Shown here one piece after another: positions 1 through 64,000 of a stretch of DNA of 64,000 nt. The stretch's first letter is position 1. Every line of letters starts with the position of its first letter. The stretch comes from an uncultured Klebsiella sp. (GTDB lineage: Bacteria > Verrucomicrobiota > Verrucomicrobiia > Limisphaerales > SXTU01), in contig CAYZJP010000003.1 in assembly GCA_964478755.1 (NCBI GenBank), positions 7,477 through 71,476 of the forward strand, read 5' to 3'. Under the pieces are notes generated by a model that saw only the letters and a list, made by a program, of their open reading frames with translations, searched no databases and was not told where the DNA came from. Position numbers and translations under genes: made by a program.

Positions 1-2675
1 TCTACTGGCGCGAGACGCGGGTGCGGGCGGGCGCGGTGCGTTGGCTGTTGCCGACGTTGCGGGCGCTGGCGGTGCTGCTGCTCGTGCTGATGCTCACGGG
101 GCCGGTGCTGCATCACCGCAACATCATCGGCGAGGTCGCGCGCATCCTGCTCTTCGTGGACGCCTCGGCCAGCATGGGCATCACCGACCAGGAAATGGAG
201 CTGCCGCGCAAGCTCTTCATCGCGCAGCAGCTTGGCTGGCTCGCGACGAACAAGTTCGACTCCGACCTCCGCGCCGCCGCGTCCGCGCTGGCCAACGCGC
301 AGGAGACCGCCGCGCACGCGAAGCCAAATCTGCCCGCGCCGCAGTTCCACGAGTTCGTGCGCGGCTTCGCGACCAACACGGCGAGCGCGACGGAGTCTCT
401 CGGCAGGGTCGGCGCGGGAACGTGGCCGCAAATCACCGGGCAGGTCGGCAAACTGAACACGGAACTCGCCGTGCCCGCGCGCAAGCTGGCCGAGACCGCC
501 GTGGGCCGCGACCCGAACGTCACCGAACGCGAGCTGGCGAAGCTCGCCGCCATCGCCGCGCGCTTTGAAGCGGAGCTGCGCACGGCGTTCACAAACCACG
601 TCCTCGCCGTCGCGGAGAAGCGCGAGGCGGACGTGCTCGCGGCCATCCAGAAGTTCGATGCGCAGACGCGCTGGCAGCGGCTGGAGGCAGTGTTGCTCGG
701 CAGCTCCGAGAGCATGGCGAAGAAACTCGCGGCGCAGCACAACCTCGAAGTCATCGCGCTCGCGGGCAGCAAGGCGGAACCGGTCTGGCTGCCGGGTGAG
801 CGCAGGCGCGGCGACCCGCCGAAGCCGCCGCAGTCCTTCACGCTCGCCGCCACGAACTTGAACACCGACCTCGCCGAGCCGGTGAAGGCGCGTGCGCTCT
901 CGCTGCGCGAGGGCGAGCGCACGGCGGTGATTCTCATCAGCGATGGCCAGCACAATTCCGGCGAGCCGCCTGCTGATTTGGCGCGGCTGCTCGGCGCGCG
1001 CGGCGTGCCGGTGTTTCCCGTCGGCGTCGGGATGTTGCAGCGACCGCCGGACCTCGCGGTGCTCGCGGTCAAAGGCCCGGACACGGTCGCGGCGGACGGG
1101 CGCGTGCGCGGCACCGTGGAGCTAAAGGACGACATGCCGGCCGGCAAGGCGTTCACGCTGCGCGTCGCGCACGGCGAGCGCGTGCTGTGGGAGAAGGAGC
1201 TGACGACGGAGACGAAGCACTTGCGCACGGTGGAGTTTGATTTTCCGGTGAAGGAACTGGTCGCGGATGAACTAAAGCGGCAGGACAAGGACCTGCGCTT
1301 CGCGAGTTTGCCGCTGCACTTTACCGCGAGCGCGACGGTGCTCGACGGCGAGAAGGACAAATCCAACAACGAAGGCGCGCTGTGGGTGAACGCAACGACG
1401 CAGCGGCCCAAGGTGCTCGTGCTTGATGGCCGGCCGCGCTGGGAATTCCGCTACTTGCGCAACCTGCTGGAGCGCGACGACCGCTGGGAGGTCAACGCGC
1501 TGCTCGCGGGCGCGGGCGGTGAGCAGAAGTTTTGGCCGCGCGGCAAGGGGCCGGGGCAGTTCCCCGGCGACCGCGAGACGCTGTTCACTTACAACCTGAT
1601 TATTTTCGGCGACCTGCCGGCGAACCAGCTCCGCGCGAACGAGCTGGAGTGGATTCGCGACTTCGTCGGGCAGCGCGGCGGCGGAGTCATCTTCGTGGAT
1701 GGTCGGCAGGAGCGGCTTGCGTCGCTGTCGCTGTTGCCGCTCGCACCGCTGTTTCCCGTGAGTTTCGAGGGCCGACCACTGGACGGCGTGCCCATGAATT
1801 TTCAGCTCAAGGCCACGGGCAGTTCACTCACGCCGTTCACGCTCACGAGCGACCCGCTGGAGAACACGCGGCTGTGGTGGTTCCTGCCATCGCCGCACTG
1901 GCTCGCGCCCGCGCGCGCGCTGCCCGGCGCGGAGACGTGGCTGGAGGCCGTGACCGGCGAGACGCGCAGCGCGGCAGCGGTCTTCCGGCGCTATGGCGCG
2001 GGCAAGACGCTCTACCTCGCGTTCGACGAGTCGTGGCGCTGGCGCTACAAGGTCGGCGACCTCTACCACGCGAAGTTCTGGAACCAGGCGGCGAAGTTCG
2101 TGATGGAATCGCCGTTCGCCGTGCAGGACAAGTTCGTCTCGCTCGACAGCGGCGCACTGAACTACGAGCCGGGCGCGACCGCTGAAATCCGCACGCGCAT
2201 CCTCGACGTGCAGGGCCGTGCGATGCCGCGCGCGAAAGCTGAGGCGTGGCTCATGCGCGAGGGCCGCAAGATCGCGACCGTCGCGCTCACCGCCGACGAG
2301 AACGAGACGGGCATCTACCGTGGCCGCACCGCACCGCTCACCGATGGCGACTACGAAGTGCGCGTGCGCGTCGAGGGCCTGCCGGACGCGGAGATGAAGG
2401 CGCGAACGGGTTTCGCCGTGCGCCGCGAGTCAACCGGCGAACTGGCCGAACTGAACTGCAACGAACCGTTGCTGCGCGAGCTAGCCGCGAACTCCGGCGG
2501 CCGCTACTTCCGCGAGGAGGAGCTCGGCTCGCTCATCGAGCGGCTGCGTCCGTTGAGCCAAGGCCGCGTGGTCGAGACCGAGACCGTGCTTTGGCAGAGC
2601 TGGTGGTGGTTCGGCGCGGTCGTCGCGCTGCTGGCGCTGGAGTGGGCGCTGCGCAAGCGGGCGGGGATGTTGTGA
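1..2675 (+). CDS. VWA-domain / GATase1-like membrane protein, 5'-partial (frame stays open to the window edge)
   Basis: N-terminal TM helix. MIDAS-like DASAS in LLFVDASASMG, and later ILISDGQHNSG typical of the VWA beta4 strand. PKVLVLDGRPRWEFRYL and IIFGDLP...GGGVIFVDG resemble a class-I amidotransferase-like fold. C-terminal TM WWWFGAVVALLALEWAL. No stop codon lies upstream of the GTG at 21 in this frame. Confidence 0.6.
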   Translation, partial: YWRETRVRAGAVRWLLPTLRALAVLLLVLMLTGPVLHHRNIIGEVARILLFVDASASMGITDQEMELPRKLFIAQQLGWLATNKFDSDLRAAASALANAQETAAHAKPNLPAPQFHEFVRGFATNTASATESLGRVGAGTWPQITGQVGKLNTELAVPARKLAETAVGRDPNVTERELAKLAAIAARFEAELRTAFTNHVLAVAEKREADVLAAIQKFDAQTRWQRLEAVLLGSSESMAKKLAAQHNLEVIALAGSKAEPVWLPGERRRGDPPKPPQSFTLAATNLNTDLAEPVKARALSLREGERTAVILISDGQHNSGEPPADLARLLGARGVPVFPVGVGMLQRPPDLAVLAVKGPDTVAADGRVRGTVELKDDMPAGKAFTLRVAHGERVLWEKELTTETKHLRTVEFDFPVKELVADELKRQDKDLRFASLPLHFTASATVLDGEKDKSNNEGALWVNATTQRPKVLVLDGRPRWEFRYLRNLLERDDRWEVNALLAGAGGEQKFWPRGKGPGQFPGDRETLFTYNLIIFGDLPANQLRANELEWIRDFVGQRGGGVIFVDGRQERLASLSLLPLAPLFPVSFEGRPLDGVPMNFQLKATGSSLTPFTLTSDPLENTRLWWFLPSPHWLAPARALPGAETWLEAVTGETRSAAAVFRRYGAGKTLYLAFDESWRWRYKVGDLYHAKFWNQAAKFVMESPFAVQDKFVSLDSGALNYEPGATAEIRTRILDVQGRAMPRAKAEAWLMREGRKIATVALTADENETGIYRGRTAPLTDGDYEVRVRVEGLPDAEMKARTGFAVRRESTGELAELNCNEPLLRELAANSGGRYFREEELGSLIERLRPLSQGRVVETETVLWQSWWWFGAVVALLALEWALRKRAGML

Positions 2676-2680
2676 CAACC

Positions 2681-3802
2681 TCAGCGTTGCATCCGCCCTG
2701 CTTCGCGTTGAAAGAATTCCAGCCAGCCCAGCGTGATCGCATCTCCGATGGTGTTGGACTTGCGCAGTTCGCTGGGTGGCTTGCCCCAGTAGAAACCAAT
2801 CCAACCGGATGCGATGGCGCGGGACTCCGTGATGAACTGGCCGAATTCCGGGAACCCAGCTTGCAGTGGGAAGGCTTCCTCGATGACCACGGGCTTGCCC
2901 ACGGCGAAACCGCGCAGCGTCTCAATGGCCTTCGGCACTTCGCCTTTCTTCGGATAGAGGTGCACGCAGAGGAAGTCGAGGTCAGCGACGATTTTGTCCG
3001 GCACGAAGCCGCTGCGCAGGCCGGGCCGGTCTAGGCTCCAGTCCACGAGGCCGACAGTGACGAGATGCTTCGCGTCATGCTGGCGGATGGCTTTGGTTAG
3101 CGTGCGAATCCACGCGCTCGCGACGGTGTGCGGGACACGGCCGGTGGCGTCGAGTGTGATGACTTGGACAAAGTGTTTCCCGGCGAATGCAGGACCAAGC
3201 CAGTCGCCGGCCTTGCGCGGCCCGCCCGCGACGACCGGCTCGTTCATCAAGTCGTAGCAGAAGACAGCGGGGCTTTCCTTGCACTGCTTCGCGATGGTGG
3301 CCCAGAAATTCGCCTGCGCGGCCCAGCGTGACTTTTCGTCGAGCGCGTCATACCACGACGGCACGTCGGCCTTGTGGTAGCAGCCGAGGCCGGTGAGGTC
3401 CAGATGCAGACCGGTGCGCTCGGCGAGGGCAAGAAGCTTGGCGAGTTGCTTGAGCGACGTGCCGTTCGGCTGGTTCGTCGCATCCATGAACCTGCCGAAC
3501 TGGAGATGAATCCGCACGACGTTCGCACCGAGCTCCTTCATCTCGCGGAAGTCCGCCTCCACCTTCGGCCATTCGGTGAGCCAGTAGTCTTCAAGCAGCC
3601 GGCCGGTCTCGTCGTGGTCGTAGTTGAAGCCCCACGGGACGAAGGGCTTTCCGGACGCCGCGAGCGTGAAGCCTTTGCTGTCCTTGCTGGCCTGAATCCA
3701 ATCCAACGCGCTCGCCGCAATGCAGGCGAAGGCAAGGCCCAGCCCGGCGAGCCAGATGGCGGCGATCCGAATGCGGTGGTTCAAATTCATGGTGTTGCTC
3801 AC
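2681..3802 (-). CDS. glycoside hydrolase family 5-like (cellulase/mannanase type), secreted
   Basis: Signal peptide IAAIWLAGLGLAFACIAASA. NVVRIHLQF. The clan GH-A acid/base motif DLMNEP and the nucleophile region VVIEEAFP. The start is GTG at 3802 (4-nt overlap with the mnmE stop) or ATG at 3790. Confidence 0.7.
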   Translation of the reverse strand: MSNTMNLNHRIRIAAIWLAGLGLAFACIAASALDWIQASKDSKGFTLAASGKPFVPWGFNYDHDETGRLLEDYWLTEWPKVEADFREMKELGANVVRIHLQFGRFMDATNQPNGTSLKQLAKLLALAERTGLHLDLTGLGCYHKADVPSWYDALDEKSRWAAQANFWATIAKQCKESPAVFCYDLMNEPVVAGGPRKAGDWLGPAFAGKHFVQVITLDATGRVPHTVASAWIRTLTKAIRQHDAKHLVTVGLVDWSLDRPGLRSGFVPDKIVADLDFLCVHLYPKKGEVPKAIETLRGFAVGKPVVIEEAFPLQAGFPEFGQFITESRAIASGWIGFYWGKPPSELRKSNTIGDAITLGWLEFFQREAGRMQR

Positions 3803-5361
3803 TTTCCTATGCAGAACTGGCTAAAGATCGAGTCGAGCAAATCCTCCGTTGTCGTCCTGCCGACGATTTCGCCGACGGCGTTGACCGCGATGCGGAGATC
3901 CATTGCGACCAATTCCAACGAGGCTTCCGTGCGCAAGGCTTCCGCCGTCCGCAGCGTGGCGGCGCGCGCGCGCTGCAAGGCGTCCTGATGGCGTGAGTTG
4001 ATCATCACTTGCAGCATCTCGGCCTTGATCTCGCCCGCCCAGACGGCTCGCTTGATCGCGTCCTTGAGGGCTTCGAGGCCGGAGCCGGTGAGACACGACA
4101 CTTCAACGAAACGGCTGTCGGATTCGGATGCGGGATTTGGCCGAGCGAGCCGTTCCCCCTCACTCCTGCCCTTTCCCTCCGGGAGAGGGAGAGCCGCACC
4201 CAGCGCTGGGCTGGAGCCGGACACGTTCGGATGATCAGGAGCTGGACTGACTTTCTCCCTCTCCCTCCGGGAGAGGGCAGGGGTGAGGGGAAAGGCGTGG
4301 AACTTGCACAGAATCGCCTCACCGAGCCGATGAGGCAAATCTGCCTTGTTCAAAACGAGAATGCGTTTCTTCCCGGCGAACTCCACGAGGAATTGTTCAT
4401 CCTCCGCCGAGAGTGGTTCGCTCGCGTCGAGGACGTGGAGAATCAATTCAGCCTTGGCCACCATCGCGCGTGTGCGGCGGATGCCTTCCTGCTCGATGGC
4501 GTCGCGCGATTCGCGCAGGCCCGCCGTGTCCACGAACACGACGGGGAGGCCACGGATGTTCGCGGTTTCCTCGATGGTGTCGCGCGTGGTGCCAGCGACG
4601 GGCGAGACGATGGCGCGGTCGTGGCCGAGGAGCTGGTTGAGCAGCGAGGACTTGCCCGCGTTGGGCCGGCCGATGATCGCCGCGCGAATGCCGTGCCGAA
4701 GGATTTGTCCCTCGTCCGCCGTGCGTAACAGCTCGTCCATGAAGGCGACGCCGCGCTCCAGCTTCGCCAGCAACTGCCCGCGCGTGTCTGGCGCGATGTC
4801 CTCGTCCGGGAAGTCAATGTGCGCCTCGACGTGCGCGAGCACGCGCAGCAGGTCGTCGCGGAGCCGGTGGATGCGCTGGGAAAGTTTTCCAGTGAGCTGC
4901 TCGCCCGCCGCCGTGAGCGCAAGTTCGGTGCGTGCGCGAATGAGGTCGGCCACGGCCTCGGCCTGCGCGAGGTCGAGCCGGCCGTTGAGGAAGGCGCGCT
5001 GCGTGAACTCGCCCGGCTCGGCCAGCCGCGCACCGGCAGCGAGCAGCGCGTCGAGCACGAGCTTCGCGGGCAGCAGGCCGCCGTGGCAGGAAATCTCCAC
5101 CGTGTCCTCGCGCGTGAACGTGCGTGGCGCGCGCAGCACGGTGAGCAGCACTTCGTCAACGAACCGTCCGTCGCGCTCGATGCGCCCGTAATGCACCGTG
5201 TGCGACGCGGCGACGCTGGGTTTCTGCGAACTCTTGCCGACGGGCACGAACATCTTGTCCGCCACTGCGAGCGCCTGCGGCCCGGACACGCGCAGCACAG
5301 CGAGGCCGCCTTCCCCGAGCGGCGTGGCGGTGGCGGCGATGGTGTCGGAGAGGGAACTCAC
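3799..5361 (-). CDS. mnmE: tRNA modification GTPase MnmE (TrmE) with a ~65-70 aa repeat-derived insertion in the G domain
   Basis: N-terminus DTIAATATPLGEGGLAVLRVSG. G1 GRPNAGKS, TTRD, G3 DTAG, G4 NKAD. Diagnostic C-terminus FCIGK. The ORF is 520 aa, against ~450 aa for typical MnmE. Confidence 0.93.
   Translation of the reverse strand: MSSLSDTIAATATPLGEGGLAVLRVSGPQALAVADKMFVPVGKSSQKPSVAASHTVHYGRIERDGRFVDEVLLTVLRAPRTFTREDTVEISCHGGLLPAKLVLDALLAAGARLAEPGEFTQRAFLNGRLDLAQAEAVADLIRARTELALTAAGEQLTGKLSQRIHRLRDDLLRVLAHVEAHIDFPDEDIAPDTRGQLLAKLERGVAFMDELLRTADEGQILRHGIRAAIIGRPNAGKSSLLNQLLGHDRAIVSPVAGTTRDTIEETANIRGLPVVFVDTAGLRESRDAIEQEGIRRTRAMVAKAELILHVLDASEPLSAEDEQFLVEFAGKKRILVLNKADLPHRLGEAILCKFHAFPLTPALSRREREKVSPAPDHPNVSGSSPALGAALPLPEGKGRSEGERLARPNPASESDSRFVEVSCLTGSGLEALKDAIKRAVWAGEIKAEMLQVMINSRHQDALQRARAATLRTAEALRTEASLELVAMDLRIAVNAVGEIVGRTTTEDLLDSIFSQFCIGK
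4155..4295. repeat. family A palindromic element (CCCCTCAC..CCCTCTCCC-loop-GGGAGAGGG ... GGGAGAGGGC.GGGGTGAGGGG), intragenic copy in mnmE
   Basis: Left arm ccccctcactcctgccctttccctccgggagagggagag and right arm ctctccctccgggagagggcaggggtgagggg are inverted. Translated in frame as [14 protein letters not shown]...LPLPEGKGRSEGE. Confidence 0.85.
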
Positions 5362-6179
5362 TTTGCCGAAGCGGGTTTGACAACGACAACACCGCCTTCC
5401 GTTGGAGCCAGCGGTATTCCTGCGTCGGTGAGCAGTTGGTTCAAGAACGCCTTAGAACCCTCCGATACACCGACTTCCCATTGTTCGCTGCCTCGGTGAA
5501 GGGTGATGTAGCGGCACTGGTAGCAGATGAGCAAATCCAGTTCATCCGCCCCTCGTTTTATCCTGATTGCGTGGCGTGGCATGAAGCACAGCGCTTTCGA
5601 ACCATCCGAGCCGTCAATACTCGCCAGCACCGCCTTGACCAACTGCTGGTGCGTCAACGGGTTTTCGACCGCGACACGGCCCAGCAATGGATACCCACGA
5701 AACTCCCCAACGACCGGCAGTGAAGGTTTCTCGCGCTTGGTCGCGGCACGCGGCCACAGAGAGAGCACTTCGCCGCGTTCACTCTCGGTGAGCATGGTGC
5801 GGACCTCCGGCGGTAGGCGGCGCGGCGTGAAGCCACCGGAGATGGCGACGCCAGCGAGCATCACACCGTAGCAGAGCACGAGGTGGACGGCCGCCAAAGC
5901 AATGCTAGCTGCGACCAGCACCCAAGTTCTGGTCAGCCATTGCCGGTGTCGGGCGAGAACCGTGGCGACGGCGAACGCGACGGGAAAGAGGTAGAGGAAC
6001 TTCCGCAAGTTAAAGACCAACTGGAACACCGATGGCGTGCCAGAGATGGAGAAAAACATGATTCCCCAGCCCATGAACAGGTCAAGCGCGACAGCTAGGG
6101 CAAGGGAGAACACCGTCAGCAGCACCCACGGCAACGCCGGTCGCGTGTTCTTAACTGTGTTGGTGAGCTGTTCGCTCAT
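5358..6179 (-). CDS. hypothetical integral membrane protein (4 predicted TM helices plus a soluble C-terminal domain)
   Basis: Hydrophobic helices in the N-terminal 120 aa. The stop overlaps the mnmE GTG start by 4 nt, which suggests translational coupling. No recognisable family. Confidence 0.55.
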   Translation of the reverse strand: MSEQLTNTVKNTRPALPWVLLTVFSLALAVALDLFMGWGIMFFSISGTPSVFQLVFNLRKFLYLFPVAFAVATVLARHRQWLTRTWVLVAASIALAAVHLVLCYGVMLAGVAISGGFTPRRLPPEVRTMLTESERGEVLSLWPRAATKREKPSLPVVGEFRGYPLLGRVAVENPLTHQQLVKAVLASIDGSDGSKALCFMPRHAIRIKRGADELDLLICYQCRYITLHRGSEQWEVGVSEGSKAFLNQLLTDAGIPLAPTEGGVVVVKPASAK

Positions 6180-6188
6180 TTCAAGAGG

Positions 6189-6434
6189 TCACTTCCGGCA
6201 CGTGCCCTTCTCCGGGTCAACACCTTCGAGCCAGAGGCGGGCTTTTTCGTAGCTCTTGCGCTGGAGGTAGTGGCGCAGGTCGTGGTTGCCGCCAGGTGGC
6301 AGTTGCGCGCCCAACGCATCAAGTCGCTCGAAGATGGGCAGCAGCGGTGGCGGCGGGTTTTCGGTGCGACAGCGGGCCACGGCGGCGTCGAGATCGCGCA
6401 GGGCGTGGAGGATTTGTTGCTCCGTCTCGGTCAT
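6189..6434 (-). CDS. small hypothetical protein (81 aa)
   Basis: An internal ATG at 6434 gives MTETEQQILHALRDLDAAV...; this part has protein-like composition. The upstream 188 codons of the 269-aa ORF are Arg/Ala-rich and antisense to the MurK domain. Confidence 0.4.
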   Translation of the reverse strand: MTETEQQILHALRDLDAAVARCRTENPPPPLLPIFERLDALGAQLPPGGNHDLRHYLQRKSYEKARLWLEGVDPEKGTCRK

Positions 6435-6462
6435 GTGGAAGAGATAGCGCGTTCGGCGCGGC

Positions 6463-8382
6463 TTGGAAAGCCCGCCGGTTTCGGAAATGCTCACGCGCAT
6501 GGCAAAGCATCGCAGCCCATCCGCAGCACCCGTCTTCCTCGGCATCGAAGGCGGCGGCACGCGCACGGTGGCGCTGCTGGCGGCGGCGGACGGACGCTTG
6601 CTGAAGCACTTCGAGGCAGGGCCGGCGAATTTCAAGCTGCTCACGGAAGCGCAGTTTCTCCGCCGATTGCGCGAGGTGCGGGCGGCGTTCGCGGAATTTT
6701 CCCGGCCCGCCGCCATCGCCATCGGCCTCGCGGGCGCGCGCAGCGAGCCGGAGTGGCAGCGCATCCGCGCGGCGGCGGCGAAGATCTGGCCCAGCGTGCC
6801 GTGCCATGCGACGCATGATTTGGAAACGGCGCTGGCGGCGGCTCCTGCGACGGCGGTCTGCGACCGCCGTCGGCGCTCACACAGCGCCGCTACAGCCCAA
6901 GTCCTCCTCCTCAGCGGCACCGGCTCCTGTTTTTTCGCACGCTCGGCGGATGGGCGCACGGCGCGGTTCGGCGGCTGGGGCCACATTCTCGGCGACAAGG
7001 GCAGCGGCTACGAGATCGGCCTGCGGGCCTTGAAGGCGTGCGTTTTCTATCTCGACCGTGATGGCGACTGGACGCGGCTGGGGAAACGCATACTGCGCTC
7101 GCTGCAACTCAACGAGCCGAACGAACTCATTCCGTGGGCTCAAGCAGCGAGCAAGTCCGACATCGCGGCGCTCGCAGCGGAAGTCTTCGCCGCCGCCACT
7201 GAACGCGACGCCATCGCGGCGGACATTCTCAAAGGCGCGGCGGCGAGCCTGGCGAAGGACGGCGTGGCCTGCGCGAAGAAATTGGCGAAAGCCGGCGAGC
7301 CGGTGCAGTTCGTCCTCGCGGGGAGCGTGCTGCTGAAGCAGCCGAAGTTCGCGCGCGCTGTGGCGAACCAATTGGCCGAGAAGTGGCCGGGCTGTGTCGT
7401 TACGCCGCTGAAACGAGAGAGTGCGTGGGGGGCGGTCGAGCTGGCGCTACAGAGCGCGGGCTTCAGCCCGCAGCAGGCCACGACAGCTCAAGAAGAGTTC
7501 CGCAGTTCCTCACTCTCCGACTTGCGCAGCCCTCTGCGGCCTGAAGGCCGCACTCCACTCTCTCCGACCGAGCAGCGGAACCCGCGTTCAATGCACTTGG
7601 ACCGGATGCCCGTCGCCGACGCCATTGAGCTGATGCTGTCCGAGGACGAGCGAATTCCCGCCGCCATCCGGCGCGAGGCTCCGAAGATTGAGCGTGTCGT
7701 CGGGAAGATTGTCACCGCGTTCAAGCGCGGCGGGCGGCTGTTCTACGTCGGTGCGGGCACGAGCGGACGACTCGGAATTCTCGACGCAAGCGAATGCCCG
7801 CCGACGTTTCGCGTTCAGGCGGAGCAGGTGCAAGGCATCATCGCCGGCGGACAGACGGCGGTGTTCCGCGCGGTGGAAGGCGCGGAGGATGACTGCGAAG
7901 CGGGCGGGCGCGCAGTTCAGTTTCGCGGCGTCGCCAAACGTGACGTGGTGGTCGGCATCGCGGCGAGCGGTCGCACTCCGTTCATTCACGGCGCGCTGGC
8001 AGAAGCCCGAAAGCGCGGCGCGTTCACGGTCCTGCTTTGTTTCAACCCGGCGATGGCAAAACAGCGCGGCATCGCGCACGTGGTCATCGCGCCGGACACT
8101 GGGCCGGAGATTCTCACCGGCTCGACACGTCTCAAGTCCGGCACGGCGACGAAGTTGATCCTGAATTTGTTTACCACGCTGGCGATGGTCCGCACCGGCA
8201 AGGTCATCAGCAACCTGATGGTGGACCTGAATCCGTCGAACGTGAAGCTGCGCGACCGCGCGGTGCGCATCGTGCGCGAGCTGACCGATGCGGACCACGA
8301 CACGGCGAAGGCGGCGCTGGAAAAAACTGGCTGGGTGGTGAAGGCCGCGTGGAAACGACTTGGTGCCCCCGCCAGGAATTGA
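6463..8382 (+). CDS. murQ: fusion protein: BadF/BadG/BcrA/BcrD-type sugar kinase (MurK/NagK-like) + N-acetylmuramic acid 6-phosphate etherase (MurQ)
   Basis: N-terminal half: FLGIEGGGTRTV, LSGTGSCFF, GGWGHILGDKGSGYEIG (BadF-type GlcNAc/MurNAc kinase). C-terminal half: LSPTEQRNPRSMHLD, GGRLFYVGAGTSGRLGILDASECPPTF, GIAASGRTPF, LTGSTRLKSGTATKLILN (SIS-domain MurQ). The start may be a downstream in-frame Met (MLTRM or MAKHR). Confidence 0.85.
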   Translation: MESPPVSEMLTRMAKHRSPSAAPVFLGIEGGGTRTVALLAAADGRLLKHFEAGPANFKLLTEAQFLRRLREVRAAFAEFSRPAAIAIGLAGARSEPEWQRIRAAAAKIWPSVPCHATHDLETALAAAPATAVCDRRRRSHSAATAQVLLLSGTGSCFFARSADGRTARFGGWGHILGDKGSGYEIGLRALKACVFYLDRDGDWTRLGKRILRSLQLNEPNELIPWAQAASKSDIAALAAEVFAAATERDAIAADILKGAAASLAKDGVACAKKLAKAGEPVQFVLAGSVLLKQPKFARAVANQLAEKWPGCVVTPLKRESAWGAVELALQSAGFSPQQATTAQEEFRSSSLSDLRSPLRPEGRTPLSPTEQRNPRSMHLDRMPVADAIELMLSEDERIPAAIRREAPKIERVVGKIVTAFKRGGRLFYVGAGTSGRLGILDASECPPTFRVQAEQVQGIIAGGQTAVFRAVEGAEDDCEAGGRAVQFRGVAKRDVVVGIAASGRTPFIHGALAEARKRGAFTVLLCFNPAMAKQRGIAHVVIAPDTGPEILTGSTRLKSGTATKLILNLFTTLAMVRTGKVISNLMVDLNPSNVKLRDRAVRIVRELTDADHDTAKAALEKTGWVVKAAWKRLGAPARN

Positions 8383-8436
8383 ACCTGGATCTCACGTTTA
8401 GGAAACGCGAGCTCTATCCATTTGAGCTACGGGGGC
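8361..8436 (-). tRNA. tRNA-Arg (anticodon CCT), CCA encoded
   Basis: The reverse complement GCCCCCGTAGCTCAAATGGATAGAGCTCGCGTTTCCTAAACGTGAGATCCAGGTTCAATTCCTGGCGGGGGCACCA folds as a cloverleaf. Acceptor GCCCCCG/CGGGGGC, D stem GCTC/GAGC, anticodon stem CGCGT/ACGTG with loop TTCCTAA, T arm CCAGG-TTCAATT-CCTGG. Confidence 0.92.
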
Positions 8437-8498
8437 GTGGCCCGATTGCGCGGGAGTTTTAGGCAATCTCCGATGCGTTTGTCGCTCCAAATCTCGCA

Positions 8499-10082
8499 TC
8501 ATGGTCGGAGTTGCGACCAGTCCCTCAGCCCGATGACCGGCAGAGCGAACTCGAAGGCGCGCGGCTCCTCCGGTGTGCCGGCGGCCTTGAAGGCTTCGTA
8601 AATTTTCCTTGGGTGATCGGGCGAGGCGGTCGTGCCGGGCTTGCGCGTCCAAAGGCCGAGGTTCAAGCCGCCTTCGCCGCCGTGATCCACGTGGCGATGA
8701 AGGATGAAGGCGTCGATGCCCGCGAGTGACTGGACCTTCTTCCACGCGTAGCAGTAAGCCGCCGCCTGCCACAATTCGCCGTCGGGTTTGTCCGGGCAGT
8801 GAAAGCCTTGTTCCGAGAGAATGATGCGGCGTGGGCGCCCGTGATAGAGCAGTTCGGGCCGGCGAAAGTAGGCATCGAGCACTTCAAGATTCTTGAACGT
8901 GATCTTCGGCGTGTCGTCGCGCGACGTGGGCTGCTTGTCCAGCCAGGTGCGCGGCTCGAAAAGATTTTCCGGATACGGATGGTGCGCGAGGTGCCAGTCG
9001 AAGTCACCACCGGTTTTTGCAAACCGGTTGAAGTCGTCAATCAAGCCCTTGCCCTCGCACGAGCGGAGCGGGCCGCTGCGCATTACCCGGTCCCAGTAGT
9101 GCGTGAGCGAGAGATAGACGCGGGCGTGCGCGGACGACTTGCGAACGGCGGTGTGTGCGATGCGGACCGTGCGCAGATAATCCGCCACGACCTCGGCCCG
9201 CGTGGCCCCGCCGAGGTTATACCATTCCCAATGGGCGTTGACTTCGTTGCCGATGATGTAGCCCCAGACGCGACCGTGAATCGAGTTCGTGCCTGAGTAG
9301 CGGTCGGCGAGGAATTCCAGCGCGGCTTTGAAATGCGGCGAGCCTTCCGGGGTGGAGGTGTTAAACGCGGTGAGCCGGTTCGGCGCGTTGGTGTTGAAGT
9401 TCGGATGTCGCATCACTGCGTCGAGATCCGCGCGGCCCGTGTAATAGAGCAGGATGAGATTCACCACCACGCCCGCGTCGGAGAGGCGCTTGACTGGCAG
9501 CGAGTCGAGGTAACGACGGTTGAAGAAATAAGTCTGGCCGTCCATATCCCACTTGAGCGAGTCGGGCTGCGGCTGGAGTTGAATCAAGCCGGCGAGGTTG
9601 AAGTTCAGCGCGCAATGCCGGATGCCCAGCGTGAGCGCATCGTCCACCATCTGCGCTTGGATGCCCTTTTTGCTCGTGGGAGCTGGATGAGGCTCGCGGT
9701 TGGGCGAGAGGCTGTCCAAGTCTTCCACGAAACGAATCGCGCCGACAACCTCGCGTCCGCTGGTGCCTGCGCGCGTCGCGACGAAGCCGGAGTAAAGCCG
9801 GTCGCGCGCGCCATCGAAGCGCGCGAGCCGGACGAGTGAACGGTCTTGCGTTGGCGTGACGACACGTTCATGTCGCCGCAATTTTTCCAGCGCGAACGGA
9901 CGGATGCCGCCGGGCGCCGTCGCGTTCACTTCGTAAGGCTCCAGTTCGGCGATGCCGAATTCCGTGGCGGGCGAGTCGAGCCGGAACAGCAACTCCGTGG
10001 CCGTGGCGGTGACGTTTGCCACGCCGGCGGCAACGGCGTGAGCAGCGACGACCAAGACCACGATGAGTGCGCGGAGGAACAA
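8499..10082 (-). CDS. secreted TIM-barrel glycoside-hydrolase-like protein (family not assignable by eye)
   Basis: Signal peptide LIVVLVVAAHAVAAG. GYIIGNEVNAHWEWYN contains a GH-A-like NE motif. Protein-like composition over the full length. Confidence 0.5.
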   Translation of the reverse strand: MFLRALIVVLVVAAHAVAAGVANVTATATELLFRLDSPATEFGIAELEPYEVNATAPGGIRPFALEKLRRHERVVTPTQDRSLVRLARFDGARDRLYSGFVATRAGTSGREVVGAIRFVEDLDSLSPNREPHPAPTSKKGIQAQMVDDALTLGIRHCALNFNLAGLIQLQPQPDSLKWDMDGQTYFFNRRYLDSLPVKRLSDAGVVVNLILLYYTGRADLDAVMRHPNFNTNAPNRLTAFNTSTPEGSPHFKAALEFLADRYSGTNSIHGRVWGYIIGNEVNAHWEWYNLGGATRAEVVADYLRTVRIAHTAVRKSSAHARVYLSLTHYWDRVMRSGPLRSCEGKGLIDDFNRFAKTGGDFDWHLAHHPYPENLFEPRTWLDKQPTSRDDTPKITFKNLEVLDAYFRRPELLYHGRPRRIILSEQGFHCPDKPDGELWQAAAYCYAWKKVQSLAGIDAFILHRHVDHGGEGGLNLGLWTRKPGTTASPDHPRKIYEAFKAAGTPEEPRAFEFALPVIGLRDWSQLRP

Positions 10083-10200
10083 GCGGAGAACCGACGGGAG
10101 GCAAGTCGCAGTTAATCAGCCGATCTCCGTTTCGGCTCGCGGCCACATTTTGCATTGCGCTTCGCCCGGCAGACTGGCAGCAACTCCGCGACACCGCGCC

Positions 10201-11706
10201 ATGACCGAACCGAACGAGCCTTCACCCCGCCCCGGCCAGCTCGTGCCCACGCTCGGACTTTTCACCACGGTCATGATCGTGGTCGGCGGCGTCATCGGCT
10301 CGGGCATCTTCCGCAAGCCGGGTGTCATGGCCGGACAGCTCGGCTCGACGGAGCTGCTGCTCGCGGTGTGGGTGCTCGCGGGCGTCATCACGCTCTTCGG
10401 CGCGCTCACCAACGCGGAGATTTCCAGCTTCATCACCGAGACCGGCGGGCAATACGTCTTCTTCGAGCGCATGTATGGCCCGTTCACCGCGTTCATCTTC
10501 GGCTGGGCGGTCTTCGCGGTCATCCAGACCGGCAGCATCGCGGCGCTGGCGTATGTGTTCGCCGAATATTTCACCAAGCTCCAACCCTTGCCCGAACTCA
10601 GCAGCGCGGCGGCAAGCTGGTCGTTCCACGTCCCCTTCATTGGCGACATCGCGCCGCTGCGGGAGTTCGGCGTGAAGTGCCTCGCGTCGTTTGTGATCGT
10701 CGTGCTGACGGTGGTGAACTACCTCGGCGTGCGCTTCGGCGGCCTCGTGCAAAACATCTTCACCGTCGCGAAGCTCGGCGGGATGGCGGCGTTGTTCCTC
10801 GCGGCGTTCCTCGTGCCCAGCGCGGGCGGCAGCATGAAGAACTTGTCCACGACCGTGCCGGCGTTGCAGAAGCACGGCTTCGAACTCGTCGTCGCCATCG
10901 CGGCCGCGCTGCAAGGCGCGTTCTGGGCCTATGACGGCTGGGTGAAGACAACCTTCTGCGCCGGCGAAGTCCGCGACCCGCAGCGCAACGTGCCGAGCGC
11001 GACGGTGCTGGGAATGTTCATCGTCACCGGCATCTATCTCGGGCTGACGCTGGCCTACTGCTGGGTGCTGCCGGCGGAACTCATGGCGCAGTCCAAACTC
11101 GTCGCCGCCGACGTGGCCGAGCGCGTGATGAACGGCGGCGGCAAGTGGATCGCCGTCGTCGTGATGTGCTCCACGTTCGGAGCGAACAATGCGACCATCC
11201 TCGCCAGCGCGCGGGTTTATTTCACGATGGCGCAGCGCAACCTCTTTCCCGCGCTGCTGGGCCGGGTGCATCCGCGCTACCACACGCCGGCGGCGTCGCT
11301 CGTGGTGCAGGGGCTGTGGAGCATCGCGCTGGTGTTCAGCGGCACGTTCGATCAGCTCACCGACACACTCATCTTCGTGAGCTGGATTTTTTACGGCCTC
11401 GGTGCCTACGGCGTCTTCGTCCTGCGCCGCAAGGAGCCGGACGCGCCGCGCCCCTACAAAGTGCCGGGCTATCCGTGGGTGCCGGGAATCTTCGTCGCGT
11501 TCTCCGCGGTGTTCCTCGTGCTCACGATGGTGAACGACGTGAACGCCTATCGCGCCGCAGTCGCCGCCGGGAAACCCGCCGTCATCAACTTCGCGCTCGG
11601 CACCGCGCTCGTCGTCATGGGCGTGCCGATTTATTTCTTCTACCGGAAGCGAAACGGTCCTCCACTCCCTCTCCCTTCATCGGATGAGGGGAGAGGGCCG
11701 GGGTGA
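10201..11706 (+). CDS. APC-superfamily amino acid permease
   Basis: About 12 TM helices. N-terminal LGLFTTVMIVVGGVIGSGIF motif, and later FWAYDGW. ATG at 10201 is chosen because the upstream 46 codons are Arg-rich and overlap the neighbouring gene. The last ~15 codons and the stop lie inside a family A repeat. Confidence 0.85.
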   Translation: MTEPNEPSPRPGQLVPTLGLFTTVMIVVGGVIGSGIFRKPGVMAGQLGSTELLLAVWVLAGVITLFGALTNAEISSFITETGGQYVFFERMYGPFTAFIFGWAVFAVIQTGSIAALAYVFAEYFTKLQPLPELSSAAASWSFHVPFIGDIAPLREFGVKCLASFVIVVLTVVNYLGVRFGGLVQNIFTVAKLGGMAALFLAAFLVPSAGGSMKNLSTTVPALQKHGFELVVAIAAALQGAFWAYDGWVKTTFCAGEVRDPQRNVPSATVLGMFIVTGIYLGLTLAYCWVLPAELMAQSKLVAADVAERVMNGGGKWIAVVVMCSTFGANNATILASARVYFTMAQRNLFPALLGRVHPRYHTPAASLVVQGLWSIALVFSGTFDQLTDTLIFVSWIFYGLGAYGVFVLRRKEPDAPRPYKVPGYPWVPGIFVAFSAVFLVLTMVNDVNAYRAAVAAGKPAVINFALGTALVVMGVPIYFFYRKRNGPPLPLPSSDEGRGPG

Positions 11707-11791
11707 GGGGTTCTGCGTGTCGGCGCAAGTGGCCGCACCCCTCATCCGGCCTGCGGCCACCTTCTCCCCTCGCTCCGCGAAGGGAGAAGGC
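11661..11791. repeat. family A palindromic element (two half-units in inward orientation)
   Basis: ctccctctcccttcatcggatgaggggagagggccggggtgagggg ... cacccctcatccggcc...ccttctcccctcgctccgcgaagggagaagg. It overlaps the permease 3' end. Confidence 0.8.
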
Positions 11792-11811
11792 TCTGTCCCT
11801 TATTTCTTCCG

Positions 11812-13839
11812 TCACTGATGCCACTCGCCGGTGAAGGGCTTGTAGAACTGCTTCCACTCGCGCTCGAACCACACCGGCGACGACGGGAAGCCTTCCTGCC
11901 CCAGCGCGTCCACGGCGACGACGTAGTAGCGGCGCGCGGTCTGGCCCGCCTCGGGGTCGCTGAAAGTCGTCGCCGCGAGCGGCTCCGGCGTGAGGCGCGG
12001 GATGGGATCCTTGTCGTAGCGGCCGTTCATGCGATAGACGCGGTAGCCGCGCAGCGACTTCTCCGCGCTCGCCGCCCACTTGAGCTGGCACGTCACGCCT
12101 TCCTCTTTCGAGAATAGCCACTGCACCGGCGAAGGAATGGTTAGCTCCGCTGCGGAAGGACCGCTCTCCACGCCAGCCGTCGTCACCGCGCGCACGCGAT
12201 AGGCAAACACGGCAAGGCGATACGCCTTGCCCGTTGGGTCGAACTGCTCGGCGTTGAACTTTCGTTCGTAGAGCGGCGGTTCGGTGAATGGCTGCGGCTT
12301 GGTCAAATCAATGGTCGTGTCGGTGAACGCGGTTCCCGTCACGGGCGCGACCGTGAGCCGTTGGAAAGGCCCGACCTTCGTGATGGCCCCGACACTCGGT
12401 TCCACCAGTGGCTCGGTCTGGCGCTTGAGGCGGCGAAGCTGGTCCTCCGTAGCAACCTCGACCAACGCCCGCTCTACGTGGTAGCCGACCACGTTCTTCT
12501 CCGGCGACATCTTCCACGTCAGTTCGACGCGCTTCGCTCCGAGCACCGAGACTGTGATGTCCTCGACGATGCGAGGCTCAGTCGTCCCCGCCAAAAGTTT
12601 CGGTCGTTCGGCCCGCGTTCCGGCTTCTGCGTTCCTTGTTTCCAACCGCAAGGCCCACACCTGTTGCTCCGCCGGCCCCTGCGGCGGGTGCGTGCGATTC
12701 TCCAAGAGAAATGCGTTCAACTCCGGCGCAAAGACGATATTGCGCGCGCGGTTGCCGGACGGGTCCGGCTCGCGCGGCGGGTTCATCTTGGTCCACTGGT
12801 TCGCACCGGCATCGAAGGCCCACGTCTCCAAGCGCGACTTCGCGTTGTCATCCGTGCCTTCGCTCACTTTCACCACAGCCAGCACAACGCGGTTCACCGA
12901 GTCATAGGCGAGCACGGCGTCGTTCTTGTCCGTGGGCGGCAGCGCGGCAGGCTTGAGGCTGGTCCACTTGTTCTCGACGAAGCTGTAGGCCCACGTGTGC
13001 GGGTCGTTGTTGAACTGCGCTCCGAAAAGGATGTGCAGCCGGCGCGCGGCGTCGTAGGCCATGTTTCCCCCGCTGCGGAACTCCGGTTGCGGCGAAGTCC
13101 GCTTGAACTTCCACTCATTCGAGTGCGAGTCATAGACCAGCGTGCCCTCGGTGCTCGTCTCGCCGCCGAAGAGCACGACGACATCCTGCGACGTGTCCCA
13201 CGCCGCGCAGCGCAGCGGCTTGGGGCTGGCGGTGGGAATGGGGCGGAGATTGCGCCACTTGTTCTCAGCGAGGTCGTAGCTCCAGACCGACGAGTCATTC
13301 AGATAAATCTCGCGCCACCACTGCCAGCCGTGGCTGCCGCTGAAGGACGGGAAGCGCAGGTAGCGGCTCTGATTCGGGTCGAACACGTTTTGCTGACCGC
13401 AGCAAATCCCCGGCGGCTGGATGTTCGGCTCCTTCAAAGTCCACCTCGCCGTGAGCGGGTCGAAGGTCCACATCTCCGAATGCTGTTCACCGCCTCCGCC
13501 TTGGTTGTGCCCGCCGTAACGGATCATCACCTGATGCTTCGCATCCCACACGCACGCGCCCTCGTAGCCGAGCCGCGGCGACGGCGGCGTGTTGGTGAGC
13601 GGCGAGAGCTTCACCCAGGAGTTCAGCGGCAAGTCCAATCCCGCGCCTGATGCAACGTGCGTTGTGAGCGCGAGCACTGCCAGGAGACATTTCAAGCCAC
13701 GTGTTGAACGCGGATCAAACACGTATCGGGAATCATCAGGACGGCATGAAGGCAGAGATTCTGCGGAGAGGCTTCGGTCAGATTCCCTTCCTGCCTTCCT
13801 GCGTTCCTGATTCTTGCCTGTGTTCAATCCGTGTTTCAT
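11812..13839 (-). CDS. secreted Kelch-repeat beta-propeller protein with C-terminal Ig/FN3-like domains
   Basis: Kelch-type repeats (IRYGGHNQGGGGEQHSEMWTFDP, VVLFGGE, WTSLKP, WTKMNP). Hydrophobic signal segment LKCLLAVLALTTHVASGA. The ATG at 13839 lies inside a family B repeat. GTG at 13722 (MFDPRSTRGLKCLL...) is an alternative start. Confidence 0.7.
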   Translation of the reverse strand: MKHGLNTGKNQERRKAGRESDRSLSAESLPSCRPDDSRYVFDPRSTRGLKCLLAVLALTTHVASGAGLDLPLNSWVKLSPLTNTPPSPRLGYEGACVWDAKHQVMIRYGGHNQGGGGEQHSEMWTFDPLTARWTLKEPNIQPPGICCGQQNVFDPNQSRYLRFPSFSGSHGWQWWREIYLNDSSVWSYDLAENKWRNLRPIPTASPKPLRCAAWDTSQDVVVLFGGETSTEGTLVYDSHSNEWKFKRTSPQPEFRSGGNMAYDAARRLHILFGAQFNNDPHTWAYSFVENKWTSLKPAALPPTDKNDAVLAYDSVNRVVLAVVKVSEGTDDNAKSRLETWAFDAGANQWTKMNPPREPDPSGNRARNIVFAPELNAFLLENRTHPPQGPAEQQVWALRLETRNAEAGTRAERPKLLAGTTEPRIVEDITVSVLGAKRVELTWKMSPEKNVVGYHVERALVEVATEDQLRRLKRQTEPLVEPSVGAITKVGPFQRLTVAPVTGTAFTDTTIDLTKPQPFTEPPLYERKFNAEQFDPTGKAYRLAVFAYRVRAVTTAGVESGPSAAELTIPSPVQWLFSKEEGVTCQLKWAASAEKSLRGYRVYRMNGRYDKDPIPRLTPEPLAATTFSDPEAGQTARRYYVVAVDALGQEGFPSSPVWFEREWKQFYKPFTGEWHQ

Positions 13840-13850
13840 CCGTGGCTCCT
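13690..13850. repeat. family B inverted-repeat element (AGCCACGGATGAAACACGGATT.AACAC ... GTGTTT.ATCCG..GTGGCT)
   Basis: On the minus strand: aggagccacggatgaaacacggattgaacac - about 100 nt - cgtgtttgatccgcgttcaacacgtggcttgaaatg. The left arm is near-identical to the copy at 36958. Confidence 0.8.
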
Positions 13851-14724
13851 ATTTGGCGTCCTTCCACTTCCGGTATTCCTCCAGCACTTCATCGCGCGAG
13901 CAGCGCGGGCGCAGGACAGTGCGGACTTTGAAGCCGTATTCCTTCATCACTTCCGGCTTGGGCACGAGGAACTGAAAGTCCCACGCCGGGTTCGTCGTTT
14001 GAAGCGCCGCGTTCACGCCACCACCACTGGGCGAGTGCGTGAGGCGGATGCCTTCCGTGCGGTCGAACATCACGATCCACATCAGCCCGTCATGGTTCCC
14101 GTAGAACAGCGGCTCGCGATAGCGCAGCATCGAGAGGGCTTTGAACAGCGTGTCGCGGCCCGGCGCGGTGGTGAGGGCCAACTTATCCTCGTGATGCAGC
14201 ACCGTGCTGTCGCGATTGTGAAACTGCGTGCAAAGCTGTGTCCAGAGCGCGTCGCGCTGGTCTGGCAGGCCGCCGAGGAAATACATGGACTTGTCCAACG
14301 GCGCATGGATGTAGTTCGCCCAGAACAATCCCATGTAACCGCGTGCGAAGACGTGCTGGTGCGCGAAGCAGCGAAATGTCATGTCGAGGTAATGTGGCGC
14401 GACGAGCCGGAAGCGCGTCCAGCTCTCGACGTGATACGTGGGCGTCGGTGGCTGGTGCAGCTCGGCCTCCGAGTCGGAGAGCTGCGTGAAATTCATCTCC
14501 GAGTTGCGCGGCTCGAAGAAGGTCTTCGAGTCCGGCGGCTCCTCGCCGTTGAAGACGTGCTCCAGGTTCAGCCCCGCCACCTCCGGCACGAACACGCTGC
14601 GCGCGCCGTGCGTGTTGTGGACGAGGCTCCAGACGCCGTTGTAGCCGGCGCGATGCTGGTCATGCGCGGCGTTGTCACCGATGACGGCGGTCAGGTCGCC
14701 GACTTTGAAGATTGCGTGTGGCAT
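13849..14724 (-). CDS. hypothetical protein (291 aa)
   Basis: Protein-like composition and co-directional with its neighbours. No motif I can name. Confidence 0.5.
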   Translation of the reverse strand: MPHAIFKVGDLTAVIGDNAAHDQHRAGYNGVWSLVHNTHGARSVFVPEVAGLNLEHVFNGEEPPDSKTFFEPRNSEMNFTQLSDSEAELHQPPTPTYHVESWTRFRLVAPHYLDMTFRCFAHQHVFARGYMGLFWANYIHAPLDKSMYFLGGLPDQRDALWTQLCTQFHNRDSTVLHHEDKLALTTAPGRDTLFKALSMLRYREPLFYGNHDGLMWIVMFDRTEGIRLTHSPSGGGVNAALQTTNPAWDFQFLVPKPEVMKEYGFKVRTVLRPRCSRDEVLEEYRKWKDAK

Positions 14725-14760
14725 GGCTGGACACCTTTCTCTCTCAGCAGTTCCGGCGCG

Positions 14761-15786
14761 TCAGCCTAATTCGACACGCTGGCCCAAGCGAACCGATTGC
14801 TCCTCCGCTTCGCAAATCTCCACCGAGCTGACGCCGTCGGCCGCAGTCACGACGGTTGGCGGCGTTCCCGACGCGACACACTCAACGAAGTGACGCAGCT
14901 CGCCGACGTAGCCGTCAGGCTGGCCGAGCTTGAGCACCAGCGCGGGCTGGCCTTGCTCGCAGACTTTCAACGCATCAGCGCCGCGCGCGAGGTCGTAGTC
15001 CACGGTCCCGCGCTCGAAGTTCACGGTGTGGCTCATGTTGAAACCGAAGCCGGGCGTCATGCACCACGCACCCTCGGCGTGGACCATCGCGCCGCTGGCG
15101 ACTTCGTAGTGCGTCACCACGTGGTCAATCGCGCCGCTGATCTTCGTGTAGCCTGTCGAGCGCACCGCGCGCGGCCGGCCAAAGCAGAACTGCACAAAAT
15201 CCGTGTCGTGGATGTGCAGGTCCAGCAGCGCGCCGCCGGACTTCGCGCCGTCGAGGAAGTTTTGTTGTCCCCAACCCGGCGGCTCGGCGACGCGGCGGAA
15301 GCGCGCGGAAAGCACCTTGCCGAAGCGGTTGTCCGCGATGGCCGCGCGCACCCACACCCACTCGGGAAGGAAGCGCACGCACATCGCTGGCATAAGAATG
15401 CGTTTCGTTTCTGTAGCGACGACTGCCATTTCGCGCGCCTGCGCCGCGGTGCGGGCAAAGGGCTTTTCGCAGAGCACGTGCTTGCCCGCGCGCAACGCGG
15501 CGATGGCGAGATCGCGGTGCGCAAGCGTCGGCGCGCAGATGTCCACGGCGTGGATGTCCGGGTCGGCAAGCAGCGCGGCGAAGTCGCGGAACGCCTTGAA
15601 GCTGCCCGGCTCCAGTTTCACCGGCGCGTTGTCGCCCACGTTGCCGGCGACGCCGGTGAAGTCGCCGTCGAGGTGGCGGCCGCTGGGATTGCAGAGCGCG
15701 GCGACGCGCGCGCCGGGCACCTGCCGCAGCGCCTTGATGTGCGTGGCGGCCATGAAGCCGAGTCCGACGATGCCAAGGTTGAGCAT
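14761..15786 (-). CDS. Gfo/Idh/MocA family NAD(P)-dependent oxidoreductase
   Basis: Rossmann N-terminus MLNLGIVGLGFMAATHIKAL, EKPFA motif (VLCEKPFART). ATG at 15786. The upstream 104 codons of the track ORF overlap the next gene and look spurious. Confidence 0.85.
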   Translation of the reverse strand: MLNLGIVGLGFMAATHIKALRQVPGARVAALCNPSGRHLDGDFTGVAGNVGDNAPVKLEPGSFKAFRDFAALLADPDIHAVDICAPTLAHRDLAIAALRAGKHVLCEKPFARTAAQAREMAVVATETKRILMPAMCVRFLPEWVWVRAAIADNRFGKVLSARFRRVAEPPGWGQQNFLDGAKSGGALLDLHIHDTDFVQFCFGRPRAVRSTGYTKISGAIDHVVTHYEVASGAMVHAEGAWCMTPGFGFNMSHTVNFERGTVDYDLARGADALKVCEQGQPALVLKLGQPDGYVGELRHFVECVASGTPPTVVTAADGVSSVEICEAEEQSVRLGQRVELG

Positions 15787-15874
15787 GGGAATGATTAGCC
15801 GCGAAAGGGCGCGCAGGACGCAAAGAAAAAGTTTCCACTTTGCACTTTCTGAGTTTTTTTCGAGGCAAAGCTTT

Positions 15875-16486
15875 TCAGTGGCCGGCTCGTCGCAGCCACC
15901 GCTCCCAATCCGCGACCGTGTCCACGTCGGCCAGCTCGCGGAGCACCGCGATGCGCAAATCGCTTTCGCGGGCGCGGCGCATGGTTTCCGCGAACACGGC
16001 GTCGGTGCTCCAAGGCATCGCGGTGAAGAGGCCCGGTTGCGGCGCGCGCAGGCCGACGAGCCAGTAGCCGCCGTCCAGCGCGGGGCCGAGCACCACATCG
16101 TGCCCGGTGAGCGCCAGCCACGCGTCCTCGATGTCTGTCGCCGTCACATCGGGGCAGTCGGAGCCGATGATGACGACCTGCTCGGCGTCGGAGAGGAAGT
16201 GTTCCGTGAAAGCGGCGTGAAGCCGAGCACCCAGATCGCCTCCGGATTGCGGACACGCGGACCAGTCGGCGCGGAGCCAGGGTTTGATTTCCGCGCTGGC
16301 GTCCGGCGGGGCGAAGCACAATTCCACCGCGTGCAGCGAAGCGAGGTTGGCAAGGAGCGTCTCGACAAGCTGGCGGTAGGCGGCGCGGGCGGCGTCCGCG
16401 CCAAGCGTCTCCGCGAGCCGTGTCTTGACCTCGCCGGATCGCGGGGCTTTCAGGAAGACCACCAGCCGGCTCGGGTTCGCGCTCAT
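15875..16486 (-). CDS. DUF2064 / TIGR04282-type glycosyltransferase-like protein
   Basis: LVVFLKAPRSGEVKTRL, QSGGDLGARL, IIGSDCPD, GPALDGGYWLVG, which is the typical DUF2064 pattern. Its ATG overlaps the stop of the upstream MFS gene (ATGA). Confidence 0.75.
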   Translation of the reverse strand: MSANPSRLVVFLKAPRSGEVKTRLAETLGADAARAAYRQLVETLLANLASLHAVELCFAPPDASAEIKPWLRADWSACPQSGGDLGARLHAAFTEHFLSDAEQVVIIGSDCPDVTATDIEDAWLALTGHDVVLGPALDGGYWLVGLRAPQPGLFTAMPWSTDAVFAETMRRARESDLRIAVLRELADVDTVADWERWLRRAGH

Positions 16487-17943
16487 TCAACGGCGGCGAG
16501 TTCCGTCTCGGTGGCGTGGCCGCCGAGGTCTTTCGGTTCCGGCAGGATGAGCGCGACGAACATCGCCGGGACGAAGAGGCAACTGGCGAAGACGAGCGTT
16601 TTCTTGAAGTCACCCCCGCTGGCGAGCGAGCCGGAGAAGACCACGCCCAGCGCGGCGGCAATGCGCCCGATGTTGTAGCAGAAGCCCGCGCCGGTGGTGC
16701 GCAGCAGCGTGGGGAAGAGCGGCGGCAGATACATCGTGAACAGGCCGAAGACGCCGGAGAAGAATCCCACCGCCGGGAACCAGAACCACACGAGCGATTC
16801 CCAGCCGCGCGCCTGGAGGAACGTCCCGCCCATCGTGAGGAAGAAGCCGAGATAGCAGATCGCGATGGACCGCCGGTAGCCAAACGTCCGCGCCAGCCCG
16901 GCCGCCGCGAAGTTCCCGGCGATGCTCGCCACGATGATGACGAAGAACGCGATGCTGACGGTCTTCTGCTTGTAGGCGGCCACCCATTTGGCCGCGTCCC
17001 CGCCCGCCGCAGTTTTTGCGAACTCCACCTTCGCCGCCGCATCCAGGTCGGGCAGGTTCCGCAGATGTTGCGCGTGCCAGAACATGAACGCCCACCAAGC
17101 CGTGAGGCCGCACGCACACACGATGATGGTCAGCAGCGTCGTGCGCCGCACCGCGCCACGGAAGAGGTCGGCGATGCCCGGCTGAAAGCCGAGCGCCTCG
17201 CGCTTCGCGGCGTGCCATTCCTCCGGCTCCGGCACGTGGCGGCGAATCCAGAAGACCATCAGGGCCGGGAGGATGCCGACGAGGAAGACGAATTTCGGAT
17301 GCAGGTCCGCCATGAGGAAGGTCGCAAGACACGCTAGCAGGACGCCGAGGTTCACGCCGGTTTGCAGCACGGCGGCGACCCACGGCCGCCACTTCTTGGG
17401 CCACGTTTCCGACAGCAGCGAGGAGCCGACGGCCCATTCGCCGCCGATGCCCAACGCGGCGAGGAAGCGGAAAATCATCAACTGCCACCAAGTTTGCGCG
17501 AAGAAGGAAAGTCCGGTGAACGCCGCGTAGGTCAGAATCGTGAGCGAGAGCGAACGGCTGCGACCGAGGATGTCGCCGAGCCGCCCGAAGAACGCGCCCC
17601 CCAGCGCCCAGCCGACGAGGAACGCGGCCTGAATCCAGCCGCTCCGCTGCGCCACCATTTCGTGCGCGGGCGTGGCGTCAGCGGGAATCAGTCCCTGATT
17701 GATGAGCAACGACGCGACGAACGTGGACGCGACCAGCCCGTAGAGATGCATGTCCAGGCCGTCGAAGAGCCAGCCGAGCCACGCGGCGATGCCGGATTTC
17801 CATTGCTGCGGTGAGAGATCGCGGAGGGAGCTCGCCTCGGTCTTCCGTTCGACGGGCTTGAACCGGACCGCCTGACCGTCGGGGCCGGACTTGCGGATGA
17901 AGATGGTGCTCTGGGGCGGCTCTGGATCAGGCTCGTGGCTCAT
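16483..17943 (-). CDS. MFS transporter
   Basis: About 12 TM helices with a GRLGDILGRSRS loop motif between TM2 and TM3. The ATG at 17943 gives MSHEPDPEPP.... Confidence 0.8.
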   Translation of the reverse strand: MSHEPDPEPPQSTIFIRKSGPDGQAVRFKPVERKTEASSLRDLSPQQWKSGIAAWLGWLFDGLDMHLYGLVASTFVASLLINQGLIPADATPAHEMVAQRSGWIQAAFLVGWALGGAFFGRLGDILGRSRSLSLTILTYAAFTGLSFFAQTWWQLMIFRFLAALGIGGEWAVGSSLLSETWPKKWRPWVAAVLQTGVNLGVLLACLATFLMADLHPKFVFLVGILPALMVFWIRRHVPEPEEWHAAKREALGFQPGIADLFRGAVRRTTLLTIIVCACGLTAWWAFMFWHAQHLRNLPDLDAAAKVEFAKTAAGGDAAKWVAAYKQKTVSIAFFVIIVASIAGNFAAAGLARTFGYRRSIAICYLGFFLTMGGTFLQARGWESLVWFWFPAVGFFSGVFGLFTMYLPPLFPTLLRTTGAGFCYNIGRIAAALGVVFSGSLASGGDFKKTLVFASCLFVPAMFVALILPEPKDLGGHATETELAAVE

Positions 17944-18083
17944 GGATGCTGGACGGCGAGCGTAGGCGAACCGAGTTGCGCGGCACAAGGCGACAGTTGG
18001 CGAAAGCGGGCGGGAAAATTTCTATTGCCTGCCTCCTGCCCGCCGGTATGCTGCGCCGCTCGATTTGAGAGCCAATAGAAGAC

Positions 18084-18326
18084 ATGAATCCTGAACTCGT
18101 TCGCAAGGCGGTTGAAAAAGTTGCCAACCCCAACATTTTGGTCAACCTGCTGTCGCGCCGCGTGCGCCAGCTCAACTCCGGCAACCGCCCGCTCCTCGTC
18201 GCCCCGGCCACGCTCGGCGCGGCGGACGTCGCGCTGATGGAGATCGTCGAGGAGAAGATGAACTGGGACGCGCCCGAGACGCCCGAGGCGGCGGAGCCGG
18301 CCCCCAAGAAGCGCCGCAAGCACTGA
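18084..18326 (+). CDS. rpoZ: DNA-directed RNA polymerase subunit omega-like
   Basis: 80 aa. NPNILVNLLSRRVRQLN plus ADVALMEIVEEK resemble the RpoZ core. Acidic/basic tail. Confidence 0.6.
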   Translation: MNPELVRKAVEKVANPNILVNLLSRRVRQLNSGNRPLLVAPATLGAADVALMEIVEEKMNWDAPETPEAAEPAPKKRRKH

Positions 18327-18386
18327 GCGGCCTTCGAGTCACTTTCGTGCCGGCCAGAGGGTTTCGCCTTCTGGCTGGTTTTGTTT

Positions 18387-18845
18387 ATGGCCGAGATTGT
18401 CACCAACTCCAAGGCGCGCCGGGACTACCAGATAGTGGAGACCTTCGAGGCCGGCCTGGTGTTGCGCGGCACGGAGGTGAAGGCGGTCCGCGCCGGCTTC
18501 GTGCAGATCAGCGACGCCTTTGCGCGCGTGGACCACCAGGGCGAGGTCTGGCTGTATAACGCGCACATTGAGGAATACTCCCACGGCAACCGCGAGAACC
18601 ACCTGCCAAAAGCCCCGCGCAAGCTACTGCTCCATCAGTCGGAAATCCGCAAGCTGCACGAGCACACCGCCGTGAACGGCAACCAGCTCGTGCCGCTGTC
18701 CTTCTACTGGAAGAATGACCGCGTGAAAGTCGCGCTGGGCGTGGGCAAGAGCAAGGCCCAGTTCGACAAACGGGAGGACATCAAACGCCGCGACGCCGAC
18801 CGGGAGATGAAACGCGCGACGATGAAGCGGCTCAAGGGACGTTAG
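18387..18845 (+). CDS. smpB: SsrA-binding protein SmpB
   Basis: NSKARRDYQIVETFEAGLVLRGTEVKAVR, LYNAHIEEYSHGN, RKLLLHQSEIRKL, VPLSFYW, DKREDIKRRDADREM. ATG at 18387 (the track starts at an upstream TTG). Confidence 0.92.
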   Translation: MAEIVTNSKARRDYQIVETFEAGLVLRGTEVKAVRAGFVQISDAFARVDHQGEVWLYNAHIEEYSHGNRENHLPKAPRKLLLHQSEIRKLHEHTAVNGNQLVPLSFYWKNDRVKVALGVGKSKAQFDKREDIKRRDADREMKRATMKRLKGR

Positions 18846-18848
18846 CAA

Positions 18849-18873
18849 AATGGCGTCCGCCCGGGACGCCATT
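18849..18873 (-). terminator. intrinsic terminator-like hairpin between convergent smpB and rpmB
   Basis: Perfect 10-bp stem aatggcgtcc / ggacgccatt with a 5-nt loop. On the minus strand it is followed by TTTTGC, 34 nt after the rpmB stop. On the plus strand the U tract is poor. Confidence 0.5.
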
Positions 18874-18906
18874 CACTGCCGCAGGCAACCAAGCCCGACG
18901 AAAAAA

Positions 18907-19173
18907 CTAGGCCGCCTTGACGTCGCCTTTTTTCCAAGTGCGCTTGAGCGGCTTGGCCACGAGGCCTTTCTTGATGGCGGCGGCGGTCACGCGGATGTAG
19001 CGGACCTCGCCGTTCACGACGGCCTTGACCCGCTGGAGATTCGGGAAGAAGCGCCGCTTGGTGATGGCGGTGACGTGCGTGCCGATGCCGCCCTCGCGCT
19101 TGGCTTTACCACTGCGCCAGATGTGGCTGCCTTTGATCGGGCGCTTGCCGGTGAGTTCACAAATGCGTGCCAT
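18907..19173 (-). CDS. rpmB: 50S ribosomal protein L28
   Basis: MARICELTGKRPIKGSHIWRSGKAKREGGIG...RFFPNLQ...VSAAAIK-like pattern. ATG at 19173. Confidence 0.9.
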   Translation of the reverse strand: MARICELTGKRPIKGSHIWRSGKAKREGGIGTHVTAITKRRFFPNLQRVKAVVNGEVRYIRVTAAAIKKGLVAKPLKRTWKKGDVKAA

Positions 19174-19258
19174 AAGAATCAAATTTCCAGTTAAAGGAGC
19201 GCGTAGTTAGCCAGCATCGCAGGTGCGGTGCAAGCACGATTTCGCGCTTGGGGGACGC

Positions 19259-20929
19259 TCACTTGGAGCGGTGCATCTTGAAGCTGGTCGCGTGGGCTTT
19301 GGCCGGTTCCGGATTCCATTCCGGCAGGCTGGTCTTGATCGCGGCGGCGGGGGCGGCCAGGGAGAGCTGCTCCACCTGATGCATCATCGCGGAGAGGTTT
19401 ACGTTGGCCTTGGAGAGTTCGAACTGGGCTTTCTTCAACTCGGCTTCGAGTCCTTGCAAACGGGTTTTGAATACCACCAGCATCGCGAGGCCAAGAAACA
19501 AAATTGCCGCCGATATGATCATGCTGGTGATGGCGACCCAATTTGAGGACTCGCTGTTGCTGGAATAGGCAGGAGCGGGAACGGAATCCTCGCGTGCGCG
19601 CAAGTCCGGCTGTGGCTCGCGCATTCGCGGCGGCTCGGTGAACGAGCTGCCGGGATTTGTGTCCGCGCCGCCGGGCGGCAACGCAAAGAGGTCGCGCGCC
19701 GGAGCGGCGGGGATCGGCTCCTTGGCAGCCGGCGGAGCGGTGAACGGCGGCAGGCTCGGCTCCTTGGTCGCGGTCTCAGGTCCGGGATACTTGGCGGGCG
19801 GCATCGTGGCGGCGCTCGTCTCTTTCACCGGTGGCGGCAACACCGGCACGATGGGCTGCGGTTCTTTCATGCCCAGCGCCGGGGAAAAATTAGTAGTGGC
19901 GTCCGGCACGGGCGCGGTGAACGGCGACACCTTGCCGACGGTTGTGGGCGGAGGGAATGCGCCGGCTGATGTCTTCGGAGACACTTGTCCCGAGGCGGCC
20001 ATCGTCATGGGAGATTTGTCAGGCGTGATTGCGGCCGGCGGGGCGACGGGTGTGGTGGTGGCCGGGCTGCGACCGCCTTGCGCGAGATACTGCGTGGCGA
20101 GTTCGTGGCCTTGCGCCGCCGCCTTCTCTATCCACGCGCGTCCTTCGGTTGGGTTGGCAGCCGTGCCCTCACCCGTGAGCAACGCCCGCCCGTAATCAAA
20201 CTGCGCCGCCGCGAAATTTTGCTGGGCCGCCTTGCGAATCCACTTCGTGGCCGTCTCCAAATCCTGCTCGACGCCGTGCCCCAACTGGTAGAGCCGCCCC
20301 AGCAGAAACTGCGCGCGCGGATCCTCCTGATACGCCGCGCGCCGCAACCACGAGGCGGCCTCGGTGTAGTTGCGCTCGACGCCGTTGCCGTTCACGTAGG
20401 CCAGCCCCACGCTGCATTGCGAGCGCGCGTCGCCCTGCTCGGCGGCCTTGCGGAACCACTCGACCGCCTTCTTGCTGTCCTTGGGCACGCCTTCGCCCTT
20501 CAAGTAGCAGAGGGCGATGTTGTATTGCGCGTCCGGCAGACCTTGGGCGGCCGCCAACTCATACCATTTCACGGCCTCACGAAGATCGGCCGGCACGCCC
20601 TCGCCCTGGTCATACAGCGTGCCCAAGACATACTGGGCAAACGGATCGCGTTGGTCCGCCGCCAGCCGCACCCAGCGGACGCCTTCGACCAAATCCTTTT
20701 TGACGCCGTCGCCGCTGAGGTAGGCATTGGCCACGAGTCGTTGGGCGATGACATCACCTTTCTCGGCGGCGGCGCGCAGCTCAACGAAGGAGCGGATGGA
20801 CGGATTGGCACTCGGCAGCAACGGGGTGGCCGCCGCCGCAGTGAAATCGAGCAACAGTGTCGCCACCAGCGCGAGTCCGGGGCGGGCCAGCAGTTTTCCC
20901 AGTCGGAAAGGCTCGAAACACTTGCGCAT
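19259..20929 (-). CDS. Sel1-repeat (TPR-like) protein with Pro-rich linker, TM helix and C-terminal coiled coil
   Basis: At least six Sel1 units (AQ..LG..Y..G.GV..D...A..W...AA.QG). TM WVAITSMIISAAILFLGLAMLVVF. Signal-like N-terminus from the ATG at 20929. Confidence 0.8.
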   Translation of the reverse strand: MRKCFEPFRLGKLLARPGLALVATLLLDFTAAAATPLLPSANPSIRSFVELRAAAEKGDVIAQRLVANAYLSGDGVKKDLVEGVRWVRLAADQRDPFAQYVLGTLYDQGEGVPADLREAVKWYELAAAQGLPDAQYNIALCYLKGEGVPKDSKKAVEWFRKAAEQGDARSQCSVGLAYVNGNGVERNYTEAASWLRRAAYQEDPRAQFLLGRLYQLGHGVEQDLETATKWIRKAAQQNFAAAQFDYGRALLTGEGTAANPTEGRAWIEKAAAQGHELATQYLAQGGRSPATTTPVAPPAAITPDKSPMTMAASGQVSPKTSAGAFPPPTTVGKVSPFTAPVPDATTNFSPALGMKEPQPIVPVLPPPVKETSAATMPPAKYPGPETATKEPSLPPFTAPPAAKEPIPAAPARDLFALPPGGADTNPGSSFTEPPRMREPQPDLRAREDSVPAPAYSSNSESSNWVAITSMIISAAILFLGLAMLVVFKTRLQGLEAELKKAQFELSKANVNLSAMMHQVEQLSLAAPAAAIKTSLPEWNPEPAKAHATSFKMHRSK

Positions 20930-21060
20930 AAAACACCGTCGGCCCGCCCTCACACCTGCCGTGGAGAAAACTGCGGGCCAAGCGCGCGCATCGTGTGAGT
21001 CGTCCTCCGCAGTGTCAAGGTCGCGCTTGCCCGGCGCGCTCCGCACGCTACGCTCCCGCC

Positions 21061-23382
21061 ATGCGCTCCCGACTTGTTGTCCTGCTTGCCTTGGTTTCCC
21101 TCACTGCGATCCGCAGTTTTGCCGCCGCATCGTTGCCCGGCACACAGCCGCTCACGCGCGAAGGCGATTACTCCGAGCAGATGGTCGCCGGCATTCAGAA
21201 GTTTCTCCTGCGCGAGACGGACAATTCCATCGCCGCGCGCGCGCAGCTCTGGAAACGCGACCTGTCTTCGCCCGAAGCTTACGCGAAGTCCGTCGAGCCG
21301 AACCGCCAGCACCTCGCGCAAATCCTCGGCGCGGTGGACCCGCGCGTGCCGTTCAAGGCGCTGGAGTATGTCGCCAACACGCGCGATACGGCCGTCGTCG
21401 TGGAGACGTCGCAGTTCACCGTCTTTGCCGTGCGCTGGCCCGTGCTCGATGGGGTGACCGGCGAAGGTCTGTTGATCGAGCCAAAGTCCCCACCCCGCGC
21501 GCAAATCATTGCGCTGCCCGACGCCGATCAAACGCCCGAGCAACTCGCCGGCCTCGCACCCGGCACGCCCGCACGGGCGCAGTGGGCGCGCGCTCTCGCG
21601 GCGGCAGGCTGCCGCGTCGTCATCCCGACGTTGGTTGACCGACGTGACGAGTGGTCCGGCAACCCGCGCATCCGCTTCACGAACCAGCCGCACCGCGAAT
21701 GGATTTACCGCCAGGCCTTCATGCTAGGCCGCACGGTCATAGGCTACGAAGTGCAGAAAGTGCTGGCAGTCGTGGACTGGTTCACCAAGGAAAACACCGG
21801 GCACGGAGCGCGCCGTCCCATCGTGGTCGCTGGCCATGCGGAAGGCGGGCTGATCGCGCTCCATGCCGCCGCGTTGGACACACGCATCTCCGCCGCGTTG
21901 GTCAGCGGCTACTTCGACTCGCGGCAAGCGCTCTGGAAGGAGCCGATCTACCGCAACGTCTTTGGCCTGCTCCGTGAGTTCGGCGACGCAGAGCTCGCCA
22001 GCCTTGTCCATCCCCGCGCACTGGTCGTTGAACACAGCCAGGTGCCGACGCTTGCCGGCCCGCCCGCCGTGCGCACGGGCCGTTCGGGCGGCGCGGCTCC
22101 GGGCAGGTGGTCCACGCCGGACTTCACTTCGGTCGAGGCAGAAGTCGCTCGCGCCGGCAAACTCACCGGCAAGCCGCCGCTCTTCATCCACGGCAGCGAA
22201 GGCTCAACCACCGGGCCGGGATCCATCGCCGCGCTGGAAGACGCGCTCGCCGCCGTCGGCGTGAAGGTGCGCGTGGATTTCGCGCCGGACAAACTTCTCG
22301 GGGACGCCAGGAAAGACTTCTCCGCCGACGACCGCCAGCGCCGGCAAGTGAAGGAGCTGGAGAACTTCACCCAGAACTTGCTCCGCGTAGCGACCTACAT
22401 GAGGGACGAATCTTTTTGGGCCAAGGCCAAAGCGCCCAACGCCGCCGCGTGGGATACCGCACGCAAGCCGTGGCAGAGCAACTTCTGGCAGGAGGTCAAC
22501 GGGAAGTTCGCACCGGCCAGCCTGCCCGCGAACGCGCGCTCGAAGGAAATTCTCAACACCGACAAGCTGACGGGCTATGACGTGACGCTGGACGTTTGGC
22601 CCGACGTGTTCGCATGGGGAATTCTTTTGCTGCCCAAGGACCTGAAACCCGGCGAGCGCCGGCCGGTGGTCGTGTGCCAGCACGGCCTCGAAGGCGTGCC
22701 GATGGACACCGTGACGACCGACGAGAAATCCCGCGCGTGGCAGAGCTACAAGGGCTTCGCAACACGGCTGGCGGAACGCGGCTTCATCGTCTTTGCGCCG
22801 CACAACCCGTATCGTGGGCATGACGAATTCAGAAACATCCAGAGGCTCGCAAATCCGCTGGGCAAACATCTTTTCTCCGTCATCTTCGCGCAGCACGAGC
22901 GAATTTTGGAATGGCTCGGCGCGCAGCCGTTCGTGGACGCCAAGCGCATCGGCTTCTACGGCCTGAGCTACGGCGGCAAGTCCGCGATGCGCATCCCGGC
23001 GGCGCTGGACGGCTACTGCCTGAGCATTTGTTCGGCGGACTTCAACGAGTGGGTCTGGAAAAACGCGACCGTGGACTGGCGCGGCAGCTACCTGTTCACC
23101 GGCGAATACGAAATCTTTGAGTGGAACCTCGGCCACACGTTCAACTACGCCGAGATGGCCGCGCTCATCGCGCCGCGGCCCTTCATGGTCGAGCGCGGCC
23201 ACGACGACGGCGTGGGCATTGACGAGTGGGTGAACTTCGAGTTCGCGAAAATCCGCCGCTTCTACACCAAGCTCGGCATCGCCGACCGCACGGAGATCGA
23301 GCATTTCGACGGCCCGCACACCATCAACGGGCAAGGGACGTTTGACTTTCTCCACAAGCATCTGAACTGGCCGAAGCGGTGA
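21061..23382 (+). CDS. secreted alpha/beta-hydrolase family protein (dienelactone hydrolase / prolyl-oligopeptidase-like C-terminal domain)
   Basis: Signal peptide MRSRLVVLLALVSLTAIRSFAAA. Nucleophile elbow GLSYGGKS. ERGHDDG near the C-terminus. Confidence 0.65.
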   Translation: MRSRLVVLLALVSLTAIRSFAAASLPGTQPLTREGDYSEQMVAGIQKFLLRETDNSIAARAQLWKRDLSSPEAYAKSVEPNRQHLAQILGAVDPRVPFKALEYVANTRDTAVVVETSQFTVFAVRWPVLDGVTGEGLLIEPKSPPRAQIIALPDADQTPEQLAGLAPGTPARAQWARALAAAGCRVVIPTLVDRRDEWSGNPRIRFTNQPHREWIYRQAFMLGRTVIGYEVQKVLAVVDWFTKENTGHGARRPIVVAGHAEGGLIALHAAALDTRISAALVSGYFDSRQALWKEPIYRNVFGLLREFGDAELASLVHPRALVVEHSQVPTLAGPPAVRTGRSGGAAPGRWSTPDFTSVEAEVARAGKLTGKPPLFIHGSEGSTTGPGSIAALEDALAAVGVKVRVDFAPDKLLGDARKDFSADDRQRRQVKELENFTQNLLRVATYMRDESFWAKAKAPNAAAWDTARKPWQSNFWQEVNGKFAPASLPANARSKEILNTDKLTGYDVTLDVWPDVFAWGILLLPKDLKPGERRPVVVCQHGLEGVPMDTVTTDEKSRAWQSYKGFATRLAERGFIVFAPHNPYRGHDEFRNIQRLANPLGKHLFSVIFAQHERILEWLGAQPFVDAKRIGFYGLSYGGKSAMRIPAALDGYCLSICSADFNEWVWKNATVDWRGSYLFTGEYEIFEWNLGHTFNYAEMAALIAPRPFMVERGHDDGVGIDEWVNFEFAKIRRFYTKLGIADRTEIEHFDGPHTINGQGTFDFLHKHLNWPKR

Positions 23383-23645
23383 AGTGCCCGACTGTGAAAT
23401 CCCTTCACTTGTGGAAGGTCAGCGCACTGCTCTGGGCACTGGCCATCGAACGCCGAATCTGACGCTGGGTTCGCAACTCGAAACGACTGGCGGGGACTAC
23501 AATTTCAAGGCGATTTTCTTCGTGCAGAAATCGAGGGACAGCGGTTCAATGCTGCAAGTCACAAAGAACATTCGCCAGGCGGCGGTGTTTGAATGCGTGA
23601 ACAGGCACAGTTTGGCGGTCAAAAATTGCAAACACAGGAGAATCC

Positions 23646-24773
23646 ATGAAAACAAACGCTCGATGGGTGGTTGCGCTCGCGGCGGGCTCGGTTGCGCTCG
23701 CGGCGATCTTGGCGGGGTGTTCCGACGGGGCCGTGGACAGCGAGGCGGCCAGCAACCGGGAGTCATCCGAGGCGGTCGCGATGATGAAAAGCGAGGAGGC
23801 GCAGCGGCGCGCGGCCTCCGCGGCACGGGAGAAAGACCCGTTGTGGAAGCCGGCCACCAGTGAGGTGGGTCTGATCCAGGTGGGCGACAGCAAAAGGCCG
23901 GGTGCCCTGAAGAATTTCTGCCTGAATGCCGAGGGCAACATCCTGGCGTGCCTCGACAAGAGCATCCGGGTGCATTCGCCCAAGGGAGAATTGCTCAAGA
24001 CCCTGCCGCTGGAGATCAAGCCCGGGGCGATTGCCGTGGCAAAGGACGGCGCGATTTTTGTGGCGGGCGAAGGGCTGATGTTCAAGCTCGACGCCAGCGG
24101 AAAGGTGCTGGCGAAGGCGGAATCGCCGGTGGCCAAGGTGCCGGTGGTCATCACCAAGGAGATCGAGGAAATGCTCAAGCAATCGGGACGTTCCAGCAAG
24201 GCGGAGTGCGACCGCATGAAGACGAGTCTGGAACAGCGCCGGTCCGAGGTGAACGGGATGGCGGTGACGGAGCAGGACGTGTTCATGGTGGTTCCGTCGC
24301 CGAGTGACTTCTCCTTCCGCGTCTATCGCATGGACCATGAGCTGCAAAATCCGAAGCTCGTCGTCGACAAGCTCCGCGGCTGCTGCGGACAGATGGACCT
24401 CCAAGCTCACGAGGGGAAACTGTGGATTCCGCACAACGGCCGCCACGCCATCGAATCCCACGACCGTGACGGGAATGAACTCTCGAAGTTCGGCAAGGCC
24501 GGCAAGGTGAAGGCCAGTGATTTCGGTGGCTGCTGTGAGCCAAAGAGCCTGCGCGTGCTGCCCAACGGCGACATCCTCGCCGCCGAGTCCGGCCCGCCCA
24601 CCTGCATCAAGCGCTTCTCGGCGGACGGCAAATTCCTCGGCGTGGTCGCGGTGATCAACGAGTCGCACGGAGATTGCGTGCGCGTCACCGTGGAGATGAG
24701 CGCGGATGGAAGCCGGTATTACCTGATGGACACCAAGCGCGATGCCATCCACGTCTTCGGTGCGAAGGGGTGA
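23646..24773 (+). CDS. lipoprotein, NHL-like beta-propeller, with two vicinal-cysteine GCC motifs
   Basis: Good SD (aggaga) 6 nt before the ATG. Lipobox AILAGC. LRGCCGQMD and FGGCCEPKS motifs. Repetitive beta-strand pattern. Confidence 0.7.
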   Translation: MKTNARWVVALAAGSVALAAILAGCSDGAVDSEAASNRESSEAVAMMKSEEAQRRAASAAREKDPLWKPATSEVGLIQVGDSKRPGALKNFCLNAEGNILACLDKSIRVHSPKGELLKTLPLEIKPGAIAVAKDGAIFVAGEGLMFKLDASGKVLAKAESPVAKVPVVITKEIEEMLKQSGRSSKAECDRMKTSLEQRRSEVNGMAVTEQDVFMVVPSPSDFSFRVYRMDHELQNPKLVVDKLRGCCGQMDLQAHEGKLWIPHNGRHAIESHDRDGNELSKFGKAGKVKASDFGGCCEPKSLRVLPNGDILAAESGPPTCIKRFSADGKFLGVVAVINESHGDCVRVTVEMSADGSRYYLMDTKRDAIHVFGAKG

Positions 24774-24803
24774 GCTGAATCGGGTCGGCTCGCTGGAGTG
24801 CCC

Positions 24804-26852
24804 ATGAGCTACTGCAACCACCGTGGAATTGGCCGGCTCGCCTTCCTGTGGCTGGCGTTGTTCGGCGTCAGCGGCGCATTTGCTGCCTCGCCCAAGAAAA
24901 CGCCGGAGCCGGTCGTGCTGGTGGTGCTGGATCCGCTCGCCAAGGAGCTGGCTTGCGCGTGCGTGCCGGGCTACGGCCAGCGCGATTACCGCAAACTCGC
25001 CGCGCGTCTTGAAGTGGCCCTCAAGCAACGCGTCGGCATCGAGTTCTCCGATGACCTCGCCGAGACGCTCACGGTGATCGGCCCCGGGCGGGAAGTGGTC
25101 GTCATCGGCGACCAATCACTCGTCGCCGACGGCGCGAAACGGGTGGAGTTGAAATGTCATCCGATCTGCGAGCTGACCGGCATTGATGGCAACGCAACCA
25201 TCACGGGTTTGTTTGTGGCTCGTGCCAGCGATCCGGCGAAGTCGTTGCAGGAGATCGGCGGGCGGAGGATTTTGTTCGGCGTTCCAGAAACCGATGCCAA
25301 GCACGCCGCCGCCCTCGCCGCGCTGCGCGCCGCTGGCGTCGAGCCGCCCGCCAAGCCGGAGAAACGCACGCCCTACAGCGACGCCGCACTGGACGTGCTG
25401 GACAGTTCTGCGTCGCCGCCGCCGGTGGCGGTGATCCCCAGTTACGCGCTGCGCCTGCTCGAAGGCTGCGGCAGCGTCGCGCCCGGTGCGCTGAAGGTGA
25501 TCGGGCGGACGGAGGCCGTGCCGTTCATCACGGTGTTCGTGGGTGACCGCGTCGCGGCAGACAAGGAACAAATCATTCTCAAGTCGCTGCTTGACCTCAA
25601 AGGCGACGAAAAACTGCTGAGGCTCATGGAGAGCAAGGATGGCTTCCGACCGGTGAATGCCGTCAAGCCGGCCGGTGGAAAAGCCAGCGCCGAAGCGGAC
25701 TGGCCGGACTGGCGCGGGCCGGGCCGAGATGCCCACGTGCCACGGTTGCCGGCGCGCTTGCCGGAGACAACCAGGCTCGTCTGGAAAAAGGCCGCCATGC
25801 CCGGCGGCTTGGCAGGTTTGAGTGTGAGCACGGGCAGATTGATCCTCGCCGAGCGCGACTTCGGTGACGAATTCGACGTGTATCGCTGCCTCAGCGCGGA
25901 CACGGGTGAGCTGCTCTGGCGGGCGGAATTCCCCGCGCGCGGAAAGCTCGACTATGGCACGTCCCCGCGAGCCACGCCGGTCATTCACCAGGGCCGGGCA
26001 TATCTGCTCGGGGCCTTCGGCGAGCTGCGCTGCGTCAATGTTGCGGACGGCAAGCTGCTCTGGAAGCGGAGCCTGCCGCGCGACTTTCAGGCGGAGTTGC
26101 CCACGTGGGGAATGTGCGCCACGCCGCTGATCGTGGACGATTTGCTCGTCGTCAATCCCGGCGGTGCCGGTGCCGCGCTGGCCGCGCTGGATTGCGTCAC
26201 CGGCAAAACCCGCTGGACCACGCCGGGACGCCCCGCTGCCTACTCGGCTTTTATTTGCGGTGAATTCGGCGGGCAGCGGCAGATCGTGGGCTACGACCGG
26301 CTTTCGCTCGGTGGCTGGGACGTGAAGACGGGCAAGCGCCTCTGGCAACTCGTGCCGCCGACGGAAGGCGACTTCAATGTGCCCACGCCCGTCGTCGTCG
26401 CCGGCGGCCTCCTCGTCGCGACCGAGAACAACGGGACGCGTCTTTACCATTTCGATGCCGCTGGCCGGATCATTTCCAAGCCGGTGGCGGTGTTTGCGGA
26501 ACTCGCCCCGGACACGGCGACACCGGTGGTGACGAATGGCCGCGTCTTCGGGGTCCACCGTGGTCTGCGTTGCCTCGACATCCAGCAGGGGTTGAAGCCC
26601 GTCTGGCATCGCGAAGAAAACGCGCTTGGCGATCACGCCACGTTGATCGCGGATGCGGAGCGTGTGCTGGTGATGACTCACGGCGGCGAACTCATCTTGT
26701 TGGATGGCAGGACGGATGTGTGCACCATCATTTCACGGCTGCGCGTGTTTGAGGAGGACGCTGAAGTGTATTCGCATCCGGCGCTGGTGGGCACGCGGCT
26801 CTACGTGCGCGGCGGTTCCAGTGTGGTTTGCGTGGATTTGGGGAAAGATTGA
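24804..26852 (+). CDS. fusion of a PhnD-like periplasmic binding domain and a PQQ-like (BamB-type) beta-propeller
   Basis: Signal peptide LAFLWLALFGVSGAFA. VVLVVLDPLAKELACACVPGYGQRDY and ILFGVPETDAKH resemble PhnD/SsuA-type binding proteins. WPDWRGPGRDAHV followed by repeated G.L.W... propeller blades. An alternative GTG start is at 24798. Confidence 0.65.
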   Translation: MSYCNHRGIGRLAFLWLALFGVSGAFAASPKKTPEPVVLVVLDPLAKELACACVPGYGQRDYRKLAARLEVALKQRVGIEFSDDLAETLTVIGPGREVVVIGDQSLVADGAKRVELKCHPICELTGIDGNATITGLFVARASDPAKSLQEIGGRRILFGVPETDAKHAAALAALRAAGVEPPAKPEKRTPYSDAALDVLDSSASPPPVAVIPSYALRLLEGCGSVAPGALKVIGRTEAVPFITVFVGDRVAADKEQIILKSLLDLKGDEKLLRLMESKDGFRPVNAVKPAGGKASAEADWPDWRGPGRDAHVPRLPARLPETTRLVWKKAAMPGGLAGLSVSTGRLILAERDFGDEFDVYRCLSADTGELLWRAEFPARGKLDYGTSPRATPVIHQGRAYLLGAFGELRCVNVADGKLLWKRSLPRDFQAELPTWGMCATPLIVDDLLVVNPGGAGAALAALDCVTGKTRWTTPGRPAAYSAFICGEFGGQRQIVGYDRLSLGGWDVKTGKRLWQLVPPTEGDFNVPTPVVVAGGLLVATENNGTRLYHFDAAGRIISKPVAVFAELAPDTATPVVTNGRVFGVHRGLRCLDIQQGLKPVWHREENALGDHATLIADAERVLVMTHGGELILLDGRTDVCTIISRLRVFEEDAEVYSHPALVGTRLYVRGGSSVVCVDLGKD

Positions 26853-26872
26853 GCGTCGTTGTTCCGGCTGTT

Positions 26873-27604
26873 ATGAAGTTCAGATCCATCCTCGTCATCG
26901 GCCTCCTCGCCCTGGCATGCGCGGGATGTTCGAGCGTTTCCCAGTCGGGATCCCATGCCAAACTGCTTCCCGCGCTTGGTCCCTATGTCAGGGAAGTCGC
27001 CAACGAACTGAACACGATCCCTCCCGAGCGCAAGGTCGTGCTGGGCGAGATCGCCGCGACTGTGGCCGCGCGCCTTGAGAGCGGAGCGGATGCAAAGCTG
27101 ACTTTCATCTGCACCCATAATTCCCGGCGCAGTCACATGTCGCAGGTCTGGCTCCAAACCGCCGCCTATCACTACGGCCTCGACAAGGTCCGCGCCTATT
27201 CGGGAGGCACCCAGGCGACCGCCTGCAACTGCCGGACGGTGACGGCGATGCGCACGGCGGGCTTTGCCATTCAGGACGCCACGACCGGAGACAATCCGCT
27301 TTATCTGGTCCGGTATGCGGAGGACCGCCCGCCGATCCGCGCCTATTCCAAGCTCTACAATGCCGATGCCAATCCGAAGCGCGATTTCATTGCCTTGATG
27401 ACGTGCAGTGTGGCCGACAAGTCATGTCCCGTCGTGCAGGGAGCCATCGCCCGGTATGCGATCCATTACGCTGATCCCCGGCTTTGCGATGACACGCCCA
27501 CCGAAACCGCCGCCTACAACGAGCGCTGCCGGGAAATCGCGCGGGAGATGTTCTATATCATGTCGGAGGTTCGCCGACAGGTGGATGCAAACACGCGGCC
27601 TTGA
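26873..27604 (+). CDS. LMW protein-tyrosine-phosphatase / ArsC-type (CX5R) protein with signal or lipoprotein N-terminus
   Basis: P-loop LTFICTHNSRRSHMSQVW (C-X5-R-S). Downstream MTCSVADKSCP and YADP. N-terminus MKFRSILVIGLLALACAGCSS. Confidence 0.75.
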   Translation: MKFRSILVIGLLALACAGCSSVSQSGSHAKLLPALGPYVREVANELNTIPPERKVVLGEIAATVAARLESGADAKLTFICTHNSRRSHMSQVWLQTAAYHYGLDKVRAYSGGTQATACNCRTVTAMRTAGFAIQDATTGDNPLYLVRYAEDRPPIRAYSKLYNADANPKRDFIALMTCSVADKSCPVVQGAIARYAIHYADPRLCDDTPTETAAYNERCREIAREMFYIMSEVRRQVDANTRP

Positions 27605-27832
27605 CGAGATTTCAACAGGACCGTGGCGTGGGACAGAGATATAATAGTAACAGCGTCATCGTCGTTGCCGCTGGAGTCAGACGGGCTGGCTGAAGCAGGC
27701 CGGGCGCAATCCGTCCGATGGCTTTCACCGGGTAAGGGATATAATTGCGGGCAACTCCCTTTGTCGGGAGCGCCAGATTCCCCGCACATGTCTGCCGCGC
27801 GCGGGCTGGATTCTCGGAACCAGGCAAGTTGG

Positions 27833-29311
27833 TTATCTTCCCCCGTGTCGCAGCAGCTCCCTCATCTGGGCGACCACCTCGGCCCGCTTCGGATCGTCGG
27901 CGAGATTCTTCATTTCCTTCGGATCGTTGTCGTGATCGTAAAGTTCAGCACCCTGACGGCCTTCGTCCCACTCGGTGTAGCGCCACCGTTCCGTGCGAAC
28001 ACTGCGGCCCATGAAGCCGCGTTTGCCCTTGTTCTGCGGTGCGTCAAAAGTCCCGACTGCGAGTCCGCGTGTGACTTGTGAATAGGCGGGCAAGTCCCAT
28101 TTCGCGTTCGGATTTTCCAGCAGCGGACGCAAACTCGTGCCTTGCGTCTTTGCATCCGGCGGCACGCCGCAAAGGTCCGCGAGCGTCCGGTGCAAATCCA
28201 CGAGTTCGACCGTGCGCGGGCACACCTTGCCGTTGGACTTGCTGCCGGGCACCGAAATGATGAGCGGCACGCGGGCGGATTCCTCGAAAATGCTCATCTT
28301 TTGCCAAAGCCCCTTCTCACCGAGATGGTAGCCGTGGTCGCTGTGGAAAAGGATGATCGTGTTGTCCGCGAGTTTGAGCCGCTCGATGGCGTCGAGCAGC
28401 ACACCGACCTGCGCGTCCATAAACGTCGTGGCCGCGTGATACGCTGAGATCGCCTTGCGGCGCAAATCGTCGCTCATCAGCGTCTCTTCCTTGCGTGTGA
28501 TCATGAGTGGCGCGGCGGGAAAAAGCTCCGCGAGATTGGCCGGCACCACGGGCAGCCTGATCTGCTCCGGCGGATAAATCGCGAAGTATTTCTTCGGCGA
28601 AACGTAAGGCGTGTGCGGACGGAAGAATCCGACGGCGAGGTAGAATGGCTTCCCGTTGCGGGAGCTTTCCTCGAGCAGCTTCACGGCTTCGGCCGCGATC
28701 TTGCCGTCGGTCTGATCGGCGTCCGCGCCCTCGGCGGCGAGCCAGCTCAAGGTCGCGCCGAGTTGTTTCAACTCCGTGGCCTTCGCAGTGACAGTGTGCG
28801 TCTTGTCCTCGGCGAGCTGGACGCGTTCGATCATCGTGAAGTCGTCCATGTCACGGCCCTTGGGATTCACCACGCGCTGCCACGAATTCTTGTCGTCAAA
28901 CCCGTCCGTGCCGATCTGCGCGGGCACGGCGTAATGGTAAATCTTCCCGACGCGGGTCACGGAGTAGCCGGCCTTTTGAAACGTCTGCGGCATCGAAACC
29001 GCGTCCGGCATGGCCGTGCGGAAATGCGTTTGATTTTCGTAGGCTTTGGTTGTGTCGGGCCGCAGCCCGGTCATGAACGAGCAGCGCGACGGATTGCAGA
29101 GCGGGAACTGGCAGTAGGCGCGTTCGAACGTCACGCCGCGCGCGGCGAGCCGGTCAATGTTGGGGGACTTCACGACCGGATCGCCGTAGCAGCCGAGCCG
29201 CGCGCAGAGATCGTCGGAGATGATGTGGAGGACGTTGAGGCGTTCGGCGGACGAGGCTCTCGTCGTGATGGCGAACAGGACGCACACGACCACGATTGGC
29301 AAATGCTTCAT
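27833..29311 (-). CDS. formylglycine-dependent sulfatase (iduronate-2-sulfatase-like)
   Basis: Signal peptide. SDDLCARLGCYG. Sulfatase signature CNPSRCSFMTG. FHSDHGYHLGE. Confidence 0.88.
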   Translation of the reverse strand: MKHLPIVVVCVLFAITTRASSAERLNVLHIISDDLCARLGCYGDPVVKSPNIDRLAARGVTFERAYCQFPLCNPSRCSFMTGLRPDTTKAYENQTHFRTAMPDAVSMPQTFQKAGYSVTRVGKIYHYAVPAQIGTDGFDDKNSWQRVVNPKGRDMDDFTMIERVQLAEDKTHTVTAKATELKQLGATLSWLAAEGADADQTDGKIAAEAVKLLEESSRNGKPFYLAVGFFRPHTPYVSPKKYFAIYPPEQIRLPVVPANLAELFPAAPLMITRKEETLMSDDLRRKAISAYHAATTFMDAQVGVLLDAIERLKLADNTIILFHSDHGYHLGEKGLWQKMSIFEESARVPLIISVPGSKSNGKVCPRTVELVDLHRTLADLCGVPPDAKTQGTSLRPLLENPNAKWDLPAYSQVTRGLAVGTFDAPQNKGKRGFMGRSVRTERWRYTEWDEGRQGAELYDHDNDPKEMKNLADDPKRAEVVAQMRELLRHGGR

Positions 29312-29431
29312 GCGTGAGTTCTAGGGCGTATGTCCGCCCGATGCAATTGGAACGCGTGGCCCGGCGTGGATAATTCCCCGTGAATATGCGGGCATCACTT
29401 GACAGTCACGCTTCGTAACCATTCACCAATC

Positions 29432-29737
29432 ATGGACCAGAAACTCGAAGGCACTCCGAAGGCGTCCTTGCGGCTCGAAGGCCGCAAAGTGACGCGCAGC
29501 GATGTCGCGAACAACTGGGGCACGCGCCTCCAGTGGAAGGTCAGCCGCGACGGCAAGGAAATCGCCACAGCGTTCGCCGGACCTGATCTTGCCTTCGAGC
29601 ACGCGGACAAGACGCCCGGAAAATATGAGATCGTGCTCCAGCAGTTCCAGTATGTGAGCTATGCGAAGGACAAGGACGGCAAGTTCACCGCCAGCAAATA
29701 CGTGGACATCTCCGAGCCGGTTTCCTACACGATTTGA
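29432..29737 (+). CDS. small hypothetical protein (101 aa)
   Basis: Protein-like composition. It ends 17 nt before the DUF1501 gene. No recognisable motif. Confidence 0.45.
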   Translation: MDQKLEGTPKASLRLEGRKVTRSDVANNWGTRLQWKVSRDGKEIATAFAGPDLAFEHADKTPGKYEIVLQQFQYVSYAKDKDGKFTASKYVDISEPVSYTI

Positions 29738-29754
29738 CCTGAAAGGATTTCACC

Positions 29755-31134
29755 ATGCTCCACATCGGTAACGAATACATCCCGCTCTGCTCCGGCACGA
29801 GCCGCCGCAGCTTCCTCCAAGTTGGCGCAGCAGCGATGGCCGGCATATCGCTGGCGAATCTCTACAAGCTCCAGGCCGCCGGCGCGGTGGACGAGAAGAA
29901 AGCCAAGATTCGTAACTGCATCACGCTTTTCCTCGTCGGCTCGCCCGGCCAGCTCGACACGTGGGACATGAAGCCCGACGCGCCCGAGGATGTGCGCGGC
30001 AAGTTCAAGCCCATCTCCACCAGCGTGCCCGGCGTGCAGATTTGCGAGCACTTCCCGCGCATGGCGAAGGTCATGGACAAGGTCGCGCTCATCCGCAGCC
30101 TGCACTACAACACCGGCGCGTCGCACGAGAACGGCCAGCGCTGGATGATGACCGGCCACGATTTCAACGAGGCGAACAAGCAGCCTTACATGGGTTCCGT
30201 GATCTCGCGCGTTTACGGGCCGAAGGGCGATCTGCCCGCGTCCATCGTGTTGCCCGTGCCCATCGGCAACACCGGCACGTCCACGCCGCACGGGCAGGAG
30301 AGCGCCTTCCTCGGCAGCGCCCACGCGCCATTTTTCCTGGGCAACGACCCGGCGCGCGCGGACTTCAAGGTCGCCGACCTCGAACCGCCCAAGGGCCAGA
30401 CGGAGTTCCGCGTCGAGGCGCGGCGCAAGTTGCTCAAGGAAGTGGACGAGTTGCAGCGGCAGGTTGAGACGAGCAGCACACTGGAGCGCGACACGGCTTA
30501 CGCACGCGCCTTCAACATGCTGACGAATCCGGAGACGAAGAAAGCCTTCGACCTGAATGAAGAACCCGCGAAGCTTCGCGACCGTTACGGACGAAACACC
30601 TTCGGGCAAAGCTGCCTCATGGCGCGCCGGCTCATCGAACGCGGCTCGCGCTTTGTCACGGTGAACCAGTTCGACACCGTGTTCGGCATCTCGTGCTGGG
30701 ATATGCACGCCGACGGCGGCAGCCTGAACAACACCTACGCCGACTACGAACACGTGCTCTGTCCGCAGTTCGACCTCGCATTCACCGCGCTGCTCGAAGA
30801 CCTCCAGTCGCGTGGCCTGCTTGAAGAAACCGTCATCGCCGTCATCAGCGAGTTCGGCCGCACGCCCAAACTCAACCCGCGCGGCGGGCGCGATCACTAT
30901 CCCTCCGCGTGGACGAACTTTCTCGCCGGCGGTCCCATCCGCGGCGGACGCGTCATCGGCTCCACCGACAAAATTGGTGCCGCGCCACACGACCGTCCAG
31001 TGGAGCCGCCGCAAGTCGTCGCGTCCATCTATCAGGCGATGGGCATTGATTTGGAAACCACGATGCTCCCCGGCCCCGGCGGAAGACCCATCCGCTTCAT
31101 CGAGGCCGAGCCAATTCGGGAACTGTTCGCGTGA
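29755..31134 (+). CDS. DUF1501 domain protein (sulfatase-fold, Tat signal)
   Basis: Twin-arginine region TSRRSFLQVGAAAMAG. DTWDMKPDAP, GQRWMMTGH, CWDMHADGG, SEFGRTPKLN, GRDHYP. Confidence 0.88.
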   Translation: MLHIGNEYIPLCSGTSRRSFLQVGAAAMAGISLANLYKLQAAGAVDEKKAKIRNCITLFLVGSPGQLDTWDMKPDAPEDVRGKFKPISTSVPGVQICEHFPRMAKVMDKVALIRSLHYNTGASHENGQRWMMTGHDFNEANKQPYMGSVISRVYGPKGDLPASIVLPVPIGNTGTSTPHGQESAFLGSAHAPFFLGNDPARADFKVADLEPPKGQTEFRVEARRKLLKEVDELQRQVETSSTLERDTAYARAFNMLTNPETKKAFDLNEEPAKLRDRYGRNTFGQSCLMARRLIERGSRFVTVNQFDTVFGISCWDMHADGGSLNNTYADYEHVLCPQFDLAFTALLEDLQSRGLLEETVIAVISEFGRTPKLNPRGGRDHYPSAWTNFLAGGPIRGGRVIGSTDKIGAAPHDRPVEPPQVVASIYQAMGIDLETTMLPGPGGRPIRFIEAEPIRELFA

Positions 31135-31153
31135 TTCTGAGCAAGAAAGCCTT

Positions 31154-31915
31154 GTGAAAACTCCATTCAAAATCGAGCGTGTTTTCAACACTACAGATGC
31201 AATTGGAATGCTACTCAACTTGAGAGCAGACGGCTATTGGTCTTTTCGGGGGCATAGGAATCACCGGTGGGGAGTCGGACCTCATCATATGCCGAAGTTG
31301 AAGGACGAGACCGAAAAAGAACTACACATCATCTTAGAGACGCTACGCCTGCAGTTTGTTAAACGCTGTAAGGAATTCAACGAATTCGAGTTGGATGAAC
31401 ACGACTACTGGCAGACTGTGTTCTACGCTCAACACTACGGTTTAAAGACTAGGTTGCTTGATTGGACAAGTAATCCGCTTGTCGCCCTCTACTTCGCAGT
31501 TGAAAATGTGTTGAACACAGAGAACGACGAAAACACTTGTGGATGCGTCTGGGCAATCAAAGTCCCAGAGTCCAAATGGTTCAATTTCTCCTCACTACCA
31601 GGCTATGGAGGAAGAGACGAGGAGAAGTGGCGGCTTGCTAGTTGGATAATGATTAACCCTCCACTAATTACAGATAGGCTGATAAGGCAGAGTGGCAAGT
31701 TTTCATACCATCCATCACGAGATGACAATGACATTTCAGTTCTGCCACGGGCCTGCGGTGAACAAATGATTAAAGTCATTATTGGTGACGAGTCGAACAA
31801 TCCGGCGGCAAGAATACGACAGGAATTGGGCATTATGAACGTCCATCACGCCTCACTCTTTCCTGACCCGGGCGGAGTGGCGCAGTTCATGAACAAACAA
31901 TGGCCTCAGTTATGA
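31154..31915 (+). CDS. FRG-domain protein, on a low-GC single-gene island
   Basis: YWSFRGH, FYAQHYGLKTRLLDWTSNPLVALYFAV and RLIRQSGKFSY match the FRG domain pattern as I remember it. AT-rich codon usage (AAA, GAA, TTA, AGA) unlike the flanks. The start is GTG at 31154 or ATG at 31208. The upstream part of the track ORF (30812-31134) is an out-of-frame overlap with the DUF1501 gene. Confidence 0.75.
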   Translation: MKTPFKIERVFNTTDAIGMLLNLRADGYWSFRGHRNHRWGVGPHHMPKLKDETEKELHIILETLRLQFVKRCKEFNEFELDEHDYWQTVFYAQHYGLKTRLLDWTSNPLVALYFAVENVLNTENDENTCGCVWAIKVPESKWFNFSSLPGYGGRDEEKWRLASWIMINPPLITDRLIRQSGKFSYHPSRDDNDISVLPRACGEQMIKVIIGDESNNPAARIRQELGIMNVHHASLFPDPGGVAQFMNKQWPQL

Positions 31916-31991
31916 GGGGCAAGCACTCACTACAGCAACTGCAATTACGTTCAAGTTACAGCCGTAGTGTTTTCCTACAGGTGCGCTGAAT

Positions 31992-34490
31992 ATGTTCAGT
32001 TCAGCTACAGTCTTCGTCCTGCTAGTCCTGTTCGGTTCTCTGTCCGCCGCCCCGCCGACCGTCACCACGCTCGACGTGCGCGGCCTGCAAATCGGCCAGT
32101 CCACCAGCATCACGCTCACCGGCACCGACCTCCTGCCCAATCCGCGCCTGCTCACCACCGCGCGCATCGCGAGGCAAACCCTCAAGGACGGCGCGAAGCC
32201 CGACCGCATCACGCTCGATGTGGAGCTCGACAAGAGCGCGTCGCCCGGCCTGCACAATTGGTGGCTCGTCACGGACCACGGCGTATCCGCCAAGGGCCTG
32301 CTCGCCGCCGACCATTTGCCGCAGCGTCCCATCAGCGACAAGCCCGAGTCCGTGCCCGCCGCGTTGCACGGCACGATTTCCGGCAGCCAGGTTCGCGAGG
32401 TGATTTTCACCGGCAAGGCAGGACAGGAAATAATTTGCGAAGTGGAAGCGCAGCGGCTTGAAAGCAAACTGCGTCCCGTGCTGAAACTTTTCGGCCCCGG
32501 CAACGCGCTCTTGAAATGGAGCCTGCCGCTCACCGCGCTGCGCGGTGACACGCGCATCGAGACCAAGCTCCCCGCTGATGGCGAGTATCGTTTGCAATTG
32601 CACGACCTCCAGTTCGCCGCCACCGCGCCGGGTCATTTCCGCCTCAAGATTGGCCAGTGGTCCTACGCCGACCTCGCATTTCCCTCGACCGTGCAACGTG
32701 GCACGTCTGCGGAGTTGCAGCTCGTCGGCCACGCAGGCGAGTCACGCGTGAGCCTGCCCGCCACGGCGAACGCGCAGGTTATGCCCGCACCGTGGGCTGA
32801 TGCCGCGAACGCCAGCGGGCCGCAACCGCCGGTGTGGTTCAGCGATTTGCCGGAACTCGTCGAGGCCCGCAACGGCTCCGCGCCGCAGGCCTTGCCCGCG
32901 CTGCCCGTCGCCGTGAACGGTCGCATCAGTAAGCCCGGTGAGGAGGACGCCTACACGTTGACCGTGCAGCCGGAAACGGAGGTGGACATCGAAGTCTTCG
33001 CCGACTCGCTCGGCTCGCCGATTGACGCCGAACTGGAACTGCGTGACGTGAAAGGCGCGCGCCTCGCCATCAACGATGACTTCAACGGCAAGCCTGACCC
33101 GCGCCTGATTTACAAGGTGCCAAAAGGCATCACGAACCTCGTCGCCGTCGTGCGCGACGTGAACGGCAACGGCGGCCCGCGCTGCATCTATCGCATGCAA
33201 GCGACCGTGAAGGCGACGAACGCGCCTGCTGGATTTTCACTCGTGATGATGGAAGACAGCCACACGTTGCAGTCTGGCCGCGCAAGCGTTTTCAAAGTGG
33301 AGGCGAAGCGCGACGGCTACGACGGGCCGATTGAACTGGCATTCGATAACTTGCCCACTGGCGTGAAGATAACTGGGCAAACAATTCCCGCGAAAGCCAC
33401 GGCGACGTTGCTCACGTTCTTGAGCGAGCAGCCTTTGCCCGCGCTCATCACAGCGCTGCACGCGAAAACGAAAGACCGCGATGTGCCCGCGCGCTTCGAG
33501 AGCGCGGCGCTCGGCAAGTTTCAGCCGTGGCTGGAAAACGACCTTGCGCTCGCCGGCGCGCCGAAGCCATCAGTCGAGTTCATCGCCGGCTGGGGCAAGG
33601 AAGTTGAAACAAAAAAAATCGCACTCGGCGGCAAGCTCACCGTGCCCGTGAACTGCGCGCGTCCGTTTGGCCACGACGGTCCGGTGCGCCTTACATTGCT
33701 CACGAGCCAGGCGCGGTTGTTCTTGAACAACGCCATTGATCCCGCCCGCGTGCTGCGCGAGGAAAAGGCGGTGCTCATCGAGGACGACAAGAAAGCGCAG
33801 CAAGCCTTCGACGCCATCGCCGCCGCCGAGACCGCGCTCAACGCCGCACAAAAGGAGGCTGCCGCCGCCAAAGAGGACAAGGCGAAGGAAGCCGCCGCGA
33901 AGAAAATACAGGCCGCACAAACCGCCTTCGACACTGCAAAGAAAGCCGCCGCCGTGGCGGCGCAGAAGGCGAAGAACGACGTAGAGTTCGCGCTCGTCGT
34001 GCCTGCGGAGTTGCCGGACGTGCCGCATCAAATCGCGTTCAAGGCCGAACTGCTCAAGCGCGACCGCCGCACCGTCGAGGCCGTCGCCTACACGCCCGTG
34101 CGCGAGTTCGCCGTGCTCAATCCGATCGCGTTAAAACTCACCACGCCCGCGCCGGTGAAACTCGACACGAAGACTGGCGCGACGCTGGAGTTGATTGGCA
34201 AAGTCGAGCGCCTCGAAGGCGCGAAGGGCGACGTGACCGTGACGCTCACGGGCCTGCCCGCCGGCGTGACCGCGCCCACGACGGTGACGGTCAAAGCCGC
34301 GGAGACAGAGTTCAAATTCGCGCTGAAGTTCCCTGCGGGCTTCAAGGCAGGAGACTTTGCGGGCCTGAAGTTTTCCGCCAGCGGCAAGCCATTTGACACC
34401 GTCCAAGTGAAGAGCCGCGATGTGGAAGTGACCGTCAAAGTGTTGCCGTCCGATCCGCAGCCTGCGGCCAAACCTCCTGCGAAAACGTGA
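31992..34490 (+). CDS. large secreted protein with PPC-like (pre-peptidase C-terminal type) domain and Ala/Lys-rich coiled coil
   Basis: Signal peptide VFVLLVLFGSLSA. GEEDAYTLTVQPETEVDIEVFADSLGSPIDAELELRD is PPC-like. The coiled segment is AAETALNAAQKEAAAAKEDKAKEAAAKK. Confidence 0.65.
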   Translation: MFSSATVFVLLVLFGSLSAAPPTVTTLDVRGLQIGQSTSITLTGTDLLPNPRLLTTARIARQTLKDGAKPDRITLDVELDKSASPGLHNWWLVTDHGVSAKGLLAADHLPQRPISDKPESVPAALHGTISGSQVREVIFTGKAGQEIICEVEAQRLESKLRPVLKLFGPGNALLKWSLPLTALRGDTRIETKLPADGEYRLQLHDLQFAATAPGHFRLKIGQWSYADLAFPSTVQRGTSAELQLVGHAGESRVSLPATANAQVMPAPWADAANASGPQPPVWFSDLPELVEARNGSAPQALPALPVAVNGRISKPGEEDAYTLTVQPETEVDIEVFADSLGSPIDAELELRDVKGARLAINDDFNGKPDPRLIYKVPKGITNLVAVVRDVNGNGGPRCIYRMQATVKATNAPAGFSLVMMEDSHTLQSGRASVFKVEAKRDGYDGPIELAFDNLPTGVKITGQTIPAKATATLLTFLSEQPLPALITALHAKTKDRDVPARFESAALGKFQPWLENDLALAGAPKPSVEFIAGWGKEVETKKIALGGKLTVPVNCARPFGHDGPVRLTLLTSQARLFLNNAIDPARVLREEKAVLIEDDKKAQQAFDAIAAAETALNAAQKEAAAAKEDKAKEAAAKKIQAAQTAFDTAKKAAAVAAQKAKNDVEFALVVPAELPDVPHQIAFKAELLKRDRRTVEAVAYTPVREFAVLNPIALKLTTPAPVKLDTKTGATLELIGKVERLEGAKGDVTVTLTGLPAGVTAPTTVTVKAAETEFKFALKFPAGFKAGDFAGLKFSASGKPFDTVQVKSRDVEVTVKVLPSDPQPAAKPPAKT

Positions 34491-34500
34491 GACTCCGAAA

Positions 34501-36948
34501 ATGAAACGCTTTCTGATCTTTGCGTGTGCCTTTTCTGCCTCGTTCAGCCTCTTGGCCGCGCCGGCAGCGGACCCGGTCACGGAGGTGCGCGTCACGCCAT
34601 CGTCGCTGACGCTCGTCAACGCACAGCGACCGCACTCGCTCGTCGTAATGGCGCGCACGAAGGGCGGCTACGACGTGGACCTCACCGGCAAGGCGACCTT
34701 CCGCAGCAGCAGTGAGAAAGTGGCGCGCGTTGATTCGGCCGGTTGGGTGCGGCCAATCGCGAACGGCAGCACAACCATCACCGTGAGCGCCGGCGGGCGC
34801 ACGGTAAAGGTGAGCGTGACCGTGCAATTGCCCGCCGAGCCGGTGGCGATGAGTTTCCGGCAGGACGTGATGCCGGTGTTGTCCAAAGGCGGTTGCAACG
34901 CGGGCGCGTGCCACGGCTATTCGCTCGGAAAAAACGGCTTCAAGCTGACGTTGCGCGGCGCGGACGCGGAGAAGGATTATCCAGCGCTGACGGATGAGTT
35001 CATGGAGCGCCGCATCAACCGTCACAATCCCGCCGCGAGCCTGCTGCTGCTCAAGGCGACCGGCGACCTGCCGCACGAGGGCGGCGTGCGTTTCGACCGC
35101 GGCAGCCTGATGGATGAAACACTGCGCCGCTGGATCACCGAAGGCGCAAAGGACGATGCGCCATCGCTGCCGACGCTGGTGTCGGTCACGATTTATCCAG
35201 AGAAGGTCGTCGCGCTGCCGCGCGCTCGGCAGCAGTTCCAGCTTGTCGCAAAATACAGCGACGGCTCCACGCGCGACGTGTCCCGCACCGGCATCTTCAA
35301 CGTGAACACCGAGCGCGTCGCGAAGGTGGATGACGTTGGTTTAGTGACAGCAACCGATCTCGGCGAGACGGCGATTGTTGCGCGCTACGAAGGAATTTTC
35401 GCCGTGGCAAATTTCATCGTGCTGCCACCGAGCAAGAGTTTTCAGCCGACACCCGTGCCGGAAGACAACTTGGTTGACCGGAATGTCATTTCCAAGTTGA
35501 ACGACCTTCGCATCAAACCCTCCGAGCTGGCCGACGACAAGCGCTTCCTCCGCCGCGTGTCCGTGGACCTCATCGGTGTGCAGCCCAAGCCGGAGGAAGT
35601 GCTCGCGTTCGTCGCCGACACGAGCGCGGACAAGCGCGAAAAGGTGGTGGATGCGTTGATGAAGCGAGCCGAGTTTGTGGACTGGTGGTCATTGAAGTGG
35701 GGCGACCTGTTGCAGAACTCCCGCAACACGATGAGTGACCCGGCGGTGTATGCGTTCCGCGAATGGATTCGCGCGGCCATTGCGCGCAACCTGCCGCTGG
35801 ACCAGTTTGCCCGCGAGATTCTCACGGCGCGCGGCAGTTTTGTGGACAATCCCGCCGCCGGCTACTTCGCCGTCAGCAAGGACACCGACGACACAATGCA
35901 GCGCGCGACGCAGGTCTTCGCCGGCGTGCGGATGCTTTGCGCGCGGTGTCATCCGCACCCGTTCGAGCACTGGACGCAGGCTGACTACTACGGCGTCCAC
36001 AGCTTCTTCAATCAAGTGACGACGAAGGCCGATCCGCGCCAGACCGGTGTGCAGAATGCGAAGACGATTTTGGTGAACTTTTCCGCCGGCAACTCGACCA
36101 ATCCCCGCACCGGCAAGCCGCAGCCTCCGCGTTATCTCGGCGGTGGCGAACCGAAGCTGGATACGGGCATTGACCGCCGCGCCGATTACGCGCAATGGCT
36201 GACTTCGCCGGAAAACCCGCACTTCGTGCGCAGCCTCGCCAATCGCATCTGGAGCTACTTCTTCCATCGCGGCATCATTGACCCCGTGGACGACTTGCGT
36301 TCGACCAGCCCGCCCATCAACCCGGCGCTGCTCGACGCGCTGACGAAGGATTTCGTGGAGCACCAGTTCGACATGCGCCATCTCATGCGCGTCATCGTCA
36401 CATCGCGCACGTATCAGCGCAGCTCGACGCCGAACGAAACCAACGGCCACGACGACGCGAACTTCTCGCACGCCATCCCGCGCCGCCTGCCGGCCGAGGC
36501 GATGCTCGACTCACTCGTGCAGGCGACCGGCGTGAAGGAAAACTTCGGCGGTGCTCCGGCGGGCTTCAGCGCCGCGCAACTGCCGGACGGAAATGTGCAG
36601 AGCGATTTCCTGAAACTCTTCGGCAAGCCCTCGCGCATGGAGGCGTGCGAGTGCGAGCGCGACCTCGGCGCGAACATGCTGCAGGCACTGCACTTCATCA
36701 ACGGCAAGTCCATCCTCGACCGCGTCACAAGCGGCAGCGGGCGCCCCGCGCTGCTGCTCGCGCAGAAGCCTGGCGATGACAGGCTCATCGAGCAGCTTTA
36801 CCTCTGGTCGCTCGCGCGCAAGCCGACCTCTGCCGAGATCGCGCTGGCAAAGAAGTTCATCGCCTCTTACGCAGACAAGCGCGCCGAGGCCGCGCAGGAT
36901 TTTATGTGGAGCCTGCTCAACAGCCGCGATTTCACGATGCTCCACTGA
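34501..36948 (+). CDS. Big_2 + DUF1549 (PSCyt2) + DUF1553 (PSD1) protein
   Basis: FRQDVMPVLSKGGCNAGACHG, CARCHPHPFEHWTQADYY, LRRVSVDLIGVQP, and a C-terminal MLQALHFINGKS / WSLLNSRDF. Confidence 0.88.
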   Translation: MKRFLIFACAFSASFSLLAAPAADPVTEVRVTPSSLTLVNAQRPHSLVVMARTKGGYDVDLTGKATFRSSSEKVARVDSAGWVRPIANGSTTITVSAGGRTVKVSVTVQLPAEPVAMSFRQDVMPVLSKGGCNAGACHGYSLGKNGFKLTLRGADAEKDYPALTDEFMERRINRHNPAASLLLLKATGDLPHEGGVRFDRGSLMDETLRRWITEGAKDDAPSLPTLVSVTIYPEKVVALPRARQQFQLVAKYSDGSTRDVSRTGIFNVNTERVAKVDDVGLVTATDLGETAIVARYEGIFAVANFIVLPPSKSFQPTPVPEDNLVDRNVISKLNDLRIKPSELADDKRFLRRVSVDLIGVQPKPEEVLAFVADTSADKREKVVDALMKRAEFVDWWSLKWGDLLQNSRNTMSDPAVYAFREWIRAAIARNLPLDQFAREILTARGSFVDNPAAGYFAVSKDTDDTMQRATQVFAGVRMLCARCHPHPFEHWTQADYYGVHSFFNQVTTKADPRQTGVQNAKTILVNFSAGNSTNPRTGKPQPPRYLGGGEPKLDTGIDRRADYAQWLTSPENPHFVRSLANRIWSYFFHRGIIDPVDDLRSTSPPINPALLDALTKDFVEHQFDMRHLMRVIVTSRTYQRSSTPNETNGHDDANFSHAIPRRLPAEAMLDSLVQATGVKENFGGAPAGFSAAQLPDGNVQSDFLKLFGKPSRMEACECERDLGANMLQALHFINGKSILDRVTSGSGRPALLLAQKPGDDRLIEQLYLWSLARKPTSAEIALAKKFIASYADKRAEAAQDFMWSLLNSRDFTMLH

Positions 36949-36957
36949 GCGCGCAGA

Positions 36958-37105
36958 TTTTAGCCACGGATGAAACACGGATTAAACACGGAGAGAATAC
37001 AAGCTAAACGCGGAGATGCGTTCAGTCATGCTCGCATTCGATTCTCCGGCGTGCCGACCTCACCTTTCATCCGTGTTTCGTCAGTGTTTCATCCGTGGCT
37101 AAAAA
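36958..37105. repeat. family B inverted-repeat element filling the intergenic gap
   Basis: tagccacggatgaaacacggattaaacacgg - about 80 nt - ccgtgtttcgtcagtgtttcatccgtggctaaaaatc. The arms are reverse complements. Confidence 0.85.
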
Positions 37106-38460
37106 TCATTTTTGCTTTTCTCCTCGGCAGCCTTTCAGCCAATGCCACAGATGTGAGCTACCAGCGCGACGTGTGGCCGATTTTTCGGCGGCACTGCGTC
37201 GGCTGTCACAGCGAACAGAAGGTCAAGGGCGGTTTGCGACTCGACGACGTGAGCGCGCTGCGGAAGGGCGGCAAGACCGGCCCGCTCTTCGTCGCGGGCA
37301 AGCCGGACAAGAGCTTGCTCATCAAACAAATCAGCGGCGAAAAACCCGAAATGCCTGACAACGAGCCGCCGCTCTCCGCCGCTAAGGTGAAGCTGCTGCG
37401 CGACTGGGTCGTGCAGGGCGCAAAGATTGATGCCGCGCCAAAGCCCGGCGGTCCGCCGGTGGTCATCCCCGCGATTTACGCCACCGCGCCCGCCGTGACG
37501 AGCGTGACCATCAGCCCGGATGGCAAGCTCGCCACCGCGGCGTGCCGCAGCGAGGTCGTGCTGTTCAATGTGGACGATGACAGCGCGCCGCGCCGTTTGC
37601 CGACGGACTTCGATCTCGTCACGCACGTTGAGTTCAGCCCGGATGGGAAGCGATTGGCCGTCGCGGGCGGTTCGCCGCAGCAGTTTGGTGGAGTGATTTT
37701 CTTCGATGCGGAAGGACGCCGCCAGTCCTCGCGGCGCATTGGCAACGACACGTTGTTCAAGGGCAACTTCGCGCCCGATGGCCAGGCCATCGCGCTCGGC
37801 ACGGCCACGGGCGCGGTGGTCATCGTGCCTGTGGACACGAACGCAGCGCCGAAGTCCATCGAGTTGCACAGCGACTGGGTGATGGCCGTGGCTTACACCA
37901 TGGACGGCAAACAGCTCGTCAGTGGCAGCCGCGACAAGACGACGAAGTTGAGCAGCGTCGAGAGCCTGAAGCTGCTGCGCTCGGTGGATCAGTCCACTGA
38001 CATCATCAACGCCGTCGCCGCTGATGGGACAAACGCCATCTCTGCCGGCAACGCGCGCACAGTGACTGGCTTCGATCTCAAGCTCGCGCTCACCGTTGTG
38101 GAAGTCACCGGCTCCGGCAACGGCGCGCAGCCCGTCAACAACCGCGATCAATACGTCCGCAACTTCGAGGCGCAGGCCGAGCCGGTGATGGCGCTCGCCA
38201 CGAGCGGCGACCGCAAGCTGCTCGCCGTCGCCACGCGCGGTGCCGAGGTGCGGATTTACCAGACCGACAATCGGCAGCGGAAAACTTCCATCACAAACGC
38301 GCCTGCGCCCGTTCTCGGCATCGCGCTCAGCCGTGATGGCACGCGCCTCATTCTTGGCAGCAAGAGCGGGCAGGTGCAGATTTACGACGTGGGTTCGGCC
38401 AAGCTTGTGAAGTCGCTCGTGCCGGTTCCCACACAACCGATCAGGGCTGCTTCAAGGTAG
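36970..38460 (+). CDS. planctomycete-type cytochrome c domain (PSCyt1) + WD40 beta-propeller protein
   Basis: WPIFRRHCVGCHSEQKVKGGLRLD (CxxCH), PEMPDNEPPLS, then WD40-like blades. The ATG at 36970 is in the repeat's left arm. GTG at 37084 (MFHPWLKIIFAFLLGSLSANA) is an alternative start that gives a normal signal peptide. Confidence 0.8.
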   Translation: MKHGLNTERIQAKRGDAFSHARIRFSGVPTSPFIRVSSVFHPWLKIIFAFLLGSLSANATDVSYQRDVWPIFRRHCVGCHSEQKVKGGLRLDDVSALRKGGKTGPLFVAGKPDKSLLIKQISGEKPEMPDNEPPLSAAKVKLLRDWVVQGAKIDAAPKPGGPPVVIPAIYATAPAVTSVTISPDGKLATAACRSEVVLFNVDDDSAPRRLPTDFDLVTHVEFSPDGKRLAVAGGSPQQFGGVIFFDAEGRRQSSRRIGNDTLFKGNFAPDGQAIALGTATGAVVIVPVDTNAAPKSIELHSDWVMAVAYTMDGKQLVSGSRDKTTKLSSVESLKLLRSVDQSTDIINAVAADGTNAISAGNARTVTGFDLKLALTVVEVTGSGNGAQPVNNRDQYVRNFEAQAEPVMALATSGDRKLLAVATRGAEVRIYQTDNRQRKTSITNAPAPVLGIALSRDGTRLILGSKSGQVQIYDVGSAKLVKSLVPVPTQPIRAASR

Positions 38461-38588
38461 TCAGCCGCTGCATCCGATCTGGCAGGCTGTGTTGTTGGAG
38501 TGAACAGTCTCCTCAAGCCTTGATACCGCGCGAATCCAGCGCGCAGACGCGATAAGATTGAGCCAGTCGCCGCTGCGCGGCCTGCGGG

Positions 38589-39695
38589 CTACGGTTGCAA
38601 GCGTCGGTGGCGTTCGGTTTTCGACAACTTCGCCAGCGTGCTCGCCTCACGATAGAATGCCTCCAAGTCGCCACCCTGCTCACGCAGCAGGCGATGGAAA
38701 GCCGGCACGAGCCGGTAGTAAGCATCCACGTCGTTCAGGTGCGCGTTGTTCAGCGGGCGGCGGAACCAGCGCTCGTAGTCCGTGCGTCCGCCCCAGACCG
38801 GCTTCAATGCCGCATAGTCGCGTTTGAGCTGGCCGAAGATGGCCTGTTTCTGTGCGCGCAGCTCGGCGACCCTGTCAGCGGGCAGGGATTTCATTTCACG
38901 CGTGGACTTTGCGCCGGTGCCCGATTCCAAAAAAAGCGCGGCCAGCCGGTCATGCGCGCTGGTGACGAGGCGGGTGAAGTCCGCTTTGCGCCGCAGATGC
39001 GCCTCATACTCGCCCACTCCGGCAACACCGCGCTTCGCCTGCAACCACCGCCGCGTCCCCTCCTCGCCGACGGCTTCGGCAAAGGCCTCGTTGAAATCTG
39101 TGTCTCCGCTGACGAACAGCCGCTGGTGCGCAAGCTCGTGAAAGAGCAACTCGGCCAGTTCGATCTCCGGCTCGTTGATGAACGTGTTCAGAGCAGGATC
39201 GCGGAACCAGCCGAGCGTCGAGTAGGCCTGCACGCCGCCCACGTCCACATCGAAGCCCTGCCGGGACAACTCGCTCGCCTGACTCCGGGCCTTGCGCTCC
39301 TCGAAGTAACCGCGATACGCCAGCCGGCCGACGACCGGATACCACCACTCCTTCGGCCGCATTGAGAACTCCGGCGTGGCGGTGACGTTCCAGACCACAT
39401 AGGGCCGCCCCAGATCGGCGTAGCGAAGGTAATGGCCGTTGACCGGCAGCTTCAACTCCCGTTCCGCGAACTCACGCATCGCCAGAATCAGCTGTAGTCT
39501 GGCCTTGAGCGGTTCGGGCGTCTGCGGCTGCTGGAGCAGCTTCGTGATGGGCTGTTGCCGGTTCACGATCTGGAAGTGCCCGTGCACTGCTTGCGCGTAG
39601 TAACCAGCGGTCTGGCAGCCAGTGAGCAACGCGGCGACGACCACGGGCGTCAACACCCGGCTGACGCTAGCAATGAGGAGACACACAGCTCGCAT
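38589..39695 (-). CDS. putative zinc aminopeptidase (DUF2265-type), lipoprotein
   Basis: LLTGCQTAGYY lipobox. AYRGYFEE, AYSTLGWFRDP, HExxH as LFHELAHQ. Confidence 0.75.
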   Translation of the reverse strand: MRAVCLLIASVSRVLTPVVVAALLTGCQTAGYYAQAVHGHFQIVNRQQPITKLLQQPQTPEPLKARLQLILAMREFAERELKLPVNGHYLRYADLGRPYVVWNVTATPEFSMRPKEWWYPVVGRLAYRGYFEERKARSQASELSRQGFDVDVGGVQAYSTLGWFRDPALNTFINEPEIELAELLFHELAHQRLFVSGDTDFNEAFAEAVGEEGTRRWLQAKRGVAGVGEYEAHLRRKADFTRLVTSAHDRLAALFLESGTGAKSTREMKSLPADRVAELRAQKQAIFGQLKRDYAALKPVWGGRTDYERWFRRPLNNAHLNDVDAYYRLVPAFHRLLREQGGDLEAFYREASTLAKLSKTERHRRLQP

Positions 39696-39707
39696 CGCCC
39701 GCGCAGT

Positions 39708-41228
39708 TCAGCGAACTGACTTCGCAGGGTCGTAACCCTTCCGTGTCTCGATGGGCCGCACCGTGGGCGGGGGCGGCGTGACGCCGGCGGCGAGCATCAC
39801 GCGGTGCAGCGCGGCGATGGTCTCGGCGGAGGGTTTGAAATTTCCCGGCCGAAATCCCTCGGCGATGAGCAGCGGCGTCCAGCCGGATTTGTTTTTCTTG
39901 TTCCAAACCTCGATCTTCGCGCCCTTGTCGGCGAGGAGTTGCACGACCTTGGTGAGATTCTTGTAAGCCGCGCCGTGCATGGCGGTTTCGCCGTTCGCGT
40001 CCACCGCGTTCACATCCGCGCCGTGTTCGAGCAGCAGTTGCACCGCCTCGATGACTTCCGGCTCCGTGCCGGCAACTTCATCCGCCTCTGAACCGGCGAC
40101 GCCGATGCCGCACGCGACCATGAGCGGCGTGCAGTTGTCGCGATTTCCCAGAGACGGGTCGGCGCCGAGTTTGATCAACTCGCGCATGAACGGGGCGTCG
40201 GCGGTGAAGGCGGCCAGCAGGAAAGGCGTCGCGCCCACCCGGCTGAATGAGCCTGCGCCGCCCTTGCCGGTCTTGAGGCGCGCGTTCGCGTCCGCGCCGT
40301 GCTCCACGAGTTTTTTTACGAACTGGAGGCTCGTCAGGTTGCCGGAACCAATCGGCGGCGGGATGCCGTCGTCGCCGTCGCCGCGCGGCGGTTTGCGGAC
40401 CCACGAGAGCACGTGCAGCGCGGTGAAGCCCGAACGCTGGTCGTTCGCATCGGCGCCGGCATCGAGCAACGCCACGGCGAGATCGAAGTGGCCGTTCTCG
40501 ACCGCCAGCACCAGCGGGCTTGTGCCCGTCCTCGGCGCTTTGCCGCCCGGCTTGCGCGGTTGCAACGTGTCGTTCACGTCCGCGCCCGCCTTGAGCAGGG
40601 CGCGCACAACCTCGGTGCGGCCTTCGCGCACGGCGAAGAACAGCGCGGTGAAACTGGAATCCGGCAGCGCGACGCGGAAATCCGCGCCGGCCTTGAGCAG
40701 CAACTCGACGACGACGGCGTGGCCCTCCGCTGCCGCCCACATGAGCGCGGTTTGTCCGCGGTGCTCCTTCGCGTTTACGTCCGCGCCGCGGTTGAGCAGC
40801 GCGGTGACGGGGCCGGGCTTGCCGGTGCGCGCGGCGGTCATCAACACGGTCTCGCCGCCGCGCAGCGTCGTGTTCGCGTCCGCGCCGGCGGCGAGGAGCA
40901 TTTCAACGAGGTCCGTGTTGCCATTCACGCACGCGAGCGAGAGCGGGGAGATGCCGTAGCGATTCGTGGCCTTCGCATCCGCGCCGGCGGCGAGCAGCGC
41001 CTTCGCGGTCGCGAGATGGTCATGGTGCGCGGCCCAGTGCAGCGCGGTCATGCCGTCCGCCTGCGTGGATTGCACAGGAGCCTTTGCCTTGAGCAATTGT
41101 TGAACGCGCAGCCAGTCGGCCTTCTCGGCGGCGTTGGCGAGAGGGGATGGAGCGGCGAAAACCATAGGCGCAATTAGGAAGAACCCAATCGCAGCGCAAG
41201 CAACATGCAACGCACGCCACCGTGTCAC
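39708..41228 (-). CDS. secreted ankyrin-repeat protein
   Basis: At least ten ANK units (G.TALHWAA..GH...V..LL..GADVN). GTG at 41228 gives the signal peptide MTRWRALHVACAAIGFFLIAPMVFAAP. The upstream 104 codons of the track ORF are translated REP sequence. Confidence 0.85.
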   Translation of the reverse strand: MTRWRALHVACAAIGFFLIAPMVFAAPSPLANAAEKADWLRVQQLLKAKAPVQSTQADGMTALHWAAHHDHLATAKALLAAGADAKATNRYGISPLSLACVNGNTDLVEMLLAAGADANTTLRGGETVLMTAARTGKPGPVTALLNRGADVNAKEHRGQTALMWAAAEGHAVVVELLLKAGADFRVALPDSSFTALFFAVREGRTEVVRALLKAGADVNDTLQPRKPGGKAPRTGTSPLVLAVENGHFDLAVALLDAGADANDQRSGFTALHVLSWVRKPPRGDGDDGIPPPIGSGNLTSLQFVKKLVEHGADANARLKTGKGGAGSFSRVGATPFLLAAFTADAPFMRELIKLGADPSLGNRDNCTPLMVACGIGVAGSEADEVAGTEPEVIEAVQLLLEHGADVNAVDANGETAMHGAAYKNLTKVVQLLADKGAKIEVWNKKNKSGWTPLLIAEGFRPGNFKPSAETIAALHRVMLAAGVTPPPPTVRPIETRKGYDPAKSVR

Positions 41229-41239
41229 CAATCTCCGAC

Positions 41240-41425
41240 GCCCCGCAGGGGCTGCAACAAACCAGCCCAGGGCAACGCCCTGGGTTATGGTCGTCCAAAA
41301 TCCACCAAGCCCTGAAAGGGCGGCACAAACGGCGTGGTTGTTTCGCCCTTTCAGGGCTTGGGAACATTTTTGAAACCACGTTCCTGGGGCGTTGCCCCAG
41401 GCTGGTTTGTCATGCGCCTTTGGCG
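41240..41425. repeat. family C REP doublet (inverted pair, centre near 41330)
   Basis: aaaccagcccagggcaacgccctggg...aagccctgaaagggcggcacaaac | gttgtttcgccctttcagggctt...ccaggggcgttgccccaggctggttt read as reverse complements. Confidence 0.85.
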
Positions 41426-41502
41426 CGGTTTGCGACGGCGCGCATCTCCGATACCACGGCCGGTCGTTGTCCTGCCACGCTTCACTTCGAATCACTTGGT
41501 TC

Positions 41503-41955
41503 TCAATCCCACACATAACGTTCATCGAATTCGATTTCATGCCGCTTGAACAACGCGCGCAACTCGTCTTGAAACGTCACCTTGCGATGGTGTGGCTCCT
41601 GGTTTGCAATGTAACGGCTCACGGCTTCCGAGTTGGACTGGCTTACGGAGAACGCGGCGTAGCCCGCCTGCCAGCAGAACGCGGAATTGCGCGGTCCATC
41701 CGACTTCATCCACTTGGAGCTGCCCTTCTTCACTTCCTCGACAACCTTTTTCAAAGCGTGGTTCTTCGACAACGAGATCAGGGCATGCACATGGTCCTCC
41801 ACGCCACCGATTATCAGCGCCGGACTTTCCCACTCCTTGAAAATGCCCGCCTGATAGGCGAACAGCGCTGCGCGATGTTCTTTGGGAATCCAAGCCTGCC
41901 GGTGTTTCGTGCTGTAAACGAGATGCACCAGGTTCTTGACGAGTGATTGGGACAT
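41503..41955 (-). CDS. IS200/IS605-family Y1 (HUH) transposase, REP-associated (RAYT-like)
   Basis: 150 aa. HUH motif in GVEDHVHALIS. WQAGYAAFSVSQS. Catalytic-Tyr helix VSRYIANQEPHH. Confidence 0.8.
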   Translation of the reverse strand: MSQSLVKNLVHLVYSTKHRQAWIPKEHRAALFAYQAGIFKEWESPALIIGGVEDHVHALISLSKNHALKKVVEEVKKGSSKWMKSDGPRNSAFCWQAGYAAFSVSQSNSEAVSRYIANQEPHHRKVTFQDELRALFKRHEIEFDERYVWD

Positions 41956-41967
41956 GCACGGTGCGCG

Positions 41968-42268
41968 TCGGCTTGTTTCGCCCTTTCAGGGCTCGTTGCA
42001 ATTCTGATCCGTTGACCCAGGGCGATGCCCTGGGCTGGTTTGTCTCTGCCCCTTCGGGGCGCAGCAGCGGCGACAGTTCAGGACATCGCTCACTATTAGC
42101 TCACTGGCGAAACGGCCCTTCGACAATCCAAAGCGGGACATCGACACTCTTGTAGGTGTTCGAACGAACGGGATTTCTGGCCCGAAGGGCCTCAACAGAC
42201 CAGCCCAGGGCAACGCCCTGGGAGAGATCCGCCACACAGTTGGCCAGCCCTGAAAGGGCGGAACATTT
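41968..42268. repeat. family C REP units (inverted pair separated by ~100 nt)
   Basis: 41968-42066 gcttgtttcgccctttcagggc...cccagggcgatgccctgggctggtttgtctctgccccttcggggc. 42170-42268 ggcccgaagggcc...accagcccagggcaacgccctggg...gccagccctgaaagggcggaac. Confidence 0.8.
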
Positions 42269-42303
42269 GCCATCTCAGAGACGGAGTTCATGACGAACCT
42301 CGT

Positions 42304-43653
42304 TCAAATCGCCAGCGGCTCGAACAACTCGTCCACCTTGCCGTTGCTGTCGCCGAACTTGTCGAGGCGCACGCCGACCTTGTCGAGCAGCGTCAGATGC
42401 AGGTTCGCCAGCGGCGTGGGTTTGTCGTAACGGATGTGGCGGCCGCCCTTCATCCCGCCTGCCGCGCCGCCCGCGACGAGGACGGGCAGGTTCGAGTGGT
42501 CATGCACGTTGGGGTTGCCGATGCCGCTGCCGTAAAGATAGAGCGAGTGGTCGAGCAGCGTGCCGTTGCCTTCCTTCGTGCCCGCGAGCTTGCCGAGGAA
42601 CTCCGCGAAGAGCGACACGTGGAAGGAATTTATCTTCGCCATGCGCGCGATTTTGTCCGGGTCGTTGCCGTGGTGCGAAAGCGGGTGGTGCGGGTCGGGC
42701 ACGCCAATCTCGGGGTAAGTGCGGTTGCTCGTTTCGCGCGCTAGTTGGAAAGTGATGACGCGCGTCACGTCGCCCTGCAACGCGAGCAACTGCAAATCGA
42801 ACATCAGTCGCGCGTGGTCCGCGTAGCTCGCGGGCACGCCTGCGGGGCGGTCGAGGTCCGGCAACGGGTTGTCTGCCACGCTCGTCTCGGCCTTCTGGAT
42901 GCGGCGCTCCACCTCACGGACGGTTTCGAGATAATGGCCCACCTTCGCGCGGTCAGCCGGGCCGAGCGTGCGTTCGAGGCGGGAGATGTCGTCCTTCACG
43001 AAGTCGAGCAGGCTCGCGCGTTTGCGCAACGCGGCCTTGCGGTCGGCCTTGCTGCCGCCTTCGCCGAAAAGCATCTCGAAGACGAGCCGCGGATGCGCCT
43101 CGGCGGGCAGCGGCGTGGTGGGCGACGACCACGAGAGGTTGTTCTGATAAACGCACGCGTAGCCGTTGTCGCACTGGCCGACGAGCTGGAGCATGTCCAT
43201 CGCCATTTCGAGCGAGGGCAGTTGCGTCGCCTGGCCGATTTGCTTCGCGGCGACCTGGTCCACGGTTGTGCCGAGATAATAGTCGGTGCTCTCGGTCAGC
43301 TTGGCCTTGGCCGCGCTGAGGAAGGCGGAGTTGGACGTCGCGTGGCTGCCGGGATAGGCGTTTTGCAATTCAAGGTTCGTGACGACGCTCACGTGCTGCT
43401 TCACCGGCGCGAGCGAACTGAGGATCGGCGAAAGCTCGTCGAGCCGGCCCGCGCCTGGCGGCGTCCAGCGCGGCAGGTCCGCGCCCATCGGCATGAAGAC
43501 AAAGCCGAGCCGGCGGATAGGCGTGGCGGCGGTCGCGGCGGCGGCGGTCGCGGCGGGAACCATCGCGTCCAGCAGCGGCAGCGCGAGCGTCGCGCCCATG
43601 CCGCGCAGGAACGTGCGCCGCGGCAGGGCCATGCGTGTGGTGAAGGTGCTCAT
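42304..43653 (-). CDS. DUF1552 domain protein (Tat signal)
   Basis: MALPRRTFLRGMGATLALPLLDAM. HPLSHHGNDP. LPVLVAGGAAGGMKGGRH. Its ATG overlaps the upstream gene's stop (ATGA). Confidence 0.85.
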   Translation of the reverse strand: MSTFTTRMALPRRTFLRGMGATLALPLLDAMVPAATAAAATAATPIRRLGFVFMPMGADLPRWTPPGAGRLDELSPILSSLAPVKQHVSVVTNLELQNAYPGSHATSNSAFLSAAKAKLTESTDYYLGTTVDQVAAKQIGQATQLPSLEMAMDMLQLVGQCDNGYACVYQNNLSWSSPTTPLPAEAHPRLVFEMLFGEGGSKADRKAALRKRASLLDFVKDDISRLERTLGPADRAKVGHYLETVREVERRIQKAETSVADNPLPDLDRPAGVPASYADHARLMFDLQLLALQGDVTRVITFQLARETSNRTYPEIGVPDPHHPLSHHGNDPDKIARMAKINSFHVSLFAEFLGKLAGTKEGNGTLLDHSLYLYGSGIGNPNVHDHSNLPVLVAGGAAGGMKGGRHIRYDKPTPLANLHLTLLDKVGVRLDKFGDSNGKVDELFEPLAI

Positions 43654-46004
43654 AGGCTTTTCCTCATCTTAAACGGTGTGCTGTTCACAATTCCAAGGAC
43701 AATTGCCGAGAACCGGAAGCCGTCCGCCTGCGCCGCGCGCACGATGGCGCGCACGGCGGGCGCGTCGAACGGCTCGACGCCGCGACCGAGCGCGAACGTG
43801 AGCAGCTTTTCCGTCATCGTGCCGGCGAAAATTTCCGGGCGTGCGAGCAGGCCGGCTTCGAGGCCGGCGACGCCGGTGAACTTGCTCCCGTCGGGCAGGC
43901 CGCCGCTCGCGTCCACGGGCTTGCCTTCCTCCATCGTTCGCCAGCGGCCGAGCGCGTCGAAGTTTTCAAGCGCGAAGCCGACGGGGTCCATAAAATCGTG
44001 GCAGCCCGCACAGGCGGCGTTCGCACGATGCTTCGCGAGCCGCTCGCGCACCGGGAGCGACGCGGAGACTGTGTTGTCGTCCAGCGCGGGCACGTCCGGC
44101 AACGGCGGCGGCGGCGGCGTGCCGACGAGGTTTTCCAGAATCCACTTGCCGCGAATCACCGGCGACGTGCGCGTGGCGTAGGACGTGACCGTGAGGATGC
44201 TCCCGTGCCGCAGCAGTCCGCCGCGATGACTCTCCGGCTCCAGCGCGACGCGGCGGAAGCGCGTCCCCTGCACGCCCGCGATGCCGTAGTGCCGCGCGAG
44301 CCGCTCGTTCAGATAGGTGTGGTCCGCGCGCAGCAGGTCGAGCACGCTGCGGTCCTCGCGCAGCATTTCCTCGAAGAGCAGCTCCGTCTCGCGGCGCAGC
44401 GACTGGCGCAGGTTGTCGTCGAAGTCGGGAAAGAGCCGCGCGTCCGGCGTGATGGAGTCGAGGTTGCGCAAGTAAAGCCACTGCCCGGCGAAGTTGCGCA
44501 CGAGCGATTCCGCGCGCGGGTCGCCGAGCATGCGGCGCGTCTGCTTCGCGAGCACGGCGGGCTTGCTCAACTCGCCGCGACCCGCCACTGCGAGCAACTC
44601 GTCATCAGGAATGCTGCTCCACAGGAAGAACGACAGTCGCGAGGCCAGTTCCAAATCGCTCACGCGATATGCCGTCTTCGCCGCGAGACCCTTCGGCTCC
44701 TGCTCGACGCGGAACAGAAACTCGCGGCTCACGAGCACGGCGCTCAACGCCGCCTCGATGCCCGCATCGAAGTCCGCCTCTTTTCGCGCATCGCGGTAGA
44801 ACTCCAGCGGACGCTTCAAGTCTTCGTCGGTCACCGGCCGGCGATAGGCGCGGCGCATGAGCGTGGAGAGAATCTGCTTCGCGCAGGCGTCCTCCTCGCC
44901 CGGCGACCTGGGCTGCGCGATGAAGATGCGCCGCCGGCTCGGCGTGTCACCCGGCCCCTTCGCGCCGAACGGCCCGGTGATCGAGACCTGGTAGATGGCG
45001 GGCGAACTGCGCGGATGCCGGTGCAGGTTGAACTGCGAAACCAACGGCTGGCGCGCAGTCTCGCGCAGCGGCGAGGAGTTCTTGAGGAACGTCACGCCGA
45101 GGTCGTGCGGCCCGGCCTTCACCGCGACGCGGAGCTTGAGGTGCGCGTCCGCGAGTTCGTGGCCCTTGCTCCCGGGCGGCTTCACCGTGAAGGACTGCAC
45201 CGGCTCGCGATCAAGAAGCACTTCCATCTCGTGCGGCTCGGTGAGGCCCTCGACGTGCTCGTTGCGGTCGCGCGTGAGGCGGATTTGCAAATCGTATTCG
45301 CCGTCCTGCGGAAACGTGTAGCGGACCAGCGCGCCGCCGCGCGTGCCGAGCGGCAGTCCGTCCACGCGGTCCTCCTGCGTGATGTCGGGCTTGATGCGGA
45401 TCGTGTCGCCGCCGGGAGCGCGCTGCGCGCCGCCGACCGCGAGCCGCGCGATCTTCTGCGCCGCCGTGATGTAGCGGTCGAGCAACGTCGGCGACAACTC
45501 GCCGACGGTGACATTATCGAACCCGTGGCTCGACTCGTCCGCGGGCAGCAGCGCCGTCGCATCAATCTCCAGCGCGAGCAAATCGCGGATGGCGTTCTGA
45601 TACTCCGTGCGATTGAGCCGGCGGATGGTGTCGGTGCGGCCGGGATTCGGGTGCGTGGCGGCCACGCGGTCCAAGGTCGTTTCGAGTGAGGAGAGAACCG
45701 CAGCGTAAATTTTCTCCTCCGGTCGCGGCTTGCCCGCCGGCGGCATCTGTCGTGCGCGCAACCGGCGAACGGCCTTCTCCCAAATCTCGGAGTGGCTGTT
45801 CACGCCGTCCGGGAGAATGGCCGCGAGATTCAATCCGCCCTTCGTCGTGTCGCCGCCGTGGCAGTCCACGCAATACTTCGCCACTGCGGCATGCACCGGC
45901 GCATCAGGCCCGGTCGTCTTCCGTTCAGCGCCGGCCAAGCCCAGAGCCAAAGTTGCAGCGAGCGTCCAGCCCAGCCGGTGGTTCATGACGGGAAGCGATA
46001 GCAC
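43650..46004 (-). CDS. DUF1587/DUF1592/DUF1595/DUF1588/DUF1585-type protein with cytochrome-c-like CxxCH motifs
   Basis: KYCVDCHGGDTTKGGLNL, MPPAGKPRP, SRLSFFLWSSIPDDELL, TSPVIRGKWILENLVGTPPPPP, ACAGCHDFMDPVGFALENFDALGRWR. Confidence 0.85.
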   Translation of the reverse strand: MLSLPVMNHRLGWTLAATLALGLAGAERKTTGPDAPVHAAVAKYCVDCHGGDTTKGGLNLAAILPDGVNSHSEIWEKAVRRLRARQMPPAGKPRPEEKIYAAVLSSLETTLDRVAATHPNPGRTDTIRRLNRTEYQNAIRDLLALEIDATALLPADESSHGFDNVTVGELSPTLLDRYITAAQKIARLAVGGAQRAPGGDTIRIKPDITQEDRVDGLPLGTRGGALVRYTFPQDGEYDLQIRLTRDRNEHVEGLTEPHEMEVLLDREPVQSFTVKPPGSKGHELADAHLKLRVAVKAGPHDLGVTFLKNSSPLRETARQPLVSQFNLHRHPRSSPAIYQVSITGPFGAKGPGDTPSRRRIFIAQPRSPGEEDACAKQILSTLMRRAYRRPVTDEDLKRPLEFYRDARKEADFDAGIEAALSAVLVSREFLFRVEQEPKGLAAKTAYRVSDLELASRLSFFLWSSIPDDELLAVAGRGELSKPAVLAKQTRRMLGDPRAESLVRNFAGQWLYLRNLDSITPDARLFPDFDDNLRQSLRRETELLFEEMLREDRSVLDLLRADHTYLNERLARHYGIAGVQGTRFRRVALEPESHRGGLLRHGSILTVTSYATRTSPVIRGKWILENLVGTPPPPPLPDVPALDDNTVSASLPVRERLAKHRANAACAGCHDFMDPVGFALENFDALGRWRTMEEGKPVDASGGLPDGSKFTGVAGLEAGLLARPEIFAGTMTEKLLTFALGRGVEPFDAPAVRAIVRAAQADGFRFSAIVLGIVNSTPFKMRKSL

Positions 46005-46430
46005 CGGCCCGGCTGGTAATCAACCTGACCTCGCTGATGCAGGCGAACAACGACCGTGCGGTGCGAGGCAGTTCCTGGGATAGCTACTCAAGCTTCGCGC
46101 TGCTGTCGTCCGGCCGCCATCCCTGCTCACCGGGCTTTCGCTCCGGCGGCTGCGGCTTTCGGTGTGTGGTGGAGTGAGCGCCTTCCATCGCGCCGGCTGC
46201 GAAGATCAGAGTCATTACCGGCGGCAAGTTACCACCATCGCGCAAGCTCTCCGCCAGCCTCGTGCCGCCGAAGTTCGCGCCCGACGCTTCCCAGGCAGGC
46301 GCAGAGAGCCTGTTGAACACTTCGCGCGCTTTATTGGGTTGGACGTTGGACGACGAATCAGAGCTTGAAACACAGGCGATCCCCGGCTTCATTCGTGAGT
46401 CCATTTTACTGACATGAACCGACGCATCGC

Positions 46431-49400
46431 TTGAGTGCCTGCAAATCACATTTGCTGTTCGCGCGCGTGACGGTGGTCGCTGCCGTCCTGTTCGGCATCG
46501 TTGTCATCACAGCAAAGGCCGCTGACCGAGCCGAGGCTGATCTGGAACGCCGGTTCACTGGCACTGTCCGACCGTTCGTCGAGGCTTACTGCGTCTCGTG
46601 CCACGGCAAGGAGAAGCCCAAGGCGCAGTTCGACCTCAGCCCATTCTCCACGATGGCGGCAGTCACGCAGGATCACGCGCGCTGGGCGCTGGTGCTGGAC
46701 AAACTTTCTGCAAAAGAGATGCCGCCAGAAGAGGCAAAGAAGCATCCCGCGCCGAAGCAGCGCGATGAAGTCATCGCATGGATTCAGGCGCTGCGCCGGC
46801 ACGAGGCGGAGAAGCACGCGGGCGATCCCGGCCCGGTGCTGGCGCGGCGGTTGAGCAACGCCGAATACGACTACACCATCCGCGACCTAACGGGCTTCGA
46901 CTTGCGCCCGACGCGTGAATTCCCCGTGGACCCGGCGAATCAGGCGGGCTTCGACAATTCCGGCGAATCACTTGCGATGTCGCCCGCGCTGTTGAAGAAA
47001 TATCTGCAAGCCGCGCGCTCGGTCGCCGATCATCTCGTGCTGAAGCCGGACGGCTTCGATTTCGCGCCGCACCCGGTCCTCGCGGAAACGGACCGCGACA
47101 AGTATTCCATCCTGCGCATCGTGGATTTTTACAAACGCCAGCCGACGGACTACGCGGATTATTTCCTCGCGGCGTGGCGTTACCAGCATCGCACCGAGCT
47201 GGGCAAACGCCGCGCCACACTCGCCGACTTCGCCGCCGAGGCGAGGATCAGCGCCAAGTATCTCGAACTTATTTGGGCCACGTTGACGGAGGCGAAGGAC
47301 ACGGTCGGCCCTGTCGCAAAGCTGCACGCGATGTGGCACGCATTGCCGAAGCCCGACGCGAAGCGCCCGGATGCCGCGCGCGACGGCTGCATCGAGATGC
47401 GTGACTTCGTCGGCGGCTTGCGTAGGAAACTGGAATGGAAATTCAAGAACCTTGAGCTCCGGGGCGTTTCCTCTGGCGGCCAGTGCTTCATCATGTGGAA
47501 GAACCGCCAATACGCGACGCATCGCCGGCTGCTGAATCCCGACACGCTGGAACTCGGCGGTGTAGTCAGGCCTGTCCCACCGCGAAAAAATGCGAAGGAC
47601 GAGGATGGTAATCCTGTGCCTGAACCAGTCGTGAACGGGCCAGACGCGGACCTGTTTGTCCCGGCGGACGAGCGCGCTCGCGCGCCTTACCTCGCGTCCT
47701 TCGAGCGATTCTGCAACGTGTTTCCCGACGCCTTCTACATCTCGGAACGCGGGCGGATGCACATGGAGCGGCCCAATGACAAAGGCCGCCTCCTGAGCGC
47801 GGGCTTTCACAACATGATGGGCTACTTCCGCGATGACGCGCCGCTCATGGAGTTGATTCTCGATGACGCGGGCCGTCGTGCGCTGGACCGCCTGTGGCTG
47901 GAGTTTGACTTCGTCGCGTTCGTGCCCGAGCGGCAGCACAAAGAGTTCATCTTCTACGAACGCGCCGAGTCCAAGACGATCAAGGGGCCGGAGTTCGACT
48001 TCGCGCGCTCCGAGGACAAGGACGTGACTTCGCCGGCAAAGCTCCAACGGCTCACCGACGTGTATCTCGCGATGGCGCGTGAAAGCCTGCAAAACAACGG
48101 CGGCCAGCCAATGGTGATTGATGCCATTGCGGACCATTTCAAAATCACCTCGGCCAATATCCGCGGCATCGAGCAGGTCCGCGCCACAGCAGAACCGACT
48201 CATCTCCCCTCGCTGCTGAAGTTCGCCGAACGCGCGTATCGTCGTCCGCTCGCGCAAACGGAACGTGATGAGCTTCTGGCGTTCTATCGTTCGCTGCGCG
48301 CGAAGGACGGGCTGAGTCACGAGGACGCGATTCGCGATTCGGTGGTGAGCGTGCTGATGTCGCCGCACTTCTGCTACCGAATTGATTCGCTCGAGGCCGC
48401 AGGCGCTTCCAAAAAAATCGGCGGGACCGGCCTGCCGGACACGCAGCTTAAAGTGCGGCCATTGTCCGACCACGCGCTCGCCAGCCGACTGAGCTACTTC
48501 CTTTGGTCGAGCATGCCGGATGAAGAACTGCTCGCCCGCGCTGCTGCCGGCGATTTGCACAAGCCCGAAGTGCTCGCCGCGCAGGCGAGACGTATGATGA
48601 AAGACGCGCGCATTCGCGGCCTCGCGGTGGAGTTCGGCGGTAACTGGCTCGACTTCCGCCGCTTCGAGGAACACAACGCCGTGGATCGCGAGCGCTTCCC
48701 CGGCTTCAACGATGAGTTGCGCTCGGCGATGTTCGAGGAGCCGGTGCGCTTCATGTTGGATGTCGTGCAGGAAAACCATTCCGTGCTGGAGTTCCTTTAC
48801 GCGAAGCACACGTTCGTCAATGCACCGCTCGCGAAGCACTACGGCATGACTGAAGCGTTTTCTTCATTAGAAAACAAATCCGTCACCAACCTTCGGCAGT
48901 CCAAGGAGCGCGGCATTTATGCCGCTTCGACAATCTCGGGCGCTGTGACACTGAAGCGGCCTGAAGGCCGCGCTCCACTTGCAGGAGATGAGCCTTCAGC
49001 CGCCAGCAACTGGCTCCGCATCAATGACGCCGACCGTTACGAGCGCGGCGGCATTCTGCCGATGGCCGTGTTCCAGACCAAGAACGCGCCCGGCCTGCGC
49101 ACCAGCCCGGTCAAGCGGGGCTATTGGGTCGTGCGCCGCGTGCTCGGCGAGCAAATCCCGCCGCCGCCGCCGGTCGTGCCGGAGCTGCCGCATGACGAGG
49201 CAAAGCTGGACCTGCCGCTGCGCGACGTGCTCGCAAAACACCGCGAGGACAAATCCTGCGCCGCGTGCCACGCGCGCTTCGACTCGTTCGGACTCGTGTT
49301 TGAAAACTACGGTCCTGTCGGTGAGCGGCGCGAAAAGGATTTGGGCGGTCGGCCGGTGGACACGCGCGCGACCTTCCCCGGCGGCAGCGAACGGACGGGC

Positions 49401-49643
49401 TTGGACGGTCTGCGCGCCTACATCCGCGAGCGGCGCCAAGACGACTTCCTCGACAACCTCTCCCGCAAGCTGCTAGGCTACGCATTAGGTCGCAGCCTTA
49501 TGCTCTCTGACGATGTCACGATCCGCGAGATGCGCGCGAAGCTCGCCGCGAACGGCTTCCGCTTCGGCAGCCTCGTCGAAGGCATCGTCACGAGTCCGCA
49601 GTTCTGCAACAAACGTGCTCCTGATGAACTCGCCCAGGAATAA
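46431..49643 (+). CDS. second DUF1587/92/95/88/85-type protein (1070 aa) with cytochrome-c-like CxxCH motifs
   Basis: AYCVSCHGKEKPKAQFDLS, EMPPEEAKKHP, SRLSYFLWSSMPDEELL, TSPVKRGYWVVRRVLGEQIPPPPP, CAACHARFDSFGLVFENYGPVGERR. The start is uncertain (TTG 46431, TTG 46452 or GTG 46467). Confidence 0.85.
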   Translation: MSACKSHLLFARVTVVAAVLFGIVVITAKAADRAEADLERRFTGTVRPFVEAYCVSCHGKEKPKAQFDLSPFSTMAAVTQDHARWALVLDKLSAKEMPPEEAKKHPAPKQRDEVIAWIQALRRHEAEKHAGDPGPVLARRLSNAEYDYTIRDLTGFDLRPTREFPVDPANQAGFDNSGESLAMSPALLKKYLQAARSVADHLVLKPDGFDFAPHPVLAETDRDKYSILRIVDFYKRQPTDYADYFLAAWRYQHRTELGKRRATLADFAAEARISAKYLELIWATLTEAKDTVGPVAKLHAMWHALPKPDAKRPDAARDGCIEMRDFVGGLRRKLEWKFKNLELRGVSSGGQCFIMWKNRQYATHRRLLNPDTLELGGVVRPVPPRKNAKDEDGNPVPEPVVNGPDADLFVPADERARAPYLASFERFCNVFPDAFYISERGRMHMERPNDKGRLLSAGFHNMMGYFRDDAPLMELILDDAGRRALDRLWLEFDFVAFVPERQHKEFIFYERAESKTIKGPEFDFARSEDKDVTSPAKLQRLTDVYLAMARESLQNNGGQPMVIDAIADHFKITSANIRGIEQVRATAEPTHLPSLLKFAERAYRRPLAQTERDELLAFYRSLRAKDGLSHEDAIRDSVVSVLMSPHFCYRIDSLEAAGASKKIGGTGLPDTQLKVRPLSDHALASRLSYFLWSSMPDEELLARAAAGDLHKPEVLAAQARRMMKDARIRGLAVEFGGNWLDFRRFEEHNAVDRERFPGFNDELRSAMFEEPVRFMLDVVQENHSVLEFLYAKHTFVNAPLAKHYGMTEAFSSLENKSVTNLRQSKERGIYAASTISGAVTLKRPEGRAPLAGDEPSAASNWLRINDADRYERGGILPMAVFQTKNAPGLRTSPVKRGYWVVRRVLGEQIPPPPPVVPELPHDEAKLDLPLRDVLAKHREDKSCAACHARFDSFGLVFENYGPVGERREKDLGGRPVDTRATFPGGSERTGLDGLRAYIRERRQDDFLDNLSRKLLGYALGRSLMLSDDVTIREMRAKLAANGFRFGSLVEGIVTSPQFCNKRAPDELAQE

Positions 49644-49718
49644 TTTTCCCGGCGTGGTCGTCAGTGGAAGGCGGTGGCGTGCTTATGAGTTCAAACTCGC
49701 CCGGCCTCAAACCGACCT

Positions 49719-50645
49719 ATGAAAACCCGCTTTTCCATGCTCCTGGCGATCGGGACGGTTTACGCCCGCTTTTGCTTTACGGCGTCGGCTCACCCAGGGT
49801 CAGGCATTGTTGTTGACCCACAGGGTCAGGTGTTCTTCCAGGACAGTGCCGCCCGCACCATCTGGAAGATCGACACCCAGGGCAAAGTGACGGCGTATTA
49901 CGACAAGCTGGGGGGACACTGGATTGCTTTGGACACCAAAGGCAAGTTTGCCCGCTCTGGTTTGAAGCTGGTCGAGAGGATTACGCCCGAGGGTGTCACG
50001 CCAGCCCTGATCGTCGCGGACGGCGGCGCTCCCATCACCGTCAACACGGATGGAAACCTCTATTACGGCCTAAGCGTTTCAATCACCGGCGGGGGGAGCG
50101 TGGGGCTTACGAAGATTTCCCCTGATGGAAAACGGGAGCCGTTTGCGCCTGACTTTGCCAGAAGCATTGAGGACCTCGGCATTACCGGACTCGCGAGCGG
50201 ACCCAATGACGTCATTTACGCTGCGTGTCTCACAGGCGTCATGAAGGTGACGACTGACGGGAGGTTCACCACGTTGGCCGGCCCGGTGGTTGTGAAGGAT
50301 TGCGACCATGACGCACCCACCGCCTTCCTGCGCGGTCTTGACGTGGATTCACATGGAACTGTCTATGCGGCGGCCTGCGGTTGCCGCTGTGTGCTGAAGA
50401 TAACAGCCGATGGCAGGGTCGAAACGGTATTGAAGGCCGAAAGACCGTGGTCTCCTACCGGAGTCGCCGTGCACGGGGACGAGGTTTACGTCCTCGAATA
50501 TACCAATGCCAACGGCCACTTCACCGAGGGTTGGCTGCCGCGCGTCCGAAAACTGAGTCGCGATGGCAAAGTCACGACGCTGGCCACCATTTCAAAAGCG
50601 CAGCAGAACGCACAGCCAAACAGGCTTGGTCTGCAAGCGAAATGA
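49719..50645 (+). CDS. secreted beta-propeller protein (NHL/SMP-30-like), hypothetical
   Basis: Signal peptide MLLAIGTVYARFCFTASA. Repeated short beta-strand blades (G.VFFQD, GNLYYG, VIYAA, TVYAAA, EVYVLE). Confidence 0.6.
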   Translation: MKTRFSMLLAIGTVYARFCFTASAHPGSGIVVDPQGQVFFQDSAARTIWKIDTQGKVTAYYDKLGGHWIALDTKGKFARSGLKLVERITPEGVTPALIVADGGAPITVNTDGNLYYGLSVSITGGGSVGLTKISPDGKREPFAPDFARSIEDLGITGLASGPNDVIYAACLTGVMKVTTDGRFTTLAGPVVVKDCDHDAPTAFLRGLDVDSHGTVYAAACGCRCVLKITADGRVETVLKAERPWSPTGVAVHGDEVYVLEYTNANGHFTEGWLPRVRKLSRDGKVTTLATISKAQQNAQPNRLGLQAK

Positions 50646-50696
50646 CGCTGACTTTCAACCGCCCAATGAAACCGGTGCCTGAAACACAATTGCCCT

Positions 50697-52052
50697 ATGC
50701 GCGAACTTAACCAACCTTCGCCCGCCGCCCGCCGCCAGCGCCTCGCCCGCCGCACGTTCCTGCGGGGCGTTGGCGTCACCATGGCTTTGCCGTGGCTTGA
50801 ATCCATTCCCGTCTGGGGCGATGCGCCCGCGAAGTCGGACGCGCCTGGACCGTTTCCAAAACGATTCTGCGTGCAGTTCATGGGCAACGGCATCAACGCG
50901 AATCACTGGTGGGCGAAAGGCTCAGGCCCGGACATGGAACTCAGCAAGAGCCTCTCGCCGCTGGAGCCGTTCAAGACGAAGGTCAACGTCATCAACGGAC
51001 TGTTCAACAAGCCTTCCACCGGCGTCGGCATTCATCCCGGCATGACGGGCAACATCCTTTCCGGCATGCCGCTGCAAAAGGGCGCGGTGCTGCACGGCGG
51101 CATCAGCATGGACCAGGTGCTCGCCAATCACATCGGCCAGGACACGGTGCAGCCGAGCATGGTGCTCGCGTGCGAGCAGCCGCTCACCGGTTATCACGAG
51201 ACGAATTTCTCGATGGCCTACAGCTCGCACATTTCGTGGCAGAGCGCGGACTCGCCGGTGCCGACGGAGGTTTATCCCTCGCTCGCCTTTGACAGCTTGT
51301 TTGAAAACAGCGGCAGCCGGCGCACGCAGAGCGTTCTCGACCGCGTGAAGGAACAGGCTGAGAGCTTGAGCCGCAAGGTGAGTTCCACCGACAAAGCCAA
51401 GCTCGACGAATATCTCACCAGTGTCCGCGAAGTGGAGAAGCGCGCGGAGCGGATGCGCGACGACAAGACCAAGGCCGAGGACAACGCGCGCGACAAAGGC
51501 CGCCCGATCTTTACGATGAAGCGTCCCGACAACGGCCTGCCCGAGGACATCCGCGAGCACATGCGGCTGATGTGCGACATCGTCGCGCTCGGTTTCCAGA
51601 CCGACAAAACGCGTGTCGCCTCGATGCTCATGTGCCGCGACCTGTCCGGGTTGTTCTATCCATTTCTCGACGTGCGCGACGCGCACCATCCCGCCTCGCA
51701 CAACGACCAGTCCGACGGCTATGAGCGCGTGTCGCGCCTCTACGTCAGCCAGCTTGCGCATCTCGCGAGTCGCCTCTCGGCGATGCCGGAGGGCGAAGGC
51801 ACCGTGCTCGACCACTCGTGCCTGCTCTTCGTGAACAACATGTGGTCCGGCTCCCGGCACGACAACAGCAAGCTCCCCGTGCTCACGGTCGGCGGACTCG
51901 GCGGCGTGTTGCAAACAGGTCGCGTCCTCGACTACCGCGACAAGGGTGACGACAACCGCAAGCTGTGCAGCCTGTATCTCTCGTTGATGGACCGCATGGA
52001 TGTGAAGCTCCCGCGCTTCGGCGACGCCGAGTCGCGTCTCGTGGGGCTTTGA
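50697..52052 (+). CDS. DUF1552 domain protein (Tat signal), second copy
   Basis: RRQRLARRTFLRGVGVTMALPWLESI. HHPASHNDQSD. LPVLTVGGLGGVLQTGR. Colinear with 42304-43653. Confidence 0.85.
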   Translation: MRELNQPSPAARRQRLARRTFLRGVGVTMALPWLESIPVWGDAPAKSDAPGPFPKRFCVQFMGNGINANHWWAKGSGPDMELSKSLSPLEPFKTKVNVINGLFNKPSTGVGIHPGMTGNILSGMPLQKGAVLHGGISMDQVLANHIGQDTVQPSMVLACEQPLTGYHETNFSMAYSSHISWQSADSPVPTEVYPSLAFDSLFENSGSRRTQSVLDRVKEQAESLSRKVSSTDKAKLDEYLTSVREVEKRAERMRDDKTKAEDNARDKGRPIFTMKRPDNGLPEDIREHMRLMCDIVALGFQTDKTRVASMLMCRDLSGLFYPFLDVRDAHHPASHNDQSDGYERVSRLYVSQLAHLASRLSAMPEGEGTVLDHSCLLFVNNMWSGSRHDNSKLPVLTVGGLGGVLQTGRVLDYRDKGDDNRKLCSLYLSLMDRMDVKLPRFGDAESRLVGL

Positions 52053-52067
52053 AAAACAGCGCGGTCG

Positions 52068-53774
52068 TTAGTTCTTCTCCGCTTCGCTTCTCGAAGCGTG
52101 CCGCAAAACCCGGCCGGGGCGGCTGCCCGTGTGAATTCCATTTTCAAGGACAAACTGGCCGTTGACGACGACGTGGGTGATGCCTTCGCCGTAGTGGAAC
52201 GGGTCTTCGTAAGTGGCGCGGTCAATCACGCGCGCGGGATCGAAGATGACGATGTCGGCGAAGCAGCCCGCGCGCAGCAGGCCGCGGTCGCGCAGGCCGA
52301 GCTTGGCGGCGTTGAGCGAGGTCATCTTGCGGACGGCGTCCTCCAGCCGCAGCAGGCCGCGCTCGCGGACATAGACGCCGAGCACGCGCGGGAACGTGCC
52401 GAAGTTGCGCGGGTGTGGATGGCCGCGTCGCAGCAGGCCGTCCGTGGCGAAGGCGGAACCGTCCGAGCCGATGGAGCACCAGGGCTGCACGAGCGCGAGG
52501 TTCATGTCCTCCTCGGTGTGGTGCGCATACACGGTGCCCACGGAGCCGCCCTGCTCGATGAGCAAGTCGAAGAGGATGTCGAGCGGGTCGGGCTTGGGCG
52601 TCCGGCCGTCGCTCTTCAGGGCGATGACGCGGTCCATGGTCATGCCTTTGTAGGCGTTGTTCGCGCTCACAAGCATCCGGCTCCAATCGCCACCGACCGC
52701 GGTGTAGTGATTATACCAGTCGGAGAGGCCGCCGCGGATGTCCTGCTTCAAACGCGGACGCTGCGCGGGGTCCTTGAGCCGCGCGAGCAGCGCATCGCGT
52801 CCACCCTCATGCGCCCAGGGCGGGATGATGCTGGCGAGGTCGTTGTTGCCGCGCGTGTAGGGATAGACGTTGGCCTGCACGTTCACGCCGCGCCGGCGCG
52901 CGGCCTCGATGCGCGCGATGACTTCCTTCATGCGGCCCCAGTATTTCTCGTCGGTGATCTTCAAGTGAATGATGTCCACCGGCACGCCGGCACGCTCGCC
53001 GATGGCAATGGCCTGCTTGATCGAATCGAACACGCCGAGGCCCTCGTCGTGAATGTGCGTCGAGTAAATGCCGCCGTGCTGCCGGACAACCTGGCACAAT
53101 TCGACGAGTTCATCCGTCGTCGCGAGCGAGCCGGGCGGCATCATCAGCGCGGTGGACAAGCCGAACGCGCCGTCGTTCATCGCCTCTGCGACGAGTTCCT
53201 TCATGCGCAGCAATTCGGCGGGAGTCGGCCGGGCGAAGGACGAGCCCATGACGCATTGCCAGATGTTTCCCTCGCCCACGTAGGAGACGACATTCACCGA
53301 AACGCCCGAGCGCTCGACCGCGGCGAAGTAATCACCGAGCGTGCGGAGCTGCGTGGGTTGGTTCCTCACAGAGACGGGACGCGGCGTGAGCTTGCCGACG
53401 AACGGCCCCGCAGAGCCGCCTTCACCGAGCACCTCGGTGGTCACGCCCTGACGAATTTTGCTCTGCGCGGTGCCGTCCTCGAGCAGCATGAAGTCCGAGT
53501 GCGAGTGGACATCTATGAAGCCCGGCGCGACGACCAGCCCGCGCGCGTCAATCTCGCGCCGCGCGCCCCCGTTCACGCGACCGACGCTGACGATGCGGTC
53601 GCCTTTCACCGCGATGTCACCGAGGAACCACGGGTTGCCCGTGCCGTCGGCGATCTTGCCGTTGCGGATGATGAGATCGTATTTCGGCTCGGCGGCAGGA
53701 ATGTTAAACGCGGTCGCCAGGCAAATGAGCACCGTAAAACGAACGCGAGCCAGTCGAAGGATTTTCAGCTTCAT
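52068..53774 (-). CDS. N-acyl-D-amino-acid deacylase (D-aminoacylase) family amidohydrolase, secreted
   Basis: Signal peptide. APGFIDVHSHSD metal-binding HxH. GVTTEVLGEGG, YSTHIHDEG, and the RLGLRDRGLLRAGCFADIVIFDP tail. Confidence 0.82.
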   Translation of the reverse strand: MKLKILRLARVRFTVLICLATAFNIPAAEPKYDLIIRNGKIADGTGNPWFLGDIAVKGDRIVSVGRVNGGARREIDARGLVVAPGFIDVHSHSDFMLLEDGTAQSKIRQGVTTEVLGEGGSAGPFVGKLTPRPVSVRNQPTQLRTLGDYFAAVERSGVSVNVVSYVGEGNIWQCVMGSSFARPTPAELLRMKELVAEAMNDGAFGLSTALMMPPGSLATTDELVELCQVVRQHGGIYSTHIHDEGLGVFDSIKQAIAIGERAGVPVDIIHLKITDEKYWGRMKEVIARIEAARRRGVNVQANVYPYTRGNNDLASIIPPWAHEGGRDALLARLKDPAQRPRLKQDIRGGLSDWYNHYTAVGGDWSRMLVSANNAYKGMTMDRVIALKSDGRTPKPDPLDILFDLLIEQGGSVGTVYAHHTEEDMNLALVQPWCSIGSDGSAFATDGLLRRGHPHPRNFGTFPRVLGVYVRERGLLRLEDAVRKMTSLNAAKLGLRDRGLLRAGCFADIVIFDPARVIDRATYEDPFHYGEGITHVVVNGQFVLENGIHTGSRPGRVLRHASRSEAEKN

Positions 53775-54162
53775 GGCAGTGACCAATGCGAACACTCGGA
53801 ACAGCGTATTGGAGACACGACGATGACGGGGCGAGGCGTTTGATTGGTCGTCACCGAGGCGACTTTGCCGCTGACAAGCATGACTTAGAACACGGTTGAA
53901 GAAACTCCTCGAGTGCGCAAGGAAATGACATCGTCCACGGCCAGGCGGTAAGAGAGGTTCCGAGTTTTGATCCAGATGACATTGGTTTCTTTGTCCATGC
54001 AGGTGAGTCGCAGCTTCAGGATTTCACCTGGCGTGTCGGCGCTGACTGCATGAAGCCCGCCGAGGGCTGCTATCAAAACCAAAGTGCATGGGATCGTGCT
54101 CGGGGGACAGGCTTCATGGTGGTCTTCATTCGGAGGGTGGTTTTTAAGGACGCAAACTTTAG

Positions 54163-54560
54163 CGCTACAACCAGCATCATGTGATCCTCGAAGTGGATCC
54201 GGACTTCCTGAAAGACCCCTCTTCGCTGGACAAGATTTTTGTCAAATCGAACACGGGACATCAAATTCCGCTTGCCGGCGTCGCGCAGTTTAAGACCGTC
54301 AACTCCAGTCTGTCCGTCAGTCATCAAGGCCAGTTCCCCGCCGTCACAATCTCGTTCAATCTCGCGCCCGGCGTCGCACTGGGGCAGGCCACGGAAGTCA
54401 TTCAGAAGACCGCCGAGGAGCTGCATATGCCATCCAGCATTTCAGGCAGCTTCCAAGGGACGGCGCAAATCTTTCGCGCGTCGTTGACGAATATGCCGCT
54501 GCTCATCGCGGCGGCGCTGCTCGCCGTTTATGTCGTCTTGGGCATGCTCCACGAAAGCCT
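54163..54560 (+). pseudogene. internal fragment (~130 codons) of an RND efflux permease (AcrB/MdtB/MdtC-like)
   Basis: RYNQHHVILEVDPDFLKDPSSLDKIFVKSNTGHQIPLAGVAQFK...SVSHQGQFPAVTISFNLAPGVALGQA...GSFQGTAQIF...LLIAAALLAVYVVLGMLHES is colinear with the C-terminal periplasmic loop/TM region of ~1040-aa RND pumps. Stops lie just upstream (54145, 54160). Similarity ends after LHES. Confidence 0.7.
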
Positions 54561-54601
54561 CATTGGCGGTTTGCAGGGGAGGCCACCCCATCGCCGCTCC
54601 G

Positions 54602-54715
54602 GAGCAGTAATTCAGTGCTCCCAAGCGGTGGTTGAGTGCTTCTGAGCAGTAATCCAGTGCTCCCGACCACTGCACTCCTGCTTCCGAGCTGTGGCTGAGT
54701 GCTCCCGAGCACTGA
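54602..54715. repeat. degenerate ~42-bp tandem repeat
   Basis: gagcagtaattcagtgctccc... at 54602 and gagcagtaatccagtgctccc... at 54644, with a partial third unit gagctgtggctgagtgctcccgagcactg. Confidence 0.6.
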
Positions 54716-54754
54716 TTTATGGCGAGGAAGCAGTGATTTAGGGGAGCGGATCAC

Positions 54755-55036
54755 TCACCGGGTCCATCGAAGCATTGGCCTTGGACATCGCAGCCCAGAC
54801 CAACAGCTTCCGAGCACAACGGGAGGAAAGCCGCTGAGGCTGTAGCCCAGCGATGGCGACCAGCCGGTGAACTGGACGATGCTCTCCCACAGTCGTTTTG
54901 GGCCTAAGACCGGCAGGCCGAAACCCACGAGCATCACGACCACCGAGAAGAGCGCAAAGGCCCGCAACTCCAGCGGCACGGCGGAGAACTTGGACAGGAA
55001 GCCGACCCAAGAATTTCGTTGTGGCGGTTGGCTCAT
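54755..55036 (-). CDS. possible small membrane protein (93 aa)
   Basis: One clear TM helix (LRAFALFSVVVMLVGFGLPVL). No homology recognised. It lies in a decayed region. Confidence 0.25.
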   Translation of the reverse strand: MSQPPQRNSWVGFLSKFSAVPLELRAFALFSVVVMLVGFGLPVLGPKRLWESIVQFTGWSPSLGYSLSGFPPVVLGSCWSGLRCPRPMLRWTR

Positions 55037-55111
55037 GGTGAAAAGCGAAAACTCACCTACCCCGCCTCGTGCGACAGAATTCGCCAGTGCATCGTCACGC
55101 GGCCGCGCGTT

Positions 55112-55247
55112 CTCCCTCACCCCTGCCCTCTCCCGCTGGGAGAGGGAGGACGTTCGACTGCGGGGGGCGTTGCGCGGCGCGCTCCCGGAGATGACGCGTC
55201 CCGGCCCGCTCCCCTCTCCCAGCGGGAGAGGGAAAGGGTGAGGGAGA
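55112..55247. repeat. family A palindromic element, intergenic copy
   Basis: ctccctcacccctgccctctcccgctgggagagggagg ... ctcccctctcccagcgggagagggaaagggtgagggag. Confidence 0.85.
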
Positions 55248-55297
55248 AAAGCGACGAAGCTTTTGAGGTTTGAGAGTTCACGGGCCGGTTCGTGGAT

Positions 55298-55504
55298 TCA
55301 TCTTCGAAGCTTGAGAAACTGCCATCTGGCGAGGCCCAGAACCAAACCGGCGCAGCCGGCGACCAAGGCACGCGCCCACATGGAATCAAATTCAGGGCGC
55401 AGGCCCATGAGGACGCCAAACACGAGGCAACCGGAGATCATCACAACCCAACTCCAGCGGTGCGCTTCGTTTCGTCGTTCTAGGTCTGAAAGTTTTTCAC
55501 CCAT
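55298..55504 (-). CDS. possible small two-TM membrane protein (68 aa)
   Basis: Two hydrophobic helices. It starts 14 nt downstream of the FG-GAP gene stop on the same strand. No recognisable SD. Confidence 0.3.
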   Translation of the reverse strand: MGEKLSDLERRNEAHRWSWVVMISGCLVFGVLMGLRPEFDSMWARALVAGCAGLVLGLARWQFLKLRR

Positions 55505-55518
55505 GCTGTTTCAGTCTG

Positions 55519-56685
55519 TCACTTCCCCGTCTCGTTCCAAAGTATCCGCAGGTTCTTCGTCGCGCGGCCGGCGAGGATGAGGTCGGGCTTGCCGTCGCCG
55601 TTGAGGTCGGCGGCTTTCAGGTCTTCGATGGCCACTTCCGCGCCGGAGAGGTCGGTCTTGCGCCAGGTCTTGCCGTCCTGGTCCAGCGGCGTGAAGAGTC
55701 GCACGCCGGGCACGCCCTTGGGCGTCATCGCGCGCCAGCCCACGACGATCTGGTCGCTGCCAGTGCCGAGGAAGTCGTTCACCGCGACGGCGTGGCCGTC
55801 CTTGAGCGTGTCATCGAGGACGAGGCGCGGCCAGAGGCCCTTGTTGTTCGCGGGCTGCGTGTAAACAGCGCTGGTGGTGCCGTGCATCGGCTCGATGGTG
55901 GCGAAGAAGTGCGTGCCGTTCGCGAGTTTGCCGTCGCGGACTTCGCCCGCCCAATGGTCGGAGTATTGGCGCTTCTTCCAGGTGCCGGTGCTGCGGCCCA
56001 TGAACCAGACGCCTTCCTTGGCGGCGACGAGGAGTTCGTGCTCGGGGTCGTTGTCCCAGTTGATGGGCTGGAAGTTGTGGCTGGCGTGGGTGAAGTCGCA
56101 GACGAGGGAAAGCTTCCACGGGTCGTGGGGATTGGCGGGCTTGGTGTAGCAATAGACCTTGCTGCCGTCGCCTTCGTTGTTCTTGTTGCCGCGTCCGTGG
56201 AGCGGTTTGACGATGAGTTCCCACTGGCCGCTCGGGGCCAAGACCCAGTGCATCCGATGAACGGTGGGCTCGTGGTGGAGCCTGATGGCTTCCCACTTCT
56301 GGGTGCGGTCCTTGGGCGCGACGAGATAGAAGACCGCGCCGCTCTTGTTGGTGTCGCTGGTCTCGCCGGGGTTCCAGCCGGCCCCGACGGCAAGCTCGCA
56401 TTTGCCGTCAACGACCTGCGCGGCGATGCAGACGTTGTCCTGCGGCGTGAGGTTTTCGGCGATGACGTGCTTCTTCCAGTCGGGGTTGTGATACCACTGG
56501 ATGGTGTTCTTGTCGGCGAGGAGAATGTCGGGCTTGCCGTCGCCGTCCACGTCCGCGATGGCGATGCCGTAGCCGATGTTGACGGCGGTATCAATGTCCT
56601 GCACGCGGAACCTGGGCTGCGGCGGCTCGGCGGCGAAGGCGGTGGCGGCGAACAGGGAAAGGAGAGTGAGGAGGGAAGTTTTCAT
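55519..56685 (-). CDS. secreted FG-GAP/VCBS-repeat protein
   Basis: Signal peptide LLTLLSLFAATAFA. Ca-binding-type loops DVDGDGKPDILLAD and DLNGDGKPDLILAG. Confidence 0.8.
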   Translation of the reverse strand: MKTSLLTLLSLFAATAFAAEPPQPRFRVQDIDTAVNIGYGIAIADVDGDGKPDILLADKNTIQWYHNPDWKKHVIAENLTPQDNVCIAAQVVDGKCELAVGAGWNPGETSDTNKSGAVFYLVAPKDRTQKWEAIRLHHEPTVHRMHWVLAPSGQWELIVKPLHGRGNKNNEGDGSKVYCYTKPANPHDPWKLSLVCDFTHASHNFQPINWDNDPEHELLVAAKEGVWFMGRSTGTWKKRQYSDHWAGEVRDGKLANGTHFFATIEPMHGTTSAVYTQPANNKGLWPRLVLDDTLKDGHAVAVNDFLGTGSDQIVVGWRAMTPKGVPGVRLFTPLDQDGKTWRKTDLSGAEVAIEDLKAADLNGDGKPDLILAGRATKNLRILWNETGK

Positions 56686-56784
56686 AGCGAGTGAGGTCGA
56701 GCGTAGTCACCAGCAAGGAAGCTGGAAGGAGAAAATTTGCCCCCGCTTGCCTCTCGCTGCTCCCTCTCCTACCTTCCGCGCCGC

Positions 56785-59700
56785 ATGTCGAAGAAGCCGC
56801 CGCCGTCTGCCAGTGTCATCCGCCTCCACGGCGTGCGGCACAACAACCTCAAGGGCTTCGACCTCGACCTCCCGCTCGGCAAGCTCATCGTCGTCACCGG
56901 CCTGAGTGGGTCCGGCAAAAGCTCGCTCGCCTTCGACACGCTCTACGCCGAGGGCCAGCGGCGCTACATCGAGACCTTCTCGCCCTACGCGCGGCAGTTC
57001 TTCGACCGCATGGACAAGCCGCGGGTGGACAGCATCGAGGGCATCCCGCCGGCCATCGCCATCGAGCAGCGCAACGCCGTCCGCACCACGCGCAGCACCG
57101 TCGGCACGATGACGGAGATTTGCGATCACCTGAAAATCCTCTGGCCGCATCTCGCGACGTTGCATTGCCGGAAGTGCGGCAAGCCCGTGGAGAAAGAGCC
57201 GCCGCAGAAGGTTTGGGAGCGGGTGAATGCGGAACACGGAATGCGGAATGCGGAATGTCTGGTGACGTTCGACCTCGCGCTTTCCGAAAAGCTCGCGCTC
57301 AAGGAATCCCTCGACCTCATCGCCAGGCAGGGCTACCAGCGGCTTCTCCTCAATGGCGAAATGGTCCGCCTCGACGACGCGCTCGTGAAACTACGGAGCG
57401 CCGAGCATCGCTCGGCAGGAGCGGACGAGCACACCACGGCCGAGCAATGCCCGGCGCTCCGACGAGGCCTTGCCGCACTCACCATTGTCCAAGACCGCCT
57501 CAAGCTCGCCGCCGCCAGCCGCGCCCGTTTCATCGAAGCCTGCGAGCAGGCCTACCACTTCGGCAAAGGGAAACTCGCGATTTACGACGTGTCGAACGAT
57601 CCGGCCATTCCGCACTCCGCACTCCACACTCCGCATTTCTTCTCCAACCGTTTCCACTGCGCGCAGTGCGATCTCGATTATCGCGAGCCTTCCCCCGCGC
57701 TCTTCTCGTTCAACCACCCCGTCGGCGCGTGTCCGGCGTGCAAGGGCTTCGGGCGCGTCATAGGCATTGACTATGAGCTGGCGATTCCCGACCGCTCGAT
57801 CTCAATCAAGGCTGGCGCGGTGAAGCCGTGGCGCACCGGCACCGGCGCGGAGTCGCTGGCCGACCTCGCGAAGTTCTGCAAGAAACTCGGCGTGCCGATG
57901 GACGTGCCGTTCCGCGATTTGAGCGAAGCGCACCAACGCTGGGTCATCGACGGCGACCCCGGCTACGACTCGAACGATCCCGCGAACTCGTGGCCAAAGA
58001 AGTGGTATGGCGTGAAAGGCTACTTCCGCTGGCTGGAGAGCAAGAGCTACAAGATGCACGTGCGCGTGCTGCTCTCGCGCTACCGCAGCTACACGCGCTG
58101 CCCCGCGTGCGAGGGGAAGCGCCTTCAGCCGGAAAGTCTTTTGTATCGCGTCGAAGTGCCAAGTCTCACCGGTTTGTCTGCTGACACTCTCCCCCTCACC
58201 CCGGCCCTCTCCCGCTGGGAGAGGGAGACACGCAGTCCGCGTCTTGCCGAATCGAAGCGCCCCGCACAGACACCGCCGCTAGCTGCGTCATTCGGTTCTC
58301 ATGCAACCGCGCCTTCAACTAGGGGCACAAGCCTGCAACTAACGCTGACTGCCATTCCCCCTCTCCCAGCGGGAGAGGGCCGGGGTGAGGGAGAACGGCC
58401 CGTTCAGTTGACACTGGCGGACTTCTACTCCCTCTCCGTGAGCCGCGCCCTCGCTGTCATCACCGCGTTGCACGAGCGCCTCTTTCCCATCTCCCATCTC
58501 CCATCTCCTATCTCCTCCGCCTCCCCGCTCGCTCACGCGCTCGAAGAAGTCCGCTCCCGCCTTGCCTACCTCGTCGAGGTCGGCCTCGGCTACCTCACGC
58601 TCGACCGCGCCACGCGCACGCTTTCCGGCGGCGAGACCGAGCGCGTAAATCTCACCACCTGTCTCGGCACGCGCCTCGTCAACACCCTCTACGTCCTCGA
58701 CGAGCCGAGCGTGGGCCTGCACCCGCGCGACACCGCGCGCCTCGTCGTCATTCTCCAACGCCTGCGCGATCTTGGGAACACCGTCATCGTCGTCGAACAC
58801 GAAGCCGCCGTGATGCGCGCCGCCGACCAGATCGTGGACCTCGGCCCCGGCCACGGAGAGACCGGCGGTGAACTCGTCTTTCAAGGCACGCTCGCGGAAC
58901 TTCTCCGCCATCCCGTCTCGCTCACTGGGCAATACCTGAGCGGGCGAAAGATGGTCGAAGAACGGAATCCGAGGCCGGTGGAGTTGCGCGGAGCCGCGTC
59001 GTCGAACAACGCCACGTTCCCCCTCACCCCGGCCCTCTCCCCAAGGGAGAGGGAGGAGCGCAGCCCGCGTCCTGGCGAGTCCATGGCCGTCCGAAGTCAG
59101 AGCAGCACAGCTTCGCGCGAAACGCGGACTGCCATTCCCCCTCTCCCCCAGGGAGAGGGCCGGGGTGAGGGGAAAGGAATCGCCCAGCATTCTGATGGTA
59201 GAGAACCATCTACGAACTCCCCCGCTCACTTTCTCACCCTCTCCGGCGCCTCCGCCCACAATCTCAAAAACCTCACCGTCTCCATTCCGCTTGGCCGCTT
59301 CGTCTGCCTCACCGGCGTGAGCGGCTCCGGGAAGTCCACGCTCGTCCGCGACTGCCTGCTGCCAGCGCTCGCCTCGGTGCTCAAAGTCGCCGAAACTCAG
59401 GCGCTACCAGGTGAAACGGACGACAAAGTGACCAAGACAGACATCAAACCAAGTGGGCAGGAGGTGAAACTGATTGGGTTTGATGTGAAACAGATTCAGT
59501 CGGACGTGAAACCTAGTGGGTCTGACATTAAACTAAGTGGGTCTGACGTTAAACTTAGTGGGTCTGGCAATAAAGTTTATGAATCTGGCGTTCAATTCAG
59601 TGACTTGAATGCCAAAGTTGACGACTCTGGCGTCAAACCAAGCGACTTTGACGAGCCATCCGGTGAGTTTGTCCAGCCCGGCACCGCCCGCGTCATCGGA

Positions 59701-60687
59701 GCCGGGCACTTGAGCCGGTTTATCCTCGTGGACCAGACGCCGCTGGGCAAAACGCCGCGCTCCACCCCCGCCGTTTACATCGGAGCCTTCGATGACTTGC
59801 GCGAAGTCTTCGCCCAGACGGAACTCGCCAGGCAGCGCGGCCTGAACAGCAGCGCCTTCAGCTTCAACTCCGCCGCCGGCCAGTGCGACCGCTGCCGGGG
59901 CGCGGGCTTCGAGAAGATTGAAATGCAGTTCCTCAGCGACGTGTTCATCAAGTGCCCCGCGTGCGAGGGACGGCGCTATCGGGAGCACATTCTGGAGGTG
60001 AAGGTGGAGGTTCAAGCTTCAAGGTTTCAGGTTTCAGGAGCCGGGACTTCCGCGGGCCGACCGCACGCGAAGGCATCCGTCTCCACCTTGAACCTTGAAC
60101 CTGAAACCTTGAACCTGTCCTGGAGCATCGCCGACCTCCTCGCCGCCAGCGTGGATGAATCCCTCGCCTTCCTCGCCGCGCTGCCGGACTCCAAACCCGC
60201 CCAGCGCGCCGCCGCCGCGCTGCGCGTGTTGCAGGAAGTCGGCCTCGGCTACCTGCGCCTCGGCCAGCCGATCAACACCTTGAGTGGCGGCGAGAGCCAG
60301 CGGCTGAAACTCGCGGCGCACCTCGCTGAAGCAAGCAGTCGAGAGTCGAGAGTCGAGAGCCGAGAGCCGGAAGCAGCCGCCGTAGCACAGCCCTCGACCC
60401 TCGACCCTCGACTCTCGACCCTCTTCGTCTTCGACGAGCCGACGACTGGCCTGCACTTCGAGGACGTGCGCGTGCTCGTCGCCGTCTTCCAGCGGCTCGT
60501 GGACGCGGGCCATACCGTCCTCGTCATCGAGCACAACCTCGATGTGATCCGCGCCGCCGACTGGTTGATTGACCTCGGCCCCGAAGCGGGCGCCGCCGGC
60601 GGCGAACTCGTCATCGCCGGCACACCGGAGGAGGTGGCGAAGTGCGAGCGCAGCCACACTGGCCGCTTTCTGCGGGACGCGCTTTAG
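56785..60687 (+). CDS. UvrA-family ABC ATPase (excinuclease subunit A or paralogue) expanded by multiple in-frame repeat insertions
   Basis: [14 protein letters not shown], Walker [32 protein letters not shown], Zn-module CxxC pairs, [25 protein letters not shown]. Second half: [62 protein letters not shown] at 56785 (MSKKPPP) is preferred over the track start at 56737. Confidence 0.85.
58189..58393. repeat. family A palindromic element, intragenic (UvrA-family ORF)
   Basis: ctccccctcaccccggccctctcccgctgggagagggag ... gactgccattccccctctcccagcgggagagggccggggtgaggg. Translated as [13 protein letters not shown]...[14 protein letters not shown]. Confidence 0.88.
59019..59175. repeat. family A palindromic element, second intragenic copy in the same ORF
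   Basis: ttccccctcaccccggccctctccccaagggagagggagg ... gactgccattccccctctcccccagggagagggccggggtgagggg. Translated as [13 protein letters not shown]...[14 protein letters not shown]. Confidence 0.88.
59440..59670. repeat. AT-rich 21-bp tandem array (~10-11 units) inside the UvrA-family ORF
   Basis: Units such as gacatcaaaccaagtgggcag / gacgtgaaacctagtgggtct / gacattaaactaagtgggtct / gacgttaaacttagtgggtct / ggcgtcaaaccaagcgacttt. They encode the heptads [70 protein letters not shown]. Confidence 0.85.
60008..60116. repeat. hairpin whose arms are heptamer tandem repeats (GGTTCAA/GGTTTCA vs CCTTGAA/CCTGAAA)
   Basis: aggttcaagcttcaaggtttcaggtttcagg - about 47 nt - ccttgaaccttgaacctgaaaccttgaacctg. 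Confidence 0.8.
60338..60423. repeat. hairpin whose arms are heptamer tandem repeats (GTCGAGA vs CCCTCGA)
   Basis: gtcgagagtcgagagtcgagagccgagagccgg - about 21 nt - ccctcgaccctcgaccctcgactctcgaccctc. Confidence 0.8.
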
Positions 60688-61832
60688 GGCACGATCTCCA
60701 CCGCGTAAAAGCCCGCGCTGCCCGTCGGCGTGTTGGTGAGGCTGACGGTGTTCCAGCCGGAGAGGACCGTGCTGGAAAGCGCAGTCCAGTTGGTGGCGTT
60801 CACACCATTGGTCAGCGTGCCAGTGAAGCGGAGGCGATACCTCGCGTTCAAGATGCCGGTGGTGGTGACGATGTGGTTGCCGCCGCTGGCAGCGATGGAG
60901 AGGAGGCGCGGGCGTGCCGGGGTGAAGCCCATGTCGTAAAGCATCCCGCGTTCGAGCGCGACGAGCGCGACCTGCGCTTTCACGCCTGCCGCATCGCGCG
61001 GCAGCAGGAGCAGGCCGAATGGATCGAAGGTCGTGGTGTCCAGATGGGCGATGCTCGACCCGGACGAGTAAGGATTCACGGCGTAAAGTTTGGGCCGCAC
61101 ACCAGCGTTGCCCGCCGCGCCGAGCGGGCCGTTCCAGAACAGGTTGTTGTTCGTGATGGCCACAAGCCGCTGGGCGTCGGTCATGCCTGCGTAAGACACC
61201 GGGTTGCTGTTGTCCTGGACAATGAAGGTGTCATACACGGTGGGGTTCCCGTCGAACGAGCCGTTGGCGGGGTTGATGTAGTTGATGAAGCCGATGCCGT
61301 GGACCAGTTCATGCACGATGGTCGTGAAGAGGCTTTCGAGTCCGCTGCCCACCGCAGAGGAGTCGTTGGTGTTGTAATTGTAGCTGATGGCCGCGTTGAC
61401 ATTGAAGTTCACGGCCAGCGTGTTCGTGGCAAACAGCTCGCGGCCGGCAACGTGGTTGGCGAGCGTCCAAGTGTAGTCCACGTTGGGCAGGTATTTCGGG
61501 TTCGTGCTGCCGAAGTTGTTCGTGTAGCCGGCCGTGCCGCCGTTGCCCACCGTCGTGGTGCCGAGGTTGGTGAAGGCCGCCTTCACGCGGATGACCTCGG
61601 TGACATACGCCTGCGAGAAGAGACTGCCCACGTAGTTCGCTGAGGCGGTGAAGACGGCCCGGCGCAGCTCGCCAATCGAGCCATAGCCCGGCTGCGGCGA
61701 GGCGGCCGGGTCGTAGAAGCCGACATTGTTCGCCTGGTCGTAGGACCAGTCCGGGATGATGGGAATCTGCGCGCGAAGTGAAATCGCCTGGAACACGACG
61801 AGCAGGGCGAGTGTTTGGAAAATCTTTTTCAC
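60684..61832 (-). CDS. secreted protein with HExxH zinc-metalloprotease-like motif
   Basis: GTG at 61832 gives the signal peptide MKKIFQTLALLVVFQAISLRAQ. TTIVHELVHGIGF. Only the 3' third of the 1013-aa track ORF is coding. The stop overlaps the UvrA-family stop (TTAG). Confidence 0.65.
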   Translation of the reverse strand: MKKIFQTLALLVVFQAISLRAQIPIIPDWSYDQANNVGFYDPAASPQPGYGSIGELRRAVFTASANYVGSLFSQAYVTEVIRVKAAFTNLGTTTVGNGGTAGYTNNFGSTNPKYLPNVDYTWTLANHVAGRELFATNTLAVNFNVNAAISYNYNTNDSSAVGSGLESLFTTIVHELVHGIGFINYINPANGSFDGNPTVYDTFIVQDNSNPVSYAGMTDAQRLVAITNNNLFWNGPLGAAGNAGVRPKLYAVNPYSSGSSIAHLDTTTFDPFGLLLLPRDAAGVKAQVALVALERGMLYDMGFTPARPRLLSIAASGGNHIVTTTGILNARYRLRFTGTLTNGVNATNWTALSSTVLSGWNTVSLTNTPTGSAGFYAVEIVP

Positions 61833-61928
61833 CGGGCTGGAAATACAGGAACCAAACAGGGCTGACAAGTGCCAACCGGCAGTTTTAAGAGCCTTGGTTC
61901 CGCGCGCCGCATCGCGCATGATGCGCGG

Positions 61929-64000
61929 GTGTTCGCCGGCTCTGAACAAAACACCGCCACGCCTGACGCCATCTGCATCCACGGCGCGCGGCACCACAAC
62001 CTGAAGAACTTCTCGCTCGCGGTTCCGCGCGGGCGGTTCGTGGTCGTCACCGGCGTGAGCGGCAGCGGCAAGAGCACGCTCGCCTTCGACCTCATTTTCG
62101 CCGAGGGCCAGCGGCGCTTCCTCGACGCCATGAACGCCTACGCGCGGCAGTTCGTGGAGCAGATGGCCCGGCCCGACGTGGACCTCATCACCGGCATCCC
62201 GCCCACCGTCAGCATCGAGCAGCGCAACTCGCGCGGCGGCGGCAAGTCCACCGTCGCCACCGTCACGGAGATTCACCATTTCCTGCGCCTGCTCTTCGCG
62301 AAGCTCGGCACGCAGTTCTGCCCGACGTGCAACGTGCCCGTCACCGGCCAGACTCGCGACGCGCTCGCGGCGAACTTGCGGAGCGAACTCAAGCGTCGCG
62401 GCGACCTGCTGCTGCTCGCGCCCGTGGTGAAAAACCGCAAGGGTTTCCACAGCGAAGTCGCGACATGGGCCGCGCAGAACGGCTTTGCCGAACTCCGCGC
62501 CGACGGAAAGATGTTCCGCACGGACGAACCGTTCCGCCTCGACCGCTTCAAGGAGCACGACGTGGAAATCGTGGTCGGCGTTGCTGAAGCAGGTAGGGCG
62601 CGCAGTCCTCTGCGCGCCGCTTCCCGTGAATCCACCAGCGGCGCGCACGGAGTGACGCGCCCTACCAGCCTGAATGAGCTTGCGGACACCGCCCTCCAGC
62701 TCGGCCACGGCACGCTCTACGCGCTGGACAACCACCGCCAGCTCACCGTCCACAGCACGGAACGCGCGTGCCCGTCGTGCCACACCAGCTTCGCGCCGCT
62801 CGATCCGAAGAATTTTTCCTACAACTCCGCGCAGGGCTGGTGTCCGAAGTGCCGCGGCTTCGGCGAACTCTTTTACATCCCCGATGTCGAGCGCGGCGCG
62901 AACGCTGGCTCCATCGAAGAAAGCTGGTGGAGCTGGGCGCAGGAGCGCGAGCAATGTCCTGAATGCCACGGCGCGCGGCTGAATGCCGTGACACGCGCGG
63001 TGCGCCTTGCAGTTGGAGCGCCGAATTCCAATTCGGCGAAGACTCAATCGCACCGTCGTGCCGAACCGGAGTTCGGCGCTCCGACGATTGATTTCTTCTC
63101 CGCCGCGAACGTGGACGCCGCGCTCGCTTACTTCTCCACGCTGAAGCTCACCGGGCGCGACGCGGACATCGCGCGCGACATTCTCCCGGAGATTCGCGAG
63201 CGCCTGAAATTCCTGAGCGAAGTCGGCCTCGGCTATCTCCAGCTTGGTCGCAGCGCGCCGACGCTCTCCGGCGGCGAGGCGCAGCGGATGCGGCTGGCCG
63301 CGCAGCTCGGCTCGAACTTGAGCGGCGTGCTCTACGTGCTCGACGAGCCGACCATCGGCCTGCACGCGCGCGACAACGCGCTGCTGCTCCGCGCGCTCAA
63401 AAAACTTCAGTCGCGCGGCAATTCGCTGCTCGTGGTCGAGCACGACGAGGACACGATGCGCCATGCGGACTGGGTGATTGACCTCGGTCCCGGCGCGGGC
63501 GTGAAGGGCGGCGAAGTCATCGCCAGCGGCACGTTGAACGAATTGCTGCGGCACAAGGAATCCATCACCGGCCAGCAGCTTCGCGCGCAGGCGGCGAAAA
63601 AATATCCGAGCCGGGGCGAGCGGCGCGTTGTGGAGTGCGGTGACTTGCCACCGCACTCCGAAAGCACGCACTGGCTTACGTTGACCAATGCGAGCACGCA
63701 CAACTTGAAGAATCTCACCGTCCATTTTCCACTAAACCGATTCGTTGCCGTCACTGGCGTGAGCGGTTCCGGCAAGAGCACGTTGATTCGCGAGTGTTTA
63801 TTGCCTGTGGTGGAAGCGGCGTTGCCGAAGAAGCGGAGCGCCAAGCTCCGGCTTGGCAAGTCCGAGAATTTCTCCGCACCGCGCCGAATCGGAGTTCGGC
63901 GCTCCAAGGGCGAGTGCTTTGTCACCGGCGCGGAACATTTCTCCGCCGTCTATGAAGTTGACCAGTCGCCCATCGGCCGCACGCCGCGCAGCACGCCGGC
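61929..64000 (+). CDS. second UvrA-family ABC ATPase, 3'-partial (runs off the window; not in the supplied ORF track)
   Basis: Manual translation in frame 3: [86 protein letters not shown]...TEIHHFLRLLFAKLGTQFCPTC...LLLLAPVVKNRKGFH...CPSCHTSF...LSGGEAQRMRLAAQLG...LYVLDEPTIGLH...LVVEHDEDTM...[10 protein letters not shown]...VDQSPIGRTPRSTP. The frame opens after TGA at 61863. The start is GTG at 61929 or GTG at 61869. Confidence 0.85.
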   Translation, partial: MFAGSEQNTATPDAICIHGARHHNLKNFSLAVPRGRFVVVTGVSGSGKSTLAFDLIFAEGQRRFLDAMNAYARQFVEQMARPDVDLITGIPPTVSIEQRNSRGGGKSTVATVTEIHHFLRLLFAKLGTQFCPTCNVPVTGQTRDALAANLRSELKRRGDLLLLAPVVKNRKGFHSEVATWAAQNGFAELRADGKMFRTDEPFRLDRFKEHDVEIVVGVAEAGRARSPLRAASRESTSGAHGVTRPTSLNELADTALQLGHGTLYALDNHRQLTVHSTERACPSCHTSFAPLDPKNFSYNSAQGWCPKCRGFGELFYIPDVERGANAGSIEESWWSWAQEREQCPECHGARLNAVTRAVRLAVGAPNSNSAKTQSHRRAEPEFGAPTIDFFSAANVDAALAYFSTLKLTGRDADIARDILPEIRERLKFLSEVGLGYLQLGRSAPTLSGGEAQRMRLAAQLGSNLSGVLYVLDEPTIGLHARDNALLLRALKKLQSRGNSLLVVEHDEDTMRHADWVIDLGPGAGVKGGEVIASGTLNELLRHKESITGQQLRAQAAKKYPSRGERRVVECGDLPPHSESTHWLTLTNASTHNLKNLTVHFPLNRFVAVTGVSGSGKSTLIRECLLPVVEAALPKKRSAKLRLGKSENFSAPRRIGVRRSKGECFVTGAEHFSAVYEVDQSPIGRTPRSTP
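62592..62666. repeat. family D nested palindrome (75 nt), intragenic
   Basis: ggtagggcgcg-cagtcctc-tgcgcgccgct-tcccgtgaatccacc-agcggcgcgca-cggagtga-cgcgccctacc. Both the outer and inner arm pairs are perfect reverse complements. 75 nt equals 25 codons. Confidence 0.85.
63015..63082. repeat. family E double hairpin (GGAGCGCCGAA...TTCGGCGCTCC), intragenic
   Basis: ggagcgccgaattccaattcggcg ... gccgaaccggagttcggcgctcc. Confidence 0.8.
63881..63905. repeat. family E single hairpin, intragenic
   Basis: gcgccgaatcggagttcggcgctcc. The 23-mer gccgaaNcggagttcggcgctcc matches 63060-63082 with one mismatch. Confidence 0.75.

Follow-up and report, generated by a model that had tools for sequence, protein, structure and literature searches.

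The window (the whole 64,000-nucleotide stretch of DNA that was analysed) contains a uvrA gene that carries ten repeat or hairpin elements, all of them lying in frame, and also a second UvrA paralogue, represented by its 5′ part. Judged by the sources named for the closest proteins, the host is probably a soil or freshwater verrucomicrobium. The features discussed below are:

4153-4293, minus strand: family-A palindromic element in mnmE, 141 nt (47 codons), in frame
55110-55248, no strand given: intergenic family-A element, 139 nt, upstream of the uvrA neighbourhood
56785-60687, plus strand: uvrA (class I UvrA) coding sequence, 1300 codons and stop
57225-57257, plus strand: heptamer array hept1, (GAATGCG) x 4.7, 33 nt (TRF)
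57394-57461, plus strand: hairpin insert, arms 57394-57416 and 57439-57461
57606-57640, plus strand: heptamer array hept2, CATTCCG type, reverse complement of hept1, heptamer repeats at 57609-57635
58190-58394, plus strand: family-A copy 1 (palA1), MITE-like, 205 nt, arms 58190-58242 and 58342-58394
58485-58515, plus strand: heptamer array hept3, (TCCCATC) x 4.4, 31 nt (TRF; 95% matches)
59017-59175, plus strand: family-A copy 2 (palA2), 159 nt (53 codons), arms 59017-59070 and 59122-59175
59440-59670, plus strand: 21-bp tandem array (7 aa per unit), AT-rich, with about 10 degenerate units, SDVKLSG type
60008-60116, plus strand: hairpin hp7a, heptamer arms AGGTTTC and ACCTTGA, at 60008-60038 and 60086-60116
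60338-60423, plus strand: hairpin hp7b, heptamer arms AGTCGAG and CCCTCGA, at 60338-60367 and 60390-60419
61929-64000, plus strand: uvrA2 (second UvrA paralogue), 5′ part, GTG start at 61929 or 61869, running off the window

The uvrA frame has an alternative TTG start at 56737, which would give 1316 aa instead of 1300, and the ATG at 56785 is favoured because of the N-termini of the orthologues (MSKPPP...). The product matches the UvrA equivalog model TIGR00630 with 875.9 bits (cut-off 729.8) in 6 pieces, and scores 899 bits with NF001503, under the stricter cut-off of that model (1147), which is consistent with inserts splitting the match into 5-6 pieces. Both the UvrB-binding domain (PF17760, 30.3 bits, cut-off 23.3) and the insertion (DNA-binding) domain (PF17755, 46 bits, cut-off 23.2) are present, two domains that class II UvrA proteins lack. 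The Bst UvrA structure 2r6f_A aligns in 5 colinear blocks, and the Walker A, signature and Walker B motifs of both ABC ATPase modules follow the same order as in solved UvrA structures, the motifs GLSGSGKSS / LSGGE / LDEPS and GVSGSGKST / LSGGE / FDEPT being invariant among 34 UvrA sequences. Judged from its sequence, this is an intact, functional-looking class-I gene. The earlier note had described one UvrA-family frame open for about 1300 codons, with conserved motifs colinear and in frame around at least eight repeat or hairpin insertions; the frame, the TIGR00630 score and the structure alignment agree with that description, and all the insertions then listed are present, together with one further hairpin (57394-57461). 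It is extremely improbable that the repeats are assembly errors or that the gene is a decaying, still-open pseudogene. The query genome and nearly all of its relatives are metagenome-assembled (MAGs), the exact protein was found once, on an 89.7-kb NCBI contig, and repeats can in principle mislead assemblers. However, repeat arms of at most 55 nt and elements of at most 205 nt are lengths that a read covers or nearly covers, a pseudogene would not be expected to keep 3.9 kb of open frame with all its catalytic motifs invariant, and equivalent inserts recur at these sites in dozens of assemblies and projects that are independent of one another.

The seven heptamer arrays of the query gene measure 30-35 nt each, with 4-5 units and match rates of 84-95%, and every period-7 array of the window lies inside uvrA. 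Their places had been recognised before, whereas the clean counts of five and four units do not stand, some units being degenerate. A set of 84 UvrA orthologues of Verrucomicrobiota (Limisphaerales/Pedosphaera-like) was used for comparison, and hept1, hept2 and hept3 are each common to 4-14 of them: a peptide similar to that of hept1, which sits in a loop of the UvrB-binding domain, occurs in 14, while hept3 is common to 8 and identical in P0084. The hairpin at 57394-57461 (23-nt arms, 91% complementary; -47.3 kcal/mol, z -7.1) is lacking in most orthologues and was found in P0063 and P0084. Inverted-arm detection also recovered the two hairpins with heptamer arms: hp7a (arms of about 31 nt, 77%, spacer 47 nt; -48 kcal/mol, z -3.4) maps between residues 795 and 800 of the 2r6f chain, and hp7b (arms of 30-33 nt, 87%, spacer 22 nt; -45.6 kcal/mol, z -4.5) falls within ATPase module II, after the signature helix and before the Walker B strand (between 2r6f residues 864 and 868). 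The uvrA2 paralogue has in-frame hairpins of its own, at 62589-62669 and 63012-63085.

Family A is represented by five copies in the 64 kb, three of them in frame (two in uvrA and one in mnmE), one over a stop codon and one intergenic. These elements are 139-205 nt long, with inverted ends of 37-54 nt that are 83-95% complementary, and their terminal motif was matched 9 times in the window and 0 times in shuffles. The palindromes previously seen at 58189-58393 and 59019-59175 are genuine: palA1 has 53-nt inverted ends (89%; -131 kcal/mol, z -11.9) and is open in only one of six frames, the one used in uvrA, and palA2 has 54-nt arms (83%) and falls in the linker that joins the two ATPase halves (between 2r6f residues 617 and 628). 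Neither copy has a counterpart in the 84 orthologues. The mnmE element is read in the same frame as the uvrA copies, its peptide containing LPLPEGKGRSEGE. The 21-bp array, likewise reported earlier at 59440-59670, was recovered by repeat detection, and its GC content (59454-59648) is 0.42-0.49 versus 0.60-0.72 in the rest of uvrA.

All inserts lie between the blocks aligned to the solved UvrA chains 2r6f, 3pih and 6n9l, and they sit at linkers or domain boundaries. In an AlphaFold model of residues 800-1300 (mean pLDDT 74.8, pTM 0.73), whose best fold match is 2r6f_A (1e-34), the core reaches a pLDDT of at least 90 and coil is predicted for the 21-bp array, hp7a and hp7b, at values of about 30-60; pLDDT is under 50 at residues 870-963 and 1087-1103 and about 50-64 near residues 1192-1210, and the 21-bp array (about 30) is modelled without secondary structure. 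The model of the N-terminal half (mean pLDDT 48.9) was unusable, so that loop placement there comes from the sequence alignment. Mapped in this way, the inserts fall in loops, and the suggestion that the protein tolerates many loop insertions is borne out by structure-aligned gaps and, in the C-terminal half, by low-pLDDT coil.

Extra residues at the same sites are found in all 84 orthologues, which are 1056-1196 aa long as compared to about 940-950 aa for canonical UvrA. An alignment of 52 sequences delimits about 10 major variable sites, where the shortest inserts measure 0-6 aa and the longest 22-106 aa, and at these sites the peptides differ in nearly every species, as do the element types. 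For five of the query inserts, none of the 84 orthologues has a counterpart. It could be argued that the extra segments are ancestral, fast-evolving UvrA linkers whose repeats arose in place by local duplication, as the clade-wide recurrence of the sites, the sharing of hept1, hept2 and hept3 among relatives and the 21-bp array would suggest; this array is unique to the query genome in a comparison that included the 84 orthologues, and it looks locally expanded. But family-A copies with the same termini occur elsewhere in the window, identical heptamer modules lie at unrelated loci of unrelated genomes, the unit ACGCATC is found at different uvrA sites in different genomes, and palA1 and palA2 add 69 and 53 codons to linkers whose remaining flanks have the lengths seen in orthologues. 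The ancestral origin is therefore unlikely, and the objection along these lines raised in the earlier note is right about the sites, which are variable linkers throughout the clade, and fails for their contents. Moreover, pooled insert DNA (243 segments, 16.4 kb) shows a lag-7 identity of 0.348 versus 0.253 in the gene core, and a 7-nt period is unattainable by selection at the protein level, which argues for a DNA-level origin of the inserts, as does the share of inserts that fold with z below -3 (14%, versus 1% for size-matched core segments).

The heptamer modules are both concentrated and dispersed. The uvrA genes hold 68 period-7 arrays, with 47 distinct units, in 314 kb, against 7 arrays in 1009 kb of flanks, a density about 31 times that of this roughly 1 Mb (binomial p = 1e-34). 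Three of the 7 flank arrays fall in the adjacent uvrA2 paralogue, and the intergenic parts of the same flanks have almost none. Random insertion followed by a tolerance filter predicts an intergenic maximum, so tolerance alone does not explain this hot spot. On the other hand, the module (AATCGGC)4AAT is present in at least 120 metagenome contigs and never in uvrA. This module is discrete, measuring about 33 nt (11 codons), and 90 of 118 AATCGGC arrays are 31-33 nt long, with about 4.4 units and a fixed phase, in coding and non-coding DNA and between unrelated flanks; among module contexts, 43 are clearly coding and 18 likely non-coding. Fifty-four arrays are embedded in frames of at least 250 aa, with in-frame hosts (Pfam, 38 of these ORFs) that comprise Lhr, Mfd, UvrD, MutL, DnaG, GcvP, HypF, xanthine dehydrogenase, MMPL and others. 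The co-occurrence of several element types in one ABC ATPase, pointed out earlier, holds for uvrA, but it is peculiar neither to this frame nor to ABC ATPases, since mnmE, uvrA2 and many protein families also carry elements. Such dispersal suggests that the elements may be mobile, although no target-site duplication is evident at the heptamer modules.

A further possibility is that the arrays are contingency (phase-variation) tracts, or the scars of past switching, that would make the cell a transient repair-deficient mutator: the change of one 7-nt unit would frameshift uvrA, a net change of 21 nt would restore it, and arrays would be left behind in repair genes. Simple-sequence contingency loci are phase-variable repeat tracts known from Haemophilus and Neisseria (PMC12721329, PMC7157529), and the uvrA arrays resemble them in being intragenic and in having a unit not divisible by 3, so that by simple arithmetic a gain or loss of one unit switches the frame. 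The concentration of arrays in uvrA and uvrA2, the DNA replication or repair function of 6 of the approximately 29 annotated AATCGGC hosts (Lhr, Mfd, UvrD, MutL twice and DnaG) and the interrupted uvrA frames of other MAGs (L015, L057) point in the same direction. However, the interrupted frames come from indel-prone long-read assemblies, the same AATCGGC unit lies at more than 118 unrelated sites and many of the module hosts are not repair genes. In addition, the heptamer arrays differ from contingency loci in having only 4-5 often imperfect units, a fixed length and phase and a presence in non-coding DNA as well; arrays so short and imperfect are poor substrates for slippage, and the quantal distribution at 31-33 nt and the fixed phase, kept even in non-coding DNA, argue against free, stepwise slippage. 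We regard a switching role as very improbable.

The stability of the query hairpins, with z-scores of -3.4 to -11.9 relative to shuffles, raises the alternative that selection on structure maintains the hairpins and arrays because they act in cis in the uvrA gene or mRNA. They might, for example, pause translation at domain boundaries, be targeted by an RNase or sRNA, or form cruciforms that serve autoregulation. The position of the inserts at domain boundaries and linkers and the strong enrichment of arrays in uvrA relative to its flanks would fit such a role, as would the mutual complementarity of hept1 and hept2 (arms 57226-57262 and 57601-57637, 78%), which pair in the minimum-energy fold of 57220-57645 (z -5.9) and bracket the whole segment coding for the UvrB-binding domain. 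With several hairpins very stable and a domain-coding segment bracketed in this way, some role at the RNA level is possible. Nevertheless, folding with z below -3 is found in just 14% of the orthologous inserts, with a median z of -0.4; sequence and element type vary by species at each site; an inverted partner accompanies only 13 of 120 AATCGGC arrays; and dozens of unrelated genes, as well as non-coding DNA, contain these modules too. Rfam gave no match, and no terminator-like site was found in the plus strand of uvrA. Selection on structure as the general explanation is quite unlikely.

The arrays are also suited to translation. Among the 68 array units of the uvrA genes, none has a stop in the sense strand, whereas 18 would have one if inverted, and the mean hydropathy of the encoded peptides is -1.04 in sense versus -0.18 in antisense (p = 4e-4); 40 of 54 coding AATCGGC copies are oriented to encode the hydrophilic peptide NRQSAIG. 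The earlier note had offered either loop tolerance or elements biased or selected to be translatable, and the evidence, including the size of the modules (about 33 nt), supports both. The explanation that we consider probable is that selfish repeats, both STRR-like heptamer modules and MITE-like palindromes, are kept in permissive linkers because any phase of them is translatable. The presence of different elements at the same loop positions in relatives looks like selfish DNA that is harmless inside genes. Short selfish or neutral repeats would have colonised the surface loops and interdomain linkers of uvrA, namely STRR-like modules of about 31-33 nt with 4-5 heptamer units, either single or as hairpin-forming inverted pairs, MITE-like palindromes of family A (about 139-205 nt), other small hairpins and one locally expanded 21-bp array. 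They would be transcribed and presumably translated, resulting in extra disordered, hydrophilic loops. Their persistence would depend on the approximately 10 UvrA positions that tolerate changes of length across the verrucomicrobial clade, on a net element length that is a multiple of 3 and on the lack of stops in the frame used. As 7 and 3 have no common factor, the three phases of a heptamer array should encode the same cyclic 7-residue peptide, and a 33-nt module would therefore keep the frame and yield a harmless peptide wherever it is inserted. Finally, the sites show turnover: elements enter, degrade by point mutation and give way to others, which leaves a different sequence per species at the same sites.

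With regard to known systems, bacterial MITEs and small mobile intragenic sequences include ERIC, RU-1/2/3, BOX and Nezha (PMC10969869, PMC2759123, PMC3184786). Family A is similar to them in its terminal inverted repeats (TTCCCCCTCACCCCGGCCCTCTCCC...), its length, its multiple inter- and intragenic copies and its open frames. No target-site duplication was evident for family A (no shared direct repeat is visible at the five copies, whose ends are fuzzy by ±2 nt). Unlike those sequences, the elements described here are unusually dense within a single gene.

The nearest known cases are the two suggested from the outset, cyanobacterial STRRs and the palindromic elements of Rickettsia. STRRs were reportedly defined by Mazel et al. 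in 1990 as short tandemly repeated repetitive heptanucleotides. Their units are CCCCAGT (STRR1), TTGGTCA and CAACAGT. None of the 47 uvrA units is identical to any of these (the nearest is CCCCAGA), and the uvrA arrays are for this reason called STRR-like and not STRR. STRRs have served as a fingerprinting target (PMC5088731). Both kinds of array are tandem heptanucleotides dispersed at many loci with several unit types, whereas those described here belong to another phylum, have a quantal size (31-33 nt, about 4.4 units) and a fixed phase, lie to a large extent in frame in conserved genes and are often paired as hairpin arms.

Rickettsia palindromic elements, as outlined in a secondary account (Ogata et al. 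2000, via PMC10969869), form several families of about 100-150 bp and are inserted in frame in unrelated housekeeping genes, where, according to the same account, they are read as an extra peptide compatible with the fold (PMC10969869). Family A behaves in the same way in uvrA (two copies) and mnmE, a likeness of behaviour, with no relationship in sequence expected. Whereas the Rickettsia elements reside in reduced intracellular genomes, those reported here belong to a different phylum, the free-living Verrucomicrobiota; a single gene holds about ten elements, which belong to at least four kinds, a heptamer module of 33 nt predominates instead of a palindrome, and the same insertion sites serve again and again throughout the clade, with turnover of their contents. 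The uvrA inserts can be regarded as a new form of the Rickettsia palindromic element phenomenon.

The reading frame that contains the repeats runs on the + strand to 60687 and starts at either 56737 (TTG; 1316 aa) or 56785 (ATG; 1300 aa), the latter being favoured because the N-termini of orthologues read MSKPPP.... Judged by its sequence, the product is a class-I UvrA, which scores 875.9 bits against TIGR00630 (cut-off 729.8) in a match split into 6 pieces, and which contains the UvrB-interaction (PF17760) and DNA-binding (PF17755) domains above their cut-offs. The exact protein is present once in the protein collection, on an NCBI contig of 89.7 kb, and its closest relatives come from sources named Limisphaerales, Pedosphaera or Verrucomicrobia. 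No Rfam family was found in the gene, the sole match in the window being a tRNA elsewhere, nor were internal terminators or promoters contributed by the elements found on the uvrA + strand. Among the other loci compared, the uvrA frame is broken in L015 and L057, and also in L032 and L055, with homology running on past the break; the MAG assemblies of L015 and L057 were made from long reads, and these breaks could be either sequencing indels or real frameshifts at arrays.

All of the repeats that an earlier note had described in this gene were recovered in their places, and the total reaches ten elements with the inclusion of a hairpin at 57394-57461.

Repeat elements within uvrA (gene on the + strand)
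57225-57257 and 57606-57640: heptamer arrays hept1 and hept2, mutually complementary
57394-57461: hairpin missing from the earlier note, 23-nt arms, 91% complementary
58190-58394 and 59017-59175: family-A palindromes palA1 and palA2 (MITE-like), inverted ends of 53-54 nt
58485-58515: heptamer array hept3
~59440-59670: degenerate 21-bp array, markedly AT-rich (GC 0.42-0.49)
60008-60116 and 60338-60423: hairpins hp7a and hp7b, whose arms are heptamer arrays

The period-7 arrays of the 64-kb window all lie within uvrA, where the seven arrays of the query measure 30-35 nt each, and the terminal motif of family A occurs 9 times in the window versus 0 in shuffles. No target-site duplications were found for family A or the heptamer modules, and the 21-bp unit has no match in any of the 200 loci. 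The uvrA finding is real, and an artefact or a pseudogene as the source of these repeats is scarcely credible. The hairpins in the gene fold with z-scores of -3.4 to -11.9 relative to dinucleotide shuffles, and in the predicted fold of the 426 nt from 57220 to 57645 (z -5.9) hept1 pairs with hept2, the two arrays flanking the coding stretch for most of the UvrB-binding domain. This bracketing may be a coincidence, since both arrays are not consistently kept in orthologues, and it is distinctly unlikely that the inserts are functional RNA or DNA structures, for which conservation is lacking.

When the inserts are mapped onto structures, as the earlier note had proposed, every one of them falls between colinear blocks aligned to the Bacillus stearothermophilus UvrA chain 2r6f_A and other solved UvrAs, and those within a C-terminal model form low-confidence segments.

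Inserts in the query protein and their counterparts in 2r6f_A
Residues 466-584, palA1 and hept3: 23 residues
Residues 726-814, palA2: the 10-residue linker joining the two ATPase halves
Residues 880-963, 21-bp array: essentially nil
Residues 1074-1113, hp7a: 4 residues
Residues ~1185-1211, hp7b: the 3-residue loop from the signature helix to Walker B

An AlphaFold model of the N-terminal half, built from 26 close orthologues, was left out of the analysis (mean pLDDT 48.9). The model of aa 800-1300, from a 110-sequence alignment, was usable (mean pLDDT 74.8, pTM 0.73), with a core at or above 90 pLDDT that matches 2r6f_A (Foldseek E = 1e-34). In this model the segment of the 21-bp array (aa 870-963) has a pLDDT of ~30 and is without secondary structure, and the hp7a and hp7b segments are low-confidence coil.

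The same positions vary throughout the clade. Orthologues of two sets, 33 close ones (74-78% identical, 1056-1196 aa) and a further 51 complete single-UvrA genes from species-representative genomes, differ at the same ~10 major sites and a few minor ones, with per-site minima of 0-6 residues and maxima of 22-106. Site content differs in nearly all species, typically consisting of heptamer arrays or heptamer-armed hairpins in conceptual translation (with peptides such as CSVFSNQCSVIS...PLNTDPLNTEHW, SAIGNRQSA, PDPRPQTLDP and SRITHHAS), and at any one site the inserts are non-homologous among the species compared. Within the query, hept1 is shared with 14 of the 84 orthologues, hept3 with 8 and hept2 with 4, and none of the 84 has a counterpart of palA1, palA2, the 21-bp array, hp7a or hp7b. 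Such variability at shared positions indicates that the clade inherited these sites from its ancestor as permissive linkers, whose contents turn over. The earlier note had considered that the segments might be ancestral linkers rather than insertions, which holds for the sites, as these are clade-wide, and fails for the contents, given the five query inserts that lack a counterpart; purely local evolution of such linkers is thus an unlikely source of the inserts.

A further signal is found at the DNA level. In insert DNA pooled from 243 segments (16.4 kb), identity is 0.348 at lag 7 and 0.320 at lag 14, versus 0.253 and 0.259 in uvrA core DNA, a 7-nt period that protein-sequence selection cannot produce, and fold z-scores below -3 are found in 14% of inserts versus 1% of size-matched core segments. 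Across 80 loci, strict period-7 arrays number 68 in 314 kb of uvrA versus 7 in 1009 kb of flanks (a 31-fold enrichment, p ~1e-34), and periods 5, 6 and 8-11 are near zero in uvrA and flanks alike. The 68 uvrA arrays comprise 47 distinct units, and 55 of them are 25-35 nt long; three of the 7 flank arrays lie inside an adjacent second uvrA paralogue, and another at 11 nt past the uvrA stop.

These arrays bear signs of selection for translatability: none of the 68 units has a stop on the sense strand, and 18 would have one if inverted. Their sense peptides, in which S, R, P, H and T are abundant, are more hydrophilic than the antisense ones (mean hydropathy -1.04 vs -0.18, p = 4e-4). In the case of palA1, a single frame out of six is open, which is the one in use. 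Since 7 and 3 share no factor, a heptamer array encodes one and the same cyclic heptapeptide whichever codon phase is used, and a 33-nt module would keep the frame and yield the same harmless loop at any landing site, raising the idea that a repeat with a period that 3 does not divide is translatable in any frame.

A metagenome scan for (AATCGGC)4 returned at least 120 contigs with the array. The possibility that heptamer arrays are specific to uvrA was rejected, as 0 of 120 such contigs has a UvrA homologue and the hosts are diverse; what remains is a local hot spot in uvrA, with no specificity. Most copies (90 of 118) measure 31-33 nt, starting with (C)AAT and ending with AAT(C), around a core AAT(CGGCAAT)4 whose left flank is C or A in 86% and whose right flank is C or T in 74%. 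The outer flanks are unrelated among contigs, for coding and non-coding copies alike, and no target duplication was seen. This fixed size and phase points to a discrete unit of ~33 nt (11 codons), rather than an open-ended product of slippage. Fifty-four arrays lie well within ORFs of at least 250 aa, 40 of them oriented to encode the hydrophilic cyclic peptide NRQSAIG, and a Pfam search with 38 of the 54 ORFs identified as hosts Lhr, Mfd, UvrD, MutL (twice), DnaG, xanthine dehydrogenase, GcvP, HypF (twice), MMPL, ResB, alpha-2-macroglobulin, LeuRS, glycosyltransferases and PVC-typical PSCyt/PSD1 proteins. On these contigs the density of arrays built from other units reaches 0.107 per kb, and additional arrays amount to 0.315 per kb in host ORFs versus 0.091 per kb in the rest of the contigs, so array-rich genomes exist and arrays cluster in certain host genes. 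The Mfd of L197 also contains hairpin peptides of the AGTCGAG/CCCTCGA type, as in hp7b. In L001, (AATCGGC)4 is located at 7813-7843, 2 kb upstream of uvrA, where it directly follows the twin-arginine-like signal of a DUF1501-like protein, and the unit occurs twice in the uvrA itself, which suggests genome-specific favoured units.

Replication and repair proteins (Lhr, Mfd, UvrD, MutL twice and DnaG, 6 of ~29 annotated hosts) may be over-represented, a hint that the arrays could be scars of phase variation or mutator cycling; the modules are nevertheless quantal, fixed in phase and present in non-coding DNA too, making this origin very improbable. Unlikely as well, though worth a tentative mention, is that the heptamer arrays form an undescribed, coding-adapted class of ~33-nt (11-codon) elements that gives the same benign peptide in every phase and is made or inserted by a dedicated process, possibly with a mechanistic bias to repair genes (uvrA, uvrA2, mfd, mutL, uvrD, lhr), for example via cycles of inactivation and restoration.

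Related elements occur elsewhere in the window, which also holds the start of a second UvrA paralogue (uvrA2).

Other elements in the window
4153-4293, - strand: family-A element in mnmE/trmE, inside ORF 3799-5361; 141 nt, 47 codons, in frame
11667-11790: partial family-A-like palindrome overlapping the stop of permease-like ORF 10063-11706
36958-37104: hairpin with 11-mer tandem arms CACGGATGAAA / TTTCATCAGTG (35 nt, 91% complementary), between two + ORFs
41257-41410 and 42016-42222: a pair of elements from another palindromic family, with ACAAACCAGCCCAGGGCAACGCCC arms, 92-93% complementary
48905-48976, + strand: hairpin of a different family in ORF 46431-49643; 24-nt arms, 88% complementary, in frame
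54596-54666: 21-bp tandem array GCTCCCGAGCAGTAATTCAGT, 3.4 copies, 68% matches
61869 or 61929 to past 64000 (the window end), + strand: uvrA2

The element in mnmE/trmE, a gene recognized by eye from G-domain motifs and a C-terminal CIGK, uses the same reading frame as both uvrA copies, and the palindrome at 11667-11790 provides the last residues of the permease-like product, ...PLPLPSSDEGRGPG*. The hairpin at 48905-48976 encodes ERGIYAAS...KRPEGRAP within a large, exported protein of 1071 aa, planctomycete-cytochrome-like by eye; a KRPEGRAP-type peptide is also present in a uvrA insert of L049. The hairpin at 36958-37104 resembles the heptamer-armed ones in architecture but has a period of 11 nt instead of 7. 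A small ORF lies between the elements at 41257-41410 and 42016-42222, which stand either upstream of an ankyrin-repeat ORF or within its 5′ end. The array at 54596-54666 occupies the 3′ end of a small ORF that precedes the uvrA region, and is unrelated to the 21-bp array of uvrA. In-frame hairpins are also found in uvrA2, at 62589-62669 (33-nt arms) and 63012-63085 (26-nt arms). The 1013-aa ORF on the - strand at 60684-63725 is a chimera of a genuine secreted-protein gene (~60684-61900, -) and uvrA2 antisense; in other genomes, uvrA2 is found next to uvrA or fused to it in a 'double UvrA' of ~2000 aa.

Rickettsia provides the best-known case of selfish DNA within protein-coding genes. The behaviour of the uvrA elements matches that of Rickettsia palindromic elements (RPEs) and intragenic MITEs (PMC10969869, PMC2759123), and heptamer arrays of the query type resemble the cyanobacterial STRR heptanucleotide repeats. 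Membership in any of these families is not claimed, because the units and the phylum differ and target-site duplications were not found. The literature searched, which did not cover all journals, yielded nothing on heptamer arrays in Verrucomicrobia, on uvrA genes carrying inserts of this kind or on the sequence of the module. Overall, the inserts are probably passenger repeats of several kinds, selfish or neutral, translatable and held in permissive loops with clade-wide turnover; their translatability would be what allows them to be retained there. The proposal of the earlier note, that the protein tolerates loop insertions or that the elements are biased or selected to be translatable, is upheld and broadened, as other genes are affected and sites are reused clade-wide. 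The passenger account does not explain why uvrA is denser in arrays than its flanks, intergenic DNA included.

The main interest lies in the fact that identical sites are reused, with turnover, throughout the clade, in the ten elements within a single essential-looking repair gene, and in the discrete, frame-neutral 33-nt heptamer modules. These quantal modules offer a handle on the old question of how STRR-type heptanucleotide repeats originate and spread. On a practical level, the inserts lengthen proteins and fragment profile matches (6 pieces here), and can mislead annotation and homology-based MAG binning. They also provide a natural tolerance map of about ten UvrA positions that accept insertions of 10-100 residues, of use in protein engineering and in interpreting UvrA structures. 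Finally, if the passenger reading is right, in-gene selfish DNA would also be rampant in the Limisphaerales/Pedosphaera-like Verrucomicrobiota, a large clade of free-living bacteria.

What the first reader, a model, noticed from the sequence alone, without database searches (positions are those of the whole stretch)
59440..59670. AT-rich 21-bp tandem array encoding D[IV]K[LP]SGS-type heptads inside the second ATPase module
About ten head-to-tail 21-nt units sit between the second Walker A ([19 protein letters not shown]) and the [11 protein letters not shown] motif. Each unit is exactly 7 codons. The segment is visibly much lower in GC than the rest of the gene. Several units also contain short internal hairpins (tggcgttcaa..ttgaatgcca, cgtcaaa..tttgacg). 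A unit length divisible by three means copy-number change would never break the frame. That is the hallmark of contingency or variable-linker repeats, but it is unexpected in a DNA-repair ATPase.
Basis: seen in the sequence. Interest (0 to 1): 0.6.

Follow-up and report, generated by a model that had tools for sequence, protein, structure and literature searches.

The report
In-frame 21-base repeat in UvrA loop
A real but probably harmless stretch of twelve decaying 21-base repeats lengthens a floppy surface loop of the DNA-repair protein UvrA in one verrucomicrobial genome, in a gene that collects in-frame repeats of many kinds.

Summary
Window 59419-59670 is a degenerate head-to-tail array of 12 units of 21 nt (7 codons, consensus DVKLSGS). 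Identity at lag 21 is 0.61, against 0.27±0.03 for codon shuffles. It contains the lowest-GC 150-nt window of the 64 kb (0.41). GC3 is 0.48, against 0.81 for the rest of the gene.

It lies in frame in an intact 1300-aa UvrA, between Walker A and the Q-loop of the second ATPase module. No relative has it. That spacing is 43-80 residues in 130 intervals measured in the 119 other homologues listed, and 139 here. AlphaFold gives a confident ATPase core, with pLDDT 27-40 and almost no regular structure across the array.

In four relatives the same loop carries a different short tandem array. The gene also holds heptamer arrays, hairpins and two MITE-like elements, all in frame.

Best reading: a coding minisatellite that expanded in place by slippage in a disordered, hypervariable loop and is tolerated as a passenger. 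The contingency-switch reading is not supported. Only three units are near-identical, the longest exact repeat is 12 nt, and copy change cannot switch the frame.

Copy-number variation could not be tested, because no close relative or reads were available. This is a new member of a known kind, of modest interest.

The parts
56785..60687 (+). uvrA-1 gene: 1300 codons plus stop. The ATG at 56785 matches the family N-terminus MSK(K)PPP. The ORF as listed starts at a TTG at 56737.
   Evidence: ORF list and translation. TIGR00630 875.9 bits, UvrA_DNA-bind and UvrA_inter above their cut-offs. PDB UvrA chains at E about 1e-200 in 5-6 blocks. Family consensus N-terminus.
59314..59340 (+). Walker A of the second ATPase module (GVSGSGKST), the upstream anchor of the loop.
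   Evidence: Invariant in 30 relatives.
59419..59670 (+). The full 21-nt (7-codon) tandem array: 12 units. Consensus of the three central units is GACGTTAAACTTAGTGGGTCT = DVKLSGS. AT-rich and rich in codons rare for this gene.
   Evidence: Lag-21 identity 0.606 against 0.273±0.031 for shuffles. GC 0.456, GC3 0.476. Codon usage: AAA 10 of 11 Lys codons, AGT/TCT 10 of 13 Ser, GGG 5 of 9 Gly, against 14 of 43, 14 of 98 and 11 of 92 in the rest of the gene. pLDDT 27-40.
59503..59565 (+). The three youngest, most homogeneous units ([21 protein letters not shown]). This is the only part where slippage is still plausible.
   Evidence: 17-19 of 21 identical pairwise. TRF 59515-59574, 2.9 copies at 87%. 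Exact 12-nt repeat AGTGGGTCTGAC at 21-nt spacing.
59431..59616 (+). Net insertion relative to 36 single-length relatives: 62 residues, aa 883-944 of the 1300-aa protein.
   Evidence: MAFFT alignment, columns with occupancy below 25%. Regional alignment.
59731..59763 (+). Q-loop motif [11 protein letters not shown] of the second ATPase module, the downstream anchor of the loop.
58171..58398 (+). MITE-like palindromic element inserted in frame, copy 1. It encodes [11 protein letters not shown]...[12 protein letters not shown] and is unique to this genome's uvrA-1.
   Evidence: Inverted repeat I3, 53-nt arms, 89% complementary. Absent from relatives.
59008..59193 (+). MITE-like palindromic element inserted in frame, copy 2, in the linker between the two ATPase modules.
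   Evidence: Inverted repeat I4, and direct repeats D1 and D3 to copy 1 at 83-92%. Absent from relatives.
57225..57637 (+). Pair of heptamer arrays, (GAATGCG)4.7 and the complementary (TCCGCAC)3.9. They form 37-nt inverted arms 338 nt apart, in frame.
   Evidence: (I5). A GAATGCG-type array lies at the same gene offset in L002 and L003.
57391..57461 (+). Short hairpin insert (57394-57461) that is in frame. 57391-57447 of it (19 residues) is absent from relatives.
   Evidence: Inverted repeat I9, 23-nt arms, 91% complementary. Insert list.
58485..58515 (+). (TCCCATC)4.4 heptamer array, in frame.
60008..60116 (+). Heptamer-repeat hairpin (AGGTTTC / ACCTTGA arms) in frame, at a site where relatives carry other heptamer hairpins.
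   Evidence: Inverted repeats I7, I10 and I20. TRF. Alignment. pLDDT below 50 for fragment residues 282-290.
60338..60423 (+). Heptamer-repeat hairpin, (AGTCGAG)4.3 / (CCCTCGA)4.7, in frame between the signature motif and Walker B of module II.
   Evidence: Inverted repeats I6 and I8. TRF.

Best explanation
The segment is a coding minisatellite: a 21-nt, 7-codon unit amplified head to tail inside a loop of UvrA that this verrucomicrobial lineage already had.

The loop is disordered, acidic and hypervariable. It lies between the Walker A helix and the Q-loop of the second ATPase module.

The proposed mechanism is slipped-strand mispairing or unequal recombination of an AT3-rich seed. The centre of the array (59503-59586) was amplified or homogenised most recently. 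The outer units are older copies that have diverged and drifted toward the genome's GC-rich third positions.

The unit is exactly seven codons and the loop lies outside the catalytic core. Each gain or loss therefore only lengthens or shortens a floppy tether of about 84 residues, and the array persists as a tolerated passenger with no dedicated function.

It is one of several tandem arrays found at this loop in the family, the largest and the only AT-rich one seen. The gene also absorbs heptamer arrays, hairpins and MITE-like elements in frame.

Shown: the periodicity, the composition, the position, absence from all relatives listed, predicted disorder, and repeat turnover at the same site in relatives.

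Inferred: origin in place, the slippage mechanism, and neutrality.
For: 1. Real periodic array, in frame, in an intact UvrA with all ATPase and zinc motifs.

2. Unique to this genome.
- The Walker A II to Q-loop spacing is 139 residues here. It is 43-80 in the 130 other intervals measured in the 119 other listed homologues.
- The net insert is aa 883-944.
- The protein's cluster has one member, seen on one contig.

3. The site is a tandem-repeat hot spot. The loop holds (TCACTCC)3.6 in L002, a 21-period x1.9 array in L003, (CAATCGG)4.6 in L004 and (ACCCCAG)3.6 in L005.

4. Star-like similarity among units.
- Most outer units resemble the central units more than their own neighbours.
- Identity to the consensus falls with distance from the centre (Spearman rho -0.67, p 0.016).

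5. GC3 gradient.
- Per unit: 0.71, .57, .57, .57, .43, .29, .29, .14, .57, .43, .57, .57, then 1.0 in the flank.
- The four central units have 8 of 28 GC3 positions and the outer eight have 32 of 56 (Fisher p 0.02).
- At third positions the outer units differ from the central consensus by 18 AT-to-GC and 3 GC-to-AT changes.
- This fits older edges ameliorating in a GC3 0.81 genome.

6. A native AT3-rich seed is not improbable. 22 seven-codon windows with GC3 of 2/7 or less exist elsewhere in the gene, all in or next to the other insert and variable regions.

7. The 3' units ([21 protein letters not shown]) align with the ancestral linker motif DDS-PSE-P of relatives.

8. AlphaFold with 86 sequences.
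- Mean pLDDT is 78.5 and pTM 0.77, with 275 residues at 90 or above.
- Fragment residues 70-151 (nt 59425-59670) fall below 50, with 10-residue block means of 27-40.
- The segment has no regular structure apart from one short helix at residues 90-95.
- The core matches UvrA 2r6f_A at E 1.2e-34.

9. No sign of a donor or of a DNA or RNA function.
- No other copy in the window.
- None in 596 Gb of genomes with an exact and a codon-degenerate pattern.
- One chance hit in metagenomes.
- None in phages or plasmids.
- Protein matches only to unrelated low-complexity heptad proteins.
- No promoter or terminator, fold z = -1.65, no Rfam hit.
Against: - Units that differ from the consensus by 30-45% are still well below the gene's GC3 (0.57 against 0.81). 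A long residence in place should have ameliorated them further. This leaves room for a foreign seed, or for selection for AT-rich or rare codons.
- The centre used for the gradient tests was chosen after seeing the data, and the third-position direction test alone is not significant (p 0.14).
- The rest of the genome could not be searched, so other copies of the unit cannot be excluded.
- Neutrality is assumed, not tested.
- No strain-level data exist, so ongoing slippage is not shown.
Confidence: 0.6

Rival explanations
1. Imported DNA. A piece of AT-rich foreign DNA that was already repetitive, or that supplied the seed, was inserted in frame into the loop by illegitimate recombination and then tolerated.
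For: - The array contains the lowest-GC 150-nt window in 64 kb, 4.6 sd below the mean.
- GC3 is 0.48 against 0.81, and the codons are strongly atypical.
- The window holds other low-GC islands that look acquired: an FRG-domain gene at 31.2-31.9 kb and a truncated AcrB fragment at 54.2-54.6 kb.
- Even the diverged units remain AT-rich.
Against: - No donor or similar sequence appears in genomes, metagenomes, phages, plasmids or 1.84 billion representative proteins.
- The edges grade into the ancestral linker rather than ending abruptly.
- The GC3 gradient from centre to edge is not expected if all units arrived together.
- No terminal repeats or target-site duplication in register were seen by reading the flanks.
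Confidence: 0.15
2. Selected function of the insert. At the protein level it could be a longer flexible or polyampholyte tether that modulates ATPase II, DNA or partner contacts. At the translation level it could be a cluster of rare codons that pauses ribosomes after the Walker A helix, to aid folding or tune expression.
For: - The frame is kept open across 84 extra codons.
- All relatives keep a loop of about 35-45 residues here, so the loop itself is retained.
- The array is dense in codons rare for this gene.
- Lys at unit position 3 is present in 10 of 12 units.
Against: - The insert is unique to one genome among the 120 homologues listed.
- All ten of those Lys codons are AAA. This points to shared descent rather than selection on the residue.
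- The peptide is predicted disordered.
- The open frame is explained simply by purging of broken alleles.
Confidence: 0.1
3. A true hypervariable (contingency or VNTR) locus. Unit number changes at high frequency in the population and tunes UvrA activity.
For: - Head-to-tail units of 21 nt.
- Three central units 81-90% identical, with a 12-nt exact repeat.
- The loop changes its repeat content between lineages.
Against: - Nine of 12 units are too diverged for efficient slippage.
- A change of unit number cannot switch the frame.
- The gene is not in a surface or host-interaction class.
- No second allele is on record.
Confidence: 0.05
4. A DNA-level element embedded in the coding sequence. It would be an array of protein-binding sites phased every two helical turns, like iterons or a nucleoid-protein nucleation site, as in the lambda origin inside gene O.
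For: The period of 21 bp is two helical turns. The array is AT-rich. It lies in a part of the gene that encodes a dispensable linker.
Against: - No promoter-like site.
- No DnaA box nearby: the one TTWTNCACA match in the window is at 28342, which is chance level.
- No initiator gene next to it.
- No other copies.
- Only three well-conserved units.
Confidence: 0.04
5. Assembly artefact: a chimeric join or mis-assembled repeat in a metagenome-assembled genome.
For: The source appears to be a single NCBI contig without a close relative. The composition is foreign-looking.
Against: - Both flanks are the same gene, in the same frame, at homologous linker positions.
- The units decay gradually toward both edges.
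- The near-identical part is only 63 nt and its units differ from one another, so collapse or expansion by an assembler is unlikely.
Confidence: 0.04

Closest known systems
In-frame palindromic or REP elements in repair genes: Rickettsia RPEs, and the GTAG/CGTC REPs inside uvrA of Opitutus terrae and Thioalkalivibrio (PMC3733652; review PMC10969869)
   Same: Extra repeat-derived peptide segments sit in frame in an otherwise intact UvrA, presumably in loops or linkers. A verrucomicrobial host is among the published cases. The same gene here carries hairpin and MITE-like inserts of that type.
   Different: The 21-nt array is a direct tandem repeat, not a palindrome (fold z -1.65). It is AT-rich and has no other copy in the window.
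Intragenic coding minisatellites or VNTRs (in-frame tandem repeats, for example in bacterial and fungal surface proteins; see the background of PMC2996958)
   Same: The unit length is a multiple of three. The units are head to tail, with a homogenised centre and decaying edges. Length change does not cause a frameshift. The encoded peptide is disordered.
   Different: The host is a cytosolic housekeeping repair ATPase. Most units are degenerate. Variation in copy number among strains is not demonstrated.
Simple-sequence contingency loci (phase variation by repeats of 1-7 nt; for example PMC8262952, PMC12721329)
   Same: Tandem repetition inside or next to a gene, and mutation by slippage.
   Different: Those loci need many perfect copies, and they switch expression by frame or by promoter spacing. 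Here the unit is 21 nt and degenerate, and it cannot shift the frame.
Heptanucleotide tandem arrays of bacteria (abundance of heptameric repeats noted in PMC4692102; TAACTGA repeats in PMC4679880)
   Same: In the relatives the same UvrA loop carries arrays of 7-nt units. These also give a 7-residue peptide period when read in frame.
   Different: The array here has no 7-nt sub-period: lag 7 gives 0.20. It also has 12 units of 21 nt rather than about 4 units of 7 nt.
Lambda origin iterons inside gene O (from general knowledge, not tested here)
   Same: AT-rich direct repeats of about 20 bp lie in a coding region that encodes an inter-domain linker.
   Different: There is no initiator gene, no DnaA boxes and no sign of replication function.

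Membership tests
UvrA (excinuclease ABC subunit A), the host gene | Curated family models reach their cut-offs | tested here: met
   TIGR00630 scores 875.9 bits against a cut-off of 729.8. NF001503 scores 899.3 against a cut-off of 1147, which is not reached; the match is split into 5 stretches by the inserts.
UvrA (excinuclease ABC subunit A), the host gene | Two ABC ATPase modules with Walker A, Q-loop, signature, Walker B and H-loop, plus zinc modules, a UvrB-interaction domain and an insertion DNA-binding domain | tested here: met
   Motifs read in the translation: [62 protein letters not shown] and the CxxC pairs. Pfam UvrA_DNA-bind scores 46.0 against 23.2, and UvrA_inter 30.3 against 23.3. 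The AlphaFold model of module II matches 2r6f_A at E 1.2e-34.
Coding minisatellite / in-frame VNTR | Head-to-tail units with a period that is a multiple of 3, beyond chance | tested here: met
   Lag-21 identity 0.606 against 0.273±0.031; 0 of 5000 shuffles reach it.
Coding minisatellite / in-frame VNTR | Copy number differs among strains or within a population | not testable with these tools
   No relative exceeds 82% local identity. The cluster has one member. The source genome is absent from the contig collections. More distant relatives lack the array altogether.
Contingency (phase-variable) locus | A run of many identical short units that slips at high rate | tested here: not met
   Only 3 units share 17-19 of 21 bases. 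The others match the consensus at 12-15 of 21. The longest exact repeat at unit spacing is 12 nt.
Contingency (phase-variable) locus | A change in unit number switches expression, by frame or by promoter spacing | tested here: not met
   The unit is 7 codons. The array is internal to the ORF and no promoter-like site overlaps it.
REP / RPE / MITE-type inserted element | Palindromic or terminal-inverted-repeat structure | tested here: not met
   The fold is no better than shuffles (z -1.65). No inverted repeat spanning the array appears among the 25 longest pairs listed for the gene.
REP / RPE / MITE-type inserted element | Many dispersed copies in the same genome | tested here: inconclusive
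   There is no other copy in the 64-kb window at up to 3 mismatches. The rest of the genome was not available.
Iteron array / replication origin | Tandem direct repeats of 17-22 bp next to an initiator gene, DnaA boxes and an unwinding element | tested here: not met
   The repeat period fits. However, there is no initiator gene in the neighbourhood. The only DnaA-box-like site in the window is at 28342, which is chance level.

The most novel reading that the evidence does not exclude
The nucleotide-excision-repair genes of this verrucomicrobial clade may be specific sinks, or targets, for short tandem repeats. Of 44 period-7 arrays found in about 113 kb from five genomes, 37 lie in the five uvrA-1 genes. 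The rest lie in uvrC, in uvrA-2, or just downstream of uvrA-2.

On this reading the repeats would make repair capacity evolvable. Gain or loss of a 7-nt unit would reversibly break the frame of uvrA-1, giving a mutator or repair-off switch. The 21-nt array would be a frame-neutral, runaway member of the same process that tunes loop length or translation speed.
Probability: 0.08. Interest if true: 0.7.

Novelty: new member of a known kind. Interest (0 to 1): 0.3.

Why it matters
By itself the array matters little. It shows that a core repair ATPase can carry an 84-residue disordered repeat in the loop between Walker A and the Q-loop and still keep every catalytic motif. That marks the loop as a permissive insertion site in UvrA.

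The context is more useful. The same loop turns over different tandem repeats in each lineage, and uvrA-1 concentrates heptamer arrays, hairpins and MITE-like elements in frame. This extends the published observation that repeat elements sit inside uvrA and other repair genes (PMC3733652). It also offers a compact system for asking whether that association is targeted, selected, or merely tolerated.

Tried and rejected
- Word-index protein search with the 88-aa insert returned nothing, not even the source protein. It is insensitive for this low-complexity query and I give it little weight.
- Full HMMER scan of 1.84 billion representatives gave 37 hits. The eight sequences I read, including the top hit, were unrelated low-complexity heptad proteins with repeats such as SGNDYKS, FEVKLPG and GSDIKNV. 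I rejected them as homologues or donors.
- Exact DNA pattern across two units: 0 hits in genome contigs. This also shows the source genome is not in that collection. There was one hit in metagenome contigs, which is a single chance match with no array. A codon-degenerate two-unit pattern gave 0 hits.
- blastn against phages and plasmids found no match.
- Look-ups of the source contig through two window proteins found nothing on record, so the organism is named only through its homologues (Limisphaerales / Pedosphaera-like).
- First AlphaFold run with 31 close homologues: mean pLDDT 41, uninformative even for the core. It was replaced by the 86-sequence run. An alignment of all 120 hits exceeded the size limit.
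- Relation to the second 21-nt array at 54561-54833: best match 9 of 21 in any rotation or strand, typical of shuffles. Rejected.
- Derivation from a heptamer array (3 x 7 = 21): no lag-7 or lag-14 signal. Rejected.
- Internal promoter, terminator, known RNA family, DnaA boxes: none.
- Significant RNA or DNA hairpins in the array: not beyond shuffles.
- A 'GACGAC' motif on both sides of the insert was considered as a target-site duplication. The two copies are not in the same phase of the 21-nt unit, so this was left as coincidence (reading).
Full report
**What is there**

The finding lies in a 1300-codon gene on the + strand, 56785-60687. The ATG at 56785 matches the family N-terminus.

The gene is a UvrA:
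- TIGR00630 scores 875.9 bits against a cut-off of 729.8.
- Pfam UvrA_DNA-bind and UvrA_inter are above their cut-offs.
- Solved UvrA structures match at E about 1e-200, but in five or six separate blocks.

The protein has about 360 residues more than a canonical UvrA. The gaps between the aligned blocks are in-frame inserts. One of them covers query residues 880-963, between Walker A of the second ATPase module and its Q-loop.

**Checking the observation**

Read in the gene's frame, 59419-59670 is twelve consecutive 21-nt units: [84 protein letters not shown].

*Periodicity*
- Base identity at lag 21 is 0.606, with similar values at lags 42 and 63.
- Other lags that are multiples of 3 give 0.14-0.31.
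- Shuffled codons give 0.273±0.031, and none of 5000 shuffles reaches the observed value.
- Tandem Repeats Finder reports only pieces, because only the three central units (59503-59565) are close to one another, at 17-19 of 21. The outer units match the consensus at 12-15 of 21.

*Composition*
- GC is 0.456 and GC3 0.476, against 0.655 and 0.806 for the rest of the gene.
- The region contains the lowest-GC 150-nt window of the whole 64 kb, at 0.407 against a mean of 0.639 with sd 0.051.
- Codon choice is atypical for the gene: AAA for 10 of 11 Lys, AGT/TCT for 10 of 13 Ser, GGG for 5 of 9 Gly.

*Hairpins*
- The array as a whole does not fold better than shuffles: z -1.65, with 12 of 200 shuffles as good.

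I extend it by one unit at the 5' end.

**Relatives**

The best homologues are UvrA proteins of Verrucomicrobiota that their sources name Limisphaerales, Pedosphaera or Verrucomicrobiae. They come in two forms, single-length (1056-1196 aa) and fused double-length (about 2000 aa).

The exact protein is alone in its 90% cluster and was seen on one contig. No relative exceeds 82% local identity, so no strain-level comparison is possible.

None of the relatives has the array:
- The Walker A II to Q-loop spacing is 43-80 residues in the 130 other intervals I could measure in the 119 other listed homologues. It is 139 here.
- In a regional and a full-length alignment, the net insertion is aa 883-944, nt 59431-59616.
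- The relatives do have a loop here, about 35-45 residues, acidic and rich in Ser, Pro and Ala, and poorly conserved. This is longer than in canonical UvrA.
- The last units of the array (…[18 protein letters not shown]) align with the relatives' DDS-PSE-P motif.

**The loop is a repeat hot spot**

I fetched the DNA of four relatives. In each one the same loop has GC of 0.55-0.66 and carries a different short tandem array:

| Locus | Array in the loop |
|---|---|
| L002 | (TCACTCC)3.6 |
| L003 | 21-period x1.9 of CCCCATC-like units |
| L004 | (CAATCGG)4.6, perfect |
| L005 | (ACCCCAG)3.6 |

The window's array differs from these in three ways: a 21-nt unit with no 7-nt sub-period (lag 7 = 0.20), twelve copies, and low GC.

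**Structure**

A first AlphaFold run with 31 close homologues was uninformative, with mean pLDDT 41.

With 86 sequences, the model of the second ATPase module (nt 59218-60684) has mean pLDDT 78.5 and pTM 0.77, with 275 residues at 90 or above. Residues 70-151 of the fragment are below 50, with block means of 27-40. They show no regular structure apart from one short helix at residues 90-95. Those residues correspond to nt 59425-59670, which is the array.

The core matches B. stearothermophilus UvrA 2r6f_A at E 1.2e-34. The peptide is a polyampholyte: 13 Ser, 12 Asp, 11 Lys, 9 Gly, net charge -5, mean hydropathy -0.70. The array therefore lengthens a disordered loop that emerges from a well-folded domain.

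**Origin**

No donor was found:
- No other copy in the window at up to 3 mismatches.
- No match in 596 Gb of species-representative genomes, with either an exact two-unit pattern or a codon-degenerate one.
- One chance match in metagenome contigs.
- Nothing in phage or plasmid collections.
- The peptide finds only unrelated low-complexity heptad proteins among 1.84 billion representatives.

Within the array the similarity pattern is star-like: most outer units resemble the central units more than their neighbours. Identity to the consensus falls with distance from the centre (rho -0.67, p 0.016).

GC3 runs 0.71.57.57.57.43.29.29.14.57.43.57.57 and jumps to 1.0 in the flank. The four central units give 8 of 28 and the outer eight give 32 of 56 (p 0.02). 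At third positions the outer units differ from the central consensus by 18 AT-to-GC and only 3 GC-to-AT changes.

This pattern is expected if an AT3-rich master unit was amplified or homogenised most recently in the centre, while older copies at the edges drift toward the genome's GC-rich codon usage.

A native seed of that composition is not far-fetched. 22 seven-codon windows with GC3 of 2/7 or less occur elsewhere in the gene, all in or next to the other insert and variable regions.

The caveats are real. The centre was chosen after looking at the data. The direction test alone is not significant (p 0.14). Even the diverged units are well below the gene's GC3. A foreign seed therefore stays a live rival.

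**Function at the DNA or RNA level**

I found no support for one:
- No sigma-70-like promoter or intrinsic terminator in 58900-60300.
- No Rfam family.
- No significant fold.
- No DnaA boxes nearby.
- No initiator-like gene next to it.

**The contingency reading**

Classical contingency loci need many identical units, and a change in unit number that switches expression. Here only three units are near-identical, the longest exact repeat at unit spacing is 12 nt, and the unit is seven codons.

The 'contingency' half does not. Whether the three central units still vary in the population cannot be tested without reads or close relatives.

**Context**

The array is one of at least eight in-frame repeat-derived segments in this gene:
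- Two copies of a MITE-like palindromic element, at 58171-58398 and 59008-59193. They encode LTPALS…RE and PPLP.GEGRGEG and are unique to this genome.
- A short hairpin at 57394-57461.
- Six period-7 arrays of 3.9-4.7 copies, several of them paired as hairpin arms.

All six period-7 arrays with at least 3.4 copies in the 64-kb window lie inside this 3.9-kb gene. Across the window and four related loci, 37 of 44 such arrays lie in uvrA-1. The other seven are in uvrC, in uvrA-2, or just downstream of uvrA-2.

In-frame REP elements in uvrA and other repair genes have been described, including both uvrA genes of the verrucomicrobium Opitutus terrae. The authors suggest that linkers and loops tolerate them (PMC3733652). 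The Rickettsia RPEs are the classic case.

**Verdict**

The array is real and unusual in composition, and it is unique to this genome among the sequences searched. It is best explained as a tolerated coding minisatellite in a permissive, repeat-prone loop of UvrA.

It is a new member of a known kind, of modest interest. The concentration of heptamer arrays in the excision-repair genes of this clade is the more intriguing lead. I followed it only partly.

Noticed in passing
window 57225-57257, 57609-57635, 58485-58515, 60085-60116, 60337-60366, 60391-60423; L002-L005 uvrA-1 genes: Period-7 tandem arrays of about 4.4 copies (31 nt), often paired as hairpin arms, are concentrated in uvrA-1. All 6 in the 64-kb window are inside the gene, as are 37 of 44 across about 113 kb from five genomes. 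The other 7 are in uvrC, in uvrA-2 or just after uvrA-2. The same heptamers (CACTAAT, CAATCGG, CCCCAGA, AGTGTTC, GAATGCG) recur at different sites and in different genomes. A 7-nt unit would shift the frame if it slipped.
   Followed up: partly
window 58171-58398 and 59008-59193 (in uvrA-1); about 55150-55250 (intergenic): A MITE-like palindromic element with terminal inverted repeats CCCCTCACCCCGGCCCTCTCCC… is inserted twice in frame in uvrA-1. It encodes LTPALSP..RE… and …PPLP.GEGRGEG and is absent from relatives. A related copy lies upstream in non-coding DNA, seen as [12 protein letters not shown] in a spurious ORF.
   Followed up: partly
window 54561-54833: This is a second 21-nt tandem array with 6-8 units. 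It is the only other segment of the window with lag-21 identity of 0.5 or more. Its consensus, TCAGTGCTCCCGAGCAGTGAT, contains an internal palindrome (AGTGCTC-CC-GAGCACT). Its sequence is unrelated to the uvrA array (9 of 21, chance level). It sits just after a truncated, low-GC AcrB fragment (54181-54642, Pfam ACR_tran profile positions 760-889 of 1021).
   Followed up: partly
window 61866 to beyond 64000 (+); 60684 to about 61880 (-): A second UvrA paralogue (uvrA-2) starts near 61866 and runs off the window. In relatives uvrA-1 and uvrA-2 are adjacent, overlapping or fused into one protein of about 2000 aa. Here a minus-strand gene for a protein of about 398 aa lies between them. That protein has no Pfam hit and appears by eye to have a signal peptide.
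   Followed up: partly
window about 31200-31915 (+): A low-GC island (minimum 0.41) encodes an FRG-domain protein (PF08867, E 3.9e-19). It looks horizontally acquired.
   Followed up: partly
window 36965-36992 and 37065-37097: A pair of 11-nt tandem arrays, (CACGGATGAAA)2.5 and (TTTCATCAGTG)3.0, look like near reverse complements of each other. They lie in a low-GC patch at 36896-37145.
   Followed up: no
L002-L005 and alignment, site after [12 protein letters not shown] (window 60008-60116): At this one site, relatives carry several distinct classes of insert peptide: …RSSRREEAHSEI…, …EAAGKVISEEVISKKSPK…SLITNYS, …QGPSVQSPKSG…LDLGLGTLDS and …EAKRNGESKQCSVFSVQSKK…LNTEH. In the window and in L002 the insert at this site is a hairpin whose two arms are complementary heptamer arrays. 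This suggests repeated replacement, or co-evolution of the arms, at a fixed position.
   Followed up: no
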